From the NCBI GenBank assembly GCA_038747545.1, contig JBCDJT010000004.1:810-64809 (forward strand): 64,000 nucleotides of DNA, written 5' to 3'. This DNA is from Bacteroidota bacterium (lineage in GTDB: Bacteria > Bacteroidota > Rhodothermia > Rhodothermales > JBCCMF01). Below the pieces are notes generated by a model that did not search any database, had not been told where the DNA came from, and was given only the letters and a program-made list of their open reading frames with translations. The position numbers and the translations under genes are program-made. Of this stretch, positions 1 through 64,000 are shown piece by piece (within the stretch, counting starts at the first letter, position 1; each line of letters begins with the position of its first letter).

Positions 1-610
1 CGGCAGCCTCGCGGGTCTGCTCGGCAGCGCTGGCCGCAGCGCGGAGGGCCAACATCATCTCCGGCGTGGCCTCGCCTTTGCGCGCGGCGAAGAAGCCCCA
101 GACCATCGGGTAGTTGGCCAGTTCGTACCACTCCTGCCCCAAGTCCATCGCGTAGCTCTCGGGACGCATGTACGGCACCTCGTCGCCTACAATCAGCGCA
201 GCGTCGGCGTCGATGTCGAGCACCCAAGAGGGCTCCTCGGCATCGACGGGGAAAAACTGCGGTGTCATGCCGTAGTGCTCCTTCAAGATGAGCCGTGCCA
301 GCAACACCTCAGTGGTGTAGCGGGGATCGAAGGCTAGGGACTGCGCCTCGGCGTTTAGGTCGTTGCGCATGACAATCCGAGCAAACGGATAGTGCCACGT
401 CGATAGGGCGACCTCAGGGAAAATGTCGTACAGGTCTGGATCGCGCATGGCCGTCAGCGTGGGCACAAGCGCGATGTCCGCCTCTCCTGCACGCAGCGCC
501 AAATCGCACCGCGCCGGGTCAGCTCTGATAATCGACAGCTCTGCACCCGCTGCGCCAATCGCGTCTGCCCAGAATGTGCCGGGGGTTGTATTCCAAAGGG
601 CTATGTTCAT
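1..610 (-). CDS. MqnA/MqnD-family protein (futalosine-route menaquinone biosynthesis, chorismate dehydratase-like); 3' end cut by window edge
   Basis: Not in the ORF track because it runs off the window. Hand reverse-translation from ATG (complement of 608-610) gives MNIALWNTTPGTFWADAIGAAGAELSIIRADPARCDLALRAGEADIALVPTLTAMRDPDLYDIFPEVALSTWHYPFARIVMRNDL...DLGQEWYELANYPMVWGFFAARKGE. No stop occurs down to nt 1. The pattern resembles VitK2_biosynth/MqnA proteins. Confidence 0.5.
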   Translation of the reverse strand, partial: MNIALWNTTPGTFWADAIGAAGAELSIIRADPARCDLALRAGEADIALVPTLTAMRDPDLYDIFPEVALSTWHYPFARIVMRNDLNAEAQSLAFDPRYTTEVLLARLILKEHYGMTPQFFPVDAEEPSWVLDIDADAALIVGDEVPYMRPESYAMDLGQEWYELANYPMVWGFFAARKGEATPEMMLALRAAASAAEQTREAA

Positions 611-668
611 GCTTTGTGGTCTTAAGTCTCAGGTCGGCAGGTCCAAGGAATGTTCAGACGTTCCCACT

Positions 669-772
669 TGTCATCCCGAGCGGCGACCGGAGGTCAGAGT
701 CGAGGGATCTCCCAGGTCGGGGCTGTGCAAAACGTAATCGGGGGAGATCCATCGGCTTCGCTCGGGATGACA
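669..772. repeat. 104-bp palindromic REP/MITE-like intergenic element, copy A
   Basis: Perfect 14-nt terminal inverted repeats TGTCATCCCGAGCG / CGCTCGGGATGACA. Inner inverted pair CGAGGGATCTCCC / GGGAGATCC. A second copy of identical length lies at 51035..51138 in flipped orientation. Confidence 0.75.
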
Positions 773-936
773 GCTTTTATGCTGTGCAGTTTCTCATAGA
801 CAGCGAAAACCGCCGGAGGGTATACCGCCGACGGTTTCCATACTCAAACGATGCCGCACGCGCATCGGTTCACGGCTTGCTGAGTATCCGAAAACCCAAA
901 GCGCGAGGCGCGTCCGAGTCTCGAACAGCGAGCGGC

Positions 937-1302
937 CTACTTCTTCTTGCCGTCGTAGCGCTTCTCGCGGATACGGGCGGCTTTACCGCGCAGGTTGCGC
1001 AGGTAGTAGAGCTTGGCGCGGCGCACGCGGCCACGGCGCACAACCTCGACCTTGGCCACGCGGGGCGAGGCGAATGGGAAGATGCGCTCTACGCCGATGC
1101 CACCGCTGACTTTGCGGACGGTGTACGAGCGGCCCGTGCCGGAGCCTTTGATGCGGATCACGACGCCGCGGAAGATCTGGATACGCTCTTTGGCGCCCTC
1201 AATCACGCGCACGTGAACTTCTACGGTATCGCCGGGGGCGAAATCGGGAATGTCGTTGCGTTGCTGCGTCCCCTCGACCAGTTTCATGATGTCGGTAGCC
1301 AT
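937..1302 (-). CDS. rplS: 50S ribosomal protein L19
   Basis: Reads [55 protein letters not shown]...RRAKLYYLR. The ORF track extends to 1335, but MATD is the likely start. Conserved trmD-rplS linkage. Confidence 0.95.
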
Positions 1303-1386
1303 GACGCACCTCCTAGTGTTGTATGTGTTAATCAAGTTGTGAAAGCCCGCCGAGGCAGGCTTGCGGCCCGAGCGCTCCTGGAACGG

Positions 1387-2073
1387 CTACCGCTCCAGTA
1401 GATCAGGACGTCTTTCCTGGGTTTTCTGCTGACGCTGTTCGTCGCGCCACTGCTGCACTTTTTCGTGGTTACCCGAGAGGAGCACCGCTGGCACATCCAT
1501 CCCTCGGTATGATGCGGGCCGGGTGTAACACGGCGCGTCGAGCCTGTTGTCCTGGAACGAGTCGGTCAGCGCGGACTGGGCATCGTTGAGCACGCCGGGG
1601 ATGAGCCGGACGAGCGCGTCGACCAGGATGAGCGCAGGCAGTTCGCCTCCACTCAGCACGAAGTCGCCGATGGAGACTTCCTTGGTCACGAGCACATCGC
1701 GCACGCGCTGGTCGATGCCCTTGTAGTGCCCCGCGATGAGCACCACGTGGCGATGCAGCGACAGCGCGTTGGCCATCGGCTGATCGAGCACTTCGCCGTC
1801 GGGCGTGAGGAAGATGACCTCGTCGATGGCGTCGGCGCCGACTTCAGCCTGGATGGCCTCGATGCACTCGAACAGCGGCTCGGGCCGGAAGACCATGCCT
1901 GCGCCGCCGCCGTACGGATAGTCGTCGATCTGGCGGTGCTTGCCCACGGCGAAGTTACGCAGGTCGTGTACGCGGATGTCGACCAAGCCTTTCTTGGCGG
2001 CGCGGTGCAGGATGCTCTGGTCGAGCGGTCCCGTCACAATGCCTGGCAGGCCAGTGATGATGTCAATCCGCAT
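1387..2073 (-). CDS. trmD: tRNA (guanine37-N1)-methyltransferase
   Basis: 228 aa, [13 protein letters not shown]...[11 protein letters not shown]...[12 protein letters not shown]...[14 protein letters not shown]. Lies in the rimM-trmD-rplS context. Confidence 0.95.
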
Positions 2074-2680
2074 CGCTTTTGCCTTGCTCGTCTACATCGC
2101 GTTCGCTCTCGGCACCATCGCCAAGCAAGCCCTCGATGGGCTTGACCACGATCTGCTCAGTATCCCAGTCGATAGCCTCGATGAACTCAGGCACCGCAGG
2201 GATCATCGCCTCGGGCTGTTCTGGACGCGACACGATGTACACGTCATACGTGGGCAGTTCGAGGTAGTCACGCATCGTCCCGATAGGCTTACCTTCGTCG
2301 GTCACAACGGTCAAGCCGATCAGGTCGTCGAGGAAGAACTCGTCGTCGTCCATCTCCGGCAGGTCGTCCTCGTGGGCGTAGACTTTGCGCGAGCGTAGCG
2401 CCTCGGCGGCTTCGCGCGAGCCGACGCCAGCCAGCGCCAGCACGATCTGCGTCTTGCGCTTCGCCACCATCGTCCGCACCAATGTAACCGGGTAGGCCGT
2501 CACCTTCTCTGCCGACACGCCGAGGTAAACCTCTCGCACGTCGAACAACCGCGACGGGTCATCCGTCTCTGGATAGACCTTCAGTTCGCCACGCACGCCG
2601 TGCGCCCGGATCACCGTGCCGACCCAAACGAGCTGGTCCGATGCGGGGTTGGGCATACGATCTACGTGGCTGTGCAGCAA
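2063..2680 (-). CDS. rimM: 16S rRNA processing protein RimM
   Basis: Reads [26 protein letters not shown]... with a PRC-barrel-like C-terminus. Overlaps trmD by 11 nt. The start may be the internal Met at 2656. Confidence 0.85.
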
Positions 2681-2737
2681 TCGTCAAAGAACAGCGCGCG
2701 CCGCCGACCGAGGCCTGCGGCGCGCTCAAAATGTGTG

Positions 2738-3421
2738 TTACGCAGTCTTCTCTGCGTCGTCGCCTTCGGCGGCAGGTGCTTCCTCAGCAGGAGCCTCCGC
2801 AGCCGTTTCCTCAGCCGGAGCCTCTGCCTCTGCAGCGGGTGCCTCGGCGTCTGCGGCTTCCTGGGCCGCGTTGGCTTCGGCCTGCTCAGCCTGGGCGGCA
2901 GCGGCTTCGGCCGCTTTCTGCGCTTCGCGCTCGGCGGCGGCCTTGCGCTGGGCCTCTTCCGCCGCTTTGCGCGCAGCTTCTTCGGCTTCGCGGCGCAGCT
3001 TGGCCTCTTCGGCTTCACGAGCAGCGGCCTCTTCGGCTTCAGCGGCTAGCGCCTGCTGCTTGCGCTGCTTGACAGTCAGCTTGATGCCCTGCTCGGCCTT
3101 AACGCCGCGGCGCGTCTTGTGCGCTTCCACAGCGGCTTCGATCTCCTCAGCCGAGGCGCCTTTCTTCTCCATGTGGAGTTCGAGCAGCACGCCCTGACGG
3201 CTCAGCAAGCTACGGGCCGTGTCGGTAGGCTGTGCGCCCTGGCCCAGCCAGTACTTGACGCGCTCGCTGTTGAGCGAAACCGTCGCAGGCTCGGTCATGG
3301 GGTTGTAGCGGCCCAGGTCTTCGATAAAGCGACCGTCGCGCGGGCTACGGGAGTCCGCCGCTACGATGGCGTAGATCGGACGGCGCTTGCGGCCCATGCG
3401 GCGTAAACGAATTTTAACCAC
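2738..3421 (-). CDS. rpsP: 30S ribosomal protein S16 with a long Ala/Glu/Lys-rich C-terminal extension
   Basis: GTG start. The N-terminus [41 protein letters not shown] is canonical S16. Roughly the last 130 aa are low-complexity ([39 protein letters not shown]...). Confidence 0.9.
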
Positions 3422-3537
3422 GGTACGGGTAGTGTTTGGTGTTAGTAGTGAAGGTCATCAACCAGCGGTCGCTGGCCGTGTGAGCCTCGCGGCTCGTATG
3501 TGAAGCGCGCAGGGCGCTGAGGCATTGTGTTAGTGTG

Positions 3538-4887
3538 CTATCGTCCTCCAAGGAGCGAGCCGATGTTGACCGCCCGGCCTTTGCCCATCAGCTTCGTCAT
3601 CGTCTTCATCATCTTCTTCATCTCCTTGAACTGCTTCAGGAGCTGATTTACGTCGCGCACCTCCACGCCAGCGCCCGTCGCAATGCGGCGGCGGCGGCTG
3701 CCGTTGATGAGGTGCGGCTTATCGCGCTCAAGCGGTGTCATCGACTGGATCATAGCTTCGATGTGCTTGAACGCGTCATCGTCCACGTCCAGATCGCGCA
3801 TCGCCTTGCCCACGCCAGGGATCATGCCGAGGAGGTCTTTGATCGACCCCATCTTCTTGATCCGCTGGAGCTGGTCGTAAAAGTCCGTCAGGTTGAAGTC
3901 TTCCGAGCGGATCTTCTTCTGCAGCTTGGCCGCTTGCTCCTCGTCGAACTGCTCCTGCGCCTTCTCCACAAACGAGACCACGTCACCCATCCCAAGGATG
4001 CGCTGCGCCATGCGTTTGGGGTAGAACGGCGTGAGCGCGTCCAGCTTCTCGCCCGTCGAGGCAAACTTGATCGGCTTCTCGACGACGCTGCGGATGGAGA
4101 GCGCGGCGCCGCCACGGGTGTCGCCATCGAGCTTCGTCAGCACCACGCCGTCGAAGTTGAGGCGTTCGTTGAACGCTTTGGCCGTGTTGACCGCATCCTG
4201 GCCCGTCATGCTGTCCACGACAAACAGGATTTCAGTCGGGTTGGCCGTGTTCTTAATGTCTTCGACTTCCTGCATCATCTGGTCGTCCACGTGCAGGCGG
4301 CCTGCCGTGTCGATGATGAGGATGTCGTGGGCGTTGCGCTTGGCCTCTTCTACGGCCTCGCGCGCCACACGGACCGCGTCCTTGACGGGCTCGCCGTTCT
4401 CCAGCACGGAGTGAACGGGCACGTTGATCGACGCAGCGAGCGTCTTGAGCTGATCCACGGCGGCCGGACGGTACACGTCAGCAGCGGCCAGCATGGGCGA
4501 GCGGCCCTTCTCCTTGTAGAACTTGGAGAGCTTACCGCAGAACGTCGTCTTGCCCGAGCCCTGGAGGCCCGCCACCAGGATCACCGTCGGCGGGTTCTGC
4601 GCGGTCTTGACATCGACCTGCTCCGAGCCGAGCAGCTCCACCAGACCGTCGTAGACGATCTTGACGAGTTGCTGCCCTGGCGAGACGGCGTTGAGCACTT
4701 TCTCGCCCATCGCCTCTTCCTTCAGCTGGTTCGTGAAGGACCGCGCCACCTCGTAGTTGACGTCAGCATCCAACAAGGCCCGGCGAATCTCACGCATCGA
4801 CTCGGCGATGTTGAGTTCGTTGATGCGCCCTTGCCCGGTGACGGACTTGAGGGCTCCTTCGAGCTTATCGGATAGGCTGTCGAACAT
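3538..4887 (-). CDS. ffh: Signal recognition particle protein Ffh
   Basis: 449 aa. NG domain motifs (GLQGSGKTTFCGKL, DTAGRL, TKLDGD) and a Met-rich M domain (MKKMMKTMTKLMGKG). Confidence 0.97.
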   Translation of the reverse strand: MFDSLSDKLEGALKSVTGQGRINELNIAESMREIRRALLDADVNYEVARSFTNQLKEEAMGEKVLNAVSPGQQLVKIVYDGLVELLGSEQVDVKTAQNPPTVILVAGLQGSGKTTFCGKLSKFYKEKGRSPMLAAADVYRPAAVDQLKTLAASINVPVHSVLENGEPVKDAVRVAREAVEEAKRNAHDILIIDTAGRLHVDDQMMQEVEDIKNTANPTEILFVVDSMTGQDAVNTAKAFNERLNFDGVVLTKLDGDTRGGAALSIRSVVEKPIKFASTGEKLDALTPFYPKRMAQRILGMGDVVSFVEKAQEQFDEEQAAKLQKKIRSEDFNLTDFYDQLQRIKKMGSIKDLLGMIPGVGKAMRDLDVDDDAFKHIEAMIQSMTPLERDKPHLINGSRRRRIATGAGVEVRDVNQLLKQFKEMKKMMKTMTKLMGKGRAVNIGSLLGGR

Positions 4888-5045
4888 GCGTAGGAGAGCG
4901 GTTTACGAACGGCGAGGTGGCAAGCCCGACATATCAATCAGGCGGTTCTGCACAGACTTGCGAAAATACGGCTTAGGCAACCCTCAGGGCAAGTTCTGCA
5001 CGTTCACTGCACGTCGGCTAAATCCTCAAAACTGCCCCAAAAAGG

Positions 5046-5438
5046 CTATTCCGCAGATTCTTCACGGCCTCGCAAGAGGTCAATCGTTTCGACGGCGTGA
5101 CGGAGATGGGGAATCACGATGGAGCCACCCACGACAAGCGCTACGTTGAGTGCATCATCCAGCTCTTCGTCCGTAAAACCCGCTTCTACACACTGCGTCA
5201 GGTGGTAGTCGATGCAATCATTGCACCGCAGCACGGCGGAAGCGACGAGGCCGAGCAGTTCCTTTGTCCGGCCATCGAGCGCACCGTCGCGGTACGCCGC
5301 CGAGTCAAGGTTGAAGAACCGCTTGATGCCCAAGTGGGTTTTCTCATCTAAGATACGGCGATTCATGCGGTCGCGATACGCGGCGAAAGCGTCTAGGCGG
5401 TTCGGCTGTTTTGAATCGTTGGTGTGCGAGGTGCTCAT
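5046..5438 (-). CDS. Carboxymuconolactone decarboxylase (AhpD-like) family protein
   Basis: 130 aa. Reads FAAYRDRMNRRIL...RFFNLDSAAYRDGALDGRTKELLGLVASAVLRCNDCIDYHL, which includes the CxxC-type CMD motif. Confidence 0.8.
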   Translation of the reverse strand: MSTSHTNDSKQPNRLDAFAAYRDRMNRRILDEKTHLGIKRFFNLDSAAYRDGALDGRTKELLGLVASAVLRCNDCIDYHLTQCVEAGFTDEELDDALNVALVVGGSIVIPHLRHAVETIDLLRGREESAE

Positions 5439-6009
5439 GACAAAAGAAGTTATCCGTAAACAAAGTGCTGCCTACCGACGCGGGCTGACCGACGCGGTTC
5501 ACCAGCAGCTGAGCGCGTCCATCTGCACCCGCGTTGCCAAGCACGAGGCGTTCCGGCGCGCACGGACAGTACACCTCTACTGGCCAATGCTTGCACACCG
5601 CGAAGTAGACACGCGCCCGCTGATCCAGGCTGCATGGGACGAAGGGAAGCGTGTGGTTGTACCCGTCGTGGCGCGGTTCGGACGCAACGTCACTACTACG
5701 CCTCGTCTTCGCCATATCGCTATCACGCCTGATACGCCGCTGGCGCCCAATCGGTGGGGCATCCCCGAACCGCAGGCAGGGCCTACCGTTCCGCTCGCCG
5801 ACCTCGACCTGGTTGTTGTACCCGCCCTCGCCTTCGACCGTGCCGGGTACCGCGTGGGGCACGGGTTCGGCTATTACGATGAGTTTCTGGGGTCGCTCTC
5901 GGTACACAGGGTTGGTCTCTGCTATGCTGCTTGCCTGCACGATGCTGTTCCACATGAACGGCACGACATCGCTGTGGATAACGTGATGACGGAGTTGGAA
6001 ACGATATGA
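5437..6009 (+). CDS. 5-formyltetrahydrofolate cyclo-ligase
   Basis: Starts at MTKEVIRKQSAAYRRGL, the ATG at 5437 inside the longer track ORF 5212..6009. Contains motifs PVV..., NRWGIPEP and VVPALAFDRAGYRVGHGFGYYD. Confidence 0.85.
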   Translation: MTKEVIRKQSAAYRRGLTDAVHQQLSASICTRVAKHEAFRRARTVHLYWPMLAHREVDTRPLIQAAWDEGKRVVVPVVARFGRNVTTTPRLRHIAITPDTPLAPNRWGIPEPQAGPTVPLADLDLVVVPALAFDRAGYRVGHGFGYYDEFLGSLSVHRVGLCYAACLHDAVPHERHDIAVDNVMTELETI

Positions 6010-6077
6010 GGCGAATGCTGTAACCTGAATCCCCCGGCTGCGTACCTCCTCAGAAGACACACCCCGGCCCCGCCACC

Positions 6078-6713
6078 ATGAGTTCACGCACGCGCAATCG
6101 CTCCAAGACCGACGAATCGTTCCGCTACGAGGACGACCTAAACTTCGACCTGGAGTCGCTCTCGGAAGACGAGCTAGAAGAGATGCTCTTCGACGAGGAT
6201 GAGGACAAGAAAGAGAACAGTTTCTTCAACCTCCCTGTCATGGCTGGCCTCTCCATCATTATGGTGGGAATCGCCTACCTCTTCCAAGAGATGGGGCTCA
6301 GTCCACTGGCCATTGACTTCTCTCAGATCATTGCCTTCCTGCCGTGGATTGCAGGCGTGCTCATCATCCTGCTCGGCTTTGGCGTGCTCTCGTGGCGGCC
6401 GAAGAAGAAGAAAAAGAAGGTACGCAAGACCGTTAAGACGTCCACGGGCAAGACGCGCGTGGTGATTGAGGACGATCCAAAGAGCAAGTCGAAGCGGCTG
6501 TCCAAATCGCGCGACAAGAAGGTGGCTGGCGTCGCCGCCGGGATCGCCGAGTACTTCAACATCGACCCGACAATCGTACGCATCGCCTTCGTCATTGGCA
6601 CCGTGGCCTCGGGTGGTCCCTTTCTGATTGCCTACCTCCTGCTGGCGGCGGTCATGCCCAAGCCCGAGCCCCGTTCTGCTGAAGAGCGCATCCGTATCAT
6701 CCGCGACAGCTAA
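6078..6713 (+). CDS. PspC-domain membrane protein
   Basis: Acidic N-terminus, TM segments and a KKKKKK stretch. C-terminal PspC domain: KKVAGVAAGIAEYFNIDPTIVRIAFVIGTVASGGPFLIAYLLLAAVMP. Confidence 0.8.
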   Translation: MSSRTRNRSKTDESFRYEDDLNFDLESLSEDELEEMLFDEDEDKKENSFFNLPVMAGLSIIMVGIAYLFQEMGLSPLAIDFSQIIAFLPWIAGVLIILLGFGVLSWRPKKKKKKVRKTVKTSTGKTRVVIEDDPKSKSKRLSKSRDKKVAGVAAGIAEYFNIDPTIVRIAFVIGTVASGGPFLIAYLLLAAVMPKPEPRSAEERIRIIRDS

Positions 6714-6727
6714 ACCCGACTCTACCT

Positions 6728-6913
6728 ATGTCTCAACTGACCCGTTCGCGAAGCGATCGTGTCGTCGCAGGCGTCTGCGGCGGTCTAGCCCACTACTTTG
6801 GATGGGACCCTACTATTGTGCGTGTAGGCTACGTGCTGCTCAGTGTGTTTATGGCCGGTTTCCCAGGATTGCTTGTCTACATCATCCTGGCATTCGTGAT
6901 GCCTGAGCGGTAA
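6728..6913 (+). CDS. Small PspC-domain protein
   Basis: 61 aa. Reads RVVAGVCGGLAHYFGWDPTIVRVGYVLLSVFMAGFPGLLVYIILAFVMP. Confidence 0.8.
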   Translation: MSQLTRSRSDRVVAGVCGGLAHYFGWDPTIVRVGYVLLSVFMAGFPGLLVYIILAFVMPER

Positions 6914-7138
6914 ACCCAAGCACACCGCATCCGCTTGTTTATCCTACAATTACCTGTCTAGGGCGTACTCCCCTGGGGGCAAGCAAAAGCGGGCGGGTAT
7001 TTGCCACGTGATACTTAAAGTGTCTGTCGTATCGTCGATACGGTGTAGCAAACGATCGTTGGCCTGTAGAGGGCGAAGTCGGCGATCTACACCCTAACGT
7101 TAAGTGGCGCTCCTCCGAGTGCCTTCGACAAGCACCCG

Positions 7139-7588
7139 ATGCGACGTATCTCCTCTTCTCCCGATGCCGCCTTCGCAGGGCTACGGGTTCTCGTTGCCGA
7201 CGACAGCGAGATCAACCGTGACCTTGCCACCAACCTCCTGACCATGTTGGGCTGCGTAACCTCGACGGCTGCCAATGGCTATGCGGCTGTGGAAGCGTGC
7301 CAGAAGAATGACTTTGACTTGATCCTGATGGACTGCCGCATGCCTGGCCTCGATGGCTTTGCCGCTACCCGCGCCATCCGGTCTTTTGAGCAGACGATCA
7401 ATGCATTCCCGATGCCAATCATTGCCCTGACGGTCTCACCGCTGCCGAGTACCCGCGAGCAGTGTCTCCAAGCAGGTATGGACGATTGCATCGCTAAGCC
7501 CATTCGCATTGCGACGTTGAAGCGTCATCTGGAGGCGTACTTACCCAAAGCACAACGTGCGACTCCGCCGTTGCGGCGCGCGGCCTGA
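7139..7588 (+). CDS. Stand-alone response-regulator receiver (CheY-like) protein
   Basis: Reads LRVLVADDSEINRDL...DLILMDCRMPGLDGF...ALTV...CIAKP. No output domain and no adjacent histidine kinase. Confidence 0.85.
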   Translation: MRRISSSPDAAFAGLRVLVADDSEINRDLATNLLTMLGCVTSTAANGYAAVEACQKNDFDLILMDCRMPGLDGFAATRAIRSFEQTINAFPMPIIALTVSPLPSTREQCLQAGMDDCIAKPIRIATLKRHLEAYLPKAQRATPPLRRAA

Positions 7589-7598
7589 CGTTGGGTTG

Positions 7599-8888
7599 CT
7601 ATTTGGGCAGTGTCCCGGCTAGCGCCACCTGCATCTTCTCCAGCGACCAGTGCCGGGCCATGGCTGCGTGTACGTCGTCCAAGGTTGTGGCATGCACCTC
7701 GTCCGTGAAGCCGTCCAGGTACTCTACCTCGAACTGCCGCTCGGCATTGGTATGTAGCAACGAGGCCAGCCCACCCGTGGTCGCCTGGCTCACTTGAAAC
7801 GTGCCCGTAACGGTGGTCTTGGCTGTGTCTAACTCCTCTGCCGTGACGCCCTCTTGGAGAAAACGAGCCACTTCGGCATGCACGGCATCAATGCCGTGCT
7901 CCAGGTTGGCTTGGCTGAGCGTGACCTTCACGCGCCAGTCGGCGTCGTGCTCAGTGCCGATGCCGTTGAGCATACTGCGGATGCCGTAGGTGAGGCCTTG
8001 CTCGTCGCGGATGGTAGCCATGAGACGCGATGAGAAGTTACCGCCCAGCATAAAGTTGGCCAGGTAGAGCGCGAGGTAGTCGGGGTCCTGGCGGCGTAGG
8101 CTGATGGCATGCCCGAGAATGACATCAAGGTTCATCTTGTCAGCGACAGGGACGTCGGTGCGGCCTGGCGGTTGCGGTTGCGCGTCGGCGATGAACGTGG
8201 CCGGTTGCGTGTGTGGGGCCCAGTTCCCGAAGCCCTTGGCCAGCAGCGTGACGGTGACCTCCTCATCCAGATCGCCAACAGCGGTAACGGCCAACTCGTT
8301 GGCGCCAAAGTGCTCTGCATGGAATGCCCGCACCTCGTCCAAGTCAATCTGAGCGAGGTGCTCAAGTTGGGCGGCTGGATTCGGATCGTAGTTGGGATGC
8401 GCAGGCGCGTACAGCCGCTTGGTAAACGCAGCACTCGCTAGAGCTCCGGTGCTTTGCATGGCGTGCTGCAGTTCGGCTGCCACTTGGGCGCGCACCTGCT
8501 CGAACTCCGCCTCGGCAAAGCGTGGCTGGTGGATTTGCTCAGCCAGCAGCGGTAACACAATGTCGGCATCGGCTTTCAGCATCTTGGCGTTGAACGCCAC
8601 ACGGTCCCCATCCGTGCGGAAGCTGACCTTAGCGCCCCGGTTCTCCAACACGTCGGCGATGGCGAACTGGTCGCGCCCGAGCGTGCCCTTGTCGAGCATC
8701 TTCACGCAAAGGGTCTGCACCAAGTCCTCGTCGGCGCCAAAGTCAGGGTGTACGCGGAACGAGCCCCGCACCGCCACCACATCGCGTACAGGCGTAGGCA
8801 GCGTCTGCAATAGCATGCCGCCAATGTGGTGCTGCGTAACCCGTTCGGCCAGAGGCACCGCTGCTGTCAGTTCACTCGTCATATCCAT
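7599..8888 (-). CDS. M16 (pitrilysin/insulinase) family peptidase, non-catalytic-type subunit
   Basis: 429 aa with the M16 fold pattern but no HxxEH motif. Overlaps the upstream M16 gene by 17 nt. Confidence 0.8.
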   Translation of the reverse strand: MDMTSELTAAVPLAERVTQHHIGGMLLQTLPTPVRDVVAVRGSFRVHPDFGADEDLVQTLCVKMLDKGTLGRDQFAIADVLENRGAKVSFRTDGDRVAFNAKMLKADADIVLPLLAEQIHQPRFAEAEFEQVRAQVAAELQHAMQSTGALASAAFTKRLYAPAHPNYDPNPAAQLEHLAQIDLDEVRAFHAEHFGANELAVTAVGDLDEEVTVTLLAKGFGNWAPHTQPATFIADAQPQPPGRTDVPVADKMNLDVILGHAISLRRQDPDYLALYLANFMLGGNFSSRLMATIRDEQGLTYGIRSMLNGIGTEHDADWRVKVTLSQANLEHGIDAVHAEVARFLQEGVTAEELDTAKTTVTGTFQVSQATTGGLASLLHTNAERQFEVEYLDGFTDEVHATTLDDVHAAMARHWSLEKMQVALAGTLPK

Positions 8889-10194
8889 TCACTTTGGGGA
8901 TGAAGCGCCCGGTGGTGCGCGCGTCTTCGATGCAGTAGGTGGCGGCCACGCGTTGCACGTCGGCGGGCGTGACGCGGTCAATGCGCTCGCGGTACTTCGC
9001 GTACAGCCGCCAGTCCCCCGCCGCAATCGCTTCGTTGAGTTGCGAGGCGATCTGGTATGAGCCATCGCGACCGAATGCCTCTTCCGCTTTGAGGCCGTTC
9101 TTGGCACGCGCCACTTCGGCTTCCGTCGGCCCATCAGTCGCAAGGCGTTGGAGCTCGCCGAGGATGACCTGCTCCACTTCGTCGTGCGTGGTGCCAGGCG
9201 TTAGCATCGCGAAGACGTACACCAGACCGGGATCGCGGAGGCGCGAGGCGTCGCCGAAGAGCGCGGCGACTTTGCCCTGCGCCGTGAGGCTACGGTAGAG
9301 GCGGCTGGACTTGCCTTCGGTGAGGATGGTCGTCAGCACATCCAGCGCGTCGGTGTCCAGCGAGAAGGCATCAGGCGATTTGAAGGCGATCATCAACGAG
9401 CCCAGCTGCCCGGCGCGGCGGATGGTCACGCGGCGCTCGCCCTGCTGGAGCGGCTCCTGCGTTGTCACCTCGGGCCACGCCTCGGGCGCCATCGGTATCG
9501 CGCCGAAGTATTTGTGGATGGCATCCAGCGTCGCCTCCACCTCAAACTGTCCAATCACCGACAGCGTGGCGTTGTTGGGCCAGTAGTAGGTGTCGTAAAA
9601 GTGCCGCAGCCCCTCCGGCGTCACGGTCTCGATGTCCGAGCGCCAGCCGATGGTCGGGTGGTGGTACGGATGCGCCTGATACGCCGCAGCCCAGACGGCG
9701 TGGTAAAGCGCCTGAAGCGGTTCGTTCTCGCCGCGGTCGAACTCGTTGAGGATGACCGTCCGCTCGCTCGCCATGTCATCGGGGTCGAGCAAGACACCGC
9801 GCATGCGGTCGGCTTCGATCTGGAGCGCGAGGTCTAGGTGCTCGCTGGGCAGCAGTTCGAAATAGTTGGTCCGGTCCAGCCACGTCGTGGCGTTCACCTG
9901 CGCCCCTACACGTTGCAGCGTGTTGAAGATGGACGTCCCGTGCTTCTTGTGGAAGCGCTCGGTGCCCTTGAACATCATGTGTTCGAGGAAGTGCGTCGCG
10001 CCCGTGTGGCCGAGCGCTTCGTTGCGGCTTCCTACGCGATACGTGATCATGACGGTGGCAACGGGCGCCGCCGCCTCGGGCAGCAGCAAGACCTGCAAGC
10101 CGTTCGATTTGTGGCGCAGCGCCGTGATGCCCGCTACCGTGTCCTCGATGTCGAAGAACGGATGGGCGTCCGTCGCCGCTTCAATGGTTTCCAT
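8872..10194 (-). CDS. M16 family zinc peptidase, catalytic-type subunit
   Basis: 440 aa. Carries the HxxEH zinc motif in GATHFLEHMMFKGT. Confidence 0.88.
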   Translation of the reverse strand: METIEAATDAHPFFDIEDTVAGITALRHKSNGLQVLLLPEAAAPVATVMITYRVGSRNEALGHTGATHFLEHMMFKGTERFHKKHGTSIFNTLQRVGAQVNATTWLDRTNYFELLPSEHLDLALQIEADRMRGVLLDPDDMASERTVILNEFDRGENEPLQALYHAVWAAAYQAHPYHHPTIGWRSDIETVTPEGLRHFYDTYYWPNNATLSVIGQFEVEATLDAIHKYFGAIPMAPEAWPEVTTQEPLQQGERRVTIRRAGQLGSLMIAFKSPDAFSLDTDALDVLTTILTEGKSSRLYRSLTAQGKVAALFGDASRLRDPGLVYVFAMLTPGTTHDEVEQVILGELQRLATDGPTEAEVARAKNGLKAEEAFGRDGSYQIASQLNEAIAAGDWRLYAKYRERIDRVTPADVQRVAATYCIEDARTTGRFIPKVNGYDE

Positions 10195-10253
10195 GCGTTG
10201 TACAGTCTGCGTGTTATTTCAGCGTTCAACCCTTGCGAGCCGGTGAAGCTCCA

Positions 10254-13200
10254 TCAATGCGCGTCGAGCCAGTTGTCGGCGATGCCGACGTCTACGACGA
10301 CGGGTACTTCGCCGAGGGGCTGGGCGAGGGCCATCTCGTCTTTGATGAGCGCGGTGGCGCGGTCGATCTCGCTCTCGTGGTCGCCAGAGCCATCGGGTAC
10401 CTCGAAGACGAGCTCGTCGTGGACCTGCAGGATCATGCGCGTCTGCAGGTTTTCCTCTTTCAAGCGACGGTGGATGCTGACCATTGCTATCTTAATCATG
10501 TCGGCCTGCGTGCCCTGGATGGGCATGTTGACGGCCACGCGCTCGGCAAACGAGCGGTCGCGGAAGTCGCGGCTGGTGATCTGCGGTAGGTAACGGCGGC
10601 GGCCACGCAGCGTCTCGGCGTATCCGTTATCACGCGCCTTCTCAATGAGCTCGTTCAGGTACTCGACCACGCGCGGGTAGCTGCGGTTGTACTGCTCGAT
10701 GAGCGGCTGCGCCTCACCGACGGTGATGTGCATGCGCCGCGCCAAGCCGAAGGCCGAGACGCCGTACGGAATGCCGTAGTTGACCTGCTTCACCTGGCTG
10801 CGCTGGATGCGCGTCACGTCCTCCAGCGGCACGTCGAAGACGCGGGCCGCCGTGGCGGTGTGGATGTCGAGGCCTTGCTCGAACGCCTCGATCAGTCCCT
10901 TGTCGCCGGAGAGGTGGGCGAGGATGCGAAGCTCGATCTGGGCATAGTCGGCGGCGAGGAGTTTGTAGCCCGGCTCGGCGACGAACGCGCGGCGGATCTC
11001 GCGGCCTTGCTCGGTGCGGACGGGAATATTCTGAAGGTTCGGGTTCGACGAGGACAGTCGTCCCGTAGCGGTGACGGTCTGATTGAAGTCGGTGTGGATG
11101 CGGCCCGTCATAGGATTGATGAGTTCGGGCAGCTTGTCCACGTACGTGTTCTTGAGCTTCGAAAGCTTGCGCCAGTCGAGCGCGAGGCGCGGCACGGTGC
11201 TGTCGGTCTCGGTAGTCAGCGTTTCGAGGATGTCTTCCGACGTCTTGAACTGCCCCGACGCGGTCTTGCCCTTGTCGTCGAGGCCGAGGCCAAACGTGGG
11301 CTCCTCGGCGGCGAGTTGCTTCTTCGTCTTCCCTGCCGCCTTCGGGTCACGCATCTCTTCAGCCCACACCTTGGCCTGCTCGCGCTGCGCGTCGTCCGGC
11401 ACGTCGCCGAAGAGCGCCTGACCGAGCTGCTTCGGACTGCCCACGTTGAACGGGCGGCCGACGGCATCGTAGATTGCCTGCTCAATGCGCTCCATCTCGG
11501 TGCCGAGTTGGTCGGAGATAGGTTCCAGCACGCTGGCATCGACGCGCACGCCGAGGCGCTCCATATCGACCAGCACGCGGATCAGCGGAAACTCGATCTC
11601 CTCGGCAATGGCGAGCAGGCCGTCTTCCTCCAGCTTGGCCTTCAGCACATCCATCAGCCGCAGCGTGATGTCGGCGTCCTCACAGGCGTAGGGTCCCACG
11701 TCGGCGATGGGCACGTCGCGCATCGATTTGGCATTCTTGCCGGTGCCGATGAGCGCCGTGATGGGCTGCGGACGGTAGCTCAGGTAGAAGCTCGACACGT
11801 CATCCATCTTGTGGCTCGCCTCGGGCTCGATCAGGTAGTGCGCTACCATCGTGTCGAACAGTGGCCCCCGCACCTCAAGCCCGTGCGACGCCAGCACGGC
11901 GAGGTCGAACTTGAGGTTGTGCCCGATCTTCAGCGCGTCGTTCTCGAGTGACGGCCGAAGCTTGTCCAGCAAATCGGCGGTCTGCGTGCCATCCGGCAGC
12001 GGCGTCGGTACATAGTGGGCCGTCCGCGCCTCTGCCGACACGGAGACGCCAACCAGCCCCGTGGTGATCGGGTCGAGGCTGTCGGTCTCTGTGTCGAAGG
12101 CGAAGCGCTCGGCCTGGGCGATGTGGGCGTGCGCGGCCTCCACCTGCTTGTGGTTGAGCGCCGTGTGGTAGTCTACCTTGTCCTCATCCATCGCCTTGAC
12201 GGGCTCGTACGGGCCGAAGTCGAACTCCAGCGCGGGGTCGTCCTCCGGTAGCGTCGTCGTGGCCGTCGTTTTCTTCGGCCGCTCCTTGCCGTCGTGGTAG
12301 TTCTTGATGCGCGTGCGCAGCCGCTTGCCGAACTCCAGCTCGTCGAACAGGTCTTCCAGGCGATCCATGTGCGGATCGGTGCGGCGCAGGCGGTGCCAGT
12401 CCACGTTCTGCCCGTGCTCCTCGAAGTCGATGTCGGTGAGGATGGTGACGAGCTGCTTGCTCAGCATCGCCTCGTCGCGGTGGTTAAGCAGCCCCTCGCG
12501 GACGCGCTTGCCCTTGATCTCCTCCGCGTGATCCAGCAGGTTCTCTACGCTGCCGTATTGCGCCACGAGCTTCGGTGCTGTCTTCTTGCCGATGCCGCGC
12601 ACACCCGGCACGTTGTCGGCCGCGTCGCCGAGGAGCGCCAGGATGTCGATGAACTTGATGGGCTCTACGCCATAACTCTCTCGGAAGCTGTCAGCCGTCT
12701 CCAGGTCGAACTCCTCGCCCTTGTACGCTGGTCGCATCATCGAGATGGCGCCATGCTCGCCATCGGCCGAGCGATCGTCTTGCAGCAGCTGCCGGAAGTC
12801 TTTGTCGGGCGAGATAATCACCACGTCCACGCCGTCCTGCGACGCCTGCTTGGCCAACGTCCCGATCACGTCATCGGCCTCCACCCCCGGCACTTCGAGC
12901 ACGGGAATGTCGAACGCTTCCACAACCTGCTTGATGTACGGGATGCCACCGCGCAGCCCTTCCGGCATCGGCGGACGGTGCGCTTTGTATTCGGCGTACA
13001 GCTCGTCGCGGAAGTTGGGCGGCCCATCCAGCGCGTCGAAGACAACGGCGATATGCTCGGGCTTCTCGTCCTCCAACAGCTTCAGCAGGCTCGACGTGAA
13101 GCCGTACACCGCCGACGTGTCTTGCCCTTTCGAGTTGATGAGCGGGCGGTTGATGAAGGCGAAGTGGGCGCGGTAGGCCAGCGCCAGAGCGTCGGCGAGG

Positions 13201-13271
13201 TACAGGCGTTCGGTGGAATCGGGCGCGTCGTGGTCGTCCCACGCCTCGTTCAGTACGTCAAAAAGATCCAT
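10254..13271 (-). CDS. polA: DNA polymerase I
   Basis: 1005 aa. 5' nuclease region (LYLADALALAYRAHFA, GVEADDVIGTLA), 3'-5' exo region (FAFDTETDSLD) and polymerase motifs (LLAADYAQIELRILAH, QVHDELVFE). Confidence 0.97.
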   Translation of the reverse strand: MDLFDVLNEAWDDHDAPDSTERLYLADALALAYRAHFAFINRPLINSKGQDTSAVYGFTSSLLKLLEDEKPEHIAVVFDALDGPPNFRDELYAEYKAHRPPMPEGLRGGIPYIKQVVEAFDIPVLEVPGVEADDVIGTLAKQASQDGVDVVIISPDKDFRQLLQDDRSADGEHGAISMMRPAYKGEEFDLETADSFRESYGVEPIKFIDILALLGDAADNVPGVRGIGKKTAPKLVAQYGSVENLLDHAEEIKGKRVREGLLNHRDEAMLSKQLVTILTDIDFEEHGQNVDWHRLRRTDPHMDRLEDLFDELEFGKRLRTRIKNYHDGKERPKKTTATTTLPEDDPALEFDFGPYEPVKAMDEDKVDYHTALNHKQVEAAHAHIAQAERFAFDTETDSLDPITTGLVGVSVSAEARTAHYVPTPLPDGTQTADLLDKLRPSLENDALKIGHNLKFDLAVLASHGLEVRGPLFDTMVAHYLIEPEASHKMDDVSSFYLSYRPQPITALIGTGKNAKSMRDVPIADVGPYACEDADITLRLMDVLKAKLEEDGLLAIAEEIEFPLIRVLVDMERLGVRVDASVLEPISDQLGTEMERIEQAIYDAVGRPFNVGSPKQLGQALFGDVPDDAQREQAKVWAEEMRDPKAAGKTKKQLAAEEPTFGLGLDDKGKTASGQFKTSEDILETLTTETDSTVPRLALDWRKLSKLKNTYVDKLPELINPMTGRIHTDFNQTVTATGRLSSSNPNLQNIPVRTEQGREIRRAFVAEPGYKLLAADYAQIELRILAHLSGDKGLIEAFEQGLDIHTATAARVFDVPLEDVTRIQRSQVKQVNYGIPYGVSAFGLARRMHITVGEAQPLIEQYNRSYPRVVEYLNELIEKARDNGYAETLRGRRRYLPQITSRDFRDRSFAERVAVNMPIQGTQADMIKIAMVSIHRRLKEENLQTRMILQVHDELVFEVPDGSGDHESEIDRATALIKDEMALAQPLGEVPVVVDVGIADNWLDAH

Positions 13272-13351
13272 GCAGGGGTCGGCAAACCATTCGAGAAAGC
13301 AGCTTCCTCATCAACGGACGGCGCTCCCGAACGTTCGTCATGTTGCTGTCC

Positions 13352-17056
<3,705 letters not shown>

Positions 17057-17074
17057 CGGTGGGAGCGGTGTACC

Positions 17075-17284
17075 TCATTCGCGTTTAATAACGCGACAAA
17101 CGCTTTGAAGTGGGGGGTAAGCCTCATTGTAACGCCACAAGTGGTATTCCCGGCGGATCTCTTCGAGGGCGGCAAGGCGCGCTTCTGGCGGCTGGGCGCG
17201 CCAGTACGCCACATCCTTGGGCTGATCCCCCAGCGTGCTCACGCGGACAACCTTAGCCACGGGCGTGAAGGCATGCTCTTCCAT
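17075..17284 (-). CDS. Small hypothetical protein embedded between ahcY and metH
   Basis: 69 aa from MEEHAFTPVAKVVRVSTLGDQPKDVAYWRAQPPEARLAALEEIRREYHLWRY.... The track ORF extends to 17350. Stops 18 nt upstream of the metH start. No family recognised. Confidence 0.5.
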   Translation of the reverse strand: MEEHAFTPVAKVVRVSTLGDQPKDVAYWRAQPPEARLAALEEIRREYHLWRYNEAYPPLQSVCRVIKRE

Positions 17285-17308
17285 TTCCAACCTCCGCGAT
17301 GTACATGC

Positions 17309-17340
17309 AAGGGCGACCCAGTCACTGCCGGATCGCCCTT
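17309..17340 (-). terminator. Stem-loop downstream of ahcY (8-bp stem AAGGGCGA / TCGCCCTT, 16-nt loop)
   Basis: Perfect inverted repeat read directly from the sequence. No U-tract, so the function (terminator, attenuator or processing site) is uncertain. If the small ORF starts at 17350, the stem-loop lies inside it. Confidence 0.25.
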
Positions 17341-17369
17341 GATGTTCCAAATCAGCTATGGATGGCGGA

Positions 17370-18665
17370 TCAGGTGCCGGCCGAGTAGTCGGTGGCGTAG
17401 GCGACCTGCTCGCTGCTGAGCGTGTCGATCTTGAGGCCCATCGTCTCCAGCTTCACGCGGGCGATCTGCTGGTCCAGCTCTTCGGGCAGATCGAGCACCA
17501 CGCCCGGCATGTCTTCGCCCGCCTCGTGCGACTGGATCAGCGCCAGGTGCGCCTGGAACTGGTTGGCGAAGCTCATGTCCATCACCTCGCTCGGGTGCCC
17601 TTCGGCGGCGGCCAGGTTCACCAGACGGCCGTCGGCCAGGACGTAGATCTTCTTGCCGTTCTCCATCGTGTACTCGCGGTTGTCGTCGCGGATCATGCGC
17701 GTGTCGATGGACACCTCGGCGAGCTCCTTGAGGTTGAGCTCTACATCATAGTGGCCTGTGTTGGACACGATGGCGCCTTCCTTCATGGAAAGGAAGTGCT
17801 CGCCGCGGATGATGTCCTTCATACCCGTGGCCGTCACGAAGATGTCGCCCACCTTGGCGGCTTCGGCCATCGTCATCACGCGCATGCCGTCCAGCGTCGC
17901 CTTGAGCGCGGCGGTGGCCTTGACCTCGGTGACGATCACGTTGGCGCCCATGCCTTTGGCGCGCATCGCCACACCCCGGCCACAGTGGCCGTAGCCCGCC
18001 ACGACGAAGTTCTTGCCCGCCACTAGCACCGACGAGGCGCGGAGGATGCCGTCGATGGTGCTCTGGCCCGTGCCGTACACGTTGTCGAAGTCCCACTTCG
18101 TCTCGGCGTCGTTGACGGCGTAGACGGGGTAGCCCAGCTTGCCGTCTTCGGCCATCGCGCGCAGGCGGTGGACGCCCGTGGTCGTCTCTTCCGAGCCGCC
18201 GATGATGCCCTCCAGCTTCTCGGGATGGGCGCTGTGGACGCGGAAGATGAGGTCGGCGCCGTCGTCGAGCGTCGTATGCGGCGTCTTGTCGATCGTGCGG
18301 TCGATGCACCAGTAGAATTCCTCGGTGTTCTGGCCGTACCAGGCGTAGATCTCCACGCCGTCGCCATCGCCGTCGGGTCCTAGGGCGAGCGCGGCGGAGA
18401 CTTCGTCGTTAGTCGAGAGCGGGTTGCAACCGCTCCAGGCCACTTCGGCACCGCATGCCTTGAGCGTCTCGATGAGCACGGCGGTCTCCTTCGTCACGTG
18501 CAGGCAGCCCGTGATCTTGTAGCCTTTGAACGGCTTGGTCTGGCTGTACTCCTCGCGCAGCTTCATCAGCACCGGCATGCGGCTCTCGGCCCACTCGATG
18601 CGCTTGCGCCCGGCCGCAGCCAGGCTCAGGTCTTTAACCTTGTACTTTCCTTCCTTGTGATCCAT
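17370..18665 (-). CDS. ahcY: Adenosylhomocysteinase
   Basis: 431 aa. Reads MDHKEGKYKVKDLSLAAAGRKRIEWAE... with the NAD site VVAGYGHCGRGVA. Confidence 0.97.
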   Translation of the reverse strand: MDHKEGKYKVKDLSLAAAGRKRIEWAESRMPVLMKLREEYSQTKPFKGYKITGCLHVTKETAVLIETLKACGAEVAWSGCNPLSTNDEVSAALALGPDGDGDGVEIYAWYGQNTEEFYWCIDRTIDKTPHTTLDDGADLIFRVHSAHPEKLEGIIGGSEETTTGVHRLRAMAEDGKLGYPVYAVNDAETKWDFDNVYGTGQSTIDGILRASSVLVAGKNFVVAGYGHCGRGVAMRAKGMGANVIVTEVKATAALKATLDGMRVMTMAEAAKVGDIFVTATGMKDIIRGEHFLSMKEGAIVSNTGHYDVELNLKELAEVSIDTRMIRDDNREYTMENGKKIYVLADGRLVNLAAAEGHPSEVMDMSFANQFQAHLALIQSHEAGEDMPGVVLDLPEELDQQIARVKLETMGLKIDTLSSEQVAYATDYSAGT

Positions 18666-18727
18666 GATGGGTCGAAACGTTCAAATGAGTGAATGCAAAA
18701 CGGACGAGGAGGGCCGCGAGGGGTCGG

Positions 18728-19906
18728 TTAGGCGGCTTGCAGTGATGCCGCTTTGGCCTTCAGTTGGTCTACGTAGTCGAGGCGTTCCCAGGCGAACTCG
18801 GGGCGTCCAAAGTGACCGTACGCTGCTGTCGGGCGGTAGCCCGGCGCGAGCAGGTCGAAGCGATCGATAATCGCCGCCGGGCGCAGATCGAAAACATCGG
18901 CCACGAGCGCGGTTAACTCGGCATCGGTGAAGCCGTTCGCCGTGCCGTAGGTGTCCACGTCGATGGAGACGGGCGCGGCCACGCCGATGGCGTAGGCCAC
19001 CTGCACCAACGCGCGCTCGCACAGCCCAGCGCCGACGAGGTTCTTGGCGACGTGGCGCGTGGCATACGCAGCCGAGCGGTCCACCTTCGACGGGTCTTTG
19101 CCGCTGAAGGCGCCGCCGCCGTGAGCCCCCCATCCGCCGTAGGTATCCACGATGATCTTGCGTCCCGTCAGTCCTGCGTCGCCGTGCGGCCCGCCGATGA
19201 CGAACTTGCCCGTCGGGTTGACGTGCAGGATGAGGTCGTCGTCCAGCAGAGCGGCAGGGATGACGCGCGGCAGCAAGTGGGCGCGGACGTCGGCCTCGAT
19301 CTGCTCGCGCTCCGTGTCGGCGTCGTGCTGCGTGGAGACCACGATGGTGTGGACGCGGAGCGGCGTGGTGCGGTCGTCGGCGTACTCGATGGTGACCTGG
19401 CTCTTGGAGTCGGGGCGCAGGTAGGGCATCAGTTCCGTGTTTTTGCGGATGGCCGCCAGTTCGCGGACGAGGCCGTGGGCGAACGTGAGCGACATCGGCA
19501 TCAGGTGCTCGGTCTCGCTCGTCGCGTAGCCGAACATCATGCCTTGGTCACCTGCGCCCTGTTCTGCGTGCAAGCCTTCGCCCGCCGTCACGCCCTGGGC
19601 GATGTCGGGACTCTGCTGGTGGATGGCCGAGAGCACGCCACACGACTCGGCGTCGAAGCGCAGGCGGGGATCGGTGTAGCCGATCTCGCGGATGACGTCG
19701 CGGGCGATCTCCTGCACGTCCACGTAGGCTTTGGTCGTCACTTCGCCAGAGAGCACGACGAGGCCCGTCGTCACCAACGTCTCGACGGCCACACGGCTCT
19801 TGGGATCTTGCTCCAGCAGTGCGTCGAGGACGGCATCGGAGATTTGATCAGCCACTTTGTCGGGGTGGCCTTCGGAGACAGACTCGGAGGTAAAGAGATA
19901 CGCCAT
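18728..19906 (-). CDS. metK: S-adenosylmethionine synthetase
   Basis: 392 aa. Reads [29 protein letters not shown]..., plus [12 protein letters not shown] and [16 protein letters not shown]. Confidence 0.98.
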
Positions 19907-20088
19907 AACAGATCAATCTATGTCAACGAGGAGGTGGAACTCGGCTCAGTCCTTTCGATTAGTCGCCACCGCCCGTGCAGGTGCAGCTTGCGTTTCGGAG
20001 CCCACCAACCGCCCCTCCGGTTGGTTTGTTGCTCGCTGCGTGGCACAAGCGCAACATTGCCCCGCTCTTGGACAAAAACTCATCGCCC
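19907..20088 (-). promoter_or_regulatory. 182-nt divergent metK/metF control region with a structured metK leader (candidate SAM/SAH-responsive element; class not identified)
   Basis: On the metK strand there is a hairpin CCAACCG-GAGGGG-CGGUUGG (20005..20024). GGUGG...CCACC encloses CGACUAAUCG and GGACUGAGCCGAGUUCC (19933..19970). GGCUC/GAGCC and GGAGG/CCUCC give long-range complementarity. I could not match it to a known riboswitch consensus by eye. Confidence 0.3.
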
Positions 20089-21048
20089 ATGCGCATCACC
20101 GACCTGCTAGACACCGACGCTGGCGCCCCTTCGATCTCTTATGAGTTGATCCCCCCGAAGCGTGGCGGCTCGGTGCGGGAGGTACTGGCTGTCATCGAAG
20201 ACCTGATGCCGTTTGACCCCGCCTTTATCGACGTCACCAGCCACTCGGCACAAGCCTACTATGAAGAGATGGCCGACGGCACGTGGCGCCGCCGCGTGAA
20301 GCGCAAGCGTCCAGGCACGCTGGGCATGTGCGCCGCCATCCAAAGCCGGTTCAACATCCCGACGGTGCCGCACTTGCTCTGCCTAGGCTTCACACGCGAG
20401 GAAACCGAAGATGCCCTCATCGAACTGAACTACCTCGGCATCGAGAACGTGATGGCGCTGCGCGGCGACGACCACGGCTACCAGAAGGCCGTCCCACGCG
20501 ACCGCTCGCGCAACCGCTACGCCTGCGACCTCGTGGAGCAGATCACGGCGATGAACCAAGGGCAGTTCCTAGAGGAACTGATCGACGCCGTCCCCACCAA
20601 CTTCTGCGTGGGCGTGGCGGGCTACCCCGAGAAGCATTTCGAGGCGCCCAACCTGACGTGGGACATCCTAAACGTGAAGCGCAAAGTGGATGCTGGCGCA
20701 TGCTACATCGTCACGCAGATGTTCTTCGACAACCGCCACTACTTCAACTTCGTGGAGCGCTGCCGCGATGTGGGGATCACCGTGCCCATCATCCCCGGGC
20801 TGAAGGTGCTGACGAGCAAGCGGCAGCTCCGGGCCCTGCCGCAGAAGTTCTTTCTCGAGATCCCCGAGGCGCTGGCCGCAGAGATCGAGGCTGCCGATGA
20901 CGCGCATGTCAAGGAGATAGGCATCGCCTGGGCCATCCGGCAGAGCGAAGAGCTGTTGAGCGCGGGCGTGCCGTACCTGCACTACTACATCATGCAGCGC
21001 AGTGGTATTGTGAAGCCCGTCGTCGAGGCGTTGCGCAAGATGGCGTGA
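20089..21048 (+). CDS. metF: Methylenetetrahydrofolate reductase
   Basis: Starts at MRITDLLDTDAGAPSISYELIPPKRG (ATG at 20089 within track ORF 19975..21048). MTHFR fold pattern throughout. Confidence 0.93.
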   Translation: MRITDLLDTDAGAPSISYELIPPKRGGSVREVLAVIEDLMPFDPAFIDVTSHSAQAYYEEMADGTWRRRVKRKRPGTLGMCAAIQSRFNIPTVPHLLCLGFTREETEDALIELNYLGIENVMALRGDDHGYQKAVPRDRSRNRYACDLVEQITAMNQGQFLEELIDAVPTNFCVGVAGYPEKHFEAPNLTWDILNVKRKVDAGACYIVTQMFFDNRHYFNFVERCRDVGITVPIIPGLKVLTSKRQLRALPQKFFLEIPEALAAEIEAADDAHVKEIGIAWAIRQSEELLSAGVPYLHYYIMQRSGIVKPVVEALRKMA

Positions 21049-21173
21049 CGTGACCGGAAGCGACGAAAGCGTGTACGCCCACGGCGCAGCAGGGCAGGCC
21101 GTGAAACCCACAGGCGTTTTCGCTCATTTGGGTGACTGACCTTCCTGTGCCACTAAGCCTGTGCCTCACGATT

Positions 21174-21530
21174 ATGTCGCTCTTCGAGATCGAGTACAGC
21201 CCTTCCGACCTCCGCCGCGATGCCGAGCGGATCTACGACCATGCCCGGCGTGATGCCGAAGTCGCGGCCCGCCGCGCCTATGATGCCGCCAGTGACCTTG
21301 ATTATCGCTCGTGGCCTGTCATCGCCACGGGCGCCGCGCTCTTGGCAGGCGTTGTGCTTGGCGGTGCGTATGTCTACTGGCGCAGCCAGCAGCAAGCGGC
21401 ATCCCCTACGCACCTGCCGTATGAAGAGTGGACCAAAGACCAGCTGTACGAGCGCGCGCGCCAAGAGCAGATCGAAGGGCGGTCGAGCATGACCAAGATG
21501 CAACTCATCGAAGCCCTGCGCAGCGTTTGA
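21174..21530 (+). CDS. Hypothetical membrane protein with C-terminal Rho-N/HeH-like motif
   Basis: Reads MSLFEIEYSP.... One TM segment (WPVIATGAALLAGVVLGGAYVYW). C-terminus is TKDQLYERARQEQIEGRSSMTKMQLIEALRSV. Confidence 0.55.
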   Translation: MSLFEIEYSPSDLRRDAERIYDHARRDAEVAARRAYDAASDLDYRSWPVIATGAALLAGVVLGGAYVYWRSQQQAASPTHLPYEEWTKDQLYERARQEQIEGRSSMTKMQLIEALRSV

Positions 21531-21572
21531 TCGTAGATTGGCGGCTCGCCTCAGCCACGTCCCGCGCAGCCC

Positions 21573-22253
21573 ATGATTGATCTCCGCAACACGACCGTCC
21601 GCTACGACACGCCGACGGGGCCGCGCACGGTCTTCGAGAACCTCTCGCTCCAGATCAATCGCGGCGAGATGGCCTACCTGATCGGGCCTACGGGCAGCGG
21701 CAAGAGCAGCCTGCTCCGGCTCATCTACATGGACCGGATGCCCGATGCCGGCGTGGTTCGTGTGGGCGACTACCGCTCAGATATGATTGCGCCCAAGCAG
21801 ATCCCGTACCTGCGGCGGTCGCTGGGCATCGTGTTTCAGGACTTCCAGCTGCTGCCCGACCGCAACGTGTACGAGAACGTGGCCTTCGCGCTCTACGCCA
21901 CGGGCAAGAGCGGCACGGCAGTACGGCAGCGTGTGGTGCAGGTGCTCGCTCGCGTGGGGCTGAGCCATAAAACGAAGCAGTACCCGCACGAACTATCCGG
22001 TGGCGAGCAGCAGCGCGTCACCATCGCCCGCGCCATCGCCAACGAGCCGTGGATCCTGCTAGCCGATGAGCCCACGGGCAACCTCGACCCGCGCGTCTCG
22101 GACGAGATCCAGAAGCTGCTCATCGGCCTCAACAAGCAGGGCATGACGGTGTTTATGGTCACGCACGATTACCGCATCGTCCGCGAGTTTCCGGCGCGCA
22201 CGCTGGCGTTTATGAAGGGGCAACTCACCGAGGTGGACCCGCTCTCGCTGTGA
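21573..22253 (+). CDS. ftsE: Cell-division ABC ATPase FtsE
   Basis: 226 aa. Motifs [25 protein letters not shown] and [11 protein letters not shown]. No adjacent ftsX. Confidence 0.85.
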
Positions 22254-22377
22254 CGCCAGCGCTGTACCTTCAGTGCCGCACCCGTGGTACAGCGGCACGT
22301 GCGGTAGCATTGCACTTTCTCCTACTGCGCGCTATGCTGTACCCTGAGAATCCTCGCGCCTTACCCGACCTTTGGCT

Positions 22378-22953
22378 ATGTCTCCAGGCGATGTCACCCT
22401 GCTGCTCCGCGACATGAAGGCGGGCAAGCCAGAGGCGATGGATGCGCTCATGCCCGTCGTCTACGAGGAGCTGCGCGCGATGGCGCATCACAAGCTGCGC
22501 GCCGAGCGGAACGACCACACGCTCAACACGACGGCGCTCGTCCACGAGGCGTACCTCAAGATCGTGGATCAGCGCTGGGCGAACGTCCACGACCGGGCGC
22601 ACTTCCTGGCCATCGCGGCGCAGGCGATGCGGCGGGTCCTCGTCAGCTACGCCCGGCAGCGGCATGCCCAGAAGCGCGGCGGCCACGACACCCCGCTCCC
22701 CCTGGACGACCACCTCAACACACTCTCGCTCGCCTTCTCGCCGGACCACCTGGACCAGCTGCTCTCGCTGGACGACGCGATGACCAAGCTGGAGGTCTTC
22801 AACGAGCGCGGATGCCGCGTGGTGGAGTACCGCTTCTTTGGCGGCATGACCCACGAGGAGGTGGCCCGGGTGATGAACGTCTCGGTGCCGACGGTGCGCC
22901 GCGCCTGGACCACCTCGCGGCTCTGGCTGCGGCAGACGATGCAGGCGGCATGA
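22378..22953 (+). CDS. ECF sigma factor (Sigma70_ECF/PF07638-like, kinase-associated type), copy 1
   Basis: Reads MSPGDVTLLLRDMKAGKPEAMDALMPVVYEELRAMAHHKLRAERNDHTLNTTALVHEAYLKI... with sigma-4 YRFFGGMTHEEVARVMNVSVPTVRR. Its stop overlaps the kinase start (ATGA at 22950-22953). Confidence 0.88.
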   Translation: MSPGDVTLLLRDMKAGKPEAMDALMPVVYEELRAMAHHKLRAERNDHTLNTTALVHEAYLKIVDQRWANVHDRAHFLAIAAQAMRRVLVSYARQRHAQKRGGHDTPLPLDDHLNTLSLAFSPDHLDQLLSLDDAMTKLEVFNERGCRVVEYRFFGGMTHEEVARVMNVSVPTVRRAWTTSRLWLRQTMQAA

Positions 22954-25400
22954 CCCGAGCACGCTGGATAGCGCTGGAGGACGCGTTCGAGCGCATCGAC
23001 GCGTTGCCCGCTACCGAGCAGGCCGCGGCGATGGCCGACCTGCGCGAACGCGACCCCGTCCTCCACGCTGACCTCGCGGCGCTGCGCGACAGCTACGCCG
23101 CCGAGCCGAATTTCCTGGAAACCGCCTTCGCGGGGTTGCCGCCGCCTCCCGCCCGTCCCCAGACAGGTTATGCGCCCGGCGACCAGATCGGCGTGTACGG
23201 CATCGTGCGGCTCTTGGGCGAGGGCGGCATGGGCAGCGTGTACCTTGTTGAGCGCGAGGCGCCGTACCAGCAGCAGGCCGCGCTCAAGGTGTTGCGCGTG
23301 CGGCCGGGCCGCGACATGGCCCAGCGGTTCCACGCCGAGCGGCAAATCCTGGCTACGCTGACGCACCCGCACATCGCCCGGCTCTTGGACGGCGGTACCA
23401 CGCCCGAGGGGCAGCCCTACTTCGTCATGGCGTACGTGGAGGGCGTCTCGATCACCCAGTACGCCCAGCAGCACCGCTTGGGGCTCGATGCGCGGCTGCG
23501 GCTGTTTCAGGCCGTGTGCCAAGCGGTGGCCTATGCGCACCGCAACCTGGTCGTGCATCGCGACCTCAAGCCCACCAACATCCTGGTCGATGGCGAGGGC
23601 ACGGTGAAGCTGCTCGACTTCGGCATTGCGAAGCTCCTGGCGCCCACCGCTGGGGCGCTGACGGTGGAGACGGGGCGCCTGATGACGCCCGGCTACGCCG
23701 CCCCGGAGCAGATCAAGGGCGAAGCCATCACCACCGCCACGGATGTGTACGCCCTGGGCGTGCTGCTCTACGAACTCCTGACCGACCAGCGCCTCCTCGA
23801 CCCCGCAGCCCACCCGGCCGAGGCGGCGCGGCACATCTGCGAGGCCCCACCCACCCGACCGTCAACGGCCATCACGGGTACGCCCGAGCACCTGCCGTAT
23901 ACGGCGCCTGCGTTGCGCAAGACGCTGCGCGGCGATCTCGACACGATGGTGCTGCACGCGCTCAACAAAGACCCCGAGCGCCGCTACGCCTCTGCCGACC
24001 AGTTCCACGACGACGTGGCCCGCTACCTCGGTGGCCTCCCGCTGAGCGCCCAGCCAGACAGCGTGGGGTATCGGCTGCGCAAGTTCGCCGGGCGGCACCG
24101 CGCGGGCGTGGCGGCGGCGGCGGCGTTCGTCCTGCTCCTCACAGCGGCGAGCCTTGCCCTAGCGCTCCAGGCCAGCCAGCTGCGTGCCACCACGTCTGAG
24201 GCTCTGCAAGCCCAGGCCGAGGCCGAGCAGGTCAGCGCGTTGTTAATCGACGTCTTTCGGGCGGCTGACCCGAACGTGGCCCAGGGCGCAGCGCCCACCG
24301 CGCGCGAGCTGCTCGACCGGGGCCGCGAGAAAGTGGCCGCCGAACTCGACGATCAGCCCGCGACGCGCGCGCAGCTGCTGGCGGTGCTGAGCGACGTGTA
24401 CGACGCCCTGGGCGCACCCGGCGATGCCTTGCCGATGGCCGAGGAGGTGCTCGCGCTCCGGCGCAGGCTGGCATCAGCCGATGCCGATGCTGACGTAGCC
24501 ACCGCGCTCAACCGCCTGGGCTGGCTGCATCACCAGCGCGGGGACCACGCCACCGCCGACTCCATCCTGAACGAAGCCCTCGCGATGCGCCGGGCAGTGC
24601 TCCGCTCGGACGACCCCCGCATCGGGCGTACGCTGAACGATCTGGGCGTGGTCAACCAGTCGCTGGAGCGGCTGGATCGCACGGCGGCGTACATCGAGGA
24701 GGCGCTGTCCATCCGCCGGGCGCACTACGGCCCCACGCACCGCGCCGTGGGCGTTACGCTCAACAACTTGGCCGCGCTGTACTGGGGCCAAGGCGACTAT
24801 GCCAAGGCCGAGCGCGCCTTCCGCGAGTCCTTGGTGGTGCTCGATGCCGAGGACGGCGCCCGAAGCCCGCGCTATGCCGTCGCCTTGCACAACATCGGGA
24901 CGGCGTTGCTCATGCAAGAGGCCTATGACCAAGCCGAAGGCGCGTACCGCCAGGCGCTGGCCATCCGCATGGCGGTCCTGGAACCGGGGCACAAAAACCT
25001 GGCAGATACGCAGTACGGCCTGGGCAACCTGTACAGCCGCATGGGGCGGCTGCGCGAGGCTGACAGCCTGCTCACGGCAGCTGTGGCCACCTACCGCGCC
25101 GGTCATGGCGATGCGTTTGGCCCCGCCGCCCACGCCCTCCTGTCGCTGGCCAAGGTGCGTACACAGCGCCACAGCGCCGACGCCCTAGACGTGCATCAAG
25201 AAGCCTATGCCGCAGCACAGGCCGCGTTTGGCGCGACCCACCGCGAGACGGTGACGGCAGGACTGCAGCTGGCCAAGGCATTGCCCGCTGCCGAGGCGCA
25301 GGCCTTCCTCCGCAACCTCCTCGCCCTACTTGATGCCGCAGGCAGCACCGACGCGGCGCGCGTCCAGGCCGCGCTGGATGACCTGAGCGCATCCATATAA
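22950..25400 (+). CDS. Ser/Thr protein kinase with one TM segment and C-terminal TPR repeats, copy 1
   Basis: Kinase motifs GEGGMGSVY, ALKVL, HRDLKPTNILV, DFGIAKLL and GYAAPEQ. TM segment AGVAAAAAFVLLLTAASLALAL, followed by TPR-like repeats. The start at MTRARW is coupled to the sigma gene. Confidence 0.9.
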   Translation: MTRARWIALEDAFERIDALPATEQAAAMADLRERDPVLHADLAALRDSYAAEPNFLETAFAGLPPPPARPQTGYAPGDQIGVYGIVRLLGEGGMGSVYLVEREAPYQQQAALKVLRVRPGRDMAQRFHAERQILATLTHPHIARLLDGGTTPEGQPYFVMAYVEGVSITQYAQQHRLGLDARLRLFQAVCQAVAYAHRNLVVHRDLKPTNILVDGEGTVKLLDFGIAKLLAPTAGALTVETGRLMTPGYAAPEQIKGEAITTATDVYALGVLLYELLTDQRLLDPAAHPAEAARHICEAPPTRPSTAITGTPEHLPYTAPALRKTLRGDLDTMVLHALNKDPERRYASADQFHDDVARYLGGLPLSAQPDSVGYRLRKFAGRHRAGVAAAAAFVLLLTAASLALALQASQLRATTSEALQAQAEAEQVSALLIDVFRAADPNVAQGAAPTARELLDRGREKVAAELDDQPATRAQLLAVLSDVYDALGAPGDALPMAEEVLALRRRLASADADADVATALNRLGWLHHQRGDHATADSILNEALAMRRAVLRSDDPRIGRTLNDLGVVNQSLERLDRTAAYIEEALSIRRAHYGPTHRAVGVTLNNLAALYWGQGDYAKAERAFRESLVVLDAEDGARSPRYAVALHNIGTALLMQEAYDQAEGAYRQALAIRMAVLEPGHKNLADTQYGLGNLYSRMGRLREADSLLTAAVATYRAGHGDAFGPAAHALLSLAKVRTQRHSADALDVHQEAYAAAQAAFGATHRETVTAGLQLAKALPAAEAQAFLRNLLALLDAAGSTDAARVQAALDDLSASI

Positions 25401-25512
25401 GCGCACATCCGAAAAAAGTGAGCGGTGTATGATCAGGTGACGGCTGTTTGTGCGCGTGTGTGAATAGGGGACGATTCCGTCCCATCACCCTTGAACCACA
25501 TACGCAGCCATC

Positions 25513-28500
25513 ATGATACCGCTACGCGCGCTAGTTCTGGCCTCCCTCCTCCTGCTGGCCGGGGCCGTCTACGGCTCCGCACCCGCCACAGCCGCCAGCC
25601 CTACAGACGGCACCCGAGCCGTCTCGGATAAACGCGCCTTTTTCGACGGAGAGGGCGAAGCACAGGTCTCCGAGCCCTACACCTTCGACGTCGGTTTTGA
25701 AAACACCAGCCAGGCCAGCGGCGGGCCCTTCTTGGTCACAGGCTCGGGCATCCGTACGACCGTCCCCACGCACTTTCAGGACATCGAGGTGTCAGACAAC
25801 AGGTGCAGCGCAGACGGCAACGTTATCGACTGTGACCTGGGTAGCGTAGGGCCCAACGAGAACGTCTACATCAGCATCACGGGCACACCAACAGCACCGG
25901 GGCAATCGACCATCACCGTCGTTGTCCGATCCAACGAGTTCGACCCCGATATCGGCAACAACACCGTCTCGGGTGTCGTCTCTGTCATCGAACCTCTGCC
26001 GGGCAGCATCTCAGGCCTGAAGTGGGCCGATAACGACGGCGATGGCGTGTTCGACGTCAACAGCGAGCCGGGGCTGGCCGACTGGCCCGTCTTCATCGAC
26101 CTCAACGGCGACGGCTCGGCAGGGGCCGATGAGCCCTCGCTGACGACCGACGCCAACGGCTCGTTCTTCTTCGGGGACCTGGAGCCCGGGACCTACACGG
26201 TCTGCGAGGGTAGCCGCCCCGGATGGGTACAGACGTTTCCCGCCTCCGGCTGCCACACCGTCACCGTGGAGCCGGGTCAGGCTGTGGAGGGCGTCAACTT
26301 CGGCAACCGACCCGCCGGAGAGATCGGCGGGCGAAAGTGGCACGACGAGAACGCCGACGGCGAGCAGAACAACGGCGAGCCGCCCCTGGAAGGCTTCGTC
26401 TTCTTCGCTGACCTCGACGGAAGCGGCACACTGGACGCTGGCGAACCGTCGTCCACGAGCAACGCGGAGGGGGCCTACCGCCTCACCGACCTCATGCCCG
26501 GCACCTACGTCGTACGTGAGCAGCCGCGCGAGGGCTGGCGCACGGTGACGCCTGCCAGCGGGCAGTACACGGTTGAGCTGGGCGGCAATAGCCCGCTCAT
26601 CCAAGAGGACTTCGACTTTGGCAACCAGCAGTACGGCCACATCCACGGCATCAAGTACCACGACATCAACCAGAACCGCGTGCAAGACATCGCGGAGGGC
26701 GAGTTCGGGCTCAGCGGCGTCACCATCCAACTCATCGACAGCCAAGGGACCGTGGTGCGCGAGCAGATGACCCACCCGATGGACGCCAACGAAGACGGCC
26801 TGTTCGATCCCGGCACCGAGATGGGGCTGTTCTGGTTCGAGAACGTCATTCCCGGCACGTACACCGTGCGCGAGGTCGTGCCCGAGGGCATCACCTCCTC
26901 CTCGCCGGATGGCAGCCAAACCGTGGACCTGACGCCGGGCCTGTTCGTCAACCTCAGCTTTGGCAACTTTGGGTATGTCGAGGACTGGGGTGACCTGCCG
27001 GACCCGCGCTTCATCCCCACGCCCACCCAGTGCGTGGCACCTAACCGTCCCAACGGCTCCCAATGCTACATCACGACCGGCGCACTTGGCCCTCACCACC
27101 TGTATGTTGCCAGCGACCCCAACCCGCTGCGCCTAGGTACGCTCATCGACAACGAGACGAACGGCCAACCCACCGCCGACGCCTATGGCGACGACAACGT
27201 GCCGCCCACCGCCGTCAACGGCGTGGACGACGAGGACGGCATCAGCACGCTGGCCTTCCAGAACGGCACGACGGCCACGCAGGGCTCGTTCGAGATCACC
27301 GTCTCTGGCCCTCCCGGACGCACGGCGCGTCTGGACGCCTGGATCGACTTCGACGACGACGGCCTTCTGCAAAACTCTGAGCAGATCTTCATCTCCTTCG
27401 CTATCCCCATCCCAGGCAGTGGTAGCGTCACGCAAACGCTCAGCTTCACGGTACCCCCTGGCTTCAACGGCGGCACCTTCGCCCGCTTCCGGCTGAGCTA
27501 CGTGGGCGGCCTCTTACCCTACGGCCCCGTGGTCGATGGCGAGGTGGAAGACTACGCGCTCATCGGCCTCGACTACGGCGATGCCCGCCAGTTTGAACTG
27601 GATGGCCTGCTCCCCGAGTTTCCGTCGGGCTATCCCGTGAACCTGGCAGCCAACGGCGCACGCCATGTGGTCACCTCGCAGGTTCGGCTGGGACCGATGG
27701 CCGACCCCGACCCCAACGGCGGCGACCCCACGATCCTCGCTTCCGGCGACGATGCGTTCATGGACGACGACGAGGACGGCATCGTGTTCGTCGATGGCGC
27801 GGTGCCGATGACGCTCCAGTTTGAAGACACTGTCCCCGACCCCGCTGCGGGTCAGCCGTGGCCGTTCACCGGTTTCTACCGCGATACTGAGGTGGAGGTG
27901 ATCCCGCTGGCCAGCGTCCAAGGCATGCTCAACGCGTGGATCGACTGGAACCGCGACGGCGACTGGGACGACGAGGGCGAGCAGATCTTCACCAACGAAC
28001 CTGTGAGCACGCAGGAAGACACCCTCCGCTTCCAGGTGCCCGCCGATGCCGTCTTCGGCTATACCTACGGCCGCTTCCGCTTCAACCGGCTGGGCAACCT
28101 CTCCGTCACAGGCGCCGGTGCCGATGGCGAGGTGGAAGACTACCTGCTGGCTACGCTGCCCCCGCTCGACTTCGGCGACGTGTCCGGCGTCTACCCTGCG
28201 ACCGCAGCAGAGATGGGCGCCCGGCATCAGGTGGGCGATCTCCGCCTCGGGGCCACCCTCACGCCCGACTTCGACGCTGGCATCCCCGTGGCCACCAAAG
28301 CCGACGATGATGACGGCGTGACGATGGCCGCTGAGCTGCTGCGCGGCGGCGCCGAAACCATCACCGTAGAGGTGGGCGGCCTAGGCAACGCCTTCCTCAA
28401 CGCCTGGATCGACTGGAACGGCGACGGCGATTGGGACGACGCCGACGAGCAGGTCGTGACGGACGAGGCCTTGGCGCCAGGGACGCACACACTTACCGTG

Positions 28501-28941
28501 AGCGTGCCCCTCTCCGCTACCTCGGGCGCGACGGGTGCGCGCTTCCGCCTCGGCGACAGCGGCGGCCTCGGCCCCATCGACCGCGCCAGCTTCCCGGTCA
28601 CCACGGGCGAGGTGGAGGACTACGTCGTGTCGATCAGCGCCTCGGCGGTGAGCGTGGAGGACGACGGCGTGCTGCCCCAAGCGTTCGCGCTCCACGGCAA
28701 CTACCCCAACCCGTTCAACCCGACCACCACCCTGCACTTCGACTTGCCCGAGGCTTCAGTCGTGCGGATCCAGGTCTTCAACCTACTGGGTCAGGCGGTA
28801 CGCACGGTCGTCGATGAGCAGCGGCCAGCCGGACGGCATTCGGTGCGCTTCGACGCCACCGACCTGCCTTCGGGCACCTACCTCTACCGCATGGACGCGG
28901 GCCGCTTCTCGCAGGTACGGCAGATGGTGCTGCTCAAGTAA
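25513..28941 (+). CDS. Secreted T9SS-sorted protein with SdrD-B-like repeats and three GEVED domains
   Basis: Signal peptide present. Three SdrD B-like units (GSISGLKWADNDGDG, GEIGGRKWHDENADG, GHIHGIKYHDINQN). Three (A/G)RFR...GEVEDY units. C-terminus is NYPNPFNPTTTLHFDLP...YLYRMDAGRFSQVRQMVLLK. Confidence 0.85.
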   Translation: MIPLRALVLASLLLLAGAVYGSAPATAASPTDGTRAVSDKRAFFDGEGEAQVSEPYTFDVGFENTSQASGGPFLVTGSGIRTTVPTHFQDIEVSDNRCSADGNVIDCDLGSVGPNENVYISITGTPTAPGQSTITVVVRSNEFDPDIGNNTVSGVVSVIEPLPGSISGLKWADNDGDGVFDVNSEPGLADWPVFIDLNGDGSAGADEPSLTTDANGSFFFGDLEPGTYTVCEGSRPGWVQTFPASGCHTVTVEPGQAVEGVNFGNRPAGEIGGRKWHDENADGEQNNGEPPLEGFVFFADLDGSGTLDAGEPSSTSNAEGAYRLTDLMPGTYVVREQPREGWRTVTPASGQYTVELGGNSPLIQEDFDFGNQQYGHIHGIKYHDINQNRVQDIAEGEFGLSGVTIQLIDSQGTVVREQMTHPMDANEDGLFDPGTEMGLFWFENVIPGTYTVREVVPEGITSSSPDGSQTVDLTPGLFVNLSFGNFGYVEDWGDLPDPRFIPTPTQCVAPNRPNGSQCYITTGALGPHHLYVASDPNPLRLGTLIDNETNGQPTADAYGDDNVPPTAVNGVDDEDGISTLAFQNGTTATQGSFEITVSGPPGRTARLDAWIDFDDDGLLQNSEQIFISFAIPIPGSGSVTQTLSFTVPPGFNGGTFARFRLSYVGGLLPYGPVVDGEVEDYALIGLDYGDARQFELDGLLPEFPSGYPVNLAANGARHVVTSQVRLGPMADPDPNGGDPTILASGDDAFMDDDEDGIVFVDGAVPMTLQFEDTVPDPAAGQPWPFTGFYRDTEVEVIPLASVQGMLNAWIDWNRDGDWDDEGEQIFTNEPVSTQEDTLRFQVPADAVFGYTYGRFRFNRLGNLSVTGAGADGEVEDYLLATLPPLDFGDVSGVYPATAAEMGARHQVGDLRLGATLTPDFDAGIPVATKADDDDGVTMAAELLRGGAETITVEVGGLGNAFLNAWIDWNGDGDWDDADEQVVTDEALAPGTHTLTVSVPLSATSGATGARFRLGDSGGLGPIDRASFPVTTGEVEDYVVSISASAVSVEDDGVLPQAFALHGNYPNPFNPTTTLHFDLPEASVVRIQVFNLLGQAVRTVVDEQRPAGRHSVRFDATDLPSGTYLYRMDAGRFSQVRQMVLLK

Positions 28942-29085
28942 GCCTCCTGCTTGTCGAGATCCTGTAGCTGGCGGGCGGGCTCCTTCGGGGGTGCGCCCGT
29001 CTCGCGTATGTCTTCCCCTACCATTGCTTCTCTCCGTGCCGATGGTTTAGTTCAGCGCATCCTCCTGTCACACTGTGCTGCGTCC

Positions 29086-31089
29086 ATGCGCTCGTTGTTT
29101 CTCTTCACCGCTCTTGTCCTCAGCGGCTGTGCGCCGTCGTCCCCCAAACACACACCGCCCAACATCATCGTCATCCTCGCCGACGACCTCGGCTATGGCG
29201 ATGTGGGGGCGTACAACCTTGACTCCAAGATCCCGACGCCACACATGGATCGGCTGGCGGCAGAGGGGTTGCGGTTCACCGATGCCCACAGCCCGTCGGC
29301 GGTGTGTACGCCTACGCGGTACGGCTTGCTGACGGGGCGCTACGCATGGCGGACGGGCCTAAAACGCGGCGTGACGTGGGGCTACGACCCGCTGCTGCTC
29401 GACACGGCCCGCGTTACCATCGCCGACGTGCTGGGTGAGGCGGGCTACGCCACGGCGGGCATCGGCAAGTGGCACCTCGGACTGGGCACAGCGGATTCGG
29501 TCGACTATCACGCGGGCGAATACGGCGTCGGCCCCAACGACTTTGGCTTCGACCACTACTTCGGCATCCCCGCCTCGCTCGATATGGAGCCGTACGTCTA
29601 CATCGAGGACGGTCGCACCGTGCAAGCGCCCACCGACGCTATCGATGCCGAAGTCGGGTGCTGTATGGGGCCGTTCTACCGCGCCGGGCCGATTGCGCCC
29701 GAATTCGACATCTACGAGACCACGCCGATCTTGGCCGACCGTGCCGTCGCCTACATCGAGCAGGCCTCGGCAACCGAACAGCCCTTCTTCCTCTACCTCC
29801 CGCTCCCGTCGCCGCACACGCCGTGGGTGCCGACGGCAGCATTCGATGGCACCAGCCAAGCCGGGATGTATGGCGACTTCGTGGCGCAGGTCGATGCCGT
29901 CATCGGGCAAGTGCTGGAAGCGCTGGAGGCGCAAGGTCTGGCCGAGCATACGCTCATCGCCGTCACCAGCGACAACGGCGCGTACTGGCCCGATAGCGAG
30001 ATTGAGCGGTTCGAGCACCGTGCCAACGGCCCGTGGCGCGGCATGAAGGCCGATATCTGGGAGGCCGGGCATCGCGTCCCGCTCCTGATGCGCTGGCCAG
30101 GGCGCATAGCACCGGGCACTACCACCGACGGCCTCACCATGCTCACCGACCTGTTCGCCACCCTCGCCGCTTCGGCGGGCGCTGCCGTTCCCGAGCATGC
30201 CGCGCCGGACAGCTACGACCAGTCGCTGCTCTTCCACGCGCCCGATCAGCCGGTACGCGCAGACGGCGTAATGCATTCGAGCCGCGGCGTATTCGCTGTT
30301 CGGCAGGGACCGTGGAAGCTGATCCGCGGGCTGGGCAGCGGTGGCTTCACGCGCCCTACCCAACCTGCCGCCGAGCCGGGCGGCCCGACCGTGCAGTTGT
30401 ATCACCTGGATGATGACCCGGCCGAGACCCGTAACCTCGCGCTCGAACGTCTCGACGTGGTCGCCGAACTCAGCAACCTGCTCGACCAGCAGATCCGCCA
30501 AGGCCACAGCCAGCCCGTCGCCGCCGATGAGACGTGGGGCGCACTGTTTGATGGCGCGACCTTCAGCGGCTGGGATGGCCCACGCCCGTACTTCCGCCTC
30601 GAAGACGACGCCATCGTGGCCGGCACGTTGGATGCCGACATCCCCAAGAACCAGTTCCTCTGCACCCGCGGCGAGTATACCGACTTCGACTTGCGCCTCC
30701 AGTTCAAGGTGTTGGGCGGCGGCGCTAACGCAGGCGTCCAGTTCCGCACGGCACGCATCCCCAACGACCACGAGGTGCGCGGCTACCAAGCCGACCTGGG
30801 CGACGGCTGGTACGGCAGCCTCTACGACGAGTCCCGCCGCGACCGCCTCCTCGCCACCGCCGACGCCTCCACGATTGAGCGCATCCTCAACCGCGACGAC
30901 TGGAACGACTACCACATCCGCGCCGACGGCCCCAACATCACGCTTGCCATCAACGGCACCGAGACCGTCCGCTACACGGAGCCCCTGCAGCAGATTGCTC
31001 GCACCGGGCGCGTCTGCCTCCAGATCCACAGCGGCCCGCCGAGCGAGGCGTGGTACCGTTCTATCGATATCCAACCGTTGGCGCCATGA
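29086..31089 (+). CDS. Lipoprotein sulfatase (formylglycine type) fused to a C-terminal DUF1080/3-keto-disaccharide-hydrolase-like domain
   Basis: Starts MRSLFLFTALVLSGC (lipobox). Sulfatase motifs ILADDLGYGDVG and SPSAVCTPTRYGLLTGRY (CxPxR). C-terminal ~190 aa read WGALFDGATFSGWDG...NAGVQFR...GYQADLGDGWYGSLYDE...LQIHSGPPSEAWYRSIDIQ. Confidence 0.85.
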   Translation: MRSLFLFTALVLSGCAPSSPKHTPPNIIVILADDLGYGDVGAYNLDSKIPTPHMDRLAAEGLRFTDAHSPSAVCTPTRYGLLTGRYAWRTGLKRGVTWGYDPLLLDTARVTIADVLGEAGYATAGIGKWHLGLGTADSVDYHAGEYGVGPNDFGFDHYFGIPASLDMEPYVYIEDGRTVQAPTDAIDAEVGCCMGPFYRAGPIAPEFDIYETTPILADRAVAYIEQASATEQPFFLYLPLPSPHTPWVPTAAFDGTSQAGMYGDFVAQVDAVIGQVLEALEAQGLAEHTLIAVTSDNGAYWPDSEIERFEHRANGPWRGMKADIWEAGHRVPLLMRWPGRIAPGTTTDGLTMLTDLFATLAASAGAAVPEHAAPDSYDQSLLFHAPDQPVRADGVMHSSRGVFAVRQGPWKLIRGLGSGGFTRPTQPAAEPGGPTVQLYHLDDDPAETRNLALERLDVVAELSNLLDQQIRQGHSQPVAADETWGALFDGATFSGWDGPRPYFRLEDDAIVAGTLDADIPKNQFLCTRGEYTDFDLRLQFKVLGGGANAGVQFRTARIPNDHEVRGYQADLGDGWYGSLYDESRRDRLLATADASTIERILNRDDWNDYHIRADGPNITLAINGTETVRYTEPLQQIARTGRVCLQIHSGPPSEAWYRSIDIQPLAP

Positions 31090-32468
31090 CTCGCCACCTG
31101 CTGTTCCTCGCGCTGTTGCTTACGGGCGGATGCTCCACGCCTGATGAGCCCGCGCTGCCACCCAACATCGTGTTCTTCCTGACGGACGATCAGCGGTTCG
31201 ACATGATGGGCACCATCAGCCCGTGGCTGCACACGCCGCACATGGACCGCATGGCTGCGGAGGGCGTGCGCTTTGACAACGCGTTCGTCACCACGTCGAT
31301 CTGCGCCGCCAGCCGGGCCAGCATCCTCACGGGCACCGTCGAGCTGACGCACGGCTACACGTTCATGCGGCCACCGCTCGCGCAGGCGTTCTCCGACCTG
31401 GCCTACCCGAAGCTCATGCGCGAGGCCGGGTACCACACGGGCTTCGTGGGCAAGCTAGGCGTACAGCTCGCCGACAGCCTGGCGACGGACAAGTGGTTCG
31501 ACGCCTTCATCCCGCTCCACCGCAATCCCTACTTCAAGCCCCAACCCGACGGCACGCTGCGCCACCTGACCGACCTCACCGCCGACCACGCCATCCGCTA
31601 CATCGAGGCGCGCGCGGCGGACCAGCCGTTCATGCTCTCGGTGAGCTTCAACGCGCCGCATGCCGAGGACAACGACGAGCGGCAGTACATCTGGCCCGCC
31701 GCGTTCGACACGTTCTACCAATCGCTCGACGTGCCCGCGCCGCCGCTGGCCACCCCGCCATTCTTCGCCGACCTGCCGCCGTACCTGCGCGATCCCGAGG
31801 TGAACATGAACCGCTACCGCTGGCACTGGCGCTTCGACACGCCAGAGAAAGCCGAGGCGATGACGAAGGGCTACTACCGCATGATCACCGCCGTCGATGC
31901 CGCCATCGGGCGCGTGTGGGACGCGCTAGAAACGCAGGGCCTCGCTGAGAACACCATCCTCGTGCTCATGGGCGACAACGGCTACTTCCTGGGCGAGCGC
32001 GGCTACGCGGGCAAGTGGCTGCCGCACGAGCCGTCCATCCGCGTGCCGCTCGTCGTCTACGACCCGCGCCATCCCGAATACGCGGGGCGCCACCCCGAAG
32101 CGTTCGCCCTCAACATCGACCTGCCAACCACCTTCCTCGACTGGGCTGGGCTTCCCATTCCCGACGTGATGCAAGGCCGCAGCCTGCGCCCGCTCTTGGC
32201 AGGTGCCTCGCCCGGCGATTGGCGCACGGCCTTCTGGATTGAACACCGGATGCCGCACCCACAGATTGTAGAACACGAGGGCGTGCGCACCGAGCGCTAC
32301 AAATACACCCGCTATCTCCCCCACCAGCACGAAACGCTCTACGACCTCACCGCCGACCCGCTCGAAAGGCAGAACCTCGCGACATCCTCAGACCACAGCG
32401 CTACCCTGGCTGCTTTGCGCGTTCGCACGGATAGCCTGCGAGTCGCGTATGCGCCGCCTCAGCGCTGA
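31086..32468 (+). CDS. Lipoprotein sulfatase (CxAxR variant)
   Basis: Starts MTRHLLFLALLLTGGC. Motifs FLTDDQRFDMMG and TTSICAASRASILTG. The start overlaps the previous stop (ATGA at 31086-31089). Confidence 0.85.
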   Translation: MTRHLLFLALLLTGGCSTPDEPALPPNIVFFLTDDQRFDMMGTISPWLHTPHMDRMAAEGVRFDNAFVTTSICAASRASILTGTVELTHGYTFMRPPLAQAFSDLAYPKLMREAGYHTGFVGKLGVQLADSLATDKWFDAFIPLHRNPYFKPQPDGTLRHLTDLTADHAIRYIEARAADQPFMLSVSFNAPHAEDNDERQYIWPAAFDTFYQSLDVPAPPLATPPFFADLPPYLRDPEVNMNRYRWHWRFDTPEKAEAMTKGYYRMITAVDAAIGRVWDALETQGLAENTILVLMGDNGYFLGERGYAGKWLPHEPSIRVPLVVYDPRHPEYAGRHPEAFALNIDLPTTFLDWAGLPIPDVMQGRSLRPLLAGASPGDWRTAFWIEHRMPHPQIVEHEGVRTERYKYTRYLPHQHETLYDLTADPLERQNLATSSDHSATLAALRVRTDSLRVAYAPPQR

Positions 32469-32704
32469 TTCTTCGACCGGAACCGCCCCACGCCAAAGTT
32501 GCGCTTCTGTAGATGCTTGGTCGTGCGCCCCTCCATCCGCTTGCGCCACATGCGGAAGCTGGACGGCTTCATGTGGGCGCGCATGAGCTTGATGACGTCG
32601 TCCTCGGTCAAGCCAAACTGGTAGGTGATGGCTTCAAACGGCGTGCGGTCTTCCCACGCCATCTGGATGATGCGGTCGATGTCGCGGTCGTTGAACTCGG
32701 GCAT
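32459..32704 (-). CDS. TIGR03643/DUF2805-family small protein
   Basis: 81 aa, MPEFNDRDIDRIIQMAWEDRTPFEAITYQFGLTEDDVIKLMRAHMKPSSFRMWRKR. Convergent 10-nt overlap with the sulfatase end. Confidence 0.75.
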   Translation of the reverse strand: MPEFNDRDIDRIIQMAWEDRTPFEAITYQFGLTEDDVIKLMRAHMKPSSFRMWRKRMEGRTTKHLQKRNFGVGRFRSKNQR

Positions 32705-32783
32705 GGTATCGTGTTTATGAGTCGTAATCGACGCAATACGCGCGAGGTTGCACGGCCACGGGACTTGTTGCGAGTTCGTTAGC

Positions 32784-35324
<2,541 letters not shown>

Positions 35325-35446
35325 AAGCGTACGGCGTGGTTGGTTCGGAGTACGGCATGCGCTAGGCACACCGTTTACCTGTAAGGCATGAAACGACAGC
35401 CAAAGTGATCATGCAACGGTGCTCCGCCCCGTGAGCGGAGGCAGCG

Positions 35447-36025
35447 TCAGGCATCAGCTTCGGGCCGATCCTTCAGCAGCTGCCCCAGCCACGCCCGCGC
35501 CATGCGCCAGTCGCGCCGCACGGTGGGCACCGAGACGCCCAGCACCTCGGCGACTTCCTCGTGCGTGAGCCCGCCGAAGAAGCGGTACGTGACGACCTTG
35601 CTCTGCCGCTCGTTCCAGGCGGCCAGCCGCTCCAACGCCTCGTCTAGCGCGATCAGGTCGTCGTCGCGAAGGTGCCCAACGACCTGGTCGTCTTGAAACG
35701 TGACCGCGACCTGCCCGCCGCCGCGTTTAAGGGCGCGGCGCTTGTGCGCGTGGTTGACCAGGATGCGGCGCATCGAGATGGCGGCCATGCTGAAGAAGTG
35801 GGCGCGGTTCTGCCAGCTGATCTGTTCCAGCCCGATGAGCTTGAGGTAGGCCTCGTGGACGAGGCCGGTGGTGTTGAGCGTGTGCCCGGCCCGCTCGCCC
35901 TGCAGCTGCCGATGGGCGAGCTGCTGCAAGGCCTCGTACACCTGCGGCAGCAGCGCGTCCACGGCGGCGCGGTTGCCGTCCTTCATGTCCTGAAGCAGTT
36001 GCGTGACGTCGTGGGGGGAGTCCAT
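35447..36025 (-). CDS. ECF sigma factor (kinase-associated type), copy 2
   Basis: Reads MDSPHDVTQLLQDMKDGNRAAVDALLPQVYEALQQLAHRQLQGERAGHTLNTTGLVHEAYLKL...YRFFGGLTHEEVAEVLGVSVPTVRR. Lies 122 nt upstream of its kinase. Confidence 0.88.
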   Translation of the reverse strand: MDSPHDVTQLLQDMKDGNRAAVDALLPQVYEALQQLAHRQLQGERAGHTLNTTGLVHEAYLKLIGLEQISWQNRAHFFSMAAISMRRILVNHAHKRRALKRGGGQVAVTFQDDQVVGHLRDDDLIALDEALERLAAWNERQSKVVTYRFFGGLTHEEVAEVLGVSVPTVRRDWRMARAWLGQLLKDRPEADA

Positions 36026-36211
36026 CGGCAGCGAAGCACGTGGGGGTACGGAGCTAATAACGTCGGTTTTCGGCGTTTTCGAGAACAGTGTACACTTTTC
36101 TTCGGCCCCCGTTATCACTTTGGCCTGTGATTCCAGCCTTACGGGATGAGCGCAACCCCTTCACCCTGCGTCTTTCGCGTCCTCGATCACTTGATTTGAC
36201 TGGCTAGACCC

Positions 36212-37084
36212 ATGCTTGCTTTCGCCACACCGCTTCTCCGCCGTCCCTTCGCCTCCCGCTTCACCTGGTTGTGCGGCATACTCCTCCTCGTCTCCGCGTG
36301 CGACACCTTCAACAGCGACGCCGAATCCGAGGCGCCACTCCTCGCCAGCGCCTCGGCAATCAATAATGGCCTCGTCATCTCCGCCACCTTCGACCGCCCC
36401 ATCGATCCGGCCTCCCTGTCTGCCAGCGACTTCCAGGTGATCTCGGCGCTCGACAACGGACGGACCGGGCGGAGCACGCCCGTCTCGCTCACCTACATCG
36501 ACGGGCCCACGCCACGCGTCGACTTGGTCATGCGGAGCCCGGGCATCGGCAACGGTACCCACACGCTCCAGGCCGAGAACGTGACCGCGCCCAACAGTGC
36601 GGACGTCGCGTCGTCCACGACCACGTTCGACTACCGCTTCGTGGTCCAGACGCCCCGCTCGTTCATCGTGAGCGCGATTGTCGTCACCAACTTCCCCATG
36701 ACCAAGTCCAACGGTTCCACCTGGGACTGGGACCCCTTCGCCTCTACCCCACGCCGCCCCGACATCTACGTGCAGTTCCAGCGGTCAGCGGGCGGCGGCT
36801 TGCCGCTCTACATCTCCAACACGCGGAGCAACGTGACCAACGGACGCTACGACTTCACGCGGCCTGCCTCCCCGAACGACCCCAGCATCCCCTTCACCGC
36901 CGCCTACAGCACCGACTATCTGCTGAGTCTGGTGGATGACGACTTTGGGGGCAACGAGACGATGGTGCAGGCGCAGTTCACGTTCTCCAGCAAATACAAG
37001 CGCGACAACGCCACGACCGATGTGATCACCGTGAGCGGCAATCGGGGTTTCTCCGCAGAAATTCGCGGCACGTGGGTCTACTGA
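36212..37084 (+). CDS. Hypothetical lipoprotein (N-terminal Ig-like region)
   Basis: Lipobox in MLAFATPLLRRPFASRFTWLCGILLLVSAC. Contains LVISATFDRPIDPASLSASDFQV. Divergent from ECF sigma copy 2. Confidence 0.6.
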   Translation: MLAFATPLLRRPFASRFTWLCGILLLVSACDTFNSDAESEAPLLASASAINNGLVISATFDRPIDPASLSASDFQVISALDNGRTGRSTPVSLTYIDGPTPRVDLVMRSPGIGNGTHTLQAENVTAPNSADVASSTTTFDYRFVVQTPRSFIVSAIVVTNFPMTKSNGSTWDWDPFASTPRRPDIYVQFQRSAGGGLPLYISNTRSNVTNGRYDFTRPASPNDPSIPFTAAYSTDYLLSLVDDDFGGNETMVQAQFTFSSKYKRDNATTDVITVSGNRGFSAEIRGTWVY

Positions 37085-37099
37085 TCGTCTTCGGCGGCG

Positions 37100-40000
37100 T
37101 CACTTGAGCAGCACCATCCGCCCCGTCCGCACGGTGTTGGCGGCCTCCAACCGATACAGGTAGGTGCCGCTGGAGAGACGGCTGGCATCGAAGGTCACCG
37201 TGTGCCGACCGGCCGCGCGCGGACCATCCGCCAATACCTGCACCTCGCGGCCCATCAGATCGAACACGACGAGGCGCACCAGCCCCGCTTCAGGCAGCGC
37301 GTAGCCGATGGTGGTAACGGGGTTGAACGGATTCGGGTAGTTGGGCTGCAGCTCGACGGTCCGGGGCAGGGTGATCTCTTCGCGCGGATCGACCGCGACC
37401 ACGAGGGGGCGCGAGGCAAACGTGAAGGGGGCTGACCACGCGCCTCCCTCGCCCTGTGCCGCCACGCCGCGCACCCGCCAGTAATGCACCTGCTGGCTCA
37501 CCGCCAGGCTGTCGAGCGCGTAGCGTGTGCAGGTCAGTCCCTCGACGGCCCGGTGGATGTCGCCAAACCCGCGGTCCAGCGCGATCTCCAGGTCGTAGCT
37601 CGCCGCCTCGGGTAGCGCCCCCCATGTCAGCTCTACGCCGGGCCGGACCGACTGGGCACCGTCAGCGGGGAAGCTCAGGCCGGGCGGTGGCAACGGCGGC
37701 GGACCGCCCTCGCCAAAGCTGAACAAGCCCTGCGGCGTCACCTCGTCGGCGCAGGCGTAGAGGCGGCCTTCGCGCGTTTCGAGGCGGGTGTCGTGGGGCA
37801 CCCACAGCATACCCGTGGCCACGTGCTGCCGCACGATGACGACCTCGTCCGGTGCGTTCAGCCCTTCGGTGGTCAGGCAGAGCGTGGCTTGGGTTTGCCC
37901 ACTCACGTCGGGCAGGCCGAGGCGCCAGGCGCGAAGCACGGGCGTGGTGGGCTGCACCGCCTCGCCCGACGCGTTGAGCGCCACCTCGCCGGAGACCGTG
38001 CCCAGCGGCGGCGGCGCGTCGTAGGACGTCACGAACAGCGAGTCGGCATTGTGCTTGCCGAACCCTGGTAACTCGGCAAACACCTCGTCATCGAGTTGGT
38101 CGAACGGGACGCTGCGCGACTCCGCACGGTCGATGGTGCTGAAGCAGGCGCTGAACGGCCCGGTGCGTCCGGCCACGTCATCGGTGGCCGTCGCGGTGAG
38201 GCCCGTGTTGTTGCCCGGCGTGACGCTGAGGCGGAAGCGCCCCAGCCCCAGCCCGTTGGTTTGCATCGTGGTTGTTGCGAGGAGCGTTTCGCCTTCGGCC
38301 ACGCCTCGGCATGCGAGCGTGCCAAAGACCTGAACGTGGATGGTCTGGTTGGGCGGCCCCAGCACGGCGCCATCCAGCACCTGCGTGGTGTTCAGCACCG
38401 TGCTCACCTCGGTGTAGCCCAGCAGATCCACCATCGGGCGGCGCACCTCGATGGCGCTGGTCGAGAACGTGACGGGGTTGGTGGGCAGAATCCCGACGCG
38501 CTCTACACCCAGAATGTTGTTGCCCAAGATCACGGTGCCGCGCTCGCCGTCAACCTCCGCCCCATCGCCGACCACCACGACCCCAGTCCGGTAGTTGCGG
38601 ATTCGGTTGCTTCCCGTTGCGCCGTCGCCCAGCGTCCCTCCGATGCGCGTGTCCACTGCAGCGTGAATACTCACCGCCCGCTCTCCTCCGGGCGCCCCGA
38701 TGGAGGAGGCCTCGCCGAAGACGTTGCCGGTGATCACCGTGCCTTGTACCGGAAGCAGCTCGTCGCGTGGAGGATAGCTGCCGGGCCCTTCGAGCCGTAT
38801 GCCCATGTCATTGCGAGCCAGCTGGTTACCCAGTCCTTCTTCGGTGCCGCCGATGCGCGTGTTCGTGGCCCCAGGCCGCAAGACGATCCCGAACCGGTTT
38901 TGCTGCGCGCTCGGGAGGTCAATGAGTTCATTTCGACCGTCGCCGAAGACGTTGCCCTCAATCACGGTCTCCAACGTTGGCGCATCGCCGCCGCCGACGC
39001 GGATGCCAGTCTGCAAGCCGTAGAAGCTGTTGGGCAACCCGTTGGCGCCCCCACTAGACACACGCACGCGCTCCGTTCCGATAGCCACTACGCCGACGCC
39101 GTTCTTGTCGAACTGGTCAAACTCGTTGCGGCCTAGCCAGAGCGAGCGGCTGAGGAAGGTCGTGCCCGTGATGGTGGCCTCTTGGACATCGAACAGGCGG
39201 ATGCCCACCTTCTGGGTGGCTCCGAAGAACGCACCAGGCTCGCGGCACGCGCTGACCGTCATATCTGGCCCGATCACGACATCGGACAGGCGGTACAGGT
39301 CGATGCCCGCGTCGCGGCAGTTAGCCAGGGGAAAGCGGTCCCCCTCGTCCCGGAAGACGGCAGGGATGAGGACGTTGCGCACGCGAAGCGTAGACACCCG
39401 CGTCTCGGTGCGCGAATCGGTGAAGCTGAGGGTGCTTCGGGTGGGTGTCACCAGCACCGCTGACGGTATGCGGCCGTCGGCTTCGATGCCGCTTCCCGTG
39501 GCGTTCCCAAGCACCACCGCCGTGCTACCCGTCGCGCCGATCTGTGTGGACGCCGCGCCATAGACGACGATGTTGTCGATGCTGGCCCCTACATCAGGCG
39601 GGATAGCTACTGCGTCGAGCGACGTGCCGCGTATGAGCGTCACCGCCGGATCGATGCCGAAGAGCGTGGAGAGCACGCGGTTGCCCGTAGCCGGCAGGCC
39701 CTCGGCTCCGGCAATAGCCACGTCGGCGAAATAGCCGCCGATGATGTTGGAAAAGCCGGCTTCGCTGGACGTGGCGCGGCCCACGCTGTTGAACGAGGCG
39801 GCGCCCATAATCGCTACGCCTATCCGCGACGTGGAGCCCCTGGGCGGGCTCAGGCGACGGCTGAGATCGGTGCCCAGCGCGTTCCGATGCAGCACGTTGC
39901 CGTCGGCGGGCGCCTCGGCGTCTTCGGAGACGATGAGGATCTCGCCCTCGCGGTTGCCGCGGATGAACTGGTCCACAGGGCGGTTGGAGTTGGCGGGCTG

Positions 40001-42742
40001 GCCGACGGTGGTGTTGGAGGCCGACTCGATGAGGATGCCCCAGCGGTTGCCCGTTGTGCCCAACTCGTCGAAGGCACCGATGACGTTCTCGGAGAGCGTG
40101 TTGCCCGCCGCCGCGGCGCCCTTGACGTGGATGCCGATGCCCGTGTTACCCGCCACGGTGCTCGTGGTGACCGTGTGGTCGGGGCCTTCGATCAAGATAC
40201 CCGTCTGGTTGGCCGTTGCGTCGGCGCCGGGCAGGACGCCCACCACCGCGCACCGCACCGTAGCTTCGCGCGCACCAGCGGCGAGGTGGATGCCGGCCAC
40301 CGTGTTGCCCGCGATCAGGTTGGACAAGCATACCGCTTCGTCGTCCGGCCGGGGGACGGTGCCGATCTTGGCGTTGGCGCCCTCCGCCACGCGGATGCCT
40401 ACGCTGTTGTTCACCGCGCGCATGGAGTCGACTTGCGCATCGGCAGTGATCTGGAGGGCGGGGCCGTTGAAGTCGCGCAGCGTCAGCCCGCTCACCGAGA
40501 TGGGCGAGCCCGCCAACTGCAGCCCTGGCACCGTGCTGGTTGAGCCTTCGCCGCTGACCACGATGACAGGTCCGGCGGCAGGGCTGACGTAGCCGGGCTG
40601 GCTCGTTCCCTGGATCACGACGGGCCGCTCGATGGGCGGCAGGGGTGCCGGTCTGATCGTACAGACACCGTCGGAGCAGCCGCTGTCGTCAGCCGGGATG
40701 TCGAAGGTGATGAACCACGGATCGGTGCCGTCCTGGCCGTTGACGGCCTCGATGGCGGCGCGGAGCGTACACTGCTCGCCGTCCTCGGCGCGATCCACGT
40801 CGCAGACGTCCTCCGCGGCGCTGTCCGGGTGGTTGGCCTCATCGCCCGTCGAGTTGACGACGAGGATTTTGGGCAGGATGTCGAGGCGGGCGCACCCGAT
40901 GCTGGCGTCGTCACGCGCACCGCCCACGCCCGGCGGCGGCGCGGCTTGGTCCAGACTACAGTTCGACACCAGCTCCTCGATCCGCTGCCGCGTGCTGTCC
41001 TCCATGACCGCCTCGGCCTCCACCCGAGGCACGAACACGCGAACGTTCGACTCGACGCTGACCGCCTCGTGGATGAACAGCAGTTCCCCCGTAGAGTCGG
41101 GCTCCAATCGGTCGATGATGAGGTTTTCCCCGCGCGCGAAGCGCAGCGACCCCAGCTCGCTCAGGATGTCGATGCCGTCCTCGTTGCGCGGCACACGGAT
41201 GTTGACCAGCGGCAACGCGCCCGTGTTGAATACCTTCAACCGCACCCGCAACGAGTCGCCTATGGTGACGCGCAGCGTGTCGTCATCGGTGCTTGTGCCC
41301 CGTGTATCGCGCCGCTTCCCTGCTGCCTCCGGCACCACCAGCTCCAGGTCCAGCTCGTAACGCATCGCCGCCTCAGACGCCGCCAGGTTGGCGCGCCAGC
41401 CCTGGAGCTGTCCGCTCGGATTGATGGCGTTGCCCACGATCACGGTGCCGTCGTCACTCACGGCGGTAGCCTCGATGAGCCGCCAGCCCGTGAGGTCCAG
41501 GCCGAAGTCGTCGATCAGGACATCCTGCACGGCCCGCGAGCCCTGCTCGGGCGTCCAGATCGTCGCGACACGCATCCCCCTGAACGTACCCGAGACGTTG
41601 CCGTTGCTCGCTTGCTGGTTTCCGAAGATCTCGTAGCCTACAATCACGGTGCCGTCCGCGTTGGTGGCCATCGGGGTGGCACGGCCTTCGGTGAAGCCGT
41701 AGTCACGGGCAGGCGTGATGCGGGGCAGGATGGTCGTGGCTCCGTTCGCATACCGAGCGACGCGCTCGTCTAGGTCGAACTCTTGCTTGTAGTCTTGGCC
41801 AATCACCACCGACCCGTCGGCACTCACGGCAACCACCTGGAACGTCACATTCGGGATGGGAATGGCTTCCTGTGCGCCGTTTACGACACGCACGGGGGTG
41901 AAGCTCGTGGTGAGGCCGGCCACGCCCGCTACGACGCTTCCGTCATCGGACGCGTCAACGATGCGTAGGTCCTCGATGAACACCTTGTGGTGATTCTGGA
42001 ACTGACCGAAGCCCGGGAAGCCGTCGGCGTCTGAGAACGCAGGCCAGGAGCTGGGGTTGGTGCCCATGAGCGCCCCATCCACCCACCGGATGGGGTCGTA
42101 GATGTCACCCGTCTTGCCAGTGAACGCACTGCCGTAGAGGGCGAGCAGCTCGCCCTGGACAGTACGACCATCGGCCGAAATCGACAAGCCGCCGCCCACG
42201 ATCTCCCTGGGCTTCACGGCGCCAGCAGCGGCGCTCACCTCCGGCAGGGATAGCATCGTCCACTCGCCTCCGTTGAAGCTGTCCGTCGGGTCGATCGAAA
42301 AGATCGCCGGCTCCGGGTTCCTGATGAAGCTGCCATTGGTCCCATTGAAGCTCCTGCGGCAAGCCGAGCCGAACGCCTGAAACGGCGGGCTCTCGGACCG
42401 GCACTGGCGCGTCAGAATGTGGCGCCCGTCGGCAGACACCTCGATGGGGAAGACGCTGGAGATGAACCGCCGGATGGGTGTGACTGTGCCCGCGGCATCC
42501 GTCCAGTAGATCTCGTGGTTGTTGCTGCCCGTGGTGCGCAGCATCCCGCTCACCACGCTCCCGTCTGCCGACACAGCCTCGGCGCTAGACAAGTCGTAGG
42601 CGCCACTTGCGAGGTCACCCAAGGTCTCGAACGACTGAGCATACCCCGAGGGCACGAGCACCGCTGCAAGTAGACTGGCCAGGACGGGCCACGCATAGAC
42701 CAGCTTCGGCGACACGGCGGATAGGCGAGCGGCTTTGGACAT
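37100..42742 (-). CDS. 1880-aa T9SS-sorted surface protein: N-terminal HAF-like repeats, parallel beta-helix repeats, Fn3-like region, C-terminal sorting domain
   Basis: Signal peptide present. Recurrent ADGSVV(S/I)G / DDGTVIVGN-type repeats. CTLRAAIEAVN motif, then long GN..GI..-type beta-helix repeats. C-terminus is NYPNPFNPVTTIGYALP...YLYRLEAANTVRTGRMVLLK. Confidence 0.85.
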   Translation of the reverse strand: MSKAARLSAVSPKLVYAWPVLASLLAAVLVPSGYAQSFETLGDLASGAYDLSSAEAVSADGSVVSGMLRTTGSNNHEIYWTDAAGTVTPIRRFISSVFPIEVSADGRHILTRQCRSESPPFQAFGSACRRSFNGTNGSFIRNPEPAIFSIDPTDSFNGGEWTMLSLPEVSAAAGAVKPREIVGGGLSISADGRTVQGELLALYGSAFTGKTGDIYDPIRWVDGALMGTNPSSWPAFSDADGFPGFGQFQNHHKVFIEDLRIVDASDDGSVVAGVAGLTTSFTPVRVVNGAQEAIPIPNVTFQVVAVSADGSVVIGQDYKQEFDLDERVARYANGATTILPRITPARDYGFTEGRATPMATNADGTVIVGYEIFGNQQASNGNVSGTFRGMRVATIWTPEQGSRAVQDVLIDDFGLDLTGWRLIEATAVSDDGTVIVGNAINPSGQLQGWRANLAASEAAMRYELDLELVVPEAAGKRRDTRGTSTDDDTLRVTIGDSLRVRLKVFNTGALPLVNIRVPRNEDGIDILSELGSLRFARGENLIIDRLEPDSTGELLFIHEAVSVESNVRVFVPRVEAEAVMEDSTRQRIEELVSNCSLDQAAPPPGVGGARDDASIGCARLDILPKILVVNSTGDEANHPDSAAEDVCDVDRAEDGEQCTLRAAIEAVNGQDGTDPWFITFDIPADDSGCSDGVCTIRPAPLPPIERPVVIQGTSQPGYVSPAAGPVIVVSGEGSTSTVPGLQLAGSPISVSGLTLRDFNGPALQITADAQVDSMRAVNNSVGIRVAEGANAKIGTVPRPDDEAVCLSNLIAGNTVAGIHLAAGAREATVRCAVVGVLPGADATANQTGILIEGPDHTVTTSTVAGNTGIGIHVKGAAAAGNTLSENVIGAFDELGTTGNRWGILIESASNTTVGQPANSNRPVDQFIRGNREGEILIVSEDAEAPADGNVLHRNALGTDLSRRLSPPRGSTSRIGVAIMGAASFNSVGRATSSEAGFSNIIGGYFADVAIAGAEGLPATGNRVLSTLFGIDPAVTLIRGTSLDAVAIPPDVGASIDNIVVYGAASTQIGATGSTAVVLGNATGSGIEADGRIPSAVLVTPTRSTLSFTDSRTETRVSTLRVRNVLIPAVFRDEGDRFPLANCRDAGIDLYRLSDVVIGPDMTVSACREPGAFFGATQKVGIRLFDVQEATITGTTFLSRSLWLGRNEFDQFDKNGVGVVAIGTERVRVSSGGANGLPNSFYGLQTGIRVGGGDAPTLETVIEGNVFGDGRNELIDLPSAQQNRFGIVLRPGATNTRIGGTEEGLGNQLARNDMGIRLEGPGSYPPRDELLPVQGTVITGNVFGEASSIGAPGGERAVSIHAAVDTRIGGTLGDGATGSNRIRNYRTGVVVVGDGAEVDGERGTVILGNNILGVERVGILPTNPVTFSTSAIEVRRPMVDLLGYTEVSTVLNTTQVLDGAVLGPPNQTIHVQVFGTLACRGVAEGETLLATTTMQTNGLGLGRFRLSVTPGNNTGLTATATDDVAGRTGPFSACFSTIDRAESRSVPFDQLDDEVFAELPGFGKHNADSLFVTSYDAPPPLGTVSGEVALNASGEAVQPTTPVLRAWRLGLPDVSGQTQATLCLTTEGLNAPDEVVIVRQHVATGMLWVPHDTRLETREGRLYACADEVTPQGLFSFGEGGPPPLPPPGLSFPADGAQSVRPGVELTWGALPEAASYDLEIALDRGFGDIHRAVEGLTCTRYALDSLAVSQQVHYWRVRGVAAQGEGGAWSAPFTFASRPLVVAVDPREEITLPRTVELQPNYPNPFNPVTTIGYALPEAGLVRLVVFDLMGREVQVLADGPRAAGRHTVTFDASRLSSGTYLYRLEAANTVRTGRMVLLK

Positions 42743-42856
42743 GCTTTTCTGCTCCAGGGCGAGGCAAGTTGGACACGCATGCTATGGTATACGAGAGAAT
42801 ATAGCCTATGCACAAACGCTCAGGGCAGAACTGCACGCGTTTTGCTCCTCACCTCG

Positions 42857-42925
42857 TCAGCGCACCGTCTGCGCCACCGCGCCCGTCCCGGGGTGCTGCA
42901 GGATATGCGTAAAGCTGCCTTGGGG
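42857..42925 (-). pseudogene. Displaced 3'-terminal fragment of the Gfo/Idh/MocA gene, copy 1 (oldest, ~69 nt)
   Basis: Translates to GSFTHILQHPGTGAVAQTVR* versus [20 protein letters not shown] in the live gene. Starts at the stop codon TCAGC. Confidence 0.6.
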
Positions 42926-42939
42926 CCCTCGCACGCGTG

Positions 42940-43374
42940 TCAACCTGCAGGCAACCACGGGTTGACAAGCGAAATGCCGCAGCCCTCGAAGTCGGATGTG
43001 TTGCGCGTGGCAAGCACTGCCTGGGCTGTTGTGGCGATAGCAGCGATCATCATATCGACGGTGTCCGCGTGGAGCCCCTGTGACTCGCGCTTCGCCGAGA
43101 CCGGGCCACACGCATAGGCCGCTGCCTTGTCGAAAACGAGCAGACGCTCCGCGAAGGCCTCGTCGATGAAGGCCGAGAACCGCTCCTCCAACCCGCGCCG
43201 CCGCTTACCATCCGGCAGACGCATGAGGCCACGTTGGATCTCGGCAACAGTGATGCCGGTCGTCGCCAGTTCCAGTAGGTCTTGGGCTTCGAGCCACGCC
43301 GCGACACCTTTATTTGGCTTGGGCCGCATGAGTTCGGAGATGACGTTGGTATCCAGAATGATCATGTCAGCCAA
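42940..43374 (-). CDS. vapC: PIN-domain toxin VapC (FitB-like)
   Basis: Reads MADMIILDTNVISELMRPKPNKGVAAWL...HADTVDMMIAAIATTAQAVLATRNTSDFEGCGISLVNPW. Confidence 0.9.
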   Translation of the reverse strand: MADMIILDTNVISELMRPKPNKGVAAWLEAQDLLELATTGITVAEIQRGLMRLPDGKRRRGLEERFSAFIDEAFAERLLVFDKAAAYACGPVSAKRESQGLHADTVDMMIAAIATTAQAVLATRNTSDFEGCGISLVNPWLPAG

Positions 43375-43612
43375 AGTCGGCAGGATCGCGACGACTCGAC
43401 CGCTCAGGCAGGTCTAACTCCACGCCACCGTATGATCCGAAGTGTTTCTTCGCCAAGTCGAGAATGGGTACGGGCTCACTACCGTCGCCTACCGCTGCCT
43501 TCTGCAGCGCACGCCGCGCATAGGCCTCTAGCGACATGCCTGCCTGAGCAGCGCGTACACGCAAGGCCTCCTTAGTATGGGCAGAAAGCCCGCGAACGTT
43601 GATGTTGGGCAT
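43367..43612 (-). CDS. vapB: VapB/FitA-like antitoxin (ribbon-helix-helix type)
   Basis: Reads MPNINVRGLSAHTKEALRVRAAQAGMSLEAYARRALQKAA. Overlaps vapC by 8 nt. Confidence 0.85.
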   Translation of the reverse strand: MPNINVRGLSAHTKEALRVRAAQAGMSLEAYARRALQKAAVGDGSEPVPILDLAKKHFGSYGGVELDLPERSSRRDPADFG

Positions 43613-43696
43613 GAAATGGGGCCTGACGTGCGTCCAATGGATACAATTATTCCAACAGGCTCAAAGCATCTTGGATCCAAACCAGATCTGCCCCCG

Positions 43697-43859
43697 TCAG
43701 CTCATCGTCAGCGACACGGCGCCCGTCTCGGGGTCTTGCAGGATGCGCTTGAAGCTGCCGTCGGGCATGAGTTTATTTGATGACTACCTTGCCGTCGTGC
43801 ATCTCCTTCGTCACGGTGGTGCCGCCGCGCCAGTCGTCGATCTCCGCCAGCGCGACTTG
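43697..43859 (-). pseudogene. Displaced 3'-terminal fragment of the Gfo/Idh/MocA gene, copy 2 (frameshifted)
   Basis: Aligns to the live gene end. A 2-nt deletion turns ...VIKEELMPD into VIK-TAA. Two further internal deletions are present. Abuts the hicB stop. Confidence 0.85.
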
Positions 43860-44078
43860 TCATGCAGCGCGGCGCACCTCGACGTACCCCACCTGAGACT
43901 GAGGCGCTGGTATTGCCTCTCCTTCCTCGGCGAGCCCGTCTAGGTGAAACTCTATCGCCTCGACGATTAGACGACGCACCTCTTGCTCGCTCTCACCGAC
44001 AGCGACACAGCCAGGCAAGTCAGGCACGTAAGCTCCGAAGCTGGTCGGACCTGGTTCGATAATCACCGCATATCGCAT
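43860..44078 (-). CDS. hicB: HicB-family antitoxin
   Basis: Reads MRYAVIIEPGPTSFGAYVPDLPGCVAVGESEQEVRRLIVEAIEFHLDGL. Confidence 0.88.
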   Translation of the reverse strand: MRYAVIIEPGPTSFGAYVPDLPGCVAVGESEQEVRRLIVEAIEFHLDGLAEEGEAIPAPQSQVGYVEVRRAA

Positions 44079-44087
44079 GGGCTTCCT

Positions 44088-44276
44088 CTACTCGTTTAGT
44101 CCAGCCTGTTTGAAAATGCTCTTGAGTGTACCGGTAGGAATATCGAGGCTCGGCTTGCCAGCCACAGTTACTGTACCCGGCTTGGTAGGGTGCTTGAATT
44201 GGCGATGGCTGCCTCGGGTTCTCGCCAGATACCAGCCCTCGCGCGTGAGTACCTTGATAACCTCTCGAACCTTCAT
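44088..44276 (-). CDS. hicA: HicA mRNA-interferase toxin
   Basis: Reads MKVREVIKVLTREGWYLARTRGSHRQFKHPTKPGTVTVAGKPSLDIPTGTLKSIFKQAGL. Confidence 0.9.
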   Translation of the reverse strand: MKVREVIKVLTREGWYLARTRGSHRQFKHPTKPGTVTVAGKPSLDIPTGTLKSIFKQAGLNE

Positions 44277-44356
44277 GGCGGCAAGATACCACCCATGGCT
44301 CAGTTATGCTGCGCAGCTTTGCGCCGCTTGGTCTCTCGCAACAGGATGAATGTTCG

Positions 44357-44609
44357 TCAGCTCACTGTCTGCGACACGGCGCCTGTTTCGGGGTCTTGCA
44401 GAATGCGTTTGAAGCTGCCGTCGGGCATCAGCTCTTCTTTGATGACCACCTTGCCGTCGTGCATCTCCTTGGGCACCTCGATCCGCTCGGTGGTGCCGCC
44501 ACGCCGGTCGTCGATCTCCACGGGCTCCCACTTGCGCGACTTGGCCGAGCGGTAGCAGGCGTTGACGATGTAGCCATCGTGGAAGGTTTCCATCGGCTCT
44601 TTACTGTCG
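44357..44609 (-). pseudogene. Displaced 3'-terminal fragment of the Gfo/Idh/MocA gene, copy 3
   Basis: Hand alignment shows 19 substitutions (3 non-synonymous: Y>H, W>R, A>E) plus an in-frame 12-nt deletion (IIDA) relative to 48921..49190. Still an open frame (track ORF 44357..44680). Confidence 0.9.
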
Positions 44610-44661
44610 TACAAGCCCTCAGCAAAACGGGACAAAGAAATGCCGAAAATGAGCGATGGTT

Positions 44662-45594
44662 TTAGGCAGTAAGCGTCCAAAGATCCCGCAGTATCAAGGT
44701 CTCGATTCCAGCTATACGAGCCGATAGAGCGCCATCGCTTTCCATTTCGGGGCGAGGATCTACAAAGTAGACGCCATCAAGCGAGCCCAGAGCTACACTA
44801 TACCCGAGAAAGTGGTTACGCTTGAACGTAGACGCGATACCAAAGATTGACCCGGAGCGCTTCGCACGCTGCACGTCATGTAGGAAGACGCCGACAACGG
44901 GGACGTCTCGTCCAACAAGCGCTGAAATCATCTTCTTATCGAGGAAAACCTTGTCGATCCTGTCTTTGCTTGTGGTCTTGACTGAACCGATCACTTCACC
45001 TGGTAGCAGTGGGGTCTCACCTGTCCAGACGACGCCGTTTTTTGAGAAAACAAGGTCCAGTTCGTACTTCATGGTGAACCCGTCACCCCCTGGCACGGGA
45101 AGCACAACGGTGCGCGGCTCGCAGGTCAACCCGGTTTCCTGAACAAGAAGAAGGATCAGCCGCTCAAACACCTGCCCGACTCGCTTTCTCGCCCGGTTTG
45201 CATTGCGAAGTGAGTCTGCGACGCACCCCACGGCTTGTTGGGCCGTGTAAAGCACGCGTCGCATCTCGCCCGACCGTTTATATGAGTCAACAGGACTTAG
45301 CTGGTTGTTGGCAGCCGTGTTGATCGCGTCGAGCATTCGGTTAAATGCCGCTTTGAATTCATCCGGTCGCCTGATCCAGAGATCAAAGTTCAGCGGTCGA
45401 GTGATTGCTCGTTGATACTGTGCACCGAACTGGTAGAAGCGATATCGGGAATCATTCGGAGCATGGATGAGCGTTGGTTGCTCTGCGTCCACATATTCGA
45501 GGAAGGCTGCCCCAAACAGCCGGTAATGGTTGAGAACCGTGAATCCTGAAAGATCGATCAGTCCTTCTTGAAGGGGAGCAAGTGGTCCGTTCAT
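44662..45594 (-). CDS. Putative type II restriction endonuclease (PD-(D/E)xK-like)
   Basis: 310 aa. Start overlaps the MTase stop (ATGA). Candidate catalytic region is YELDLVF...GSVKTTSKDR. Family not recognised. Lower G+C than the flanks. Confidence 0.6.
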   Translation of the reverse strand: MNGPLAPLQEGLIDLSGFTVLNHYRLFGAAFLEYVDAEQPTLIHAPNDSRYRFYQFGAQYQRAITRPLNFDLWIRRPDEFKAAFNRMLDAINTAANNQLSPVDSYKRSGEMRRVLYTAQQAVGCVADSLRNANRARKRVGQVFERLILLLVQETGLTCEPRTVVLPVPGGDGFTMKYELDLVFSKNGVVWTGETPLLPGEVIGSVKTTSKDRIDKVFLDKKMISALVGRDVPVVGVFLHDVQRAKRSGSIFGIASTFKRNHFLGYSVALGSLDGVYFVDPRPEMESDGALSARIAGIETLILRDLWTLTA

Positions 45595-46592
45595 CGGATC
45601 GCCTTCCTCCGCTCCTCATTTGCACGATCATAGGCAATCCACTTCTCGACGCTCCATCGTTCGACTCGTTCGAGACGGTCAATCGCCCAGGTTGAATATT
45701 CAGGCGTCAGGTCACAGCCAGACCAACGGCGGCCGAGCTGTTCTGCAACTACGGGCGTAGTGCCCGAACCAAAGAAGGGGTCAACTACGAGATCTTCAGG
45801 ATTCGATGACGCTAATACAAGGCGCCGAATCAGTTCCTCTGGTTTCTGCGTCGGATGTGGCGTCTTTTCATGCATTCCGTTGCATGTTGTAGGTATCTCT
45901 ATCACATCTTTTGGTTTGGCCCCTCGTGGGTGAGGCGTCCAGTGATCTTTCCGCTTCTTCCCATTTCCGTACTGGCTTGTCTTTGCCTGGGGATGGGAGG
46001 GGTACTTCAGCGTGTGCGCCCCATAGGGGATACGTACGTCATCTGTGTTGAACGTGAACCGTTTGCTCTTGCGAAAGTGGAGAATGCTCTCGTGCGAGCG
46101 TCCCCAGTCATTACGCAAGTTCGCTTTGTTTTTGTAGTGCCACACAAGCCAGCGGCACCCCGTGAAGTAGCGCGAAGCTGGATGCCGAAGATCAGCTAGG
46201 ATTTCCGAAAAGCCACAGACATACAGCGTCCCTTGTGGCGTCAGCACACGAGAAGCCTGTTCGATCCATGCCAACGACCATTCGACATAGGCCTGCTGCG
46301 ACTCAAAGGTGTCCCACTCTGCCTTCTTGATGCTGTAGGGCGGGTCGGCCACGATCAGATCTACGCTGGCGTCAGGCAAGGTATTCAACCAAGCAGCGGC
46401 ATCGGCTACCCATAGCGCGCCGTTGGGATGTTCGTAGACCTTGACAGGAGACTCAGCCTTACGAACTTCGGGCAGATCAAATTTTGTCCCACGTGGGTCA
46501 GGCGGAGGAAACAGACTGGGTTCGTTATCAGGCTTTTTGGCTCGCGCGAAGGATCGGGCAGGTTCTCTGACTTTCGCTTGCTCCATCGGCAT
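45591..46592 (-). CDS. DNA methyltransferase, beta class (motif IV DPPY before motif I FGSGTT); probably N6-adenine
   Basis: 333 aa. Motif LIVADPPYSIKKAEWD is followed, near the C-terminus, by VVDPFFGSGTTPVVAEQLGRRWSGCD. Confidence 0.88.
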   Translation of the reverse strand: MPMEQAKVREPARSFARAKKPDNEPSLFPPPDPRGTKFDLPEVRKAESPVKVYEHPNGALWVADAAAWLNTLPDASVDLIVADPPYSIKKAEWDTFESQQAYVEWSLAWIEQASRVLTPQGTLYVCGFSEILADLRHPASRYFTGCRWLVWHYKNKANLRNDWGRSHESILHFRKSKRFTFNTDDVRIPYGAHTLKYPSHPQAKTSQYGNGKKRKDHWTPHPRGAKPKDVIEIPTTCNGMHEKTPHPTQKPEELIRRLVLASSNPEDLVVDPFFGSGTTPVVAEQLGRRWSGCDLTPEYSTWAIDRLERVERWSVEKWIAYDRANEERRKAIR

Positions 46593-46674
46593 TGCTTGGG
46601 TTCATTCGGAGAAGACCTCAGAATATAGCCAGGACTGCTCTGCTTGTGCCCCCACACCAGAAATTGCTCGATAG

Positions 46675-46905
46675 TCAGCTCACCGTCTGCGACACAGCGC
46701 CCGTCTCGGGGTCTTGCAGGATGCGCTTGAAGCTGCCGTCAGGCATGAGTTCTTCTTTGATGACCACCTTGCCGTCGTGCATCTCCTTGGGCACGGCGAT
46801 GCGCTCGGTGGTGCCGCCGCGCCAGTCGTCGATCTCCACGGGCTCCCACTTGCGCGACTTGGCCGAGCGGTAGCACGCGTCGATGATGGCGTTGACGATG
46901 TAGCC
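46675..46905 (-). pseudogene. Displaced 3'-terminal fragment of the Gfo/Idh/MocA gene, copy 4 (youngest)
   Basis: 231 nt aligns to 48921..49151 with 8 substitutions, all synonymous. The encoded 76 aa are identical to the live C-terminus. Confidence 0.95.
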
Positions 46906-47010
46906 ACAATAACGTCTCGCAATACTGCTGCGCGGCCTGCCCGCAGGCAAGCGAAGTATACCTACCTGTCAACCCGTGACAGCAGCAACACCTTGTTTGA
47001 CGGTGGGGGC

Positions 47011-48705
47011 CTACGAAGACCCACCCGGCAGCTTCTCCAACAAGCTGCGAATCAGTGAGTCGACAGGACCACGACGCGCAGCATTTAGAGCCTCGGAAGG
47101 CGCTTCGACCACGGCGTCTGCCACGATGCGCTTGGCGTCGTGCTCCACATTGTCTGACCATGTCTTGCCCTGCGCGGTCATCGTTTGCTTAAGTCGGCTA
47201 CTCCACTTCCCCTTACCCTTCCATTGCTTCCCGACCAGCTTGACCCCGAAGTGTTGCTCGATCTCCGTTCTGTATACCTGCGCGTCGAGCATGTCTTCTA
47301 GTTCGGCATCCGAGCCACCCGGCGGCGAGGTCACATGAAACTCGGATGGCGTCAGCAGGCCGTCAGCTTGCGCTTTGGTCACGGCCGACCGGCCAGCGTC
47401 ATCGTTGTCTAAAAAGCAATGGTACTCGGTGATGGCATTCCTGAGCTCCGAGAGCTTATAGCCGAGCTTTCCGCCACCACCGATCGAATCGATCACGAGG
47501 GTGTTCTCAGAAAGGGCAGATGCCAGAACCGGCGACTCCTGAGCTAGCACGGCACCTAGTATTCGAACATCAGAGAGGCCCTCCACGACCAGTACGACCT
47601 CGGCGTGCCGCAGATTGTCGGAAGCCCTCACCCCGAGGGCCTCGCGGATCTCGTCAATGCTGGTAGCTGGTTTGGCCAGACTCGCTTCGACCAAGATGTT
47701 CGAAGCAACATCAACTCTGTCGGCAAAGACCGGCGAGTGTGTGGTAATAACGATCTGGTGCTCCGCGGCCAGGTCACGGAGGACGCCCCGAAGCCGATGA
47801 ATTGCGCTGGGATGCAGGTGTGATTCGGGCTCTTCAAGTCCGAGGATCAGATGTCTGCCCTCTGTCGCCGTACCGCGAAGGAGGCCAATCGCAGCGAGAC
47901 TCTGTACTCCGTCTCCCTTTCGCCCGAGGCTGGTGGCCGTGCCGTCGTCAACCACCACGTCGATTGAGCGTCGGATAGCCCGATACCGGTCGTCCTCGTC
48001 GAGCCTGACCTTGACCTCTTGGACAGATGGCATGAACCCCTGAAGCGACTCTCTGATCACCTGTCCCAATGAATCTAGCACGGGCTTCTGCAGCTCCGTG
48101 ATCTTCGCGATAGCTGCGGCGTAGTCTGGGTCCTTCTCAAGGGCACGTAGGTCTCGGGCTACCATGTCTCGCACCACCGATATGGCGGCTTCGGCTGTCC
48201 TAACGGCCGGGATGTATGTAAAGACCACGCGCCCCCCGATGAACTCGGCGACCTTCTCCCGCTGACTGTTGAGAGCTTTCGAGCCTGGTCCCTGCTTGAT
48301 GACCTTGAAGAACGGGTCGGATCTTCCCATTCGGATCTCAACAGGAAGCTCGTCACTGATCTTGCTGCCGACCTCCCTTTGGAAGTCTTCCTGCTCTGCT
48401 TGATCAAGTTTGAAGCGGAGGCGAAAGACGCTTTCCCCATTCGGGGCGGAGTCCTGCAGCGACACAGGGAAGTCACGCTCCCAGTTGTAGCGGCGGCGAC
48501 GGAGTGAGGCGCCGCGAATGCGGCCTTTGATTATTCGGACTCGTGCGAGTTGTTCGACTACCTCCATCGCCGCGGACAGCCCAGCGAGGAGGTTTGACTT
48601 GCCCTCATTGTTCTTCCCGATCAGGACGGTCGACGCCGACATCGGCAGGCGATGTGCCTTGATGATGCTTCGGTACTTGCTCGCGGAGAAGGAAGTCAGC
48701 TGCAT
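47011..48705 (-). CDS. Stand-alone OLD-family nuclease (ABC-type ATPase + Toprim)
   Basis: 564 aa. Walker A is GKNNEGKS. Also LILGLEEPESHLHPSAIHRL and VITTHSPVF. Toprim motifs are VVLVVEGLSDVRIL and FLDNDDAG. Confidence 0.85.
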   Translation of the reverse strand: MQLTSFSASKYRSIIKAHRLPMSASTVLIGKNNEGKSNLLAGLSAAMEVVEQLARVRIIKGRIRGASLRRRRYNWERDFPVSLQDSAPNGESVFRLRFKLDQAEQEDFQREVGSKISDELPVEIRMGRSDPFFKVIKQGPGSKALNSQREKVAEFIGGRVVFTYIPAVRTAEAAISVVRDMVARDLRALEKDPDYAAAIAKITELQKPVLDSLGQVIRESLQGFMPSVQEVKVRLDEDDRYRAIRRSIDVVVDDGTATSLGRKGDGVQSLAAIGLLRGTATEGRHLILGLEEPESHLHPSAIHRLRGVLRDLAAEHQIVITTHSPVFADRVDVASNILVEASLAKPATSIDEIREALGVRASDNLRHAEVVLVVEGLSDVRILGAVLAQESPVLASALSENTLVIDSIGGGGKLGYKLSELRNAITEYHCFLDNDDAGRSAVTKAQADGLLTPSEFHVTSPPGGSDAELEDMLDAQVYRTEIEQHFGVKLVGKQWKGKGKWSSRLKQTMTAQGKTWSDNVEHDAKRIVADAVVEAPSEALNAARRGPVDSLIRSLLEKLPGGSS

Positions 48706-48920
48706 AGGCCCCTTGAGTTTTTCACGTCCTGAAGCACCGCCTAACTAGTATAGATGTATGCAGCGTGCGAATATAACACTACGCTTTGCACCTACAAAGT
48801 TCAGTCTATCCAGGAGTTTAACCTAGTTGGCTGAATTTAATCAGCATATTTGCAACTTTCCTACAGGGGCCAAAGCTAATGCTGCGAACGGAATCACCCT
48901 GCGGCATGGCGTGTGCGCTC

Positions 48921-50111
48921 TCAGCTCACGGTCTGTGACACGGCGCCCGTCTCGGGGTCTTGCAGGATGCGCTTGAAACTGCCGTCAGGCATGAGTTCTT
49001 CTTTGATGACCACCTTGCCGTCGTGCATCTCTTTGGGCACCGCGATGCGCTCGGTGGTGCCGCCACGCCAGTCGTCGATCTCGACGGGCTCCCACTTGCG
49101 CGACTTGGCCGAGCGGTAGCACGCGTCGATGATGGCGTTGACGATGTAGCCGTCGTAGAACGTTTCCATGGGCTCTTTGCCGTCGTCGATACTGTCGAGC
49201 ATGTCGGTGAACATGTCGGTGTAGCCGAGGGCGGCTACCTCGTCGCCGACGGGGAAGAGCCAGCCGTTATCGACCTCGACCTTCTCGGCCACGTAGCCGC
49301 CTTGTCCGCCTTTGGTGAACATCTCGAAGCCGGTGCGCAGCCAGTGGTTGAGCCAGATGGTGCCTTGTGTGCCCGAGACCTCGTCGCGCAGGTCCATGCC
49401 GCCGTGAAACGCCCAGCTCACCTCGAACTGCCCCACCGCGCCGCTCTCAAACTTGACGAGCCCGACGGCGTGGTCCTCAGCTTGGATCGGATGCACGAGC
49501 GTGTCGGCCCAGCACATGACCTCGACGGGGCGATTGCCTTTGCCGACGAAGTTGCGGATGATCTCGACGCAGTGGCACCCCATGTCGATCATGGCGCCGC
49601 CGCCTGCCTGGTTGTGGTCCCAGAACCACGCGCTGTGCGGCCCCGGATGCGTCTCGCGCGAGCGCACCCACAGCACATCGCCGATGGCGCCGTTTTGCAC
49701 GGAGGCGATGGACTTGAGGGTCTTGGGCGTGTAGCAGAGGTCCTCGAGGTAGCCGTGGAAGACGCCCGCCTTTTCCACCATGTCAAGCATGCGCTTGGCC
49801 TCCTCGGCGGTGCGGCCCAGCGGCTTCGTACACAGGATCGCCTTGCCCGCTTCGGCGCAGAGGCGCACGCATTCCTCGTGGACGATGTTAGGCAGGCCGA
49901 TCACGACCACGTCGGTGTCGGGGTGTTCGATGGCGGCTTTGAGGTCGTCGGTGGCGTGGCCGATGTCCCACGTCTTGGCGAACTCGGCGGCGCGTTCAGC
50001 GCGGCGCGAGTAGACCACGGCCACCTCGTCGCGGCTGCGCTTGCCGTGCAGCGTCATCGTGTAAAACATGCCGATCAGCCCGGTGCCGAGCATCGTGATT
50101 TTATGTCCCAT
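48921..50111 (-). CDS. Gfo/Idh/MocA-family NAD(P)-dependent oxidoreductase (intact target gene of the cassette array)
   Basis: 396 aa. Rossmann N-terminus [17 protein letters not shown]..., then CTKPLGRT and the typical C-terminal alpha/beta domain. Confidence 0.9.
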
Positions 50112-50310
50112 CGGAAGTGAGGGCGTTGAGTGAAACAGGTATGCAGGCTACACAACGGTAATCGTGCGGCTTTGACTTTCGCAAGCGGATGCGGTATCAT
50201 CGAGTATACATCCGAATGTACGGACATACAACGGCGTCACAATCAAAACCCTCGCTTCTTCTCCCGTCCGCCGGGCTCAGCCGCAGCGCCCCGAGCCGCT
50301 CTACCACCAG

Positions 50311-51003
50311 GTGGAGACGGACGTGCGGCGCCTGATCGACGGCGGCGTGTGGGCGCCGGGGACGACGCTGCCGCCCGAGACGCAGCTCATGGCCGCCTAC
50401 GGGGTGAGCCGTCACACCATGCGGATGGCGCTAACGCGCTTGGCCGATGCCGGGCTAATCGACCGCCGCGCTGGCGTAGGCACGGTGGTCTGCGAGCCGC
50501 AGGATGTGCAGGCGTTCTACCTGGACCGCAGCTTCACCCGGCAGATGGCCGACCTCGGCCTGAGCACGCACACCGACGTGCTCGATGCGCAGATGGGCTG
50601 GATCGAAGCCGACGCGTCGGCGCTGGCGGCGTATGCCGGGACGCCCGCGTTTCACCTGACGCGCCTGCGCTACGGCGACGATCAGCCGCTGGCGCTGCAA
50701 CGCACCACGCTGCGCGCCGCCTTCTGCCCGCACATCGACCGCTACGACTTCGCCGCGCACTCGCTCTACGCCGTGCTCTCGGCGGAGTACCACCTGACCA
50801 TCGCCACCATCGACCACGCCGTGACGGCCACGACAGCCACCGCCGACCTCGCCACCACGCTCCGTGTGCCCGAGGGCGCGCCGCTGCTCGTCGTCCGCAC
50901 CTCGGCGTACCTGCCCGACGACGCGCTCATCGAGCACACCGTCAGCCACTACCGCGCCGACCGCTACGCCTACCGCTGCCGCGCCCGCCTCAACGATGCC
51001 TGA
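50311..51003 (+). CDS. GntR-family transcriptional regulator, HutC subfamily (UTRA effector domain)
   Basis: wHTH region is LPPETQLMAAYGVSRHTMRMALTRLADAGLIDRRAGVGTVV, with a UTRA-like C-terminus. GTG at 50311 is the first canonical start, but the conserved PLYHQ lies in-frame just upstream (see findings). Confidence 0.85.
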   Translation: METDVRRLIDGGVWAPGTTLPPETQLMAAYGVSRHTMRMALTRLADAGLIDRRAGVGTVVCEPQDVQAFYLDRSFTRQMADLGLSTHTDVLDAQMGWIEADASALAAYAGTPAFHLTRLRYGDDQPLALQRTTLRAAFCPHIDRYDFAAHSLYAVLSAEYHLTIATIDHAVTATTATADLATTLRVPEGAPLLVVRTSAYLPDDALIEHTVSHYRADRYAYRCRARLNDA

Positions 51004-51034
51004 TGTGTTCCACACGATGCGATGCCCTCCAGTT

Positions 51035-51138
51035 TGTCATCCCGAGCGGAGCCGAGGGATCTCCCCCGGCATCGTTGTGCATAGCGACGAAGTGGGAGAT
51101 CCCTCGGCTCTGGCCTCTGGTCACCGCTCGGGATGACA
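51035..51138. repeat. 104-bp palindromic REP/MITE-like intergenic element, copy B (flipped relative to copy A)
   Basis: Termini are TGTCATCCCGAGCGG ... CCGCTCGGGATGACA. Inner pair is GCCGAGGGATCTCCC / GGGAGATCCCTCGGC. The asymmetric bulge CTGGCCTCTGGTCAC is the reverse complement of the one in copy A. Confidence 0.75.
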
Positions 51139-51168
51139 AGAATAAAGTGCGCGCCAGACCCTAATCTT

Positions 51169-51204
51169 TGAGACCTGAGACCTTCCGACCTTCGACCTGA
51201 GACC
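51169..51204 (+). promoter_or_regulatory. Tandem heptamer/octamer array (TGAGACC TGAGACC TTCCGACC TTCGACC TGAGACC) 6 nt upstream of the SIS gene start
   Basis: Read directly from the sequence. Shares the 14-mer TTCGACCTGAGACC with the array at 56099..56142. AGACC matches the half-site of DasR/NagR-type HutC operators. Confidence 0.4.
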
Positions 51205-51210
51205 TTAATA

Positions 51211-51984
51211 ATGTCTTCCTCTGCTTCCGCCTACCTCGACGCCGCCACGGCGATCATCGACGACATCCGCACCCACGAACTTGACGCCATCGACGCCGCC
51301 GCCGAGGTGTGTGCCGAGGCCATCGCCCAGCGCGGGCTCGTCCACCTCTTCGGCACGGGCCACTCGCGCATCATGATCGAGGAGATGTTTCCGCGCCACG
51401 GCAGCTACCCGGGCTTCCACCCCATCGTCGAGTTGTCGCTGACCTTCCACAACCCCGTCGTCGGCAGCAATGGACAGCGTCAGGCCATGTTCTTGGAGCA
51501 CGTGGAGGGCTTTGCCAGCAAGATCCTGCGCAACTTCGTCATCGCCCCGCCCGACTGCTTCGTGATCGTCTCGAACAGCGGCGTCAACGAGGTCGTGGTG
51601 GAGATGGCGATGGAGGCGAAAGCGCTGGGCTGCACGGTGATCGCGCTCGTCTCGAAGGACCACTGCGCCCGCTCAGCCGCCAAGCACAGCAGCGGCCAGA
51701 AGCTGCCCGATATCGCCGACATCACCCTCGGCAACGGCACGCCCGGCGGCGACGCCCTCGTGGCCATCGACGGCATGGATGAGCCCGTCGGCCCTGGATC
51801 CACGGTAGGCGGCGCGGCGGTGATCAACGCGCTCAAGTGCCAGATCGCGCACAAGCTCGCCGAGCGGGGCGCGGCGCCGATCGTGCTCAGCAGCGGCCTA
51901 GTCATCGGCAGCGAGGCCTCGCAACAACGATTCGACGTGGTCTACGACGACTACCGCGAGCGGATGAAGAAAGTGTACGGCTAA
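51211..51984 (+). CDS. SIS-domain protein (UPF0309-like)
   Basis: 257 aa. Reads GLVHLFGTGHSRIMIEEMFPRHGSYPGFHP...CFVIVSNSGVNEVVVEMAMEAKALGCTVIALVS. Confidence 0.75.
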   Translation: MSSSASAYLDAATAIIDDIRTHELDAIDAAAEVCAEAIAQRGLVHLFGTGHSRIMIEEMFPRHGSYPGFHPIVELSLTFHNPVVGSNGQRQAMFLEHVEGFASKILRNFVIAPPDCFVIVSNSGVNEVVVEMAMEAKALGCTVIALVSKDHCARSAAKHSSGQKLPDIADITLGNGTPGGDALVAIDGMDEPVGPGSTVGGAAVINALKCQIAHKLAERGAAPIVLSSGLVIGSEASQQRFDVVYDDYRERMKKVYG

Positions 51985-52066
51985 ACGCGGCACCCCTTTT
52001 CGCATGACGCTTTTCAGCCCGCGCTCGTACTTTGGAAGGGATTCCTGATCTTTCGCTCGCGATCCG

Positions 52067-55057
52067 ATGATGTACCGACGATATTCTGCCTTTCTGCTGC
52101 TGTGTGTGCTGGCCGCGCCCGCCTTCGGCCAAACCGCGTATTACGACGACTTGTTGGCTACGCTCCGTCACGGATCGGGCCTAGAAGGCGGCACCTGGCT
52201 GCTCCCGCCCGATGAGCAGCAGGCGCTCGACCACGGGCAGCTCACCAATGTGGAGGTCACCACGCAATCGGTGACAGGCCAGCGGTTCACGCGCTCGCGC
52301 ACCTACACGAGTCAGCAGCAAAACAAACCGTGGGAGGCCGCCATCCGCTTCCCCATCACCGCTTCGGTGCAGGCCAACGACGTCGGGTTACTCGTGCTAT
52401 GGCTCCGCACCACGCACGGCGATGCGGGCAACATCGACCTGCTCATCGAGCGCGACGGCGACCCGTACACGAAGTCGTTCAACTTCGCCGCAGGCCCCAG
52501 TGGCGAGTGGCGGCAGTGGCTGGTGCCGTTCGAGTTTGCCGAGGACTACACCGCTCGTGGCGCCCGGGTGCAGATCAACATGGGGCGCGAGGCACAGAGC
52601 CTTGAGATTGGCGGTGTCGCGCTCCTCAACTACCGGAGGGCCTACAGCGTGGACGACCTGCCGTCGCAGCGCTTCGTGGCGCCGTACGACGGTCAGGACC
52701 CAAGCGCACCGTGGCGTGCCGAGGCGGCTGCCCGCATCGAGCAGCACCGCAAGGGCAACCTCACCGTCAGCGTGGTCGATGCCAATGGCGAACCCGTCCC
52801 AAACGTCACCATACACGCCGAGATGATGCGGCACGCCTATGGCTTCGGCACGGCCGTCGTCGAGAATACACTGCACGCCAGTGGGGCCGATGCCGACATG
52901 TATCGTGAGAAGCTCAGCAACCTCGCTGGCGATGGGCGCACATTCACCACCTCGGTACTCGAAAACGCGCTCAAGTGGCCCACCTGGGAAGGTTGGAACC
53001 GACGCGCCCGCGTCGCCCAGTCCGTGGAGATGCTCAAGACCTGGGGCATGAGCGTACGCGGGCACAACGTCGTCTGGCCGGGCTACCAGTTCATGCCGAA
53101 CGATGTGGAGGGGCTTCGCAACAGCCCAGATGCGCTACTGGCCCGCGTGAACGATCACTTCGAGAGCGTCCTCACCTACCCCGGCATCCAGGGCGAGATC
53201 TTCGAGTGGGATGTCATCAACGAGCCCACGCACGTGCAAGATGTGGAGAACCTACTGCGCGGCACGCCCGGCTACGCAACCGGGCAAGAGGTCTACGCCG
53301 AGTGGTTTACCCTCGCGCAAGAGTTGGAGCCCAACGCGGTGCTCTACATCAACGAGTACAACATCCTGACGGGCGGCGGCAATAACGCCGACATTGGGCG
53401 GTATCAAGACCTCATCCGCACCATCCTCGACATGGGTGGCCCCATACAGGGCATCGGCGTGCAGGGGCACTTCGGCTCGGTGCCCACCCCGCCCGAGCGC
53501 ATCTACGAGATCCTCGACGAGTTCGCCACCCTCTTCCCCGAGCAGCGCCTCAGCCTCACCGAGTACGACGCCGTCGGGATGCCCGAAGACATGGCCGCCG
53601 ACTACATCCGAGACGTGCTCACCATGTTCTTCAGCCACCCGCAGACCGACAACTTCCTGATGTGGGGCTTCTGGGATGGCCACCACTGGCTGGGCGAAGC
53701 GCCCATCTTCAGCCACGACTGGCGCCTCAAACCCTCGGGCGCCCAGTTCATCGACCTCGTCTTCAACCAATGGTGGACCGACGAAGCTGTATCTGCACCC
53801 AGCGGAACAGCCACCGTGCGTGGGTTCAAAGGTGACTACCTACTCTACATCACTGCCGAAGGCTTCGAGGGCATAACCGTAGGCGCCGCTATTGACGATG
53901 AGGATGGTTTCACAATCACGCTCCCAGCTGCTGGGACTCAGGTGCCTACGGCACCCAGAGACTTCAATGGGGACCACAAAGATGGCACTGTCAATTTATC
54001 CTGGCTCGACCAGTCAGGTGGTGAAACGGGCTTCGTCATCGAACGCGCGCACTTAGCTGATGGAAGCCACACGCTCAGTGACTATATCGAGATCGCACGG
54101 GTTGGGGCGAACGTAACAGAGTTCACGGACACGCTTGACGACTATGGCGTCTACTTTTACCGTGTTTATGCCTTCAACGGCATCGGTAACTCTATCATAG
54201 CGCGGTCTACCATGGTGACGTGGACAAATGTGACGGGCGGCGTCAGCTACCAAAGCGGCGGCGCGCCCTGGGCCGTGAGCGCCAGTGGGCTCGTCCGCAT
54301 CGAGGCCGAGGACTACAACATTGGCTTTGACGGCATCGCCTACCAAGACCAAGACCCCGACAACACGGGCGGCGTCTACCGCACCGACGGCGTGGACCTC
54401 GAAGCCACTGACGACGAAGGTGGCGGCTTCCAGGTCACCGACATCCGCGCCGACGAGTGGCTGCAGTACACCATCGACGTGCCCGAGGCCGGGCCGTACC
54501 TGCTGCGCTTCCGCACCACGCGGCGCCTGCGCAACGACGGCACGCTGCAGGCCTCTGCAGGAGCTACGACGGATGCACTCGCTGCCGTGACGGCGCCCAT
54601 CGGCATCGCCTCCTCGCGCGGGCGGTGGATTACGACCGAGGTGGAAGCCAACTTGGAGGCCGGCGTGCAGGTGCTGCGGCTCGACTTTGGCGAAGGGGGC
54701 TATGCCCTCAACTGGCTGGAGATCGGCCCGCCGGGCAGCAGCGTCGCCACGGAAGACGCGGATTTGCCGGGCCAGATCACGCTGGCGGGCAACTACCCCA
54801 ACCCGTTCAACCCAACGACCACAATCCGCTACGCGCTGCCCGCCACCAGCCAGGTCAGCCTGCGCGTGTTCGATGTGCTGGGCCGTCAGGTCGCCCTCGT
54901 GCACGACGGCGTGCAAGCGGCCGGGTGGCACAGCGCCGTCTTTGCCAGCGCCGCCGACCTCGCCAGCGGCCTCTACCTCTACCGCCTCGATGTCACCGCG
55001 CTCGACGGCTCCACCACCCTCGCCTCGCGCACGGGTACCATGACCCTCGCCAAATAA
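52067..55057 (+). CDS. T9SS-sorted multidomain glycoside hydrolase, GH10-like catalytic domain with CBM-like and Fn3-like modules
   Basis: Signal peptide present. GH10-type motifs are VRGHNVVWPG, WDVINEP (acid/base Glu), INEYN, GIGVQGHF and LSLTEYD (nucleophile Glu). CBM6-like IEAEDYN region. C-terminus is NYPNPFNPTTTIRYALP...YLYRLD. Confidence 0.75.
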   Translation: MMYRRYSAFLLLCVLAAPAFGQTAYYDDLLATLRHGSGLEGGTWLLPPDEQQALDHGQLTNVEVTTQSVTGQRFTRSRTYTSQQQNKPWEAAIRFPITASVQANDVGLLVLWLRTTHGDAGNIDLLIERDGDPYTKSFNFAAGPSGEWRQWLVPFEFAEDYTARGARVQINMGREAQSLEIGGVALLNYRRAYSVDDLPSQRFVAPYDGQDPSAPWRAEAAARIEQHRKGNLTVSVVDANGEPVPNVTIHAEMMRHAYGFGTAVVENTLHASGADADMYREKLSNLAGDGRTFTTSVLENALKWPTWEGWNRRARVAQSVEMLKTWGMSVRGHNVVWPGYQFMPNDVEGLRNSPDALLARVNDHFESVLTYPGIQGEIFEWDVINEPTHVQDVENLLRGTPGYATGQEVYAEWFTLAQELEPNAVLYINEYNILTGGGNNADIGRYQDLIRTILDMGGPIQGIGVQGHFGSVPTPPERIYEILDEFATLFPEQRLSLTEYDAVGMPEDMAADYIRDVLTMFFSHPQTDNFLMWGFWDGHHWLGEAPIFSHDWRLKPSGAQFIDLVFNQWWTDEAVSAPSGTATVRGFKGDYLLYITAEGFEGITVGAAIDDEDGFTITLPAAGTQVPTAPRDFNGDHKDGTVNLSWLDQSGGETGFVIERAHLADGSHTLSDYIEIARVGANVTEFTDTLDDYGVYFYRVYAFNGIGNSIIARSTMVTWTNVTGGVSYQSGGAPWAVSASGLVRIEAEDYNIGFDGIAYQDQDPDNTGGVYRTDGVDLEATDDEGGGFQVTDIRADEWLQYTIDVPEAGPYLLRFRTTRRLRNDGTLQASAGATTDALAAVTAPIGIASSRGRWITTEVEANLEAGVQVLRLDFGEGGYALNWLEIGPPGSSVATEDADLPGQITLAGNYPNPFNPTTTIRYALPATSQVSLRVFDVLGRQVALVHDGVQAAGWHSAVFASAADLASGLYLYRLDVTALDGSTTLASRTGTMTLAK

Positions 55058-55149
55058 AGGACCTCCCTTGTTCTTGTTCGACACGCCCTTGACACTTTTT
55101 CTTGAGCATGATTGTGCAATCCCTGGGGCATCCGTTATGCCCCAAAGTC

Positions 55150-55253
55150 CCCTCTCCTGGGAGCCAGGAGAGGGACAGGGTGAGGTCGAATTAAGGGATG
55201 GTGGCAAGGGTGATCTACCTCACCCCAACCCTCTCCTAGCTCATAGGAGAGGG
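55150..55253. repeat. Three-hairpin palindromic intergenic element
   Basis: Perfect stems: CCCTCTCCTGG/CCAGGAGAGGG (55150-55174, 3-nt loop), GGGTGAGGT/ACCTCACCC (55178-55225, 30-nt loop) and CCCTCTCCTA/TAGGAGAGGG (55229-55253, 5-nt loop). Confidence 0.7.
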
Positions 55254-55312
55254 AGCCCGTTGTGCCTGTTTGGAGCGGTGATGTGCTCGCACGATCAGAA
55301 ATCCCCGCAGAT

Positions 55313-56086
55313 ATGAGACTCGCTAAAAAAACCGCGATCGTCACGGGCGCCGGGAGCGGCATTGGCAGAGCCAGCGCCATCCGGTTCGCAGCAGAAGGCG
55401 CCAACGTAGGCGTGCTGGACCGCGAGGCCGACGCAGCTCAGGCGACGGCCGATGTCATCGCGGAGGCGGGCGGCACGGCGCACGTGCTGGCGGTGGATGT
55501 GACGGAGGCCCAAGCCGTGGAGGCTGCCATCGCGGAGGTCGCGGACGCGTTCGGCGGGCTCGACGTGCTGTTCAACGTGGTGGGCGTGAGCGGGCGGCGC
55601 TGGGGCGACGGCCCGGTGACAGACTGCACCGAAGACGCCTGGGACCGCGTGCTCGACGTCAACCTGAAAAGCATGTTTCTGTGCTGCAAGTACGGCGTGC
55701 GCGCCATGCTGGAGCGCGGCGGCGGCTCGATCATCAACTTGTCGTCCGTGCTCGGCCTCGTGGGCGGCGACGATGACTTTGCCACCCACGCCTACGCCGC
55801 CAGCAAGAGCGGCATCATCGGCCTGACGCGCAGCATCGCGTCGTACTACGCGCCGCAGGGCATCCGCGCCAACGTGCTGTGCCCCTCACTCATCGCCACG
55901 GCCATGAGCCAGCGCGCCCAGACCAACGCCCACATCCGCCACCGCCTCGAAACGCTCCAGCCCCTCACCGCCGACTTCGGCATGCCCGACGACGTGGCCC
56001 ACGCCGCCGTCTATCTCGCCTCCGACGAAGCGCGGTTCGTGACGGGCACCGTCCTCCCCATCGACGGCGGCTGGACCGTCCGTTAA
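55313..56086 (+). CDS. Short-chain dehydrogenase/reductase (classical SDR)
   Basis: Reads MRLAKKTAIVTGAGSGIGRA... with catalytic YAASKSG. Confidence 0.88.
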   Translation: MRLAKKTAIVTGAGSGIGRASAIRFAAEGANVGVLDREADAAQATADVIAEAGGTAHVLAVDVTEAQAVEAAIAEVADAFGGLDVLFNVVGVSGRRWGDGPVTDCTEDAWDRVLDVNLKSMFLCCKYGVRAMLERGGGSIINLSSVLGLVGGDDDFATHAYAASKSGIIGLTRSIASYYAPQGIRANVLCPSLIATAMSQRAQTNAHIRHRLETLQPLTADFGMPDDVAHAAVYLASDEARFVTGTVLPIDGGWTVR

Positions 56087-56098
56087 CGCCAGCAGGCC

Positions 56099-56142
56099 TT
56101 CGACCTGCCGACCTTTGACTTGCCGACTTTCGACCTGAGACC
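56099..56142 (+). promoter_or_regulatory. Tandem heptamer/octamer array (TTCGACC TGCCGACC TTTGACT TGCCGACT TTCGACC TGAGACC) 8 nt upstream of the FAD-oxidoreductase start
   Basis: Read directly from the sequence. Same repeat family and same terminal 14-mer as 51169..51204. Confidence 0.4.
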
Positions 56143-56150
56143 CAACCATC

Positions 56151-57476
56151 ATGCAGACCTACACCGCTCCGATCTATCAAACCATCGACACCGACGTGCT
56201 CGTCGTTGGTAGTGGCTCTGCCGGCTCTGTCGCGGCACTCGCTGCCGCCGAGACGGGCGCGCAGACGATGCTGGTGGAGCGCTACGGCTTCATGGGCGGC
56301 ATCAGCACGCAAGTGCTTGACACGTTCTACGGCTTCTACACACCCGGCACGCCCAAGCGCAAGGTGATCGGCGGGCTGCCGGATAGGGTCGTGGGCGAGC
56401 TGATGCGGCGTGGCGTGGCGCTCATCCGTCCCAACACGTACGGCGCGGGCAACGGCGTCACGTACGATGCCGAAGTGCTCAAGATGGTGTGGGAGACGTT
56501 GGCGCTGGACTGCGGCGTGCGGCTGCTCTACCACACGTTCGTGCTCGATGCCACGACCGATGGCGACCGCATCACGGGCGTCATCGCGGCGAACAAGCAG
56601 GGCCTGCTGCACATCCGCGCCCAGGCCGTCGTCGATGCCTCGGGCGATGCCGACGTGGCCGCCGCCGCCGGGGCGCCGTTCGAGGGGCCAAAGGACGGGC
56701 CTGTGCAAGCGCTCACGACCACCTTCCGCATGATCAACGTAGACACCGACCGGGCGCGCCAGGTCAAGAAGACGCAGCTGCACGGCCTCATGGCGGACGC
56801 CATCCTCAAGGGCTACGACCTGCCGCGCAAGGAAGGCAGCGTCCATATCACCCCGTTCGACGGCGTCATGCACACCAACATGACGCGCGTGGGCAACATC
56901 GACGGCACCGACGCGCAGCAGCTCACCGCCGCCGAAGTCGAGGGGCGCCGCCAGGCCGCCGAGTATGGCCGCTTCCTCGTCGACTTCGTGCCGGGCTACG
57001 AGCACGCCGTCCTGGCCGACCTCAGCAACCAGATCGGCATCCGCGAGAGCCGACGCATCCACGGCGACTACCGCCTGACGCGCGAAGATGTGCTTGGCGC
57101 ACGCACCTTCGACGACGCCATCGCGCAGTGTGGCGCGCCGATCGAAGAGCACCACAGCGGCGGCGACACGCGCTGGGAGTACGTACCCGAGGGCCAGACG
57201 TACGGCCTGCCCTTCCGCTGCCTGCTGCCGCAGCAGGTCGAGGGCTTGCTCGTGGCCGGGCGCTGCCTCTCGGCGGAGCACGACGCGCACGCCTCAGTGC
57301 GGAGCATGGGCCAATGCATGGCGATGGGGCAAGCCGCAGGTACGGCCGCCGCGCTCGCCGTCACGAAAAACACATCACCGCGCAACGTGCGCTTTACCGA
57401 CCTGCGCGATACCTTGCGAGGCACCGGGGCGATGCTCTCCCCCGACCACACCGAACTCGCCCTCGTCTCCGTGTAA
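56151..57476 (+). CDS. FAD-dependent oxidoreductase (FAD_oxidored/PF12831-like)
   Basis: Reads DVLVVGSGSAGSVAALAAAETGAQTMLVERYGFMGGISTQVL. Confidence 0.8.
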   Translation: MQTYTAPIYQTIDTDVLVVGSGSAGSVAALAAAETGAQTMLVERYGFMGGISTQVLDTFYGFYTPGTPKRKVIGGLPDRVVGELMRRGVALIRPNTYGAGNGVTYDAEVLKMVWETLALDCGVRLLYHTFVLDATTDGDRITGVIAANKQGLLHIRAQAVVDASGDADVAAAAGAPFEGPKDGPVQALTTTFRMINVDTDRARQVKKTQLHGLMADAILKGYDLPRKEGSVHITPFDGVMHTNMTRVGNIDGTDAQQLTAAEVEGRRQAAEYGRFLVDFVPGYEHAVLADLSNQIGIRESRRIHGDYRLTREDVLGARTFDDAIAQCGAPIEEHHSGGDTRWEYVPEGQTYGLPFRCLLPQQVEGLLVAGRCLSAEHDAHASVRSMGQCMAMGQAAGTAAALAVTKNTSPRNVRFTDLRDTLRGTGAMLSPDHTELALVSV

Positions 57477-57491
57477 TGCTTGCCCTGCGTA

Positions 57492-58355
57492 ATGGCTGAC
57501 CGTACCGTCCTCGTCGCTGGCGCCTCTGGCAACTTGGGCTCCGCCGTCATCAGCACACTCAAGGCGCGCGGCGGCTACCGCGTGCGCGCCCTCACCCGCA
57601 AGCCCGAGCGCGTAGCCCACCTCCCCGCCGACGAAACGGTGATAGGCGACCTGCGCACGCCTGCGTCGCTCGAAGCGGCCTGCCAAGGTGCCCATGCCGT
57701 CATCGCAGCATCCGGGGCCAGCTTAAAGCTCGGCCTCCGCATCGGCTCGCCCACGTACCGGGCTGTCGATTACGAAGGCAACCTCAACCTGCTCGCTGCC
57801 GCCCAAGCCGCCGACATTAAGCGGTTCGTCCACGTCTCGGTCCATGCCGCCGAGGGCTATGCCGATACCGCCTACGTCCGCGCCCACACCGACTTCGCCG
57901 ACCTGCTCGTCACCTCGGGTACGCCCTACACCATCGTCGAGCCCACGGGCTACTTCAACGCCTTCGACCTGTTCGTGACGATGGCCAAAGCCGGCCTCAT
58001 ACCCGTCATCGGTGACGGCACTGCGCGCACGAACCCCATCGCCGTTGAGGATCTGGCCGAGGTCTGTGTAGCTGGCCTCGACGGTGATCAGCGGCGCATC
58101 CCCGTCGGCGGCCCGGACACGTTCACGCGGCGGCAGATGGCCGAGGTGGCCTTCGAAGCGCTCGGCAAGACGCCGCGCATCGTCCACCTCCCGGCGGGTG
58201 TGCTCACCCTCAACCGCACGCTCGTCCGGCCCCTCGACAAGCGGCTGAGCGACCTGCTGCACTTCTTTCAGCGCGTCAACCAAGCCGACGCCGTGGCCCC
58301 GCCGTACGGGTCGCGCCACCTCGCTGCCTACTTCCGCCAACTGACCCACACCTGA
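57492..58355 (+). CDS. NmrA-like / atypical SDR NAD(P)H-binding protein
   Basis: Reads MADRTVLVAGASGNLGSAVISTLKARGGYRVRALTRKPE. Confidence 0.8.
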   Translation: MADRTVLVAGASGNLGSAVISTLKARGGYRVRALTRKPERVAHLPADETVIGDLRTPASLEAACQGAHAVIAASGASLKLGLRIGSPTYRAVDYEGNLNLLAAAQAADIKRFVHVSVHAAEGYADTAYVRAHTDFADLLVTSGTPYTIVEPTGYFNAFDLFVTMAKAGLIPVIGDGTARTNPIAVEDLAEVCVAGLDGDQRRIPVGGPDTFTRRQMAEVAFEALGKTPRIVHLPAGVLTLNRTLVRPLDKRLSDLLHFFQRVNQADAVAPPYGSRHLAAYFRQLTHT

Positions 58356-58361
58356 TTCCGC

Positions 58362-59396
58362 ATGCACGTTCCCCCTCTCGCTACAAGCATCATTGGTAGC
58401 CACTCGATTCCCGTCTGGCTCATCACGGCCACCGAAGCGATCGCCCGCGGCGAGTACGGCCCCAAGGACGCGCGCGAGATGTTTGACGACGCGGTGGACC
58501 TGGCGCTGCGCGTGCAGGTAGAGGCCGGGGTTGACATCATCAGCGACGGCGAGATGCGGCGGATGGGCTTCTTCACCGCGGGCTTCTACCACCACATGAC
58601 GGGGCTGCGCGCCGAGCCCGCGCAGCGCAAGCTCGGCCCCGCCGGGCACGACCAGCGGGAAAAGTACCACGCCGACGAAGCCATTCAGGCGCCCAACGGC
58701 CTCGGGCTCGTGGATGAGTTCGAGTATGCCCGCTCGCGCACGACGAAGCCGCTGAAGGTGCCATGCGCGGGACCGTTCACGCTCGCCGGCCGCATCCTGC
58801 CCGGCCCCGTGTATGCTGATCGGCTCGAAGCGGCCTTCGGCCTCGCCGACGTCATCAACGCCGAACTCAAAGCGCTTGTGGCGGCGGGTGCGGCGTTCAT
58901 CCAGCTCGACGAGCCGTCGTACGCCGTCCACTCCAGCAAGCACGACACGCAGACGTTCATCGACCTCTTCAACCGCACCATCGACGGCGTGGATGCGCGC
59001 ATCGGGCTGCACCTGTGCTTCGGCAACTTCGTGGGGCGGCCCGTGGCGCACCGCACCTACGCACCGCTCTTCCCGCACGTGCTCGACCTCAACATCGACG
59101 AGTTCGCCATGGAGTTTGCCAACCGCGAGCTGGCCGAGCTGGAACTGACCGCGCAGATCGCCGAGGCGGGCAAGACCGTCGCTGCCGGGCTGGTGGATGT
59201 CAAGAATTACTTCGTCGAGACGCCGGAGATCGTGGCCGATCGCATCGCCCGTGCGCTTGAGTACGTGCCTGCCGAGCAGCTGGTGGTGACGCCCGACTGC
59301 GGCTTCAGCGAGACGGCGCGTTGGGCCGCGAACGCCAAGATGAAGGCGATGGTGGCTGGCACGATGCTGGCGCGGCAACGCGCAGGCGTAGCGTAA
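58362..59396 (+). CDS. Cobalamin-independent methionine synthase (MetE C-terminal, Meth_synt_2)-like protein
   Basis: 344 aa, single domain. Reads SIIGSHSIPVWL...VDIISDGEMRR...IQLDEPS...HLCFGN...TPDCGF. Confidence 0.7.
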   Translation: MHVPPLATSIIGSHSIPVWLITATEAIARGEYGPKDAREMFDDAVDLALRVQVEAGVDIISDGEMRRMGFFTAGFYHHMTGLRAEPAQRKLGPAGHDQREKYHADEAIQAPNGLGLVDEFEYARSRTTKPLKVPCAGPFTLAGRILPGPVYADRLEAAFGLADVINAELKALVAAGAAFIQLDEPSYAVHSSKHDTQTFIDLFNRTIDGVDARIGLHLCFGNFVGRPVAHRTYAPLFPHVLDLNIDEFAMEFANRELAELELTAQIAEAGKTVAAGLVDVKNYFVETPEIVADRIARALEYVPAEQLVVTPDCGFSETARWAANAKMKAMVAGTMLARQRAGVA

Positions 59397-59401
59397 GCGA
59401 T

Positions 59402-60313
59402 ATGTTCATCCGCACCGTCCTCGGCGACATTGATCCGGCCGACTTCGGCCCTTGCCTGCCGCACGAGCACTTGCTGGGCCAGCCGCCGCCGCACCTCGGC
59501 ACGCCTGACCTGCAGCTCACCGACCTGGATGCGGCCATCCGTGAGGTCGAGGCGTTCCAAGCGGTAGGCGGACAGGCGGTCGTGGAGATGACGACGCCGG
59601 ATTATGGACGCGACGCCGCCGGGCTGCGCCGCATCGCCGAGGCGACGGGCATGTACATCGTGGCCGCGACGGGCTACAACAAGGAGACGTTCTCGGCCCC
59701 ATTCCTCACTGGTGCTTCCGTGGCGGAACTGGCCGAGCGGTACGTGCGCGAGGTCGAGGTGGGGATGGACGGCACGGATGGCCGTGCCGGGCTCATCAAG
59801 GCCTCCACGATGACGACGATGACGACGCACGGCCTGACGATGCTCCAAGCTGCCGCCGAGGCGCACCACCGCACGGGCGCCCCCATCTCGACCCACACCG
59901 AGAAGGGCACGCTGGGCGTGGAGCAGGCACGAACGCTCATCGACGCGGGGGTGCCGCCCGAGCACATCGTCATCGGCCACACCGACCATCAGCTCGACTG
60001 GGGCTACCACGCCGAGCTTGCGGCGACAGGCGTTTTCCTCGGCATCGACCAGATCGGCAAAGCCAAGTACGCACCCGACGCCGAGCGCATCGCCTTCATC
60101 CTGCACCACCTCGACGCGGGGCACGGCGATCAGCTCTTGCTCTCCGGCGACTTGGCCCGACGCTCGTACTGGACGGCCTACGGCGGCGGGCCGGGCTTTG
60201 GCTACATCCTCTCGGCCTTCGCCTCGTCCCTGCGCACCGCCGGGCTGTCCGATGCGATGCTGGAGCGGCTGTTCACCACCAACCCAGCGCGAGCGTTCAC
60301 GTTTGCGCGTTGA
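59402..60313 (+). CDS. Phosphotriesterase-family (amidohydrolase-fold) protein
   Basis: Reads MFIRTVLGDIDPADFGPCLPHEHLL (HxH metal motif) ...TGYNKE...ISTHTEKG...IGHTD...LSGDLAR. Confidence 0.8.
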   Translation: MFIRTVLGDIDPADFGPCLPHEHLLGQPPPHLGTPDLQLTDLDAAIREVEAFQAVGGQAVVEMTTPDYGRDAAGLRRIAEATGMYIVAATGYNKETFSAPFLTGASVAELAERYVREVEVGMDGTDGRAGLIKASTMTTMTTHGLTMLQAAAEAHHRTGAPISTHTEKGTLGVEQARTLIDAGVPPEHIVIGHTDHQLDWGYHAELAATGVFLGIDQIGKAKYAPDAERIAFILHHLDAGHGDQLLLSGDLARRSYWTAYGGGPGFGYILSAFASSLRTAGLSDAMLERLFTTNPARAFTFAR

Positions 60314-60965
60314 TGGGCGTGTCTTCTCCCAACCGAGCAAGCAACCCGCGTGCAAAGGCGATCTCGTCGGCGTTGATGGTGTGGCCCATGCCCGGGTAGA
60401 TGCGTGTCGTCACCTCGGCACCCAGGGCCTCAAACACCTCAGCGCTTTCGTGGACGCGCGCCACGGGGATGTGGGCATCGACGTCGCTACAGCCGAGGAA
60501 GACGGGCGTGCCGCTCAGGTCACCGTCGTAGTCGCGCGGCGTCTCCGGCGGGCCGATCAGCCCACCGCTGAACGCGACCACGCCGCCCAAACGCTCGCCT
60601 CGGCGTGCGGCGGCCTCCAGCGCCAGACACGCGCCTTGCGAGAAGCCCAGCAGCACGATCTGCGCTGCTGGTATCCCCTCGTCGATCAGGTCGTCGATGA
60701 CGGTGTTGACGCGGCGCAGGCCCGACGACAGGCCAGGCTCGTTGTGTGGCATCGGGGCGAGGAAGGAGTACGGGTACCACGTGTGCCCCGCAGCTTGCGG
60801 CGCCACGTACAGCCACTCCGGCTGCGCCAGCGCGTCGGCTAGGGGCAGCATGCTTTGCGCGCTGGCACCACGGCCGTGAACGAGCACCACTGCGCCCGTC
60901 GCCTTTCCTACCGACGGCCCGCGTTGTACCAGCGGCGTCGGGGCATGTGGATCTTGATGTGTCAT
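60297..60965 (-). CDS. Alpha/beta hydrolase, phospholipase/carboxylesterase family
   Basis: Reads VLVHGRGASAQSM...LLGFSQGACLALE (GxSxG nucleophile elbow). Convergent 17-nt overlap with the PTE gene. Confidence 0.8.
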   Translation of the reverse strand: MTHQDPHAPTPLVQRGPSVGKATGAVVLVHGRGASAQSMLPLADALAQPEWLYVAPQAAGHTWYPYSFLAPMPHNEPGLSSGLRRVNTVIDDLIDEGIPAAQIVLLGFSQGACLALEAAARRGERLGGVVAFSGGLIGPPETPRDYDGDLSGTPVFLGCSDVDAHIPVARVHESAEVFEALGAEVTTRIYPGMGHTINADEIAFARGLLARLGEDTPINAQT

Positions 60966-60985
60966 AGCTTCACTCCGACTAATTT

Positions 60986-61031
60986 TGGGAGGGCGCAGGC
61001 CCGTACAACGTCCTGACCTGCGGCCCTCCCA
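60986..61031 (-). terminator. G+C-rich stem-loop downstream of the VOC gene
   Basis: TGGGAGGGCGCAGG (60986-60999) pairs with CCTGCGGCCCTCCCA (61017-61031), about 14 bp with one bulge. No clear U-tract. Confidence 0.35.
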
Positions 61032-61033
61032 CC

Positions 61034-61061
61034 TGTGACTTTGGACCTGTGACGTTAGACT
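61034..61061 (+). repeat. Heptamer tandem repeat TGTGACT TTGGACC TGTGACG TTAGACT
   Basis: Same 7-nt periodic T-N-N-GAC-N pattern as the arrays at 51169 and 56099. Overlaps the VOC stop codon. Confidence 0.4.
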
Positions 61062-62014
61062 GCCGGCAAGGTGATCGGCGTGAGCATGCCTTCGATCTCA
61101 GCACGGCGCGGCTCATACTGCGCGGGCAGCTTGAGGCCGTGGCCGAGGGTAGCACGCGGCTCGTCGATCAGCATACCCGGCGCGTCCGTGGCGATCTCGA
61201 ACAGGACGCCGCCCGGCTCGCGGAAGTAGATCGAGCGGAAGTACTGGCGGTCGAGGAACGGCGTGACATTGAAGCCGAGCTTCAGCAAGTCCTCGCGCAG
61301 TTCGGCCTGCTCGTCGTAGTCGCGGGCGCGGAAGGCAACGTGATGCACCGTGCCCTTGCCCATACGCGGGCGATTGATCAGCGGTGTCTGGACTAGATCG
61401 ACGACTGACGATTCGCGATCCTCGGCGGTGGCCACGAAGCGCAGGCGCTCGCCGTCCTGCCCGGCCTCGGTGTAGCCGAACGCGCCGCGGAGCAGCCGCG
61501 ACGTGCGCTCAGGGTCGGCCAGCTGGAGCGTGACGCTGTGGAACTTGCGCAGCGCCACATCGCCCGAGACCGGTCCGTCGGCCCAGAACGGTTGCGCTTC
61601 GGCGCCTTCGTCCTCAATCAGCTCAATCCCCATGCCGTCGGGGTCTTGCAACCGCAACACTTGCGCGCCAAAGCGCTCGGTCGGCGCCTCGAAGTCGTGC
61701 CCGGCATCGGCCAACCGTCCCATCCAGTAGTCGATGGCTCCTACGGGGACGCTGTAGGCCGTAGCGCCCGTCGTGCCCGCACCGGCGCGGCCCGGCGCGG
61801 CGTTGGCCCACGGGAAGAACGTCATGAGCGTGCCCGGGGCCCCGGTTTCGTCGCCGTAGTAGAAATGATACGTGCCCGGGTCGTCGAAATTGATCGTCTT
61901 CTTGACAAGCCGCTGGCCAAGCAGCCCCATGTAGAAGTCGACGTTTTGCTGCGGAGCGCCAGAGATGGCGGTCACGTGATGGAGGCCTGGTAGCTTCGTG
62001 TTCATGGTGTTCAA
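61055..62014 (-). CDS. VOC/glyoxalase-family ring-cleaving-dioxygenase-like protein (two-domain)
   Basis: 319 aa. Reads GLHHVTAISGAPQQNVDFYMGLLGQRLVKKTINFDDPGTYHFYYGDETGAPGTLMTFFPW. Confidence 0.8.
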   Translation of the reverse strand: MNTMNTKLPGLHHVTAISGAPQQNVDFYMGLLGQRLVKKTINFDDPGTYHFYYGDETGAPGTLMTFFPWANAAPGRAGAGTTGATAYSVPVGAIDYWMGRLADAGHDFEAPTERFGAQVLRLQDPDGMGIELIEDEGAEAQPFWADGPVSGDVALRKFHSVTLQLADPERTSRLLRGAFGYTEAGQDGERLRFVATAEDRESSVVDLVQTPLINRPRMGKGTVHHVAFRARDYDEQAELREDLLKLGFNVTPFLDRQYFRSIYFREPGGVLFEIATDAPGMLIDEPRATLGHGLKLPAQYEPRRAEIEGMLTPITLPAV

Positions 62015-62226
62015 GGATATTACGTGTTACAACACATTAATGACAACATAGGGTGATGTCGTCTTACGTCAACAGGTATGTTATCCTCACGCAGGCCACG
62101 CGCGCTTCGTTTCACGACGTGGCAGTACCGATAGCGCGGTTTCAGCATCGTTGCGGCACGCGCACCCAGTACGTGAGACGTTTATCTTGCGCGACGATTC
62201 CCTCAACGCCTCATCCGTTCTGCACC

Positions 62227-62682
62227 ATGCTTTCCCGCATCCTCTTCCTCGGCCTTACCCTGACATTTTTCGCCTGCCAGAAGCCCGCGTCTGATTCCTC
62301 GACCGCTGACGCTGCGACATCAGAAACTCCCCAGCTGACGGGTACCTATGCTTTCGAGGCTGGAGCTCGCAGTGGTGAGTTAAAAGTCGTCCAGGATGAT
62401 ACCAGCATCCAGTTTGACCTGTTAGTCGTTGGCCCACCGCCGGCGTACAACCAGGGCTATATGGGCGGCGAAGCCACACTCGGCAGCGACACCATGACGG
62501 CTACGTACAGCATCAGTGAGTTTGGTGGTGTCTGCGAGTTATCGTTTTCCTTTGACGCAGAGACCGCGACGATTGAAACCCTGCAAGGCGACTCGCCCAC
62601 GTGCGGCTTCGGCAGGGGCGTGATGGCGGACGGGACGTACACCCGCACCAGCACAGACACGCCAACGATAGAGGAGCTCTAG
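62227..62682 (+). CDS. Hypothetical lipoprotein
   Basis: Lipobox in MLSRILFLGLTLTFFAC. ATG at 62227 within track ORF 62053..62682. Confidence 0.55.
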   Translation: MLSRILFLGLTLTFFACQKPASDSSTADAATSETPQLTGTYAFEAGARSGELKVVQDDTSIQFDLLVVGPPPAYNQGYMGGEATLGSDTMTATYSISEFGGVCELSFSFDAETATIETLQGDSPTCGFGRGVMADGTYTRTSTDTPTIEEL

Positions 62683-64000
62683 GCAAACAACTCGGCCGCC
62701 TTCACAATGTCAGTGAGCACGCCCGCTGCGGTGACATCCGGGCCAGCGCCGGGCCCACGCACAACCAACGGCGTCGGCTGGTAGCGACGCGTGGTGAAGA
62801 GCACGATGTTGTCGGTGCCCCGGAGGCTGCCGAGGGGGCTGCCGGCGTCTACGGCGCGCACCTGCACGCGGAGCTGGCCGTCTTCGATCGTCCCCACGTA
62901 GCGCAGCAGTTGCCCGTTTGCCTGAGCCGTTGCCACCCGGTCGGTCCAGTACGCATCCTGCGTCGGCAATGCAGCCATGAATTGCTCCACGTTGAGCTCT
63001 GCCAGCGCATCAGGGACCAGTGACTCTACCTCCACATCCTCTAACTCAACGTGCTGCCCCATCTCGCGGGCCATGATCAGCAGCTTGCGGGCGACGTCAA
63101 TGCCACCGAGGTCGTCGCGCGGATCGGGCTCGGTGAAGCCGCGGGCGCGGGCGCGGGTGACGACCTCGGAGAAGCTGTGGCCTTGCGCCAGTTCGTCGAA
63201 GACAAACGCCAGCGTGCCCGAGAGCACACCTTCCACACGCTGAATAGCATCGCCTGAGCGGATGAGGTCGCGCAGGGTGCCGATGACGGGGAGCGCGGCG
63301 CCTACGGTAGTCTCGTAGTAGTACGGCGTGCGGCGCCGGCGCGCGAGACGCTGAAGGCGGTTGTAGAACGCCTGCCCCACCGTGTTGCTGCGCTTGTTCG
63401 GCGTCACCACCGCGATGTTGTGCTCCAGCAAGTCAGGGTACAGGTTGATGACCGTATCCGAAGCCGTGGCATCGACTACGATCAGGCGTTCCATATGACT
63501 GCCGATCAGCCGTGCCTTCAAGGCCTCCAGATCGGCGGGCTCCGCTTCCTCGGCCAGCGCATCGAGCACGCCCGCATACGCAAGCCCTTCAGGACGGTAG
63601 AGCATCTGCTGGCGGTTGGCCACGCCCACAAGTTGGATGTTGAGGTCGAACCGATCGACGAGATATGGCGCCTGCCGTGCCAGCATGTCGAGCAGCGTCT
63701 TGCCGATACCGCCCGTGCCAATCACGACCAGGTGCGCCCGCTCGCGGCCCATCGCGAAGGCTTCGTGCAGCGCGGAGAGCGCCGCCTTGGCCTCGTCGGC
63801 GCGGACAACGGCAGAGATATTGGTCTCAGCGGCGCCCTCGGCAATGGCCATCACGTTGACGCCCGCCCGGCCCATTGTGGCGAACATGCGCCCGGCCAAC
63901 CCAGCCTGCGTCCGCATGAAGTCGCCAACGACCGAGATGATGGCACAGCCCGGCGTGGCGTAGACGCGGCTGATGTCACCCCGCGCCACTTCGAGGTCGA
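62679..64000 (-). CDS. thrA: Bifunctional aspartokinase / homoserine dehydrogenase, C-terminal part (5' end outside window)
   Basis: ACT region ISVVGDFMRTQAGLAGRMFATMGRAGVNVMAIAEGAAETNISAVV, then HSD domain VIGTGGIGKTLLDML.... The frame stays open past the track's GTG start to nt 64000. Confidence 0.85.
   Translation of the reverse strand, partial: DLEVARGDISRVYATPGCAIISVVGDFMRTQAGLAGRMFATMGRAGVNVMAIAEGAAETNISAVVRADEAKAALSALHEAFAMGRERAHLVVIGTGGIGKTLLDMLARQAPYLVDRFDLNIQLVGVANRQQMLYRPEGLAYAGVLDALAEEAEPADLEALKARLIGSHMERLIVVDATASDTVINLYPDLLEHNIAVVTPNKRSNTVGQAFYNRLQRLARRRRTPYYYETTVGAALPVIGTLRDLIRSGDAIQRVEGVLSGTLAFVFDELAQGHSFSEVVTRARARGFTEPDPRDDLGGIDVARKLLIMAREMGQHVELEDVEVESLVPDALAELNVEQFMAALPTQDAYWTDRVATAQANGQLLRYVGTIEDGQLRVQVRAVDAGSPLGSLRGTDNIVLFTTRRYQPTPLVVRGPGAGPDVTAAGVLTDIVKAAELFA

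Follow-up and report, generated by a model that had tools for sequence, protein, structure and literature searches.

Layered gene ends and cassettes beside an oxidoreductase gene

The window (the whole 64,000-nt stretch analyzed) comes from an uncultured marine Rhodothermales-like bacterium. It contains an intact minus-strand gene for a 396-aa Gfo/Idh/MocA oxidoreductase (48921..50111; Pfam GFO_IDH_MocA and C-terminal domains), the final gene of a conserved block whose upstream synteny is shared with the relatives L001, L091, and L094. The last 266 nt of this live gene (48921-49186) recur downstream as four truncated copies, termed c4, c3, c2, and c1, so that five co-oriented gene ends are present, at essentially the positions given by a sequence-only reading of the window. 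A 23-nt repeat motif had four matches in the window, with none expected from shuffles, and no other long direct repeats of this kind occurred elsewhere in the 64 kb. The truncated copies separate units of 0.6-2.2 kb that consist of bare ORFs with margins of 0-105 nt.

The cargo of these units likewise lies on the minus strand, and the families first proposed for it (OLD, MTase+REase, HicAB, and VapBC) held up in Pfam, PADLOC, and NCBIfam searches. A 215-nt spacer (48706..48920) leads from the live stop codon to cassette 4, the newest, which is a single OLD-family ATPase/nuclease-like defence gene (47011..48705; PADLOC Old best match 6.2e-27; Pfam AAA_21, AAA_15, and DUF2813) with a 105-nt tail (46906-47010). 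Cassette 3 (44662..46592), with an 82-nt leader and a 51-nt tail, comprises a type II MTase gene (45591-46592; Pfam N6_N4_Mtase; PADLOC MTase_II) overlapping an REase gene (44662-45594; PADLOC REase_II, E = 1.6e-52). Cassette 2 (43860..44276) encodes the HicA toxin (44088-44276; Pfam HicA_toxin 1.5e-23) and HicB antitoxin (43860-44078; Pfam HicB_lk_antitox 1.6e-12), and cassette 1 (42940..43612) encodes a VapB-like RHH antitoxin (43367-43612; Pfam FitA-like_RHH; NCBIfam VapB) and a VapC toxin with a PIN domain (42940-43374; Pfam PIN; NCBIfam VapC). The G+C content was 0.54-0.61 in the cargo, 0.64 in the oxidoreductase gene, and 0.67 in the T9SS gene past c1; the contrast that spot counts had indicated was real, but less pronounced than they implied.

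The displaced ends, all on the minus strand, decayed monotonically with distance from the gene, in keeping with the proposed serial insertions at one gene end with the newest nearest to it. c4 (46675..46905; 231 nt, live -231 to stop) is intact in frame and differs from the live end by eight mismatches, all synonymous; the source MAG annotates it as a 91-aa hypothetical protein. c3 (44357..44610; live -266 to stop) has an in-frame 12-nt deletion and, on recounting the 19 substitutions (3 non-synonymous) first reported, 21 mismatches (16 synonymous and 4 non-synonymous codons). c2 (43697..43859; live -187 to stop), which abuts the HicB stop codon, carries a 2-nt deletion that shifts the frame and creates a TAA, a 12-nt deletion, and more small gaps near its 5' end. 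c1 (42857 to ~42919-42933; 42857..42925) is a stub of ~63-69 nt with ~74% identity and many amino-acid changes. The 5' boundaries are sharp but variable: -231, -266, -187, and ~-66 for c4 to c1, and ~-9 for a 9-nt remnant, c0, described below. Every copy includes the stop codon, as claimed, but the copies do not end exactly at its TCA: 0-8 nt of the spacer (possibly ~25 nt in c4) are still recognizable, and homology fades a few nucleotides past the stop, the point where selection on the ORF ends.

Logan contigs of SRR22824304, produced by a different assembler from possibly identical underlying reads, were 100% identical to window positions 48960-46876 and 46272-44528. They end within the repeats and cover three junctions, from the live end to OLD, from OLD to c4, and from the REase to c3; contig L093 was 100% identical across both OLD junctions, and L102 reproduced the REase-c3 junction. 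The longest exact run common to any two gene-end copies was 68 nt. These results confirm that the stacked arrangement of gene ends and cassettes is real.

The oldest layer and the ancestral junction

The array had been taken to end at c1. Comparison with the relative L091 showed that it is larger, with a fifth block extending ~10 kb past c1 and the ancestral junction at ~32787. In L091, the oxidoreductase gene is directly followed by DUF2805 and sulfatase genes, which is the empty allele that had been predicted. These genes correspond to window positions 32459-32787 (DUF2805) and 29158-32458 (sulfatases), and L091 11183-11509 aligns with window 32787-32459 at 82%. Because nothing intervenes in L091, the entire region 32788-48920 represents inserted DNA. 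The junction (32705..32787, minus strand) consists of the gene-end remnant c0, GTGAGCTAA (~32779-32787), which now provides the stop codon of a kinase gene, and the ancestral intergenic spacer, whose match at the junction had z = 6.9 and through which the DUF2805 gene (32459-32704) is reached.

The oldest inserted layer (32788..42856, minus strand), which is missing in L091, carries a T9SS-sorted giant beta-helix protein (37100-42742), an ECF sigma factor (35447-36118), and a Ser/Thr kinase-TPR protein (32784-35369), all assigned by Pfam on the minus strand, and a plus-strand ORF of 290 aa with no assigned identity (36212-37084). The cargo is thus not exclusively of the immunity or addiction type, contrary to the initial description. 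In L094, the upstream synteny was retained and the downstream region was again different; since the downstream regions of L091 and L094 differ, there is no conserved right-hand arm in the clade. The collections searched contained only two close relatives, the empty allele and an L001 contig that ends 50 nt past the stop codon; neither a donor bearing one cassette beside the gene nor presence/absence variation of individual cassettes was found in these collections.

Origin of the displaced ends

Two lines of sequence comparison suggest that the displaced ends look like alleles rather than decayed local duplicates. The eight c4 differences, every one of them synonymous, belong to the first of these. 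Among the branch-specific changes of c3, six of nine were synonymous and three non-synonymous, where 22-27% synonymous is expected from random hits (p ~0.015). The polarized synonymous excess is moderate (p ~0.004-0.015), and the conservative pairwise null stands for c3 (16/20 codons synonymous vs 0.635 expected). The divergence of c3 from the live end is about that of another species' orthologue. The branch-specific changes of c2 (two synonymous and six non-synonymous, stop included) are consistent with neutral decay. As for the spacers, the first ~46 nt after the live stop codon match the DNA that follows the orthologue in L001, which belongs to another species with ~90% nt identity (34/46 identical, z = 9.5); the live spacer has a G+C content of 0.48 overall, dropping from ~+57 on. 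Between the c4 spacer and the live-end spacer there is no relationship (z = -0.9), whereas a local target duplication that took in the spacers would have left one. The proposal that a gene end arrived with every unit thus receives moderate support.

No tyrosine or serine recombinase, transposase, tRNA, tmRNA, known RNA (Rfam) family, or attC-sized tail was found within the 64 kb, in agreement with the sequence-only reading, and at 0-105 nt the cassette tails are too short to accommodate attC. Searches of viral, phage, and plasmid collections returned no matching unit. The nearest homologues elsewhere (OLD, 90% aa; R-M, 83% aa) have only the ORFs in common with the window, with no shared att-like flank, and lie between unrelated local direct repeats. 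These are present in three copies in L092 (9703-9859, 11759-11826, and 14995-15150), and in L098 (6906-6977 and 8944-9005) they take in the final ~9 codons of an adjacent gene and a hairpin (z = 10). A trans-mobilized cassette system, one of two mechanisms originally considered, found no support here; the other, in which the gene end serves as a portable homology arm, fits better.

We tentatively favour, at a little under an even chance, additive integration of fragments from related genomes, each comprising gene end, spacer, and cargo, through either a single crossover or one-sided homologous recombination combined with an illegitimate event. Relatives would bear differing cargo directly 3' of the same oxidoreductase gene, and an incoming donor fragment would run from within the gene, past the stop codon and donor spacer, into donor cargo. 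In a recipient with no match to the right of the gene, two-arm replacement would be impossible; integration would use a single arm because no conserved right-hand flank exists. The fragment may re-circularize and enter by a RecA single (Campbell-type) crossover in the gene end, or homology-facilitated illegitimate recombination (HFIR) may place the illegitimate joint inside the resident gene end. Either route would leave the live gene intact, with its end partly donor-derived and the new cargo adjoining, while the resident gene end, cut at the fragment or joint position, would be displaced outward with all older cargo. The present stack would then reflect five rounds. The exact runs between copies were 68, 51, and 38 nt, and runs of this length are sufficient for RecA pairing. 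RecA acting on the direct repeats could also release a cassette as a circle of gene end plus cargo, the very substrate that the next integration would require. In an E. coli HFIR screen, most products were single crossovers of re-circularized, partly degraded molecules, which left 109-950 bp of the lacZ end in duplicate (PMC3240628).

Several observations count against such homology-anchored integration, among them the missing donor and the merely moderate synonymous excess noted above. No recombination breakpoint was visible within the live gene, and no flanking repeat was found at the homologous cassettes in L095-97 and L100. GAC|GGC marks two of the four 5' boundaries, a post hoc observation that could hint at sequence-specific cleavage. 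The account also takes cargo already beside the donor gene as given, and five insertions at one site with none elsewhere in the 64 kb are what a site-specific system would predict as well.

An unlikely alternative, though more probable than those that follow, is true insertion with long target duplication, in which each cassette inserted after the resident stop codon and duplicated the last 66-266 nt of the resident gene, possibly through filled-in widely staggered breaks or replication template switching. The synonymous differences would then stem from subsequent homologous recombination that replaced the live gene with another allele. The small inserts, the lack of mobility genes, and repeats of >30 bp that may overlap gene 3' ends agree with the published definition (PMC2853133); in L098 and L092, the same R-M and OLD families lie between different local repeats; and a shared proximal boundary near the stop with variable distal ones fits a fixed break with variable re-entry. 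Moreover, c4 and the live end are mutually closest (8 differences vs 13-15 to L001). However, the c3 branch changes are enriched for synonymous ones, the sequence just past the live stop resembles native L001 downstream DNA rather than a foreign cassette end, and in L092 the cassette-adjacent repeat copy is more diverged than the distant one. Target duplication also needs an additional allelic-replacement step per insertion and has no established mechanism.

Tandem accretion of site-specific elements at the gene 3' end, with an attP bearing the replacement end, would make the units decayed, CIME-like remnants without an integrase, or minimal cassettes mobilized in trans by an integrase whose gene lies elsewhere in the genome; we consider this improbable. 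One gene end was struck five times, every unit restores the ORF, the same first 50 nt follow the stop in L001 as if from the same element end, and the logic is identical to that of tRNA, tmRNA, and fda-type islands and CIME accretion (PMC5704250). On the other hand, neither the cassettes nor the 64 kb contain a recombinase, the five distinct 5' boundaries demand five crossover specificities, and the narrow ORF margins would require four or five independent, precise losses of an integrase module. The homologous cassettes in unrelated repeats and the lack of a matching mobile unit argue in the same direction. Finally, chaining of single-cassette strain variants through the gene-end repeat into a stack absent from any genome is very improbable: although the source is a metagenome-assembled genome and both the related L001 MAG contig and the Logan contigs break in or just past the gene end, an assembler cannot invent junctions between cargo and truncated ends (two of these, and that from the live end to OLD, recurred at 100% with the second assembler), the copies differ in length and sequence beyond their short exact runs, and c2 and c1 have decayed too far to pass as the live end, so that their links to adjacent cargo are physical.

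Relation to known systems

The sequence-only reading had not recognized the locus as a described system, but two precedents exist. Insertion of R-M units with long target duplication was described by Nobusato et al. (2000) and Furuta, Abe & Kobayashi (2010) (PMC2853133), and we regard the locus as a case of it, itself mechanistically unexplained in the literature and here serial, with OLD and TA cargo. Both involve a compact, low-G+C defence unit without a mobility gene and long variable direct repeats (46-506 bp there vs 63-266 nt here) that occur once in the empty allele and may extend over a gene 3' end. The present locus differs in its five layers at one site, in carrying OLD, HicAB, VapBC, and a 10-kb non-defence block besides R-M, and in copies that appear to be different alleles, not duplicates of one target. 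The second precedent is CIME accretion, in which integrase-less units alternate with copies of the 3' end of a protein-coding gene, as in the ICESt1 family at fda (PMC5704250). There too, newcomers integrate at a gene-restoring repeat and the cargo can be R-M. However, CIMEs are decayed ICEs/IMEs of several kb that have a defined att core and related partners carrying an integrase, whereas the units here are 0.6-2.2 kb of bare ORFs with boundaries that differ per unit and no integrase or conjugation remnant.

Core defence hotspots such as cDHS1 of P. aeruginosa, for which transfer via flank homology has been proposed, also hold no mobile-element genes (PMC10250203). They resemble this locus in pinning a variable defence region to core genes with no recognizable mobile element responsible, but are conserved on both sides and have not been reported to carry scars, in contrast to one conserved flank and a scar per acquisition here. 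Integron arrays share small, co-oriented, promoterless-looking cassettes, often TA, with the newest by a fixed site; unlike them, the array has no IntI, attI, or attC, its tails are 0-105 nt, and its separators are host gene-end copies. In Williams' sublocation work, Dehalococcoides ssrA islands, and tycheposons, displaced target 3' fragments reportedly divide cargo blocks with the newest adjoining the intact gene, the same layout as here. Island arrays at tRNA or tmRNA genes have been reported for Dehalococcoides (PMC3146451) and Prochlorococcus (bioRxiv 10.1101/2020.12.28.424599); the target here is protein-coding, with no tRNA, tmRNA, or tyrosine recombinase.

Single-crossover insertion-duplication and HFIR (PMC3240628, with its references Prudhomme 2002 and de Vries & Wackernagel 2002) match the locus in one-sided homology without a dedicated recombinase and in foreign DNA flanked by a duplicated, truncated anchor piece (109-950 bp in experiments). 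They differ in being laboratory events on engineered substrates, and classical HFIR yields a deletion, not a duplication. To our knowledge, neither has been demonstrated as a natural route that builds defence hotspots. The present findings suggest that the modules entered by ordinary homologous recombination without a dedicated integrase, and on this reading the locus would be an insertion hotspot free of recombinases, lying where a conserved gene block ends.

Copies of the oxidoreductase gene end and their cargo

Repeat search and alignments confirmed the observation, made in the sequence-only reading, that the 3' end of the Gfo/Idh/MocA oxidoreductase gene is repeated downstream, and five co-oriented copies were found. 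The live gene end (48921-49186, minus strand) is followed on the same strand by four displaced, truncated copies, named from the newest to the oldest: c4 at 46675-46905, c3 at 44357-44610, c2 at 43697-43859 and c1 at 42857 to about 42925. These repeats are 231, 254, 163 and about 66 nt long, respectively, and thus direct repeats of >30 bp flank the inserts; the longest exact run common to any two copies is 68 nt. Counted back from the stop codon of the live gene, c4 starts at -231, c3 at -266, c2 at -187 and c1 at about -66, and a further remnant (c0) at about -9, so that the 5' boundaries vary; the junctions are sharp. A 23-nt motif of the repeat had 4 matches in the window against 0 expected, and no other comparable repeat was found anywhere in the window.

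Between successive copies lies exactly one compact module: an OLD-family ATPase, a type II MTase with its REase, HicA/HicB, and an RHH antitoxin with a PIN-type VapC. The units are short (0.6-2.2 kb, <20 kb), and searches of their ORFs with Pfam, PADLOC and NCBIfam gave no mobility gene. R and M genes occur together in one unit only (MTase 45591-46592, REase 44662-45594), the others holding OLD, HicAB and VapBC. The G+C content of the cargo is 0.54-0.61, whereas that of the flanking genes is 0.64-0.69 and that of the window 64.4%. A promoter and terminator scan of the array gave nothing above shuffled expectation.

An NCBI MAG labelled 'Bacteroidota bacterium' (locus tags AAGJ10_, e.g. AAGJ10_01355 and AAGJ10_01365) encodes proteins identical to the oxidoreductase, the 91-aa ORF of c4, the OLD-like protein and the REase. 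In a collection of 15 billion proteins, the 90%-identity cluster of the oxidoreductase contains only three genomes, namely the source and two relatives, L001 (JBCCMF010000082) and L091 (BAAHRN010000007, 'Rhodothermales bacterium'). The gene of L001 is 98% identical to that of the window in amino acids and about 88-92% in nucleotides, and that of L091 about 80-86% in nucleotides. The next relative, L094, has an oxidoreductase with 79% amino acid identity.

In L091, DUF2805 and two sulfatase genes directly follow the oxidoreductase gene, which has a single end and the ancestral downstream region. These genes align with window positions 32459-32787 (DUF2805) and 29158-32458 (sulfatases), and the alignment begins 9 nt before the L091 stop codon. 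The same 9 nt (GTGAGCTAA) now terminate an 861-aa Ser/Thr-kinase-TPR gene in the window. Since the L091 gene directly abuts the ancestral downstream region, all of 32788-48920 is inserted relative to L091, and by this comparison the array is larger than first described. The empty site with a single repeat copy in L091 covers the region as a whole, not cassette by cassette. The oldest layer (32788-42856) carries the kinase, an ECF sigma factor, an unknown ORF and a 1880-aa T9SS-sorted protein. In L094 the upstream synteny is kept and the downstream genes are different again, so that L091, L094 and the window have no conserved right flank in common. The comparison of these three loci identifies the stop codon as a synteny breakpoint with one conserved flank.

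Several further features of the region were observed. Two diverged paralogous triads of an ECF sigma factor, a Ser/Thr kinase with TPR repeats and a giant T9SS-sorted protein are present, one in the conserved region (22372-28941, plus strand) and the other forming the oldest inserted layer (32784-42742, minus strand). Their kinase domains scored strongly against PADLOC PD-T4-6 models, which is probably a generic kinase match. A palindromic element of ~75-105 nt lies between the GntR and SIS genes at 51034-51139, with arms (51049-51079/80-51110) that are 81% complementary and nested in 51034-51056/51117-51139. Its recurrence at 697-772 of the window and at two sites in L001 (4692-4784 and 8980-9085) makes it resemble a dispersed repeat of the REP or MITE kind. 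Inside the oxidoreductase gene, 150 nt (49442-49591) are 100% identical to L001, against 89-96% in adjoining stretches; the window and L001 lineages may have recombined here recently, or the segment may simply be conserved. The oxidoreductase is 70-74% identical in amino acids among MAGs labelled Poribacteria, Chloroflexota/Anaerolineae and Rhodothermales (L002-L080), many of whose isolate names apparently point to sponge-associated communities. This level of identity suggests cross-phylum spread of the oxidoreductase gene itself.

Divergence of the gene ends and their spacers

To compare the copies, differences from the live end were classified by codon. c4 differs at 8 of 231 positions, all synonymous, and c3 shows 21 differences (16 synonymous, 4 non-synonymous codons) and a 12-nt in-frame deletion. 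The L001 orthologue has 15 differences (14 synonymous, 1 non-synonymous codon). For random substitutions, 22-27% would be expected to be synonymous here. The changes were then polarised using the other copies and two orthologues, giving 6 synonymous and 3 non-synonymous changes on the c3 branch (p = 0.015), 3 and 0 on the live branch, and 1 and 0 on the c4 branch. The older c2 branch had 2 synonymous and 6 non-synonymous changes including a stop, the pattern of a dead copy. The synonymous excess on the polarised branches suggests that c3 gained much of its divergence while within a working gene, and probably c4 did likewise.

The 46 nt after the live stop codon align with the post-stop sequence of L001 (34/46, z = 9.5). 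The spacer after the live end is unrelated to that after c4 (z = -0.9), and the first ~24 nt after c4 weakly resemble the L091 spacer. Among the spacer pairs, those of the live end with L001 and of the 32.7-kb position with L091 alone were significant; c4/c1 and c4/L091 were marginal. The similar lengths of 72-84 nt had raised the idea that each copy is followed by a spacer of ~80 nt homologous over its full length to the ancestral intergenic region, and this was rejected.

These data bear on the possibility that the repeats are true duplications of the resident target, which we consider unlikely. Among described phenomena, insertion with long target duplication comes closest; in it, small R-M inserts without mobility genes lie between repeats of 46-506 bp, which in some cases overlap gene 3' ends (PMC2853133). 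Such R-M units have been on record since 2000 with no established mechanism (PMC2853133), and the present locus shares with them the short insert, the lack of a mobility gene, repeats of >30 bp and the empty site in L091. Duplication of a resident target, however, could not easily put the native downstream sequence of another species beside the live gene, whereas an imported unit of gene end, spacer and cargo would do so naturally. The synonymous excess and the L001-like spacer together argue for an allelic origin of the repeats, on statistics that are moderate. The allele pattern would also arise if a target duplication were followed by allelic replacement of the live gene; sliding identity against L001 and L091 revealed no clear step marking a recombination breakpoint within the live gene.

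The L001 contig breaks off 50 nt past the stop codon (L001 11189-11238), almost exactly where the G+C content of the window spacer (48864-48920) falls, at about +57. Such a contig end would be expected from strain-level variation in the cargo that this population carries downstream.

Searches for recombination functions and related cassettes

No tyrosine or serine recombinase and no transposase was found in the array or the 64-kb window by Pfam searches of likely ORFs, which were picked by length and third-position G+C and covered 1-25.4, 29-51.9 and 60.3-64 kb. ORF 25513-28941 was left out, and 52-60 kb were judged via synteny with L091, whose precomputed Pfam annotation shows like gene types. 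Outside the array, the scanned ORFs were housekeeping, metabolic and T9SS genes. Neither a cognate integrase nor remnants of ICE/IME modules were detected in the array or the 64-kb window, ARAGORN found 0 tRNA/tmRNA genes in the window, and Rfam had no match there. Within the 64-kb window, the absence of integrase, transposase and tRNA in or beside the array thus held as first read from the sequence. A tRNA/tmRNA island was ruled out by the ARAGORN and Rfam results, and a known RNA by the latter. The tails from each cargo stop codon to the next gene-end copy (105, 51, 0 and about 14 nt) are too short for attC, and with no integrase found, an integron was rejected as well. The locus is thus an array without the defining features of tRNA/tmRNA island arrays or integrons.

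Site-specific accretion at the gene end is still less probable than duplication. Gene-end copies bound every unit, which is the architecture of CIMEs, and CIME accretion at gene 3' ends follows the same logic, but it needs integrases and att cores (PMC5704250), which are absent in the array. No common att core or crossover position was found across the units, only GAC|GGC, noted post hoc, at two junctions. This motif lies exactly at 2 of 4 5' boundaries (46905/46906 and 42919/42920), and the c3 boundary is 5 nt upstream of a third site; the repeat terminates at TGAC|G, and four GACGG sites were seen by eye within the last ~270 nt of the gene. As a cleavage motif it was considered too weak, since it was present at 2/4 boundaries, was spotted post hoc and may be due to chance. 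Xer-dependent modules (IMEX, pdif) have 28-bp dif-like XerC/XerD sites at their borders; at the boundary here, the only sequence resembling a palindrome is GTGAGCTGAC, made up of the final 10 nt of the gene and one further base, in which 8/10 positions are self-complementary as read by eye. Across homologous cassettes, no cassette-borne att-like sequence is conserved.

That the array is an assembly chimera is very improbable, because two Logan contigs, from a second assembly of run SRR22824304, are 100% identical to the window at 48960-46876 and 46272-44528 and so reproduce the junctions live end/OLD, OLD/c4 and REase/c3 with another assembler.

Free units of gene end and cargo, which the sequence-only reading had proposed to look for, did not turn up in the viral, phage or plasmid collections. 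The repeat motif had no match in viral contigs, and the whole array matched only 57 nt of VapC in plasmids and nothing in phages. An exact-motif scan of metagenome contigs returned 10 loci, none related to the window. Gene-end duplicates were found neither in L094 nor downstream of 79 more distant orthologues (70-74% amino acid identity; Poribacteria, Chloroflexota and Rhodothermales), and the cassette tails and spacers had no match among the other sequences compared. Look-ups by exact protein gave no record for the oxidoreductase, the MTase or HicB.

Homologous cargo was found at other loci. The closest OLD homologue (90% amino acid identity, L092; ENA ERZ25072988 contig_28) is similar to the window in nucleotides over the ORF only (48715-47023). 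It lies in a stack of unrelated context (9703-15150) with a different local repeat, in the order repeat A (9703-9859), OLD homologue, partial repeat B (11759-11826), M78 peptidase with Multi_ubiq and ThiF/E1-like genes, and repeat C (14995-15150). Repeat C is 87% identical to A over 157 nt, and B, although adjacent, has diverged further than the distant C. The closest R-M homologues (82-83% amino acid identity) likewise have only the ORFs in common with the window. In L098 (JBCDKM010000004, 6906-9005; another Bacteroidota MAG, likewise detected in run SRR22824304), the MTase and REase genes are inserted convergently just past a 164-aa gene and are bracketed by a repeat of 65-72 nt (z = 10). 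This repeat contains a hairpin and the final nine codons of that neighbouring gene (PGIALRVRL*, with PGLSLRVRL* in the displaced copy). Only the hairpin, not the gene-end portion, is found again at further intergenic sites in the locus. No flanking repeat was present with the OLD homologue in L095-97 or with the R-M genes in L100. Bracketing by local gene-end repeats is thus recurrent, not universal, and a flanking direct repeat as a general trait of these cargo families was ruled out.

A separate arrangement was observed downstream of the orthologous oxidoreductase gene on a Poribacteria chromosome (L017, OZ244616, 9808-12492). The last 249 nt of a 244-aa ORF, PIN-like by eye, occur a second time just upstream of that ORF with 94% identity and form a 78-aa ORF of their own. 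Copies of a 146-nt repeat (89%) lie on either side of the segment that comprises the oxidoreductase gene and the 244-aa ORF.

Proposed integration by one-sided homology and its implications

Additive integration of donor fragments via gene-end homology alone would best explain the locus, and we hold this tentatively, at a confidence just short of even. It is suggested by the fixed anchor gene, the sharp and variable distal boundaries, homology fading where ORF selection ends and the proximal position of the newest unit. The allele-like ends, the lack of homology on the right-hand side and the absence of any recombinase add to this. The incoming DNA would be homologous to the recipient on one side only, which would fit the unconserved right flank and the allele-like ends; no donor was found. 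A donor fragment would re-circularise and enter by a single crossover at the gene end; alternatively, homology-facilitated illegitimate recombination (HFIR) would form an illegitimate joint within the resident gene end. The re-circularised single-crossover route has direct experimental precedent in E. coli, where most recombinants from an HFIR screen were single crossovers of partly degraded, re-circularised DNA that left 109-950 bp of the lacZ end in duplicate (PMC3240628). The direct repeats would further let RecA remove a cassette as a circle with one gene end, corresponding to the 'virus-like cycle' that Furuta et al. put forward for R-M units without evidence (PMC2853133).

A self-perpetuating, recombinase-free cycle, a 'homology-arm integron', is a more speculative extension that we regard as doubtful. 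In it, circles made up of gene end, spacer and defence gene would be freed by recombination between the repeats and, after transfer, would enter any related genome again through one RecA crossover at that gene, always landing beside the live gene and stacking.

The locus is not categorically new. The interpretation in the sequence-only reading is supported in part: of its two views, the gene end as a portable homology arm is favoured, and the description as an undescribed system was overstated in light of insertion with long target duplication. What is new is the five-fold serial stacking at one protein-coding gene end and the extension to OLD and TA cargo. The data further suggest, as a new element, that 'duplicated' targets are alleles from different lineages, and hence a concrete, testable mechanism. 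Core defence hotspots without mobile-element genes pose a related problem, and how they are built has explicitly been called unresolved (PMC10250203).

The locus can be read as a five-layer stratigraphy in which each acquisition left a datable scar, and the scars appear allele-like and from different lineages. This record points to ordinary homologous recombination, anchored on one side, as the process that built the array, an idea testable by population genomics of the clade and by transformation experiments. If it is correct, many 'target duplications' beside defence genes would not be duplications at all, and small defence and TA genes could spread among relatives without mobile-element machinery. 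If the homology-arm cycle also holds, it would provide the mechanism that is lacking for Kobayashi's 'long target duplication' and for defence hotspots free of integrases, and communities would share a pool of exchangeable immunity and addiction modules tied to particular core-gene ends.

Follow-up and report, generated by a model that had tools for sequence, protein, structure and literature searches.

Displaced ends of a Gfo/Idh/MocA-family gene in a Rhodothermales genome: probable former alleles in a stack of toxin-antitoxin, restriction-modification and defence cassettes

Replacement of a gene's 3' end by incoming DNA is known from integrase-driven elements, such as e14 and phage 21 in the icd gene of E. 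coli and the IMEs and CIMEs that accrete in tandem. All of these carry the gene of a site-specific integrase or rely on such an enzyme, and their crossover site is fixed. The locus described here resembles them in that the incoming DNA brings a replacement end with mostly synonymous differences, a fragment of the old end staying behind; it differs from them in having no integrase gene nearby, in its variable boundaries, and in the many genes that are targeted. With chromosomal integron arrays it shares the one-sided stack of promoter-poor, single-module toxin-antitoxin (TA) or defence cassettes, the newest of which lies at the entry point. Unlike those arrays, however, it contains neither IntI nor attC, and its cassettes are separated by copies of the end of a host gene.

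Insertion with long target duplication has been described for restriction-modification (RM) genes, which are flanked by direct repeats of 46-423 bp; the repeats were read as a local duplication of the target, with the mechanism unknown (Nobusato et al. 2000; Furuta, Abe and Kobayashi 2010, PMC2853133). The present locus likewise holds small selfish units without a mobility gene between long repeats of variable length, whose sequence is single-copy at the empty site of a relative, and one of its cassettes (B) is itself a type II RM pair. It departs from the described cases in that the copies appear as different alleles, the insert opens with gene-flanking DNA of foreign origin, the cargo additionally comprises TA pairs, an OLD nuclease and ATPases, and five or six layers are stacked at a single gene end. 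For the Rhs and T6SS effector-immunity displacement arrays, homology-facilitated illegitimate recombination with no integrase has been proposed (Jackson et al. 2009, PMC2935791; Kirchberger et al. 2017, PMC5361080). There, as here, new modules enter by homology beside a conserved part of a gene, and older 3' pieces are pushed downstream according to age. The displaced tips of those arrays, however, are variable toxin domains with immunity genes and constitute the cargo, whereas in our case the displaced piece is a conserved enzyme end without function and the cargo is unrelated to the gene. Our best reading of the array is that it combines insertion with long target duplication and sequential displacement, with the added point that the "duplicated" ends are different alleles.

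The stretch of DNA analysed, referred to as the window, comprises 64,000 nt of a Bacteroidota bacterium (Rhodothermales; JBCCMF01; assembly GCA_038747545.1, contig JBCDJT010000004.1, positions 810-64,809 of the forward strand). The genome that carries it (G000) is a MAG of an uncultured organism, with 247 contigs and a completeness of 88%, and the contig of the window is 74 kb long. A same-genus MAG representing a sister species (G001) is the sole close relative among the order-level relatives compared; its Gfo gene is 95% identical in DNA to that of G000, the encoded proteins are 98% identical, and the contig with the gene stops 47 nt past the stop codon. The third genome, the Rhodothermales MAG GCA_054602135.1, was reached via the protein cluster of the live Gfo gene and shows ~86% DNA identity to the window across the GntR-Gfo stretch and ~90% inside the Gfo gene. 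Comparisons of Gfo alleles rest on these three, that is G000, G001 (95%) and the third genome (~86%). An exact-protein look-up of the live Gfo returned no record, and a metagenome scan for Gfo relatives gave 80 loci, all with at most 74% identity and none with displaced ends; for the Gfo gene the pattern is therefore lineage-specific.

The live gene is of an ordinary sugar-dehydrogenase type. Read on the single MAG contig from this gene toward lower coordinates, the order is cassette A, displaced gene end c4, cassette B, c3, cassette C, c2, cassette D, c1 and the gene of a 1880-aa T9SS protein (Table 1). The repeat finder gave five copies of the Gfo gene end, which become shorter and more decayed away from the gene, and a sixth remnant of 9 nt (c0) lies at 32779-32787. 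From c4 to c1, identity to the gene end declines from 97% through ~92% and ~84% to 74%, and indels grow with distance. All five main copies have the last ~78 nt in common. The 5' boundaries of the copies lie 231, 254, ~150, 78 and 9 nt before the stop, and the cassettes start ~47 or more, 31, 5, 2 and 4 nt past it, which means that both repeat boundaries vary in every layer and that there is no common crossover point. The motif GA(A/G)ACGTT is found 5-7 nt (at the far end ~13-15 nt) upstream of the c4 boundary, both in the gene and at the cassette end, and is no more than suggestive of microhomology at the non-homologous junction.

Each cassette amounts to a single module with hardly anything added, every ORF in the cassettes has an annotation, and the G+C content of the cassettes (52-60%) contrasts with that of the flanks (65-70%). 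The nuclease of cassette A is also AriA/GajA-like according to PADLOC, and the same tool recognised both genes of cassette B (MTase_II 1.5e-63, REase_II 1.6e-52). The closest homologue of the cassette A OLD protein, with 90% amino acid identity, sits in an unrelated defence island, with homology confined to the CDS, and the OLD homologue loci P0002 and P0003 have no gene-end arms in common with the window. The displaced fragments correspond to the same Gfo/Idh/MocA C-terminus throughout, and not to variable toxin tips with immunity genes.

Table 1. Coordinates of the array features in the window, from the live gene toward lower coordinates, and of the further cassettes on other contigs of G000
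Feature	Coordinates	Strand	Evidence
Live Gfo/Idh/MocA-family oxidoreductase gene, 396 aa	48921..50111	minus	ORF; Pfam GFO_IDH_MocA N- and C-terminal domains
Resident 3' end, segment repeated downstream	48921..49151	minus	repeat finder and pairwise comparison
3' UTR past the live stop, type of the G001 Gfo gene	48845..48920	minus	ungapped 24/32 to G001, 12/32 to post-c4 sequence
Stretch of ~105 nt with 79% identity to the DNA immediately ahead of the G001 integron integrase gene	48742..48844	minus	sequence match to L114 2045-2146
Cassette A cargo: OLD-family ATPase-nuclease, 564 aa	47011..48705	minus	Pfam AAA_21/AAA_15; PADLOC Old 6e-27
Displaced gene end copy 4 (c4), 231 nt, 8 synonymous differences, no indel	46675..46905	minus	comparison with 48921-49151
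Native-type Gfo 3' UTR, ~31 nt kept past c4	46644..46674	minus	21/32 to third genome; BLAST runs on to 46651
Cassette B cargo: type II restriction-modification pair	44662..46592 (MTase 45591-46592, REase 44662-45594)	minus	Pfam N6_N4_Mtase
Displaced gene end copy 3 (c3), 254 nt aligned	44357..44610	minus	17 synonymous, 4 non-synonymous, 12-nt in-frame deletion
Cassette C cargo: HicA toxin and HicB antitoxin	43860..44276 (HicA 44088-44276, HicB 43860-44078)	minus	Pfam
Displaced gene end copy 2 (c2), ~150 nt	43696..43845	minus	frame broken by deletions
Cassette D cargo: FitA-like RHH antitoxin and PIN/VapC toxin	42940..43612 (antitoxin 43367-43612, toxin 42940-43374)	minus	Pfam
Displaced gene end copy 1 (c1), last ~78 nt only, 74% identical	42856..42933	minus	repeat finder
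Oldest layer: 1880-aa T9SS protein gene and ECF-sigma/kinase pair	32788..42855	minus	absent in third genome, present in G001
c0: last 9 nt of Gfo gene end (GTGAGCTAA), then native 3' UTR and DUF2805 gene	32779..32787	minus	third genome junction
Ten further G000 cassettes, part 1	C20 22931/23647, C33 18827/19817, C35 9327/10081, C43 9080/10512, C67 22453/23641
Ten further G000 cassettes, part 2	C73 19405/21362, C129 6206/6860, C138 4162/4705, C168 1863/3224, C171 550/1115

An earlier note on this DNA, based on a hand alignment, had claimed that c4 differs from the resident end at 8 of 231 nt and nevertheless encodes the same protein. A machine comparison of 46675-46905 with 48921-49151, with the minus strand read in the live gene's frame, reproduced exactly the mismatches it had listed (plus-strand aligned positions 10, 16, 22, 58, 112, 121, 145 and 163), and translation gave the same 76 residues and stop (ending GAVSQTVS*) for both copies. 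The codon-position tally places all eight differences at codon position 3, all eight being synonymous, with no even spread over the codon. For c3 the note had counted 16 synonymous changes among 19; our tally differs, with 17 synonymous and 4 non-synonymous differences over 254 aligned nt and a 12-nt in-frame deletion, and its message is the same.

The chance that eight differences out of eight fall at codon position 3 is (1/3)^8 = 1.5e-4. According to an exact calculation, a random substitution in the c4 sequence is synonymous with a probability of 0.22-0.27, and eight synonymous changes out of eight under decay in place would have P = 6e-6 to 3e-5, the value varying with the transition bias. 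On-the-spot duplication makes a fairer null, in which the displaced copy then changes neutrally and the live copy only synonymously. Under this null a difference is synonymous with a probability of 0.36-0.43, which for the c4 pair gives P = 3e-4 to 1e-3. Decay of c4 in place was rejected (P ~1e-5), and on-the-spot duplication with local divergence was rejected as well (P ~1e-3). When the three youngest gene-end pairs in the genome are pooled, 15 of 15 differences are synonymous (P ~1e-6), and in the gene-end pairs across the genome the changed fraction is 0.09-0.46 for synonymous sites and 0-0.07 for non-synonymous sites, the oldest-looking pair excepted.

At gene-end positions 69, 174, 216 and 222 the live copy has a base that none of c4, c3, G001 and the third genome shows, each time a synonymous change; at position 111 it is c4 alone that differs, and the remaining three of the eight sites are polymorphisms common to another copy or a relative. 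Because four changes are unique to the live copy and one to c4, it is the live end that represents the more diverged allele, c4 having barely altered from its time as a functional end. Considered over the three alleles, the four derived synonymous changes and the foreign-type UTR described below suggest that the anchor segment in the recipient was replaced by a donor allele. Divergence between the Gfo genes of G000 and G001 is very uneven, with 21 differences in nt 199-396 but a single one in nt 496-693, and the differences of the third genome are spread evenly along the whole gene. Such a distribution is a sign of recombination between the lineages of the two species within the Gfo gene, and the clear mosaic indicates that recombination in the gene is frequent. 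In comparison with G001 and the third genome only, this mosaic gene shows no clean breakpoint at nt 961 of the live copy, and among the three alleles the changes that only the live copy has do not cluster 3' of nt 961.

The sequences beyond the stop codons are informative as well. They were compared ungapped over the 32 nt past each stop, as gapped global alignment against shuffles proved too permissive. The live copy matches the G001 Gfo gene at 24/32 positions (P ~5e-7), c4 matches the third genome at 21/32 (P ~1e-4), and c0 matches the third genome at 26/32, the agreement of c4 with c0 (16/32, P ~0.05) being marginal. The live copy and c4 agree at 12/32 positions, which is the chance level, though their coding parts are 97% identical. 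Because the two are unrelated past the stop, the start of cassette A is regarded as a foreign-type Gfo 3' UTR, and cassette A should therefore come from a genome where it adjoined a Gfo 3' end. As judged from these sequences, cassette A most likely entered as a single piece composed of gene end, foreign UTR and cargo. A true duplication of the local target does not describe this locus, given the P value of the c4 pair under that null and the differing UTR types.

In the third genome the same upstream genes are followed by a Gfo gene whose stop runs directly into a DUF2805 gene and two sulfatase genes, corresponding to window 32787-29158. As Gfo is joined there directly to window 32787-32459, the third genome represents the empty site. 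It is without window 48920-32788, i.e., 16.1 kb with the four cassettes, the 1880-aa gene and the ECF-sigma/kinase pair, and the gene end, whose copies form flanking repeats of 78-254 nt in the window, is single-copy. The remnant c0 (GTGAGCTAA) matches the last bases of the live gene at 8 of 9 positions; it marks the original junction, and the DUF2805 gene is the original downstream neighbour of Gfo. The 1880-aa T9SS gene with the ECF/kinase pair is itself an old insertion, common to G001. The proposal of the earlier note that the divergence arose while both ends worked in different lineages is supported by the codon statistics, the polarity of the changes, the other gene-end pairs, the UTR types and the empty site.

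The Gfo gene is not alone in this organisation. A whole-assembly self-comparison of G000 revealed many short local direct repeats, and at nine or more other sites an intact gene precedes a small cassette, behind which its end recurs in truncated form, the cargo being ParE, Zeta toxin, PIN, HicA and STAND-like ATPases. From a reading of the ORFs rather than a family-library scan, some of the target genes look like those of arginyl-tRNA synthetase, biotin carboxylase and an SDR-type dehydrogenase. Ten further cassettes (ParE, Zeta, PIN, HicAB twice, STAND-like ATPases and unknowns) lie between direct repeats of 47-235 nt. In nine of the ten the repeat is the end of the intact neighbour gene; the one on C171 seems to span a gene start. 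Four cassettes of G000 recur at the corresponding sites of the sister species, in which the AccC site is empty. On G001 contig C247 (L114 11-190, 856-1035), the 3' end of a TolC-like gene, a DUF433/DUF5615 (PIN-like) pair and a 93%-identical 180-nt copy of the end are found at a site convergent with an integron integrase gene. At the C43 site (G000 9073-9189, 10505-10621; L125, L126), two last-codon allele types, ..FDE* and ..FDG*, occupy swapped live and displaced positions in G000 versus G001. The middle of both copies is identical in G000, and this central tract suggests gene conversion between the copies.

Some observations concern the assemblies themselves. In G001 two versions of the C43 locus are present on separate contigs. 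There are also two multi-copy repeat families of ~170-280 nt, MITE- or REP-like in appearance (L121 505-700 on G001 C70; G000 C2, C7, C34, C89 and others; C67 ~23900-24200), one of which follows the ArgS-like gene in G001 and the other the C67 site, with ~25 copies in G001. The G001 contigs C82, C129, C419, C378 and C39 end at, or within ~300 nt of, such gene ends or downstream flanks. It seems that short-read assembly fails at these hotspots because of gene-end repeats or differences between strains.

We favour, with a probability of roughly 0.6, the explanation that foreign DNA was imported with homology to the gene as its anchor, and that c4, which formerly served as the functional 3' end of Gfo, was displaced on the acquisition of cassette A. 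The recombination pathway and the transfer route that we infer would run as follows. A donor fragment composed of the 3' part of the donor's Gfo gene, its 3' UTR and the cargo gene would arrive by horizontal transfer and pair with the Gfo gene of the recipient, ordinary RecA-type homologous recombination providing the anchor. The far end of the fragment would join within the gene end of the recipient, at a point 231 nt ahead of the stop. An illegitimate join, of the kind known as homology-facilitated illegitimate recombination, would represent the birth of a layer. Alternatively, a second homologous crossover via a truncated gene-end copy already on the donor would spread an existing layer; this route would be a plain double crossover with both arms in one gene, and a layer could by this means reach any genome with the gene. 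The outcome would be an intact gene with a donor-allele end, then the cargo, then the recipient's former end, and five or six repeats of the event would build the array with the newest layer adjoining the gene. The duplicated segment would always span the stop codon because selection keeps only those events that leave the gene whole.

The earlier note had further claimed that each cassette travels with a functional piece of its target gene. The presence of foreign Gfo-flanking DNA on cassette A speaks for this, and "travels with" is best read as import on a donor fragment which uses the gene as a homology anchor, rather than as a discrete element in possession of a gene piece. It counts against import that a stack of five layers behind a single gene would require a pool of Gfo-linked cargo throughout the population or, failing that, a site favoured locally. 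Neither a donor nor an intermediate array was found in the protein look-up, the metagenome Gfo scan and the contexts of OLD homologues. In experiments, homology-facilitated illegitimate recombination reportedly usually deletes, and does not duplicate, recipient DNA. Gene conversion between the copies could moreover blur their histories. The broader generalisation, to which we would give somewhat less than even odds, is that conserved gene ends may be general, recombinase-free docking sites for small cassettes of selfish or defence genes, and that such cassettes may spread between species with a functional end of the target gene as a homing arm and pile up in integron-like stacks that need no integrase, in this lineage at ten genes or more across the genome. 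A truncated copy on the far side would give the unit two arms in one gene, and ordinary homologous recombination could then admit it to any genome with that gene.

Among the other explanations, one supposes that the copies were identical at birth by duplication and that homologous recombination later put a diverged allele of another strain in place of the live end. The structure is exactly as Furuta et al. give it for RM genes (PMC2853133), the mosaic Gfo gene speaks for allelic replacement, and C43 for conversion between copies. Nevertheless, the duplication must then end exactly at the stop, with an insert that by chance starts with a sister-type Gfo UTR, and the replacement tract must reach nt 222 of 231 yet halt before the cassette, unless the donor already had cassette A. 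As the synonymous excess is general, two steps would also be needed at each of many sites, and we regard this course of events as unlikely. A recombinase encoded elsewhere could instead integrate non-autonomous, CIME-like elements with an att site in the last codons and an attP that carries the replacement end. Elements driven by an integrase typically leave a gene's 3' end in direct repeats and accrete in tandem, and the ~78 nt common to the five main copies would suit such a site. The 88% complete G000 contains six tyrosine recombinase genes and one serine recombinase gene, all on other contigs, and a product of one of these may act in trans, but neither the array nor the rest of the 74-kb contig yielded an integrase or resolvase gene in the ORF annotation and Pfam search (the PF00589 and PF00239 profiles were without a match). 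The boundaries of the repeats differ per layer on both sides, the cassettes are single modules without an element backbone, and at least nine different target genes in one genome would need an equal number of specificities. The many different targets therefore argue against one att-specific recombinase, and an origin of this kind seems very unlikely.

That c4 is a functional small gene, kept free of non-synonymous changes by purifying selection in place, is highly improbable. The 91-aa ORF that spans it (46675-46950, with a TTG start) appears among the proteins of the genome's public annotation and shares a 90% protein cluster with the full-length enzyme; its 15 N-terminal residues, however, are junction sequence, and most differences are derived in the live copy and not in c4. 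The older copies decay, c2 by frame-breaking deletions and c1 to a scrambled state, and the same pattern at many unrelated genes would require many mini-proteins. An integron, or the remnant of one, could have captured the cassettes by means of its integrase, and TA and defence cargo is typical of chromosomal integrons. In addition, the ~105 nt ahead of the OLD gene, which are 79% identical to DNA adjacent to the integron integrase gene of G001 (a true one; TIGR02249, 442 bits), may be an attI-like relic: the homology ends after CTAGTTA (GTTAGGC in the window), a GTTRRRY-like core, and a different gene comes next in each genome. Yet this element shows no significant hairpin, no intI adjoins it in the window, and among species representatives it was found in G001 only. 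A search of the 88% complete G000 with the IntI of G001 gave no homologue apart from a generic tyrosine recombinase of contig C12, which is a weak hit (E 7e-6). No attC-like hairpins were seen at the cassette ends, where folds are no better than those of shuffles (a criterion used in place of a dedicated attC model), and it is gene-end copies that separate the cassettes. An integron origin was rejected on the absence of intI from G000, the absence of attC-like folds and the limitation of the 105-nt element to G001, and we see hardly any likelihood in it. The least credible explanation is an assembly artefact that chained strain variants of a mixed population in one contig. The MAG is indeed divided into 247 contigs, and contigs of G001 break at these very sites; but each junction of a cassette with a truncated end is unique and offers no homology to mislead an assembler, the copies differ enough to be separated, and G001 has the same cassette-plus-copy structures at four other sites.

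The mechanism of insertion with long target duplication has been open since 2000, and the locus suggests that, here at least, the "duplication" is the meeting of two alleles. Import anchored in the gene predicts a dependence on RecA, tracts of the donor allele in the live gene, and spread only among genomes that share the gene. If true, it would explain how TA, RM and defence modules without mobility genes move between species with no dedicated enzyme. It would likewise explain why they pile up behind particular core genes and why metagenome assemblies break at such genes. The displaced ends would then be dated molecular fossils of former alleles, which could be used to order the events of acquisition.
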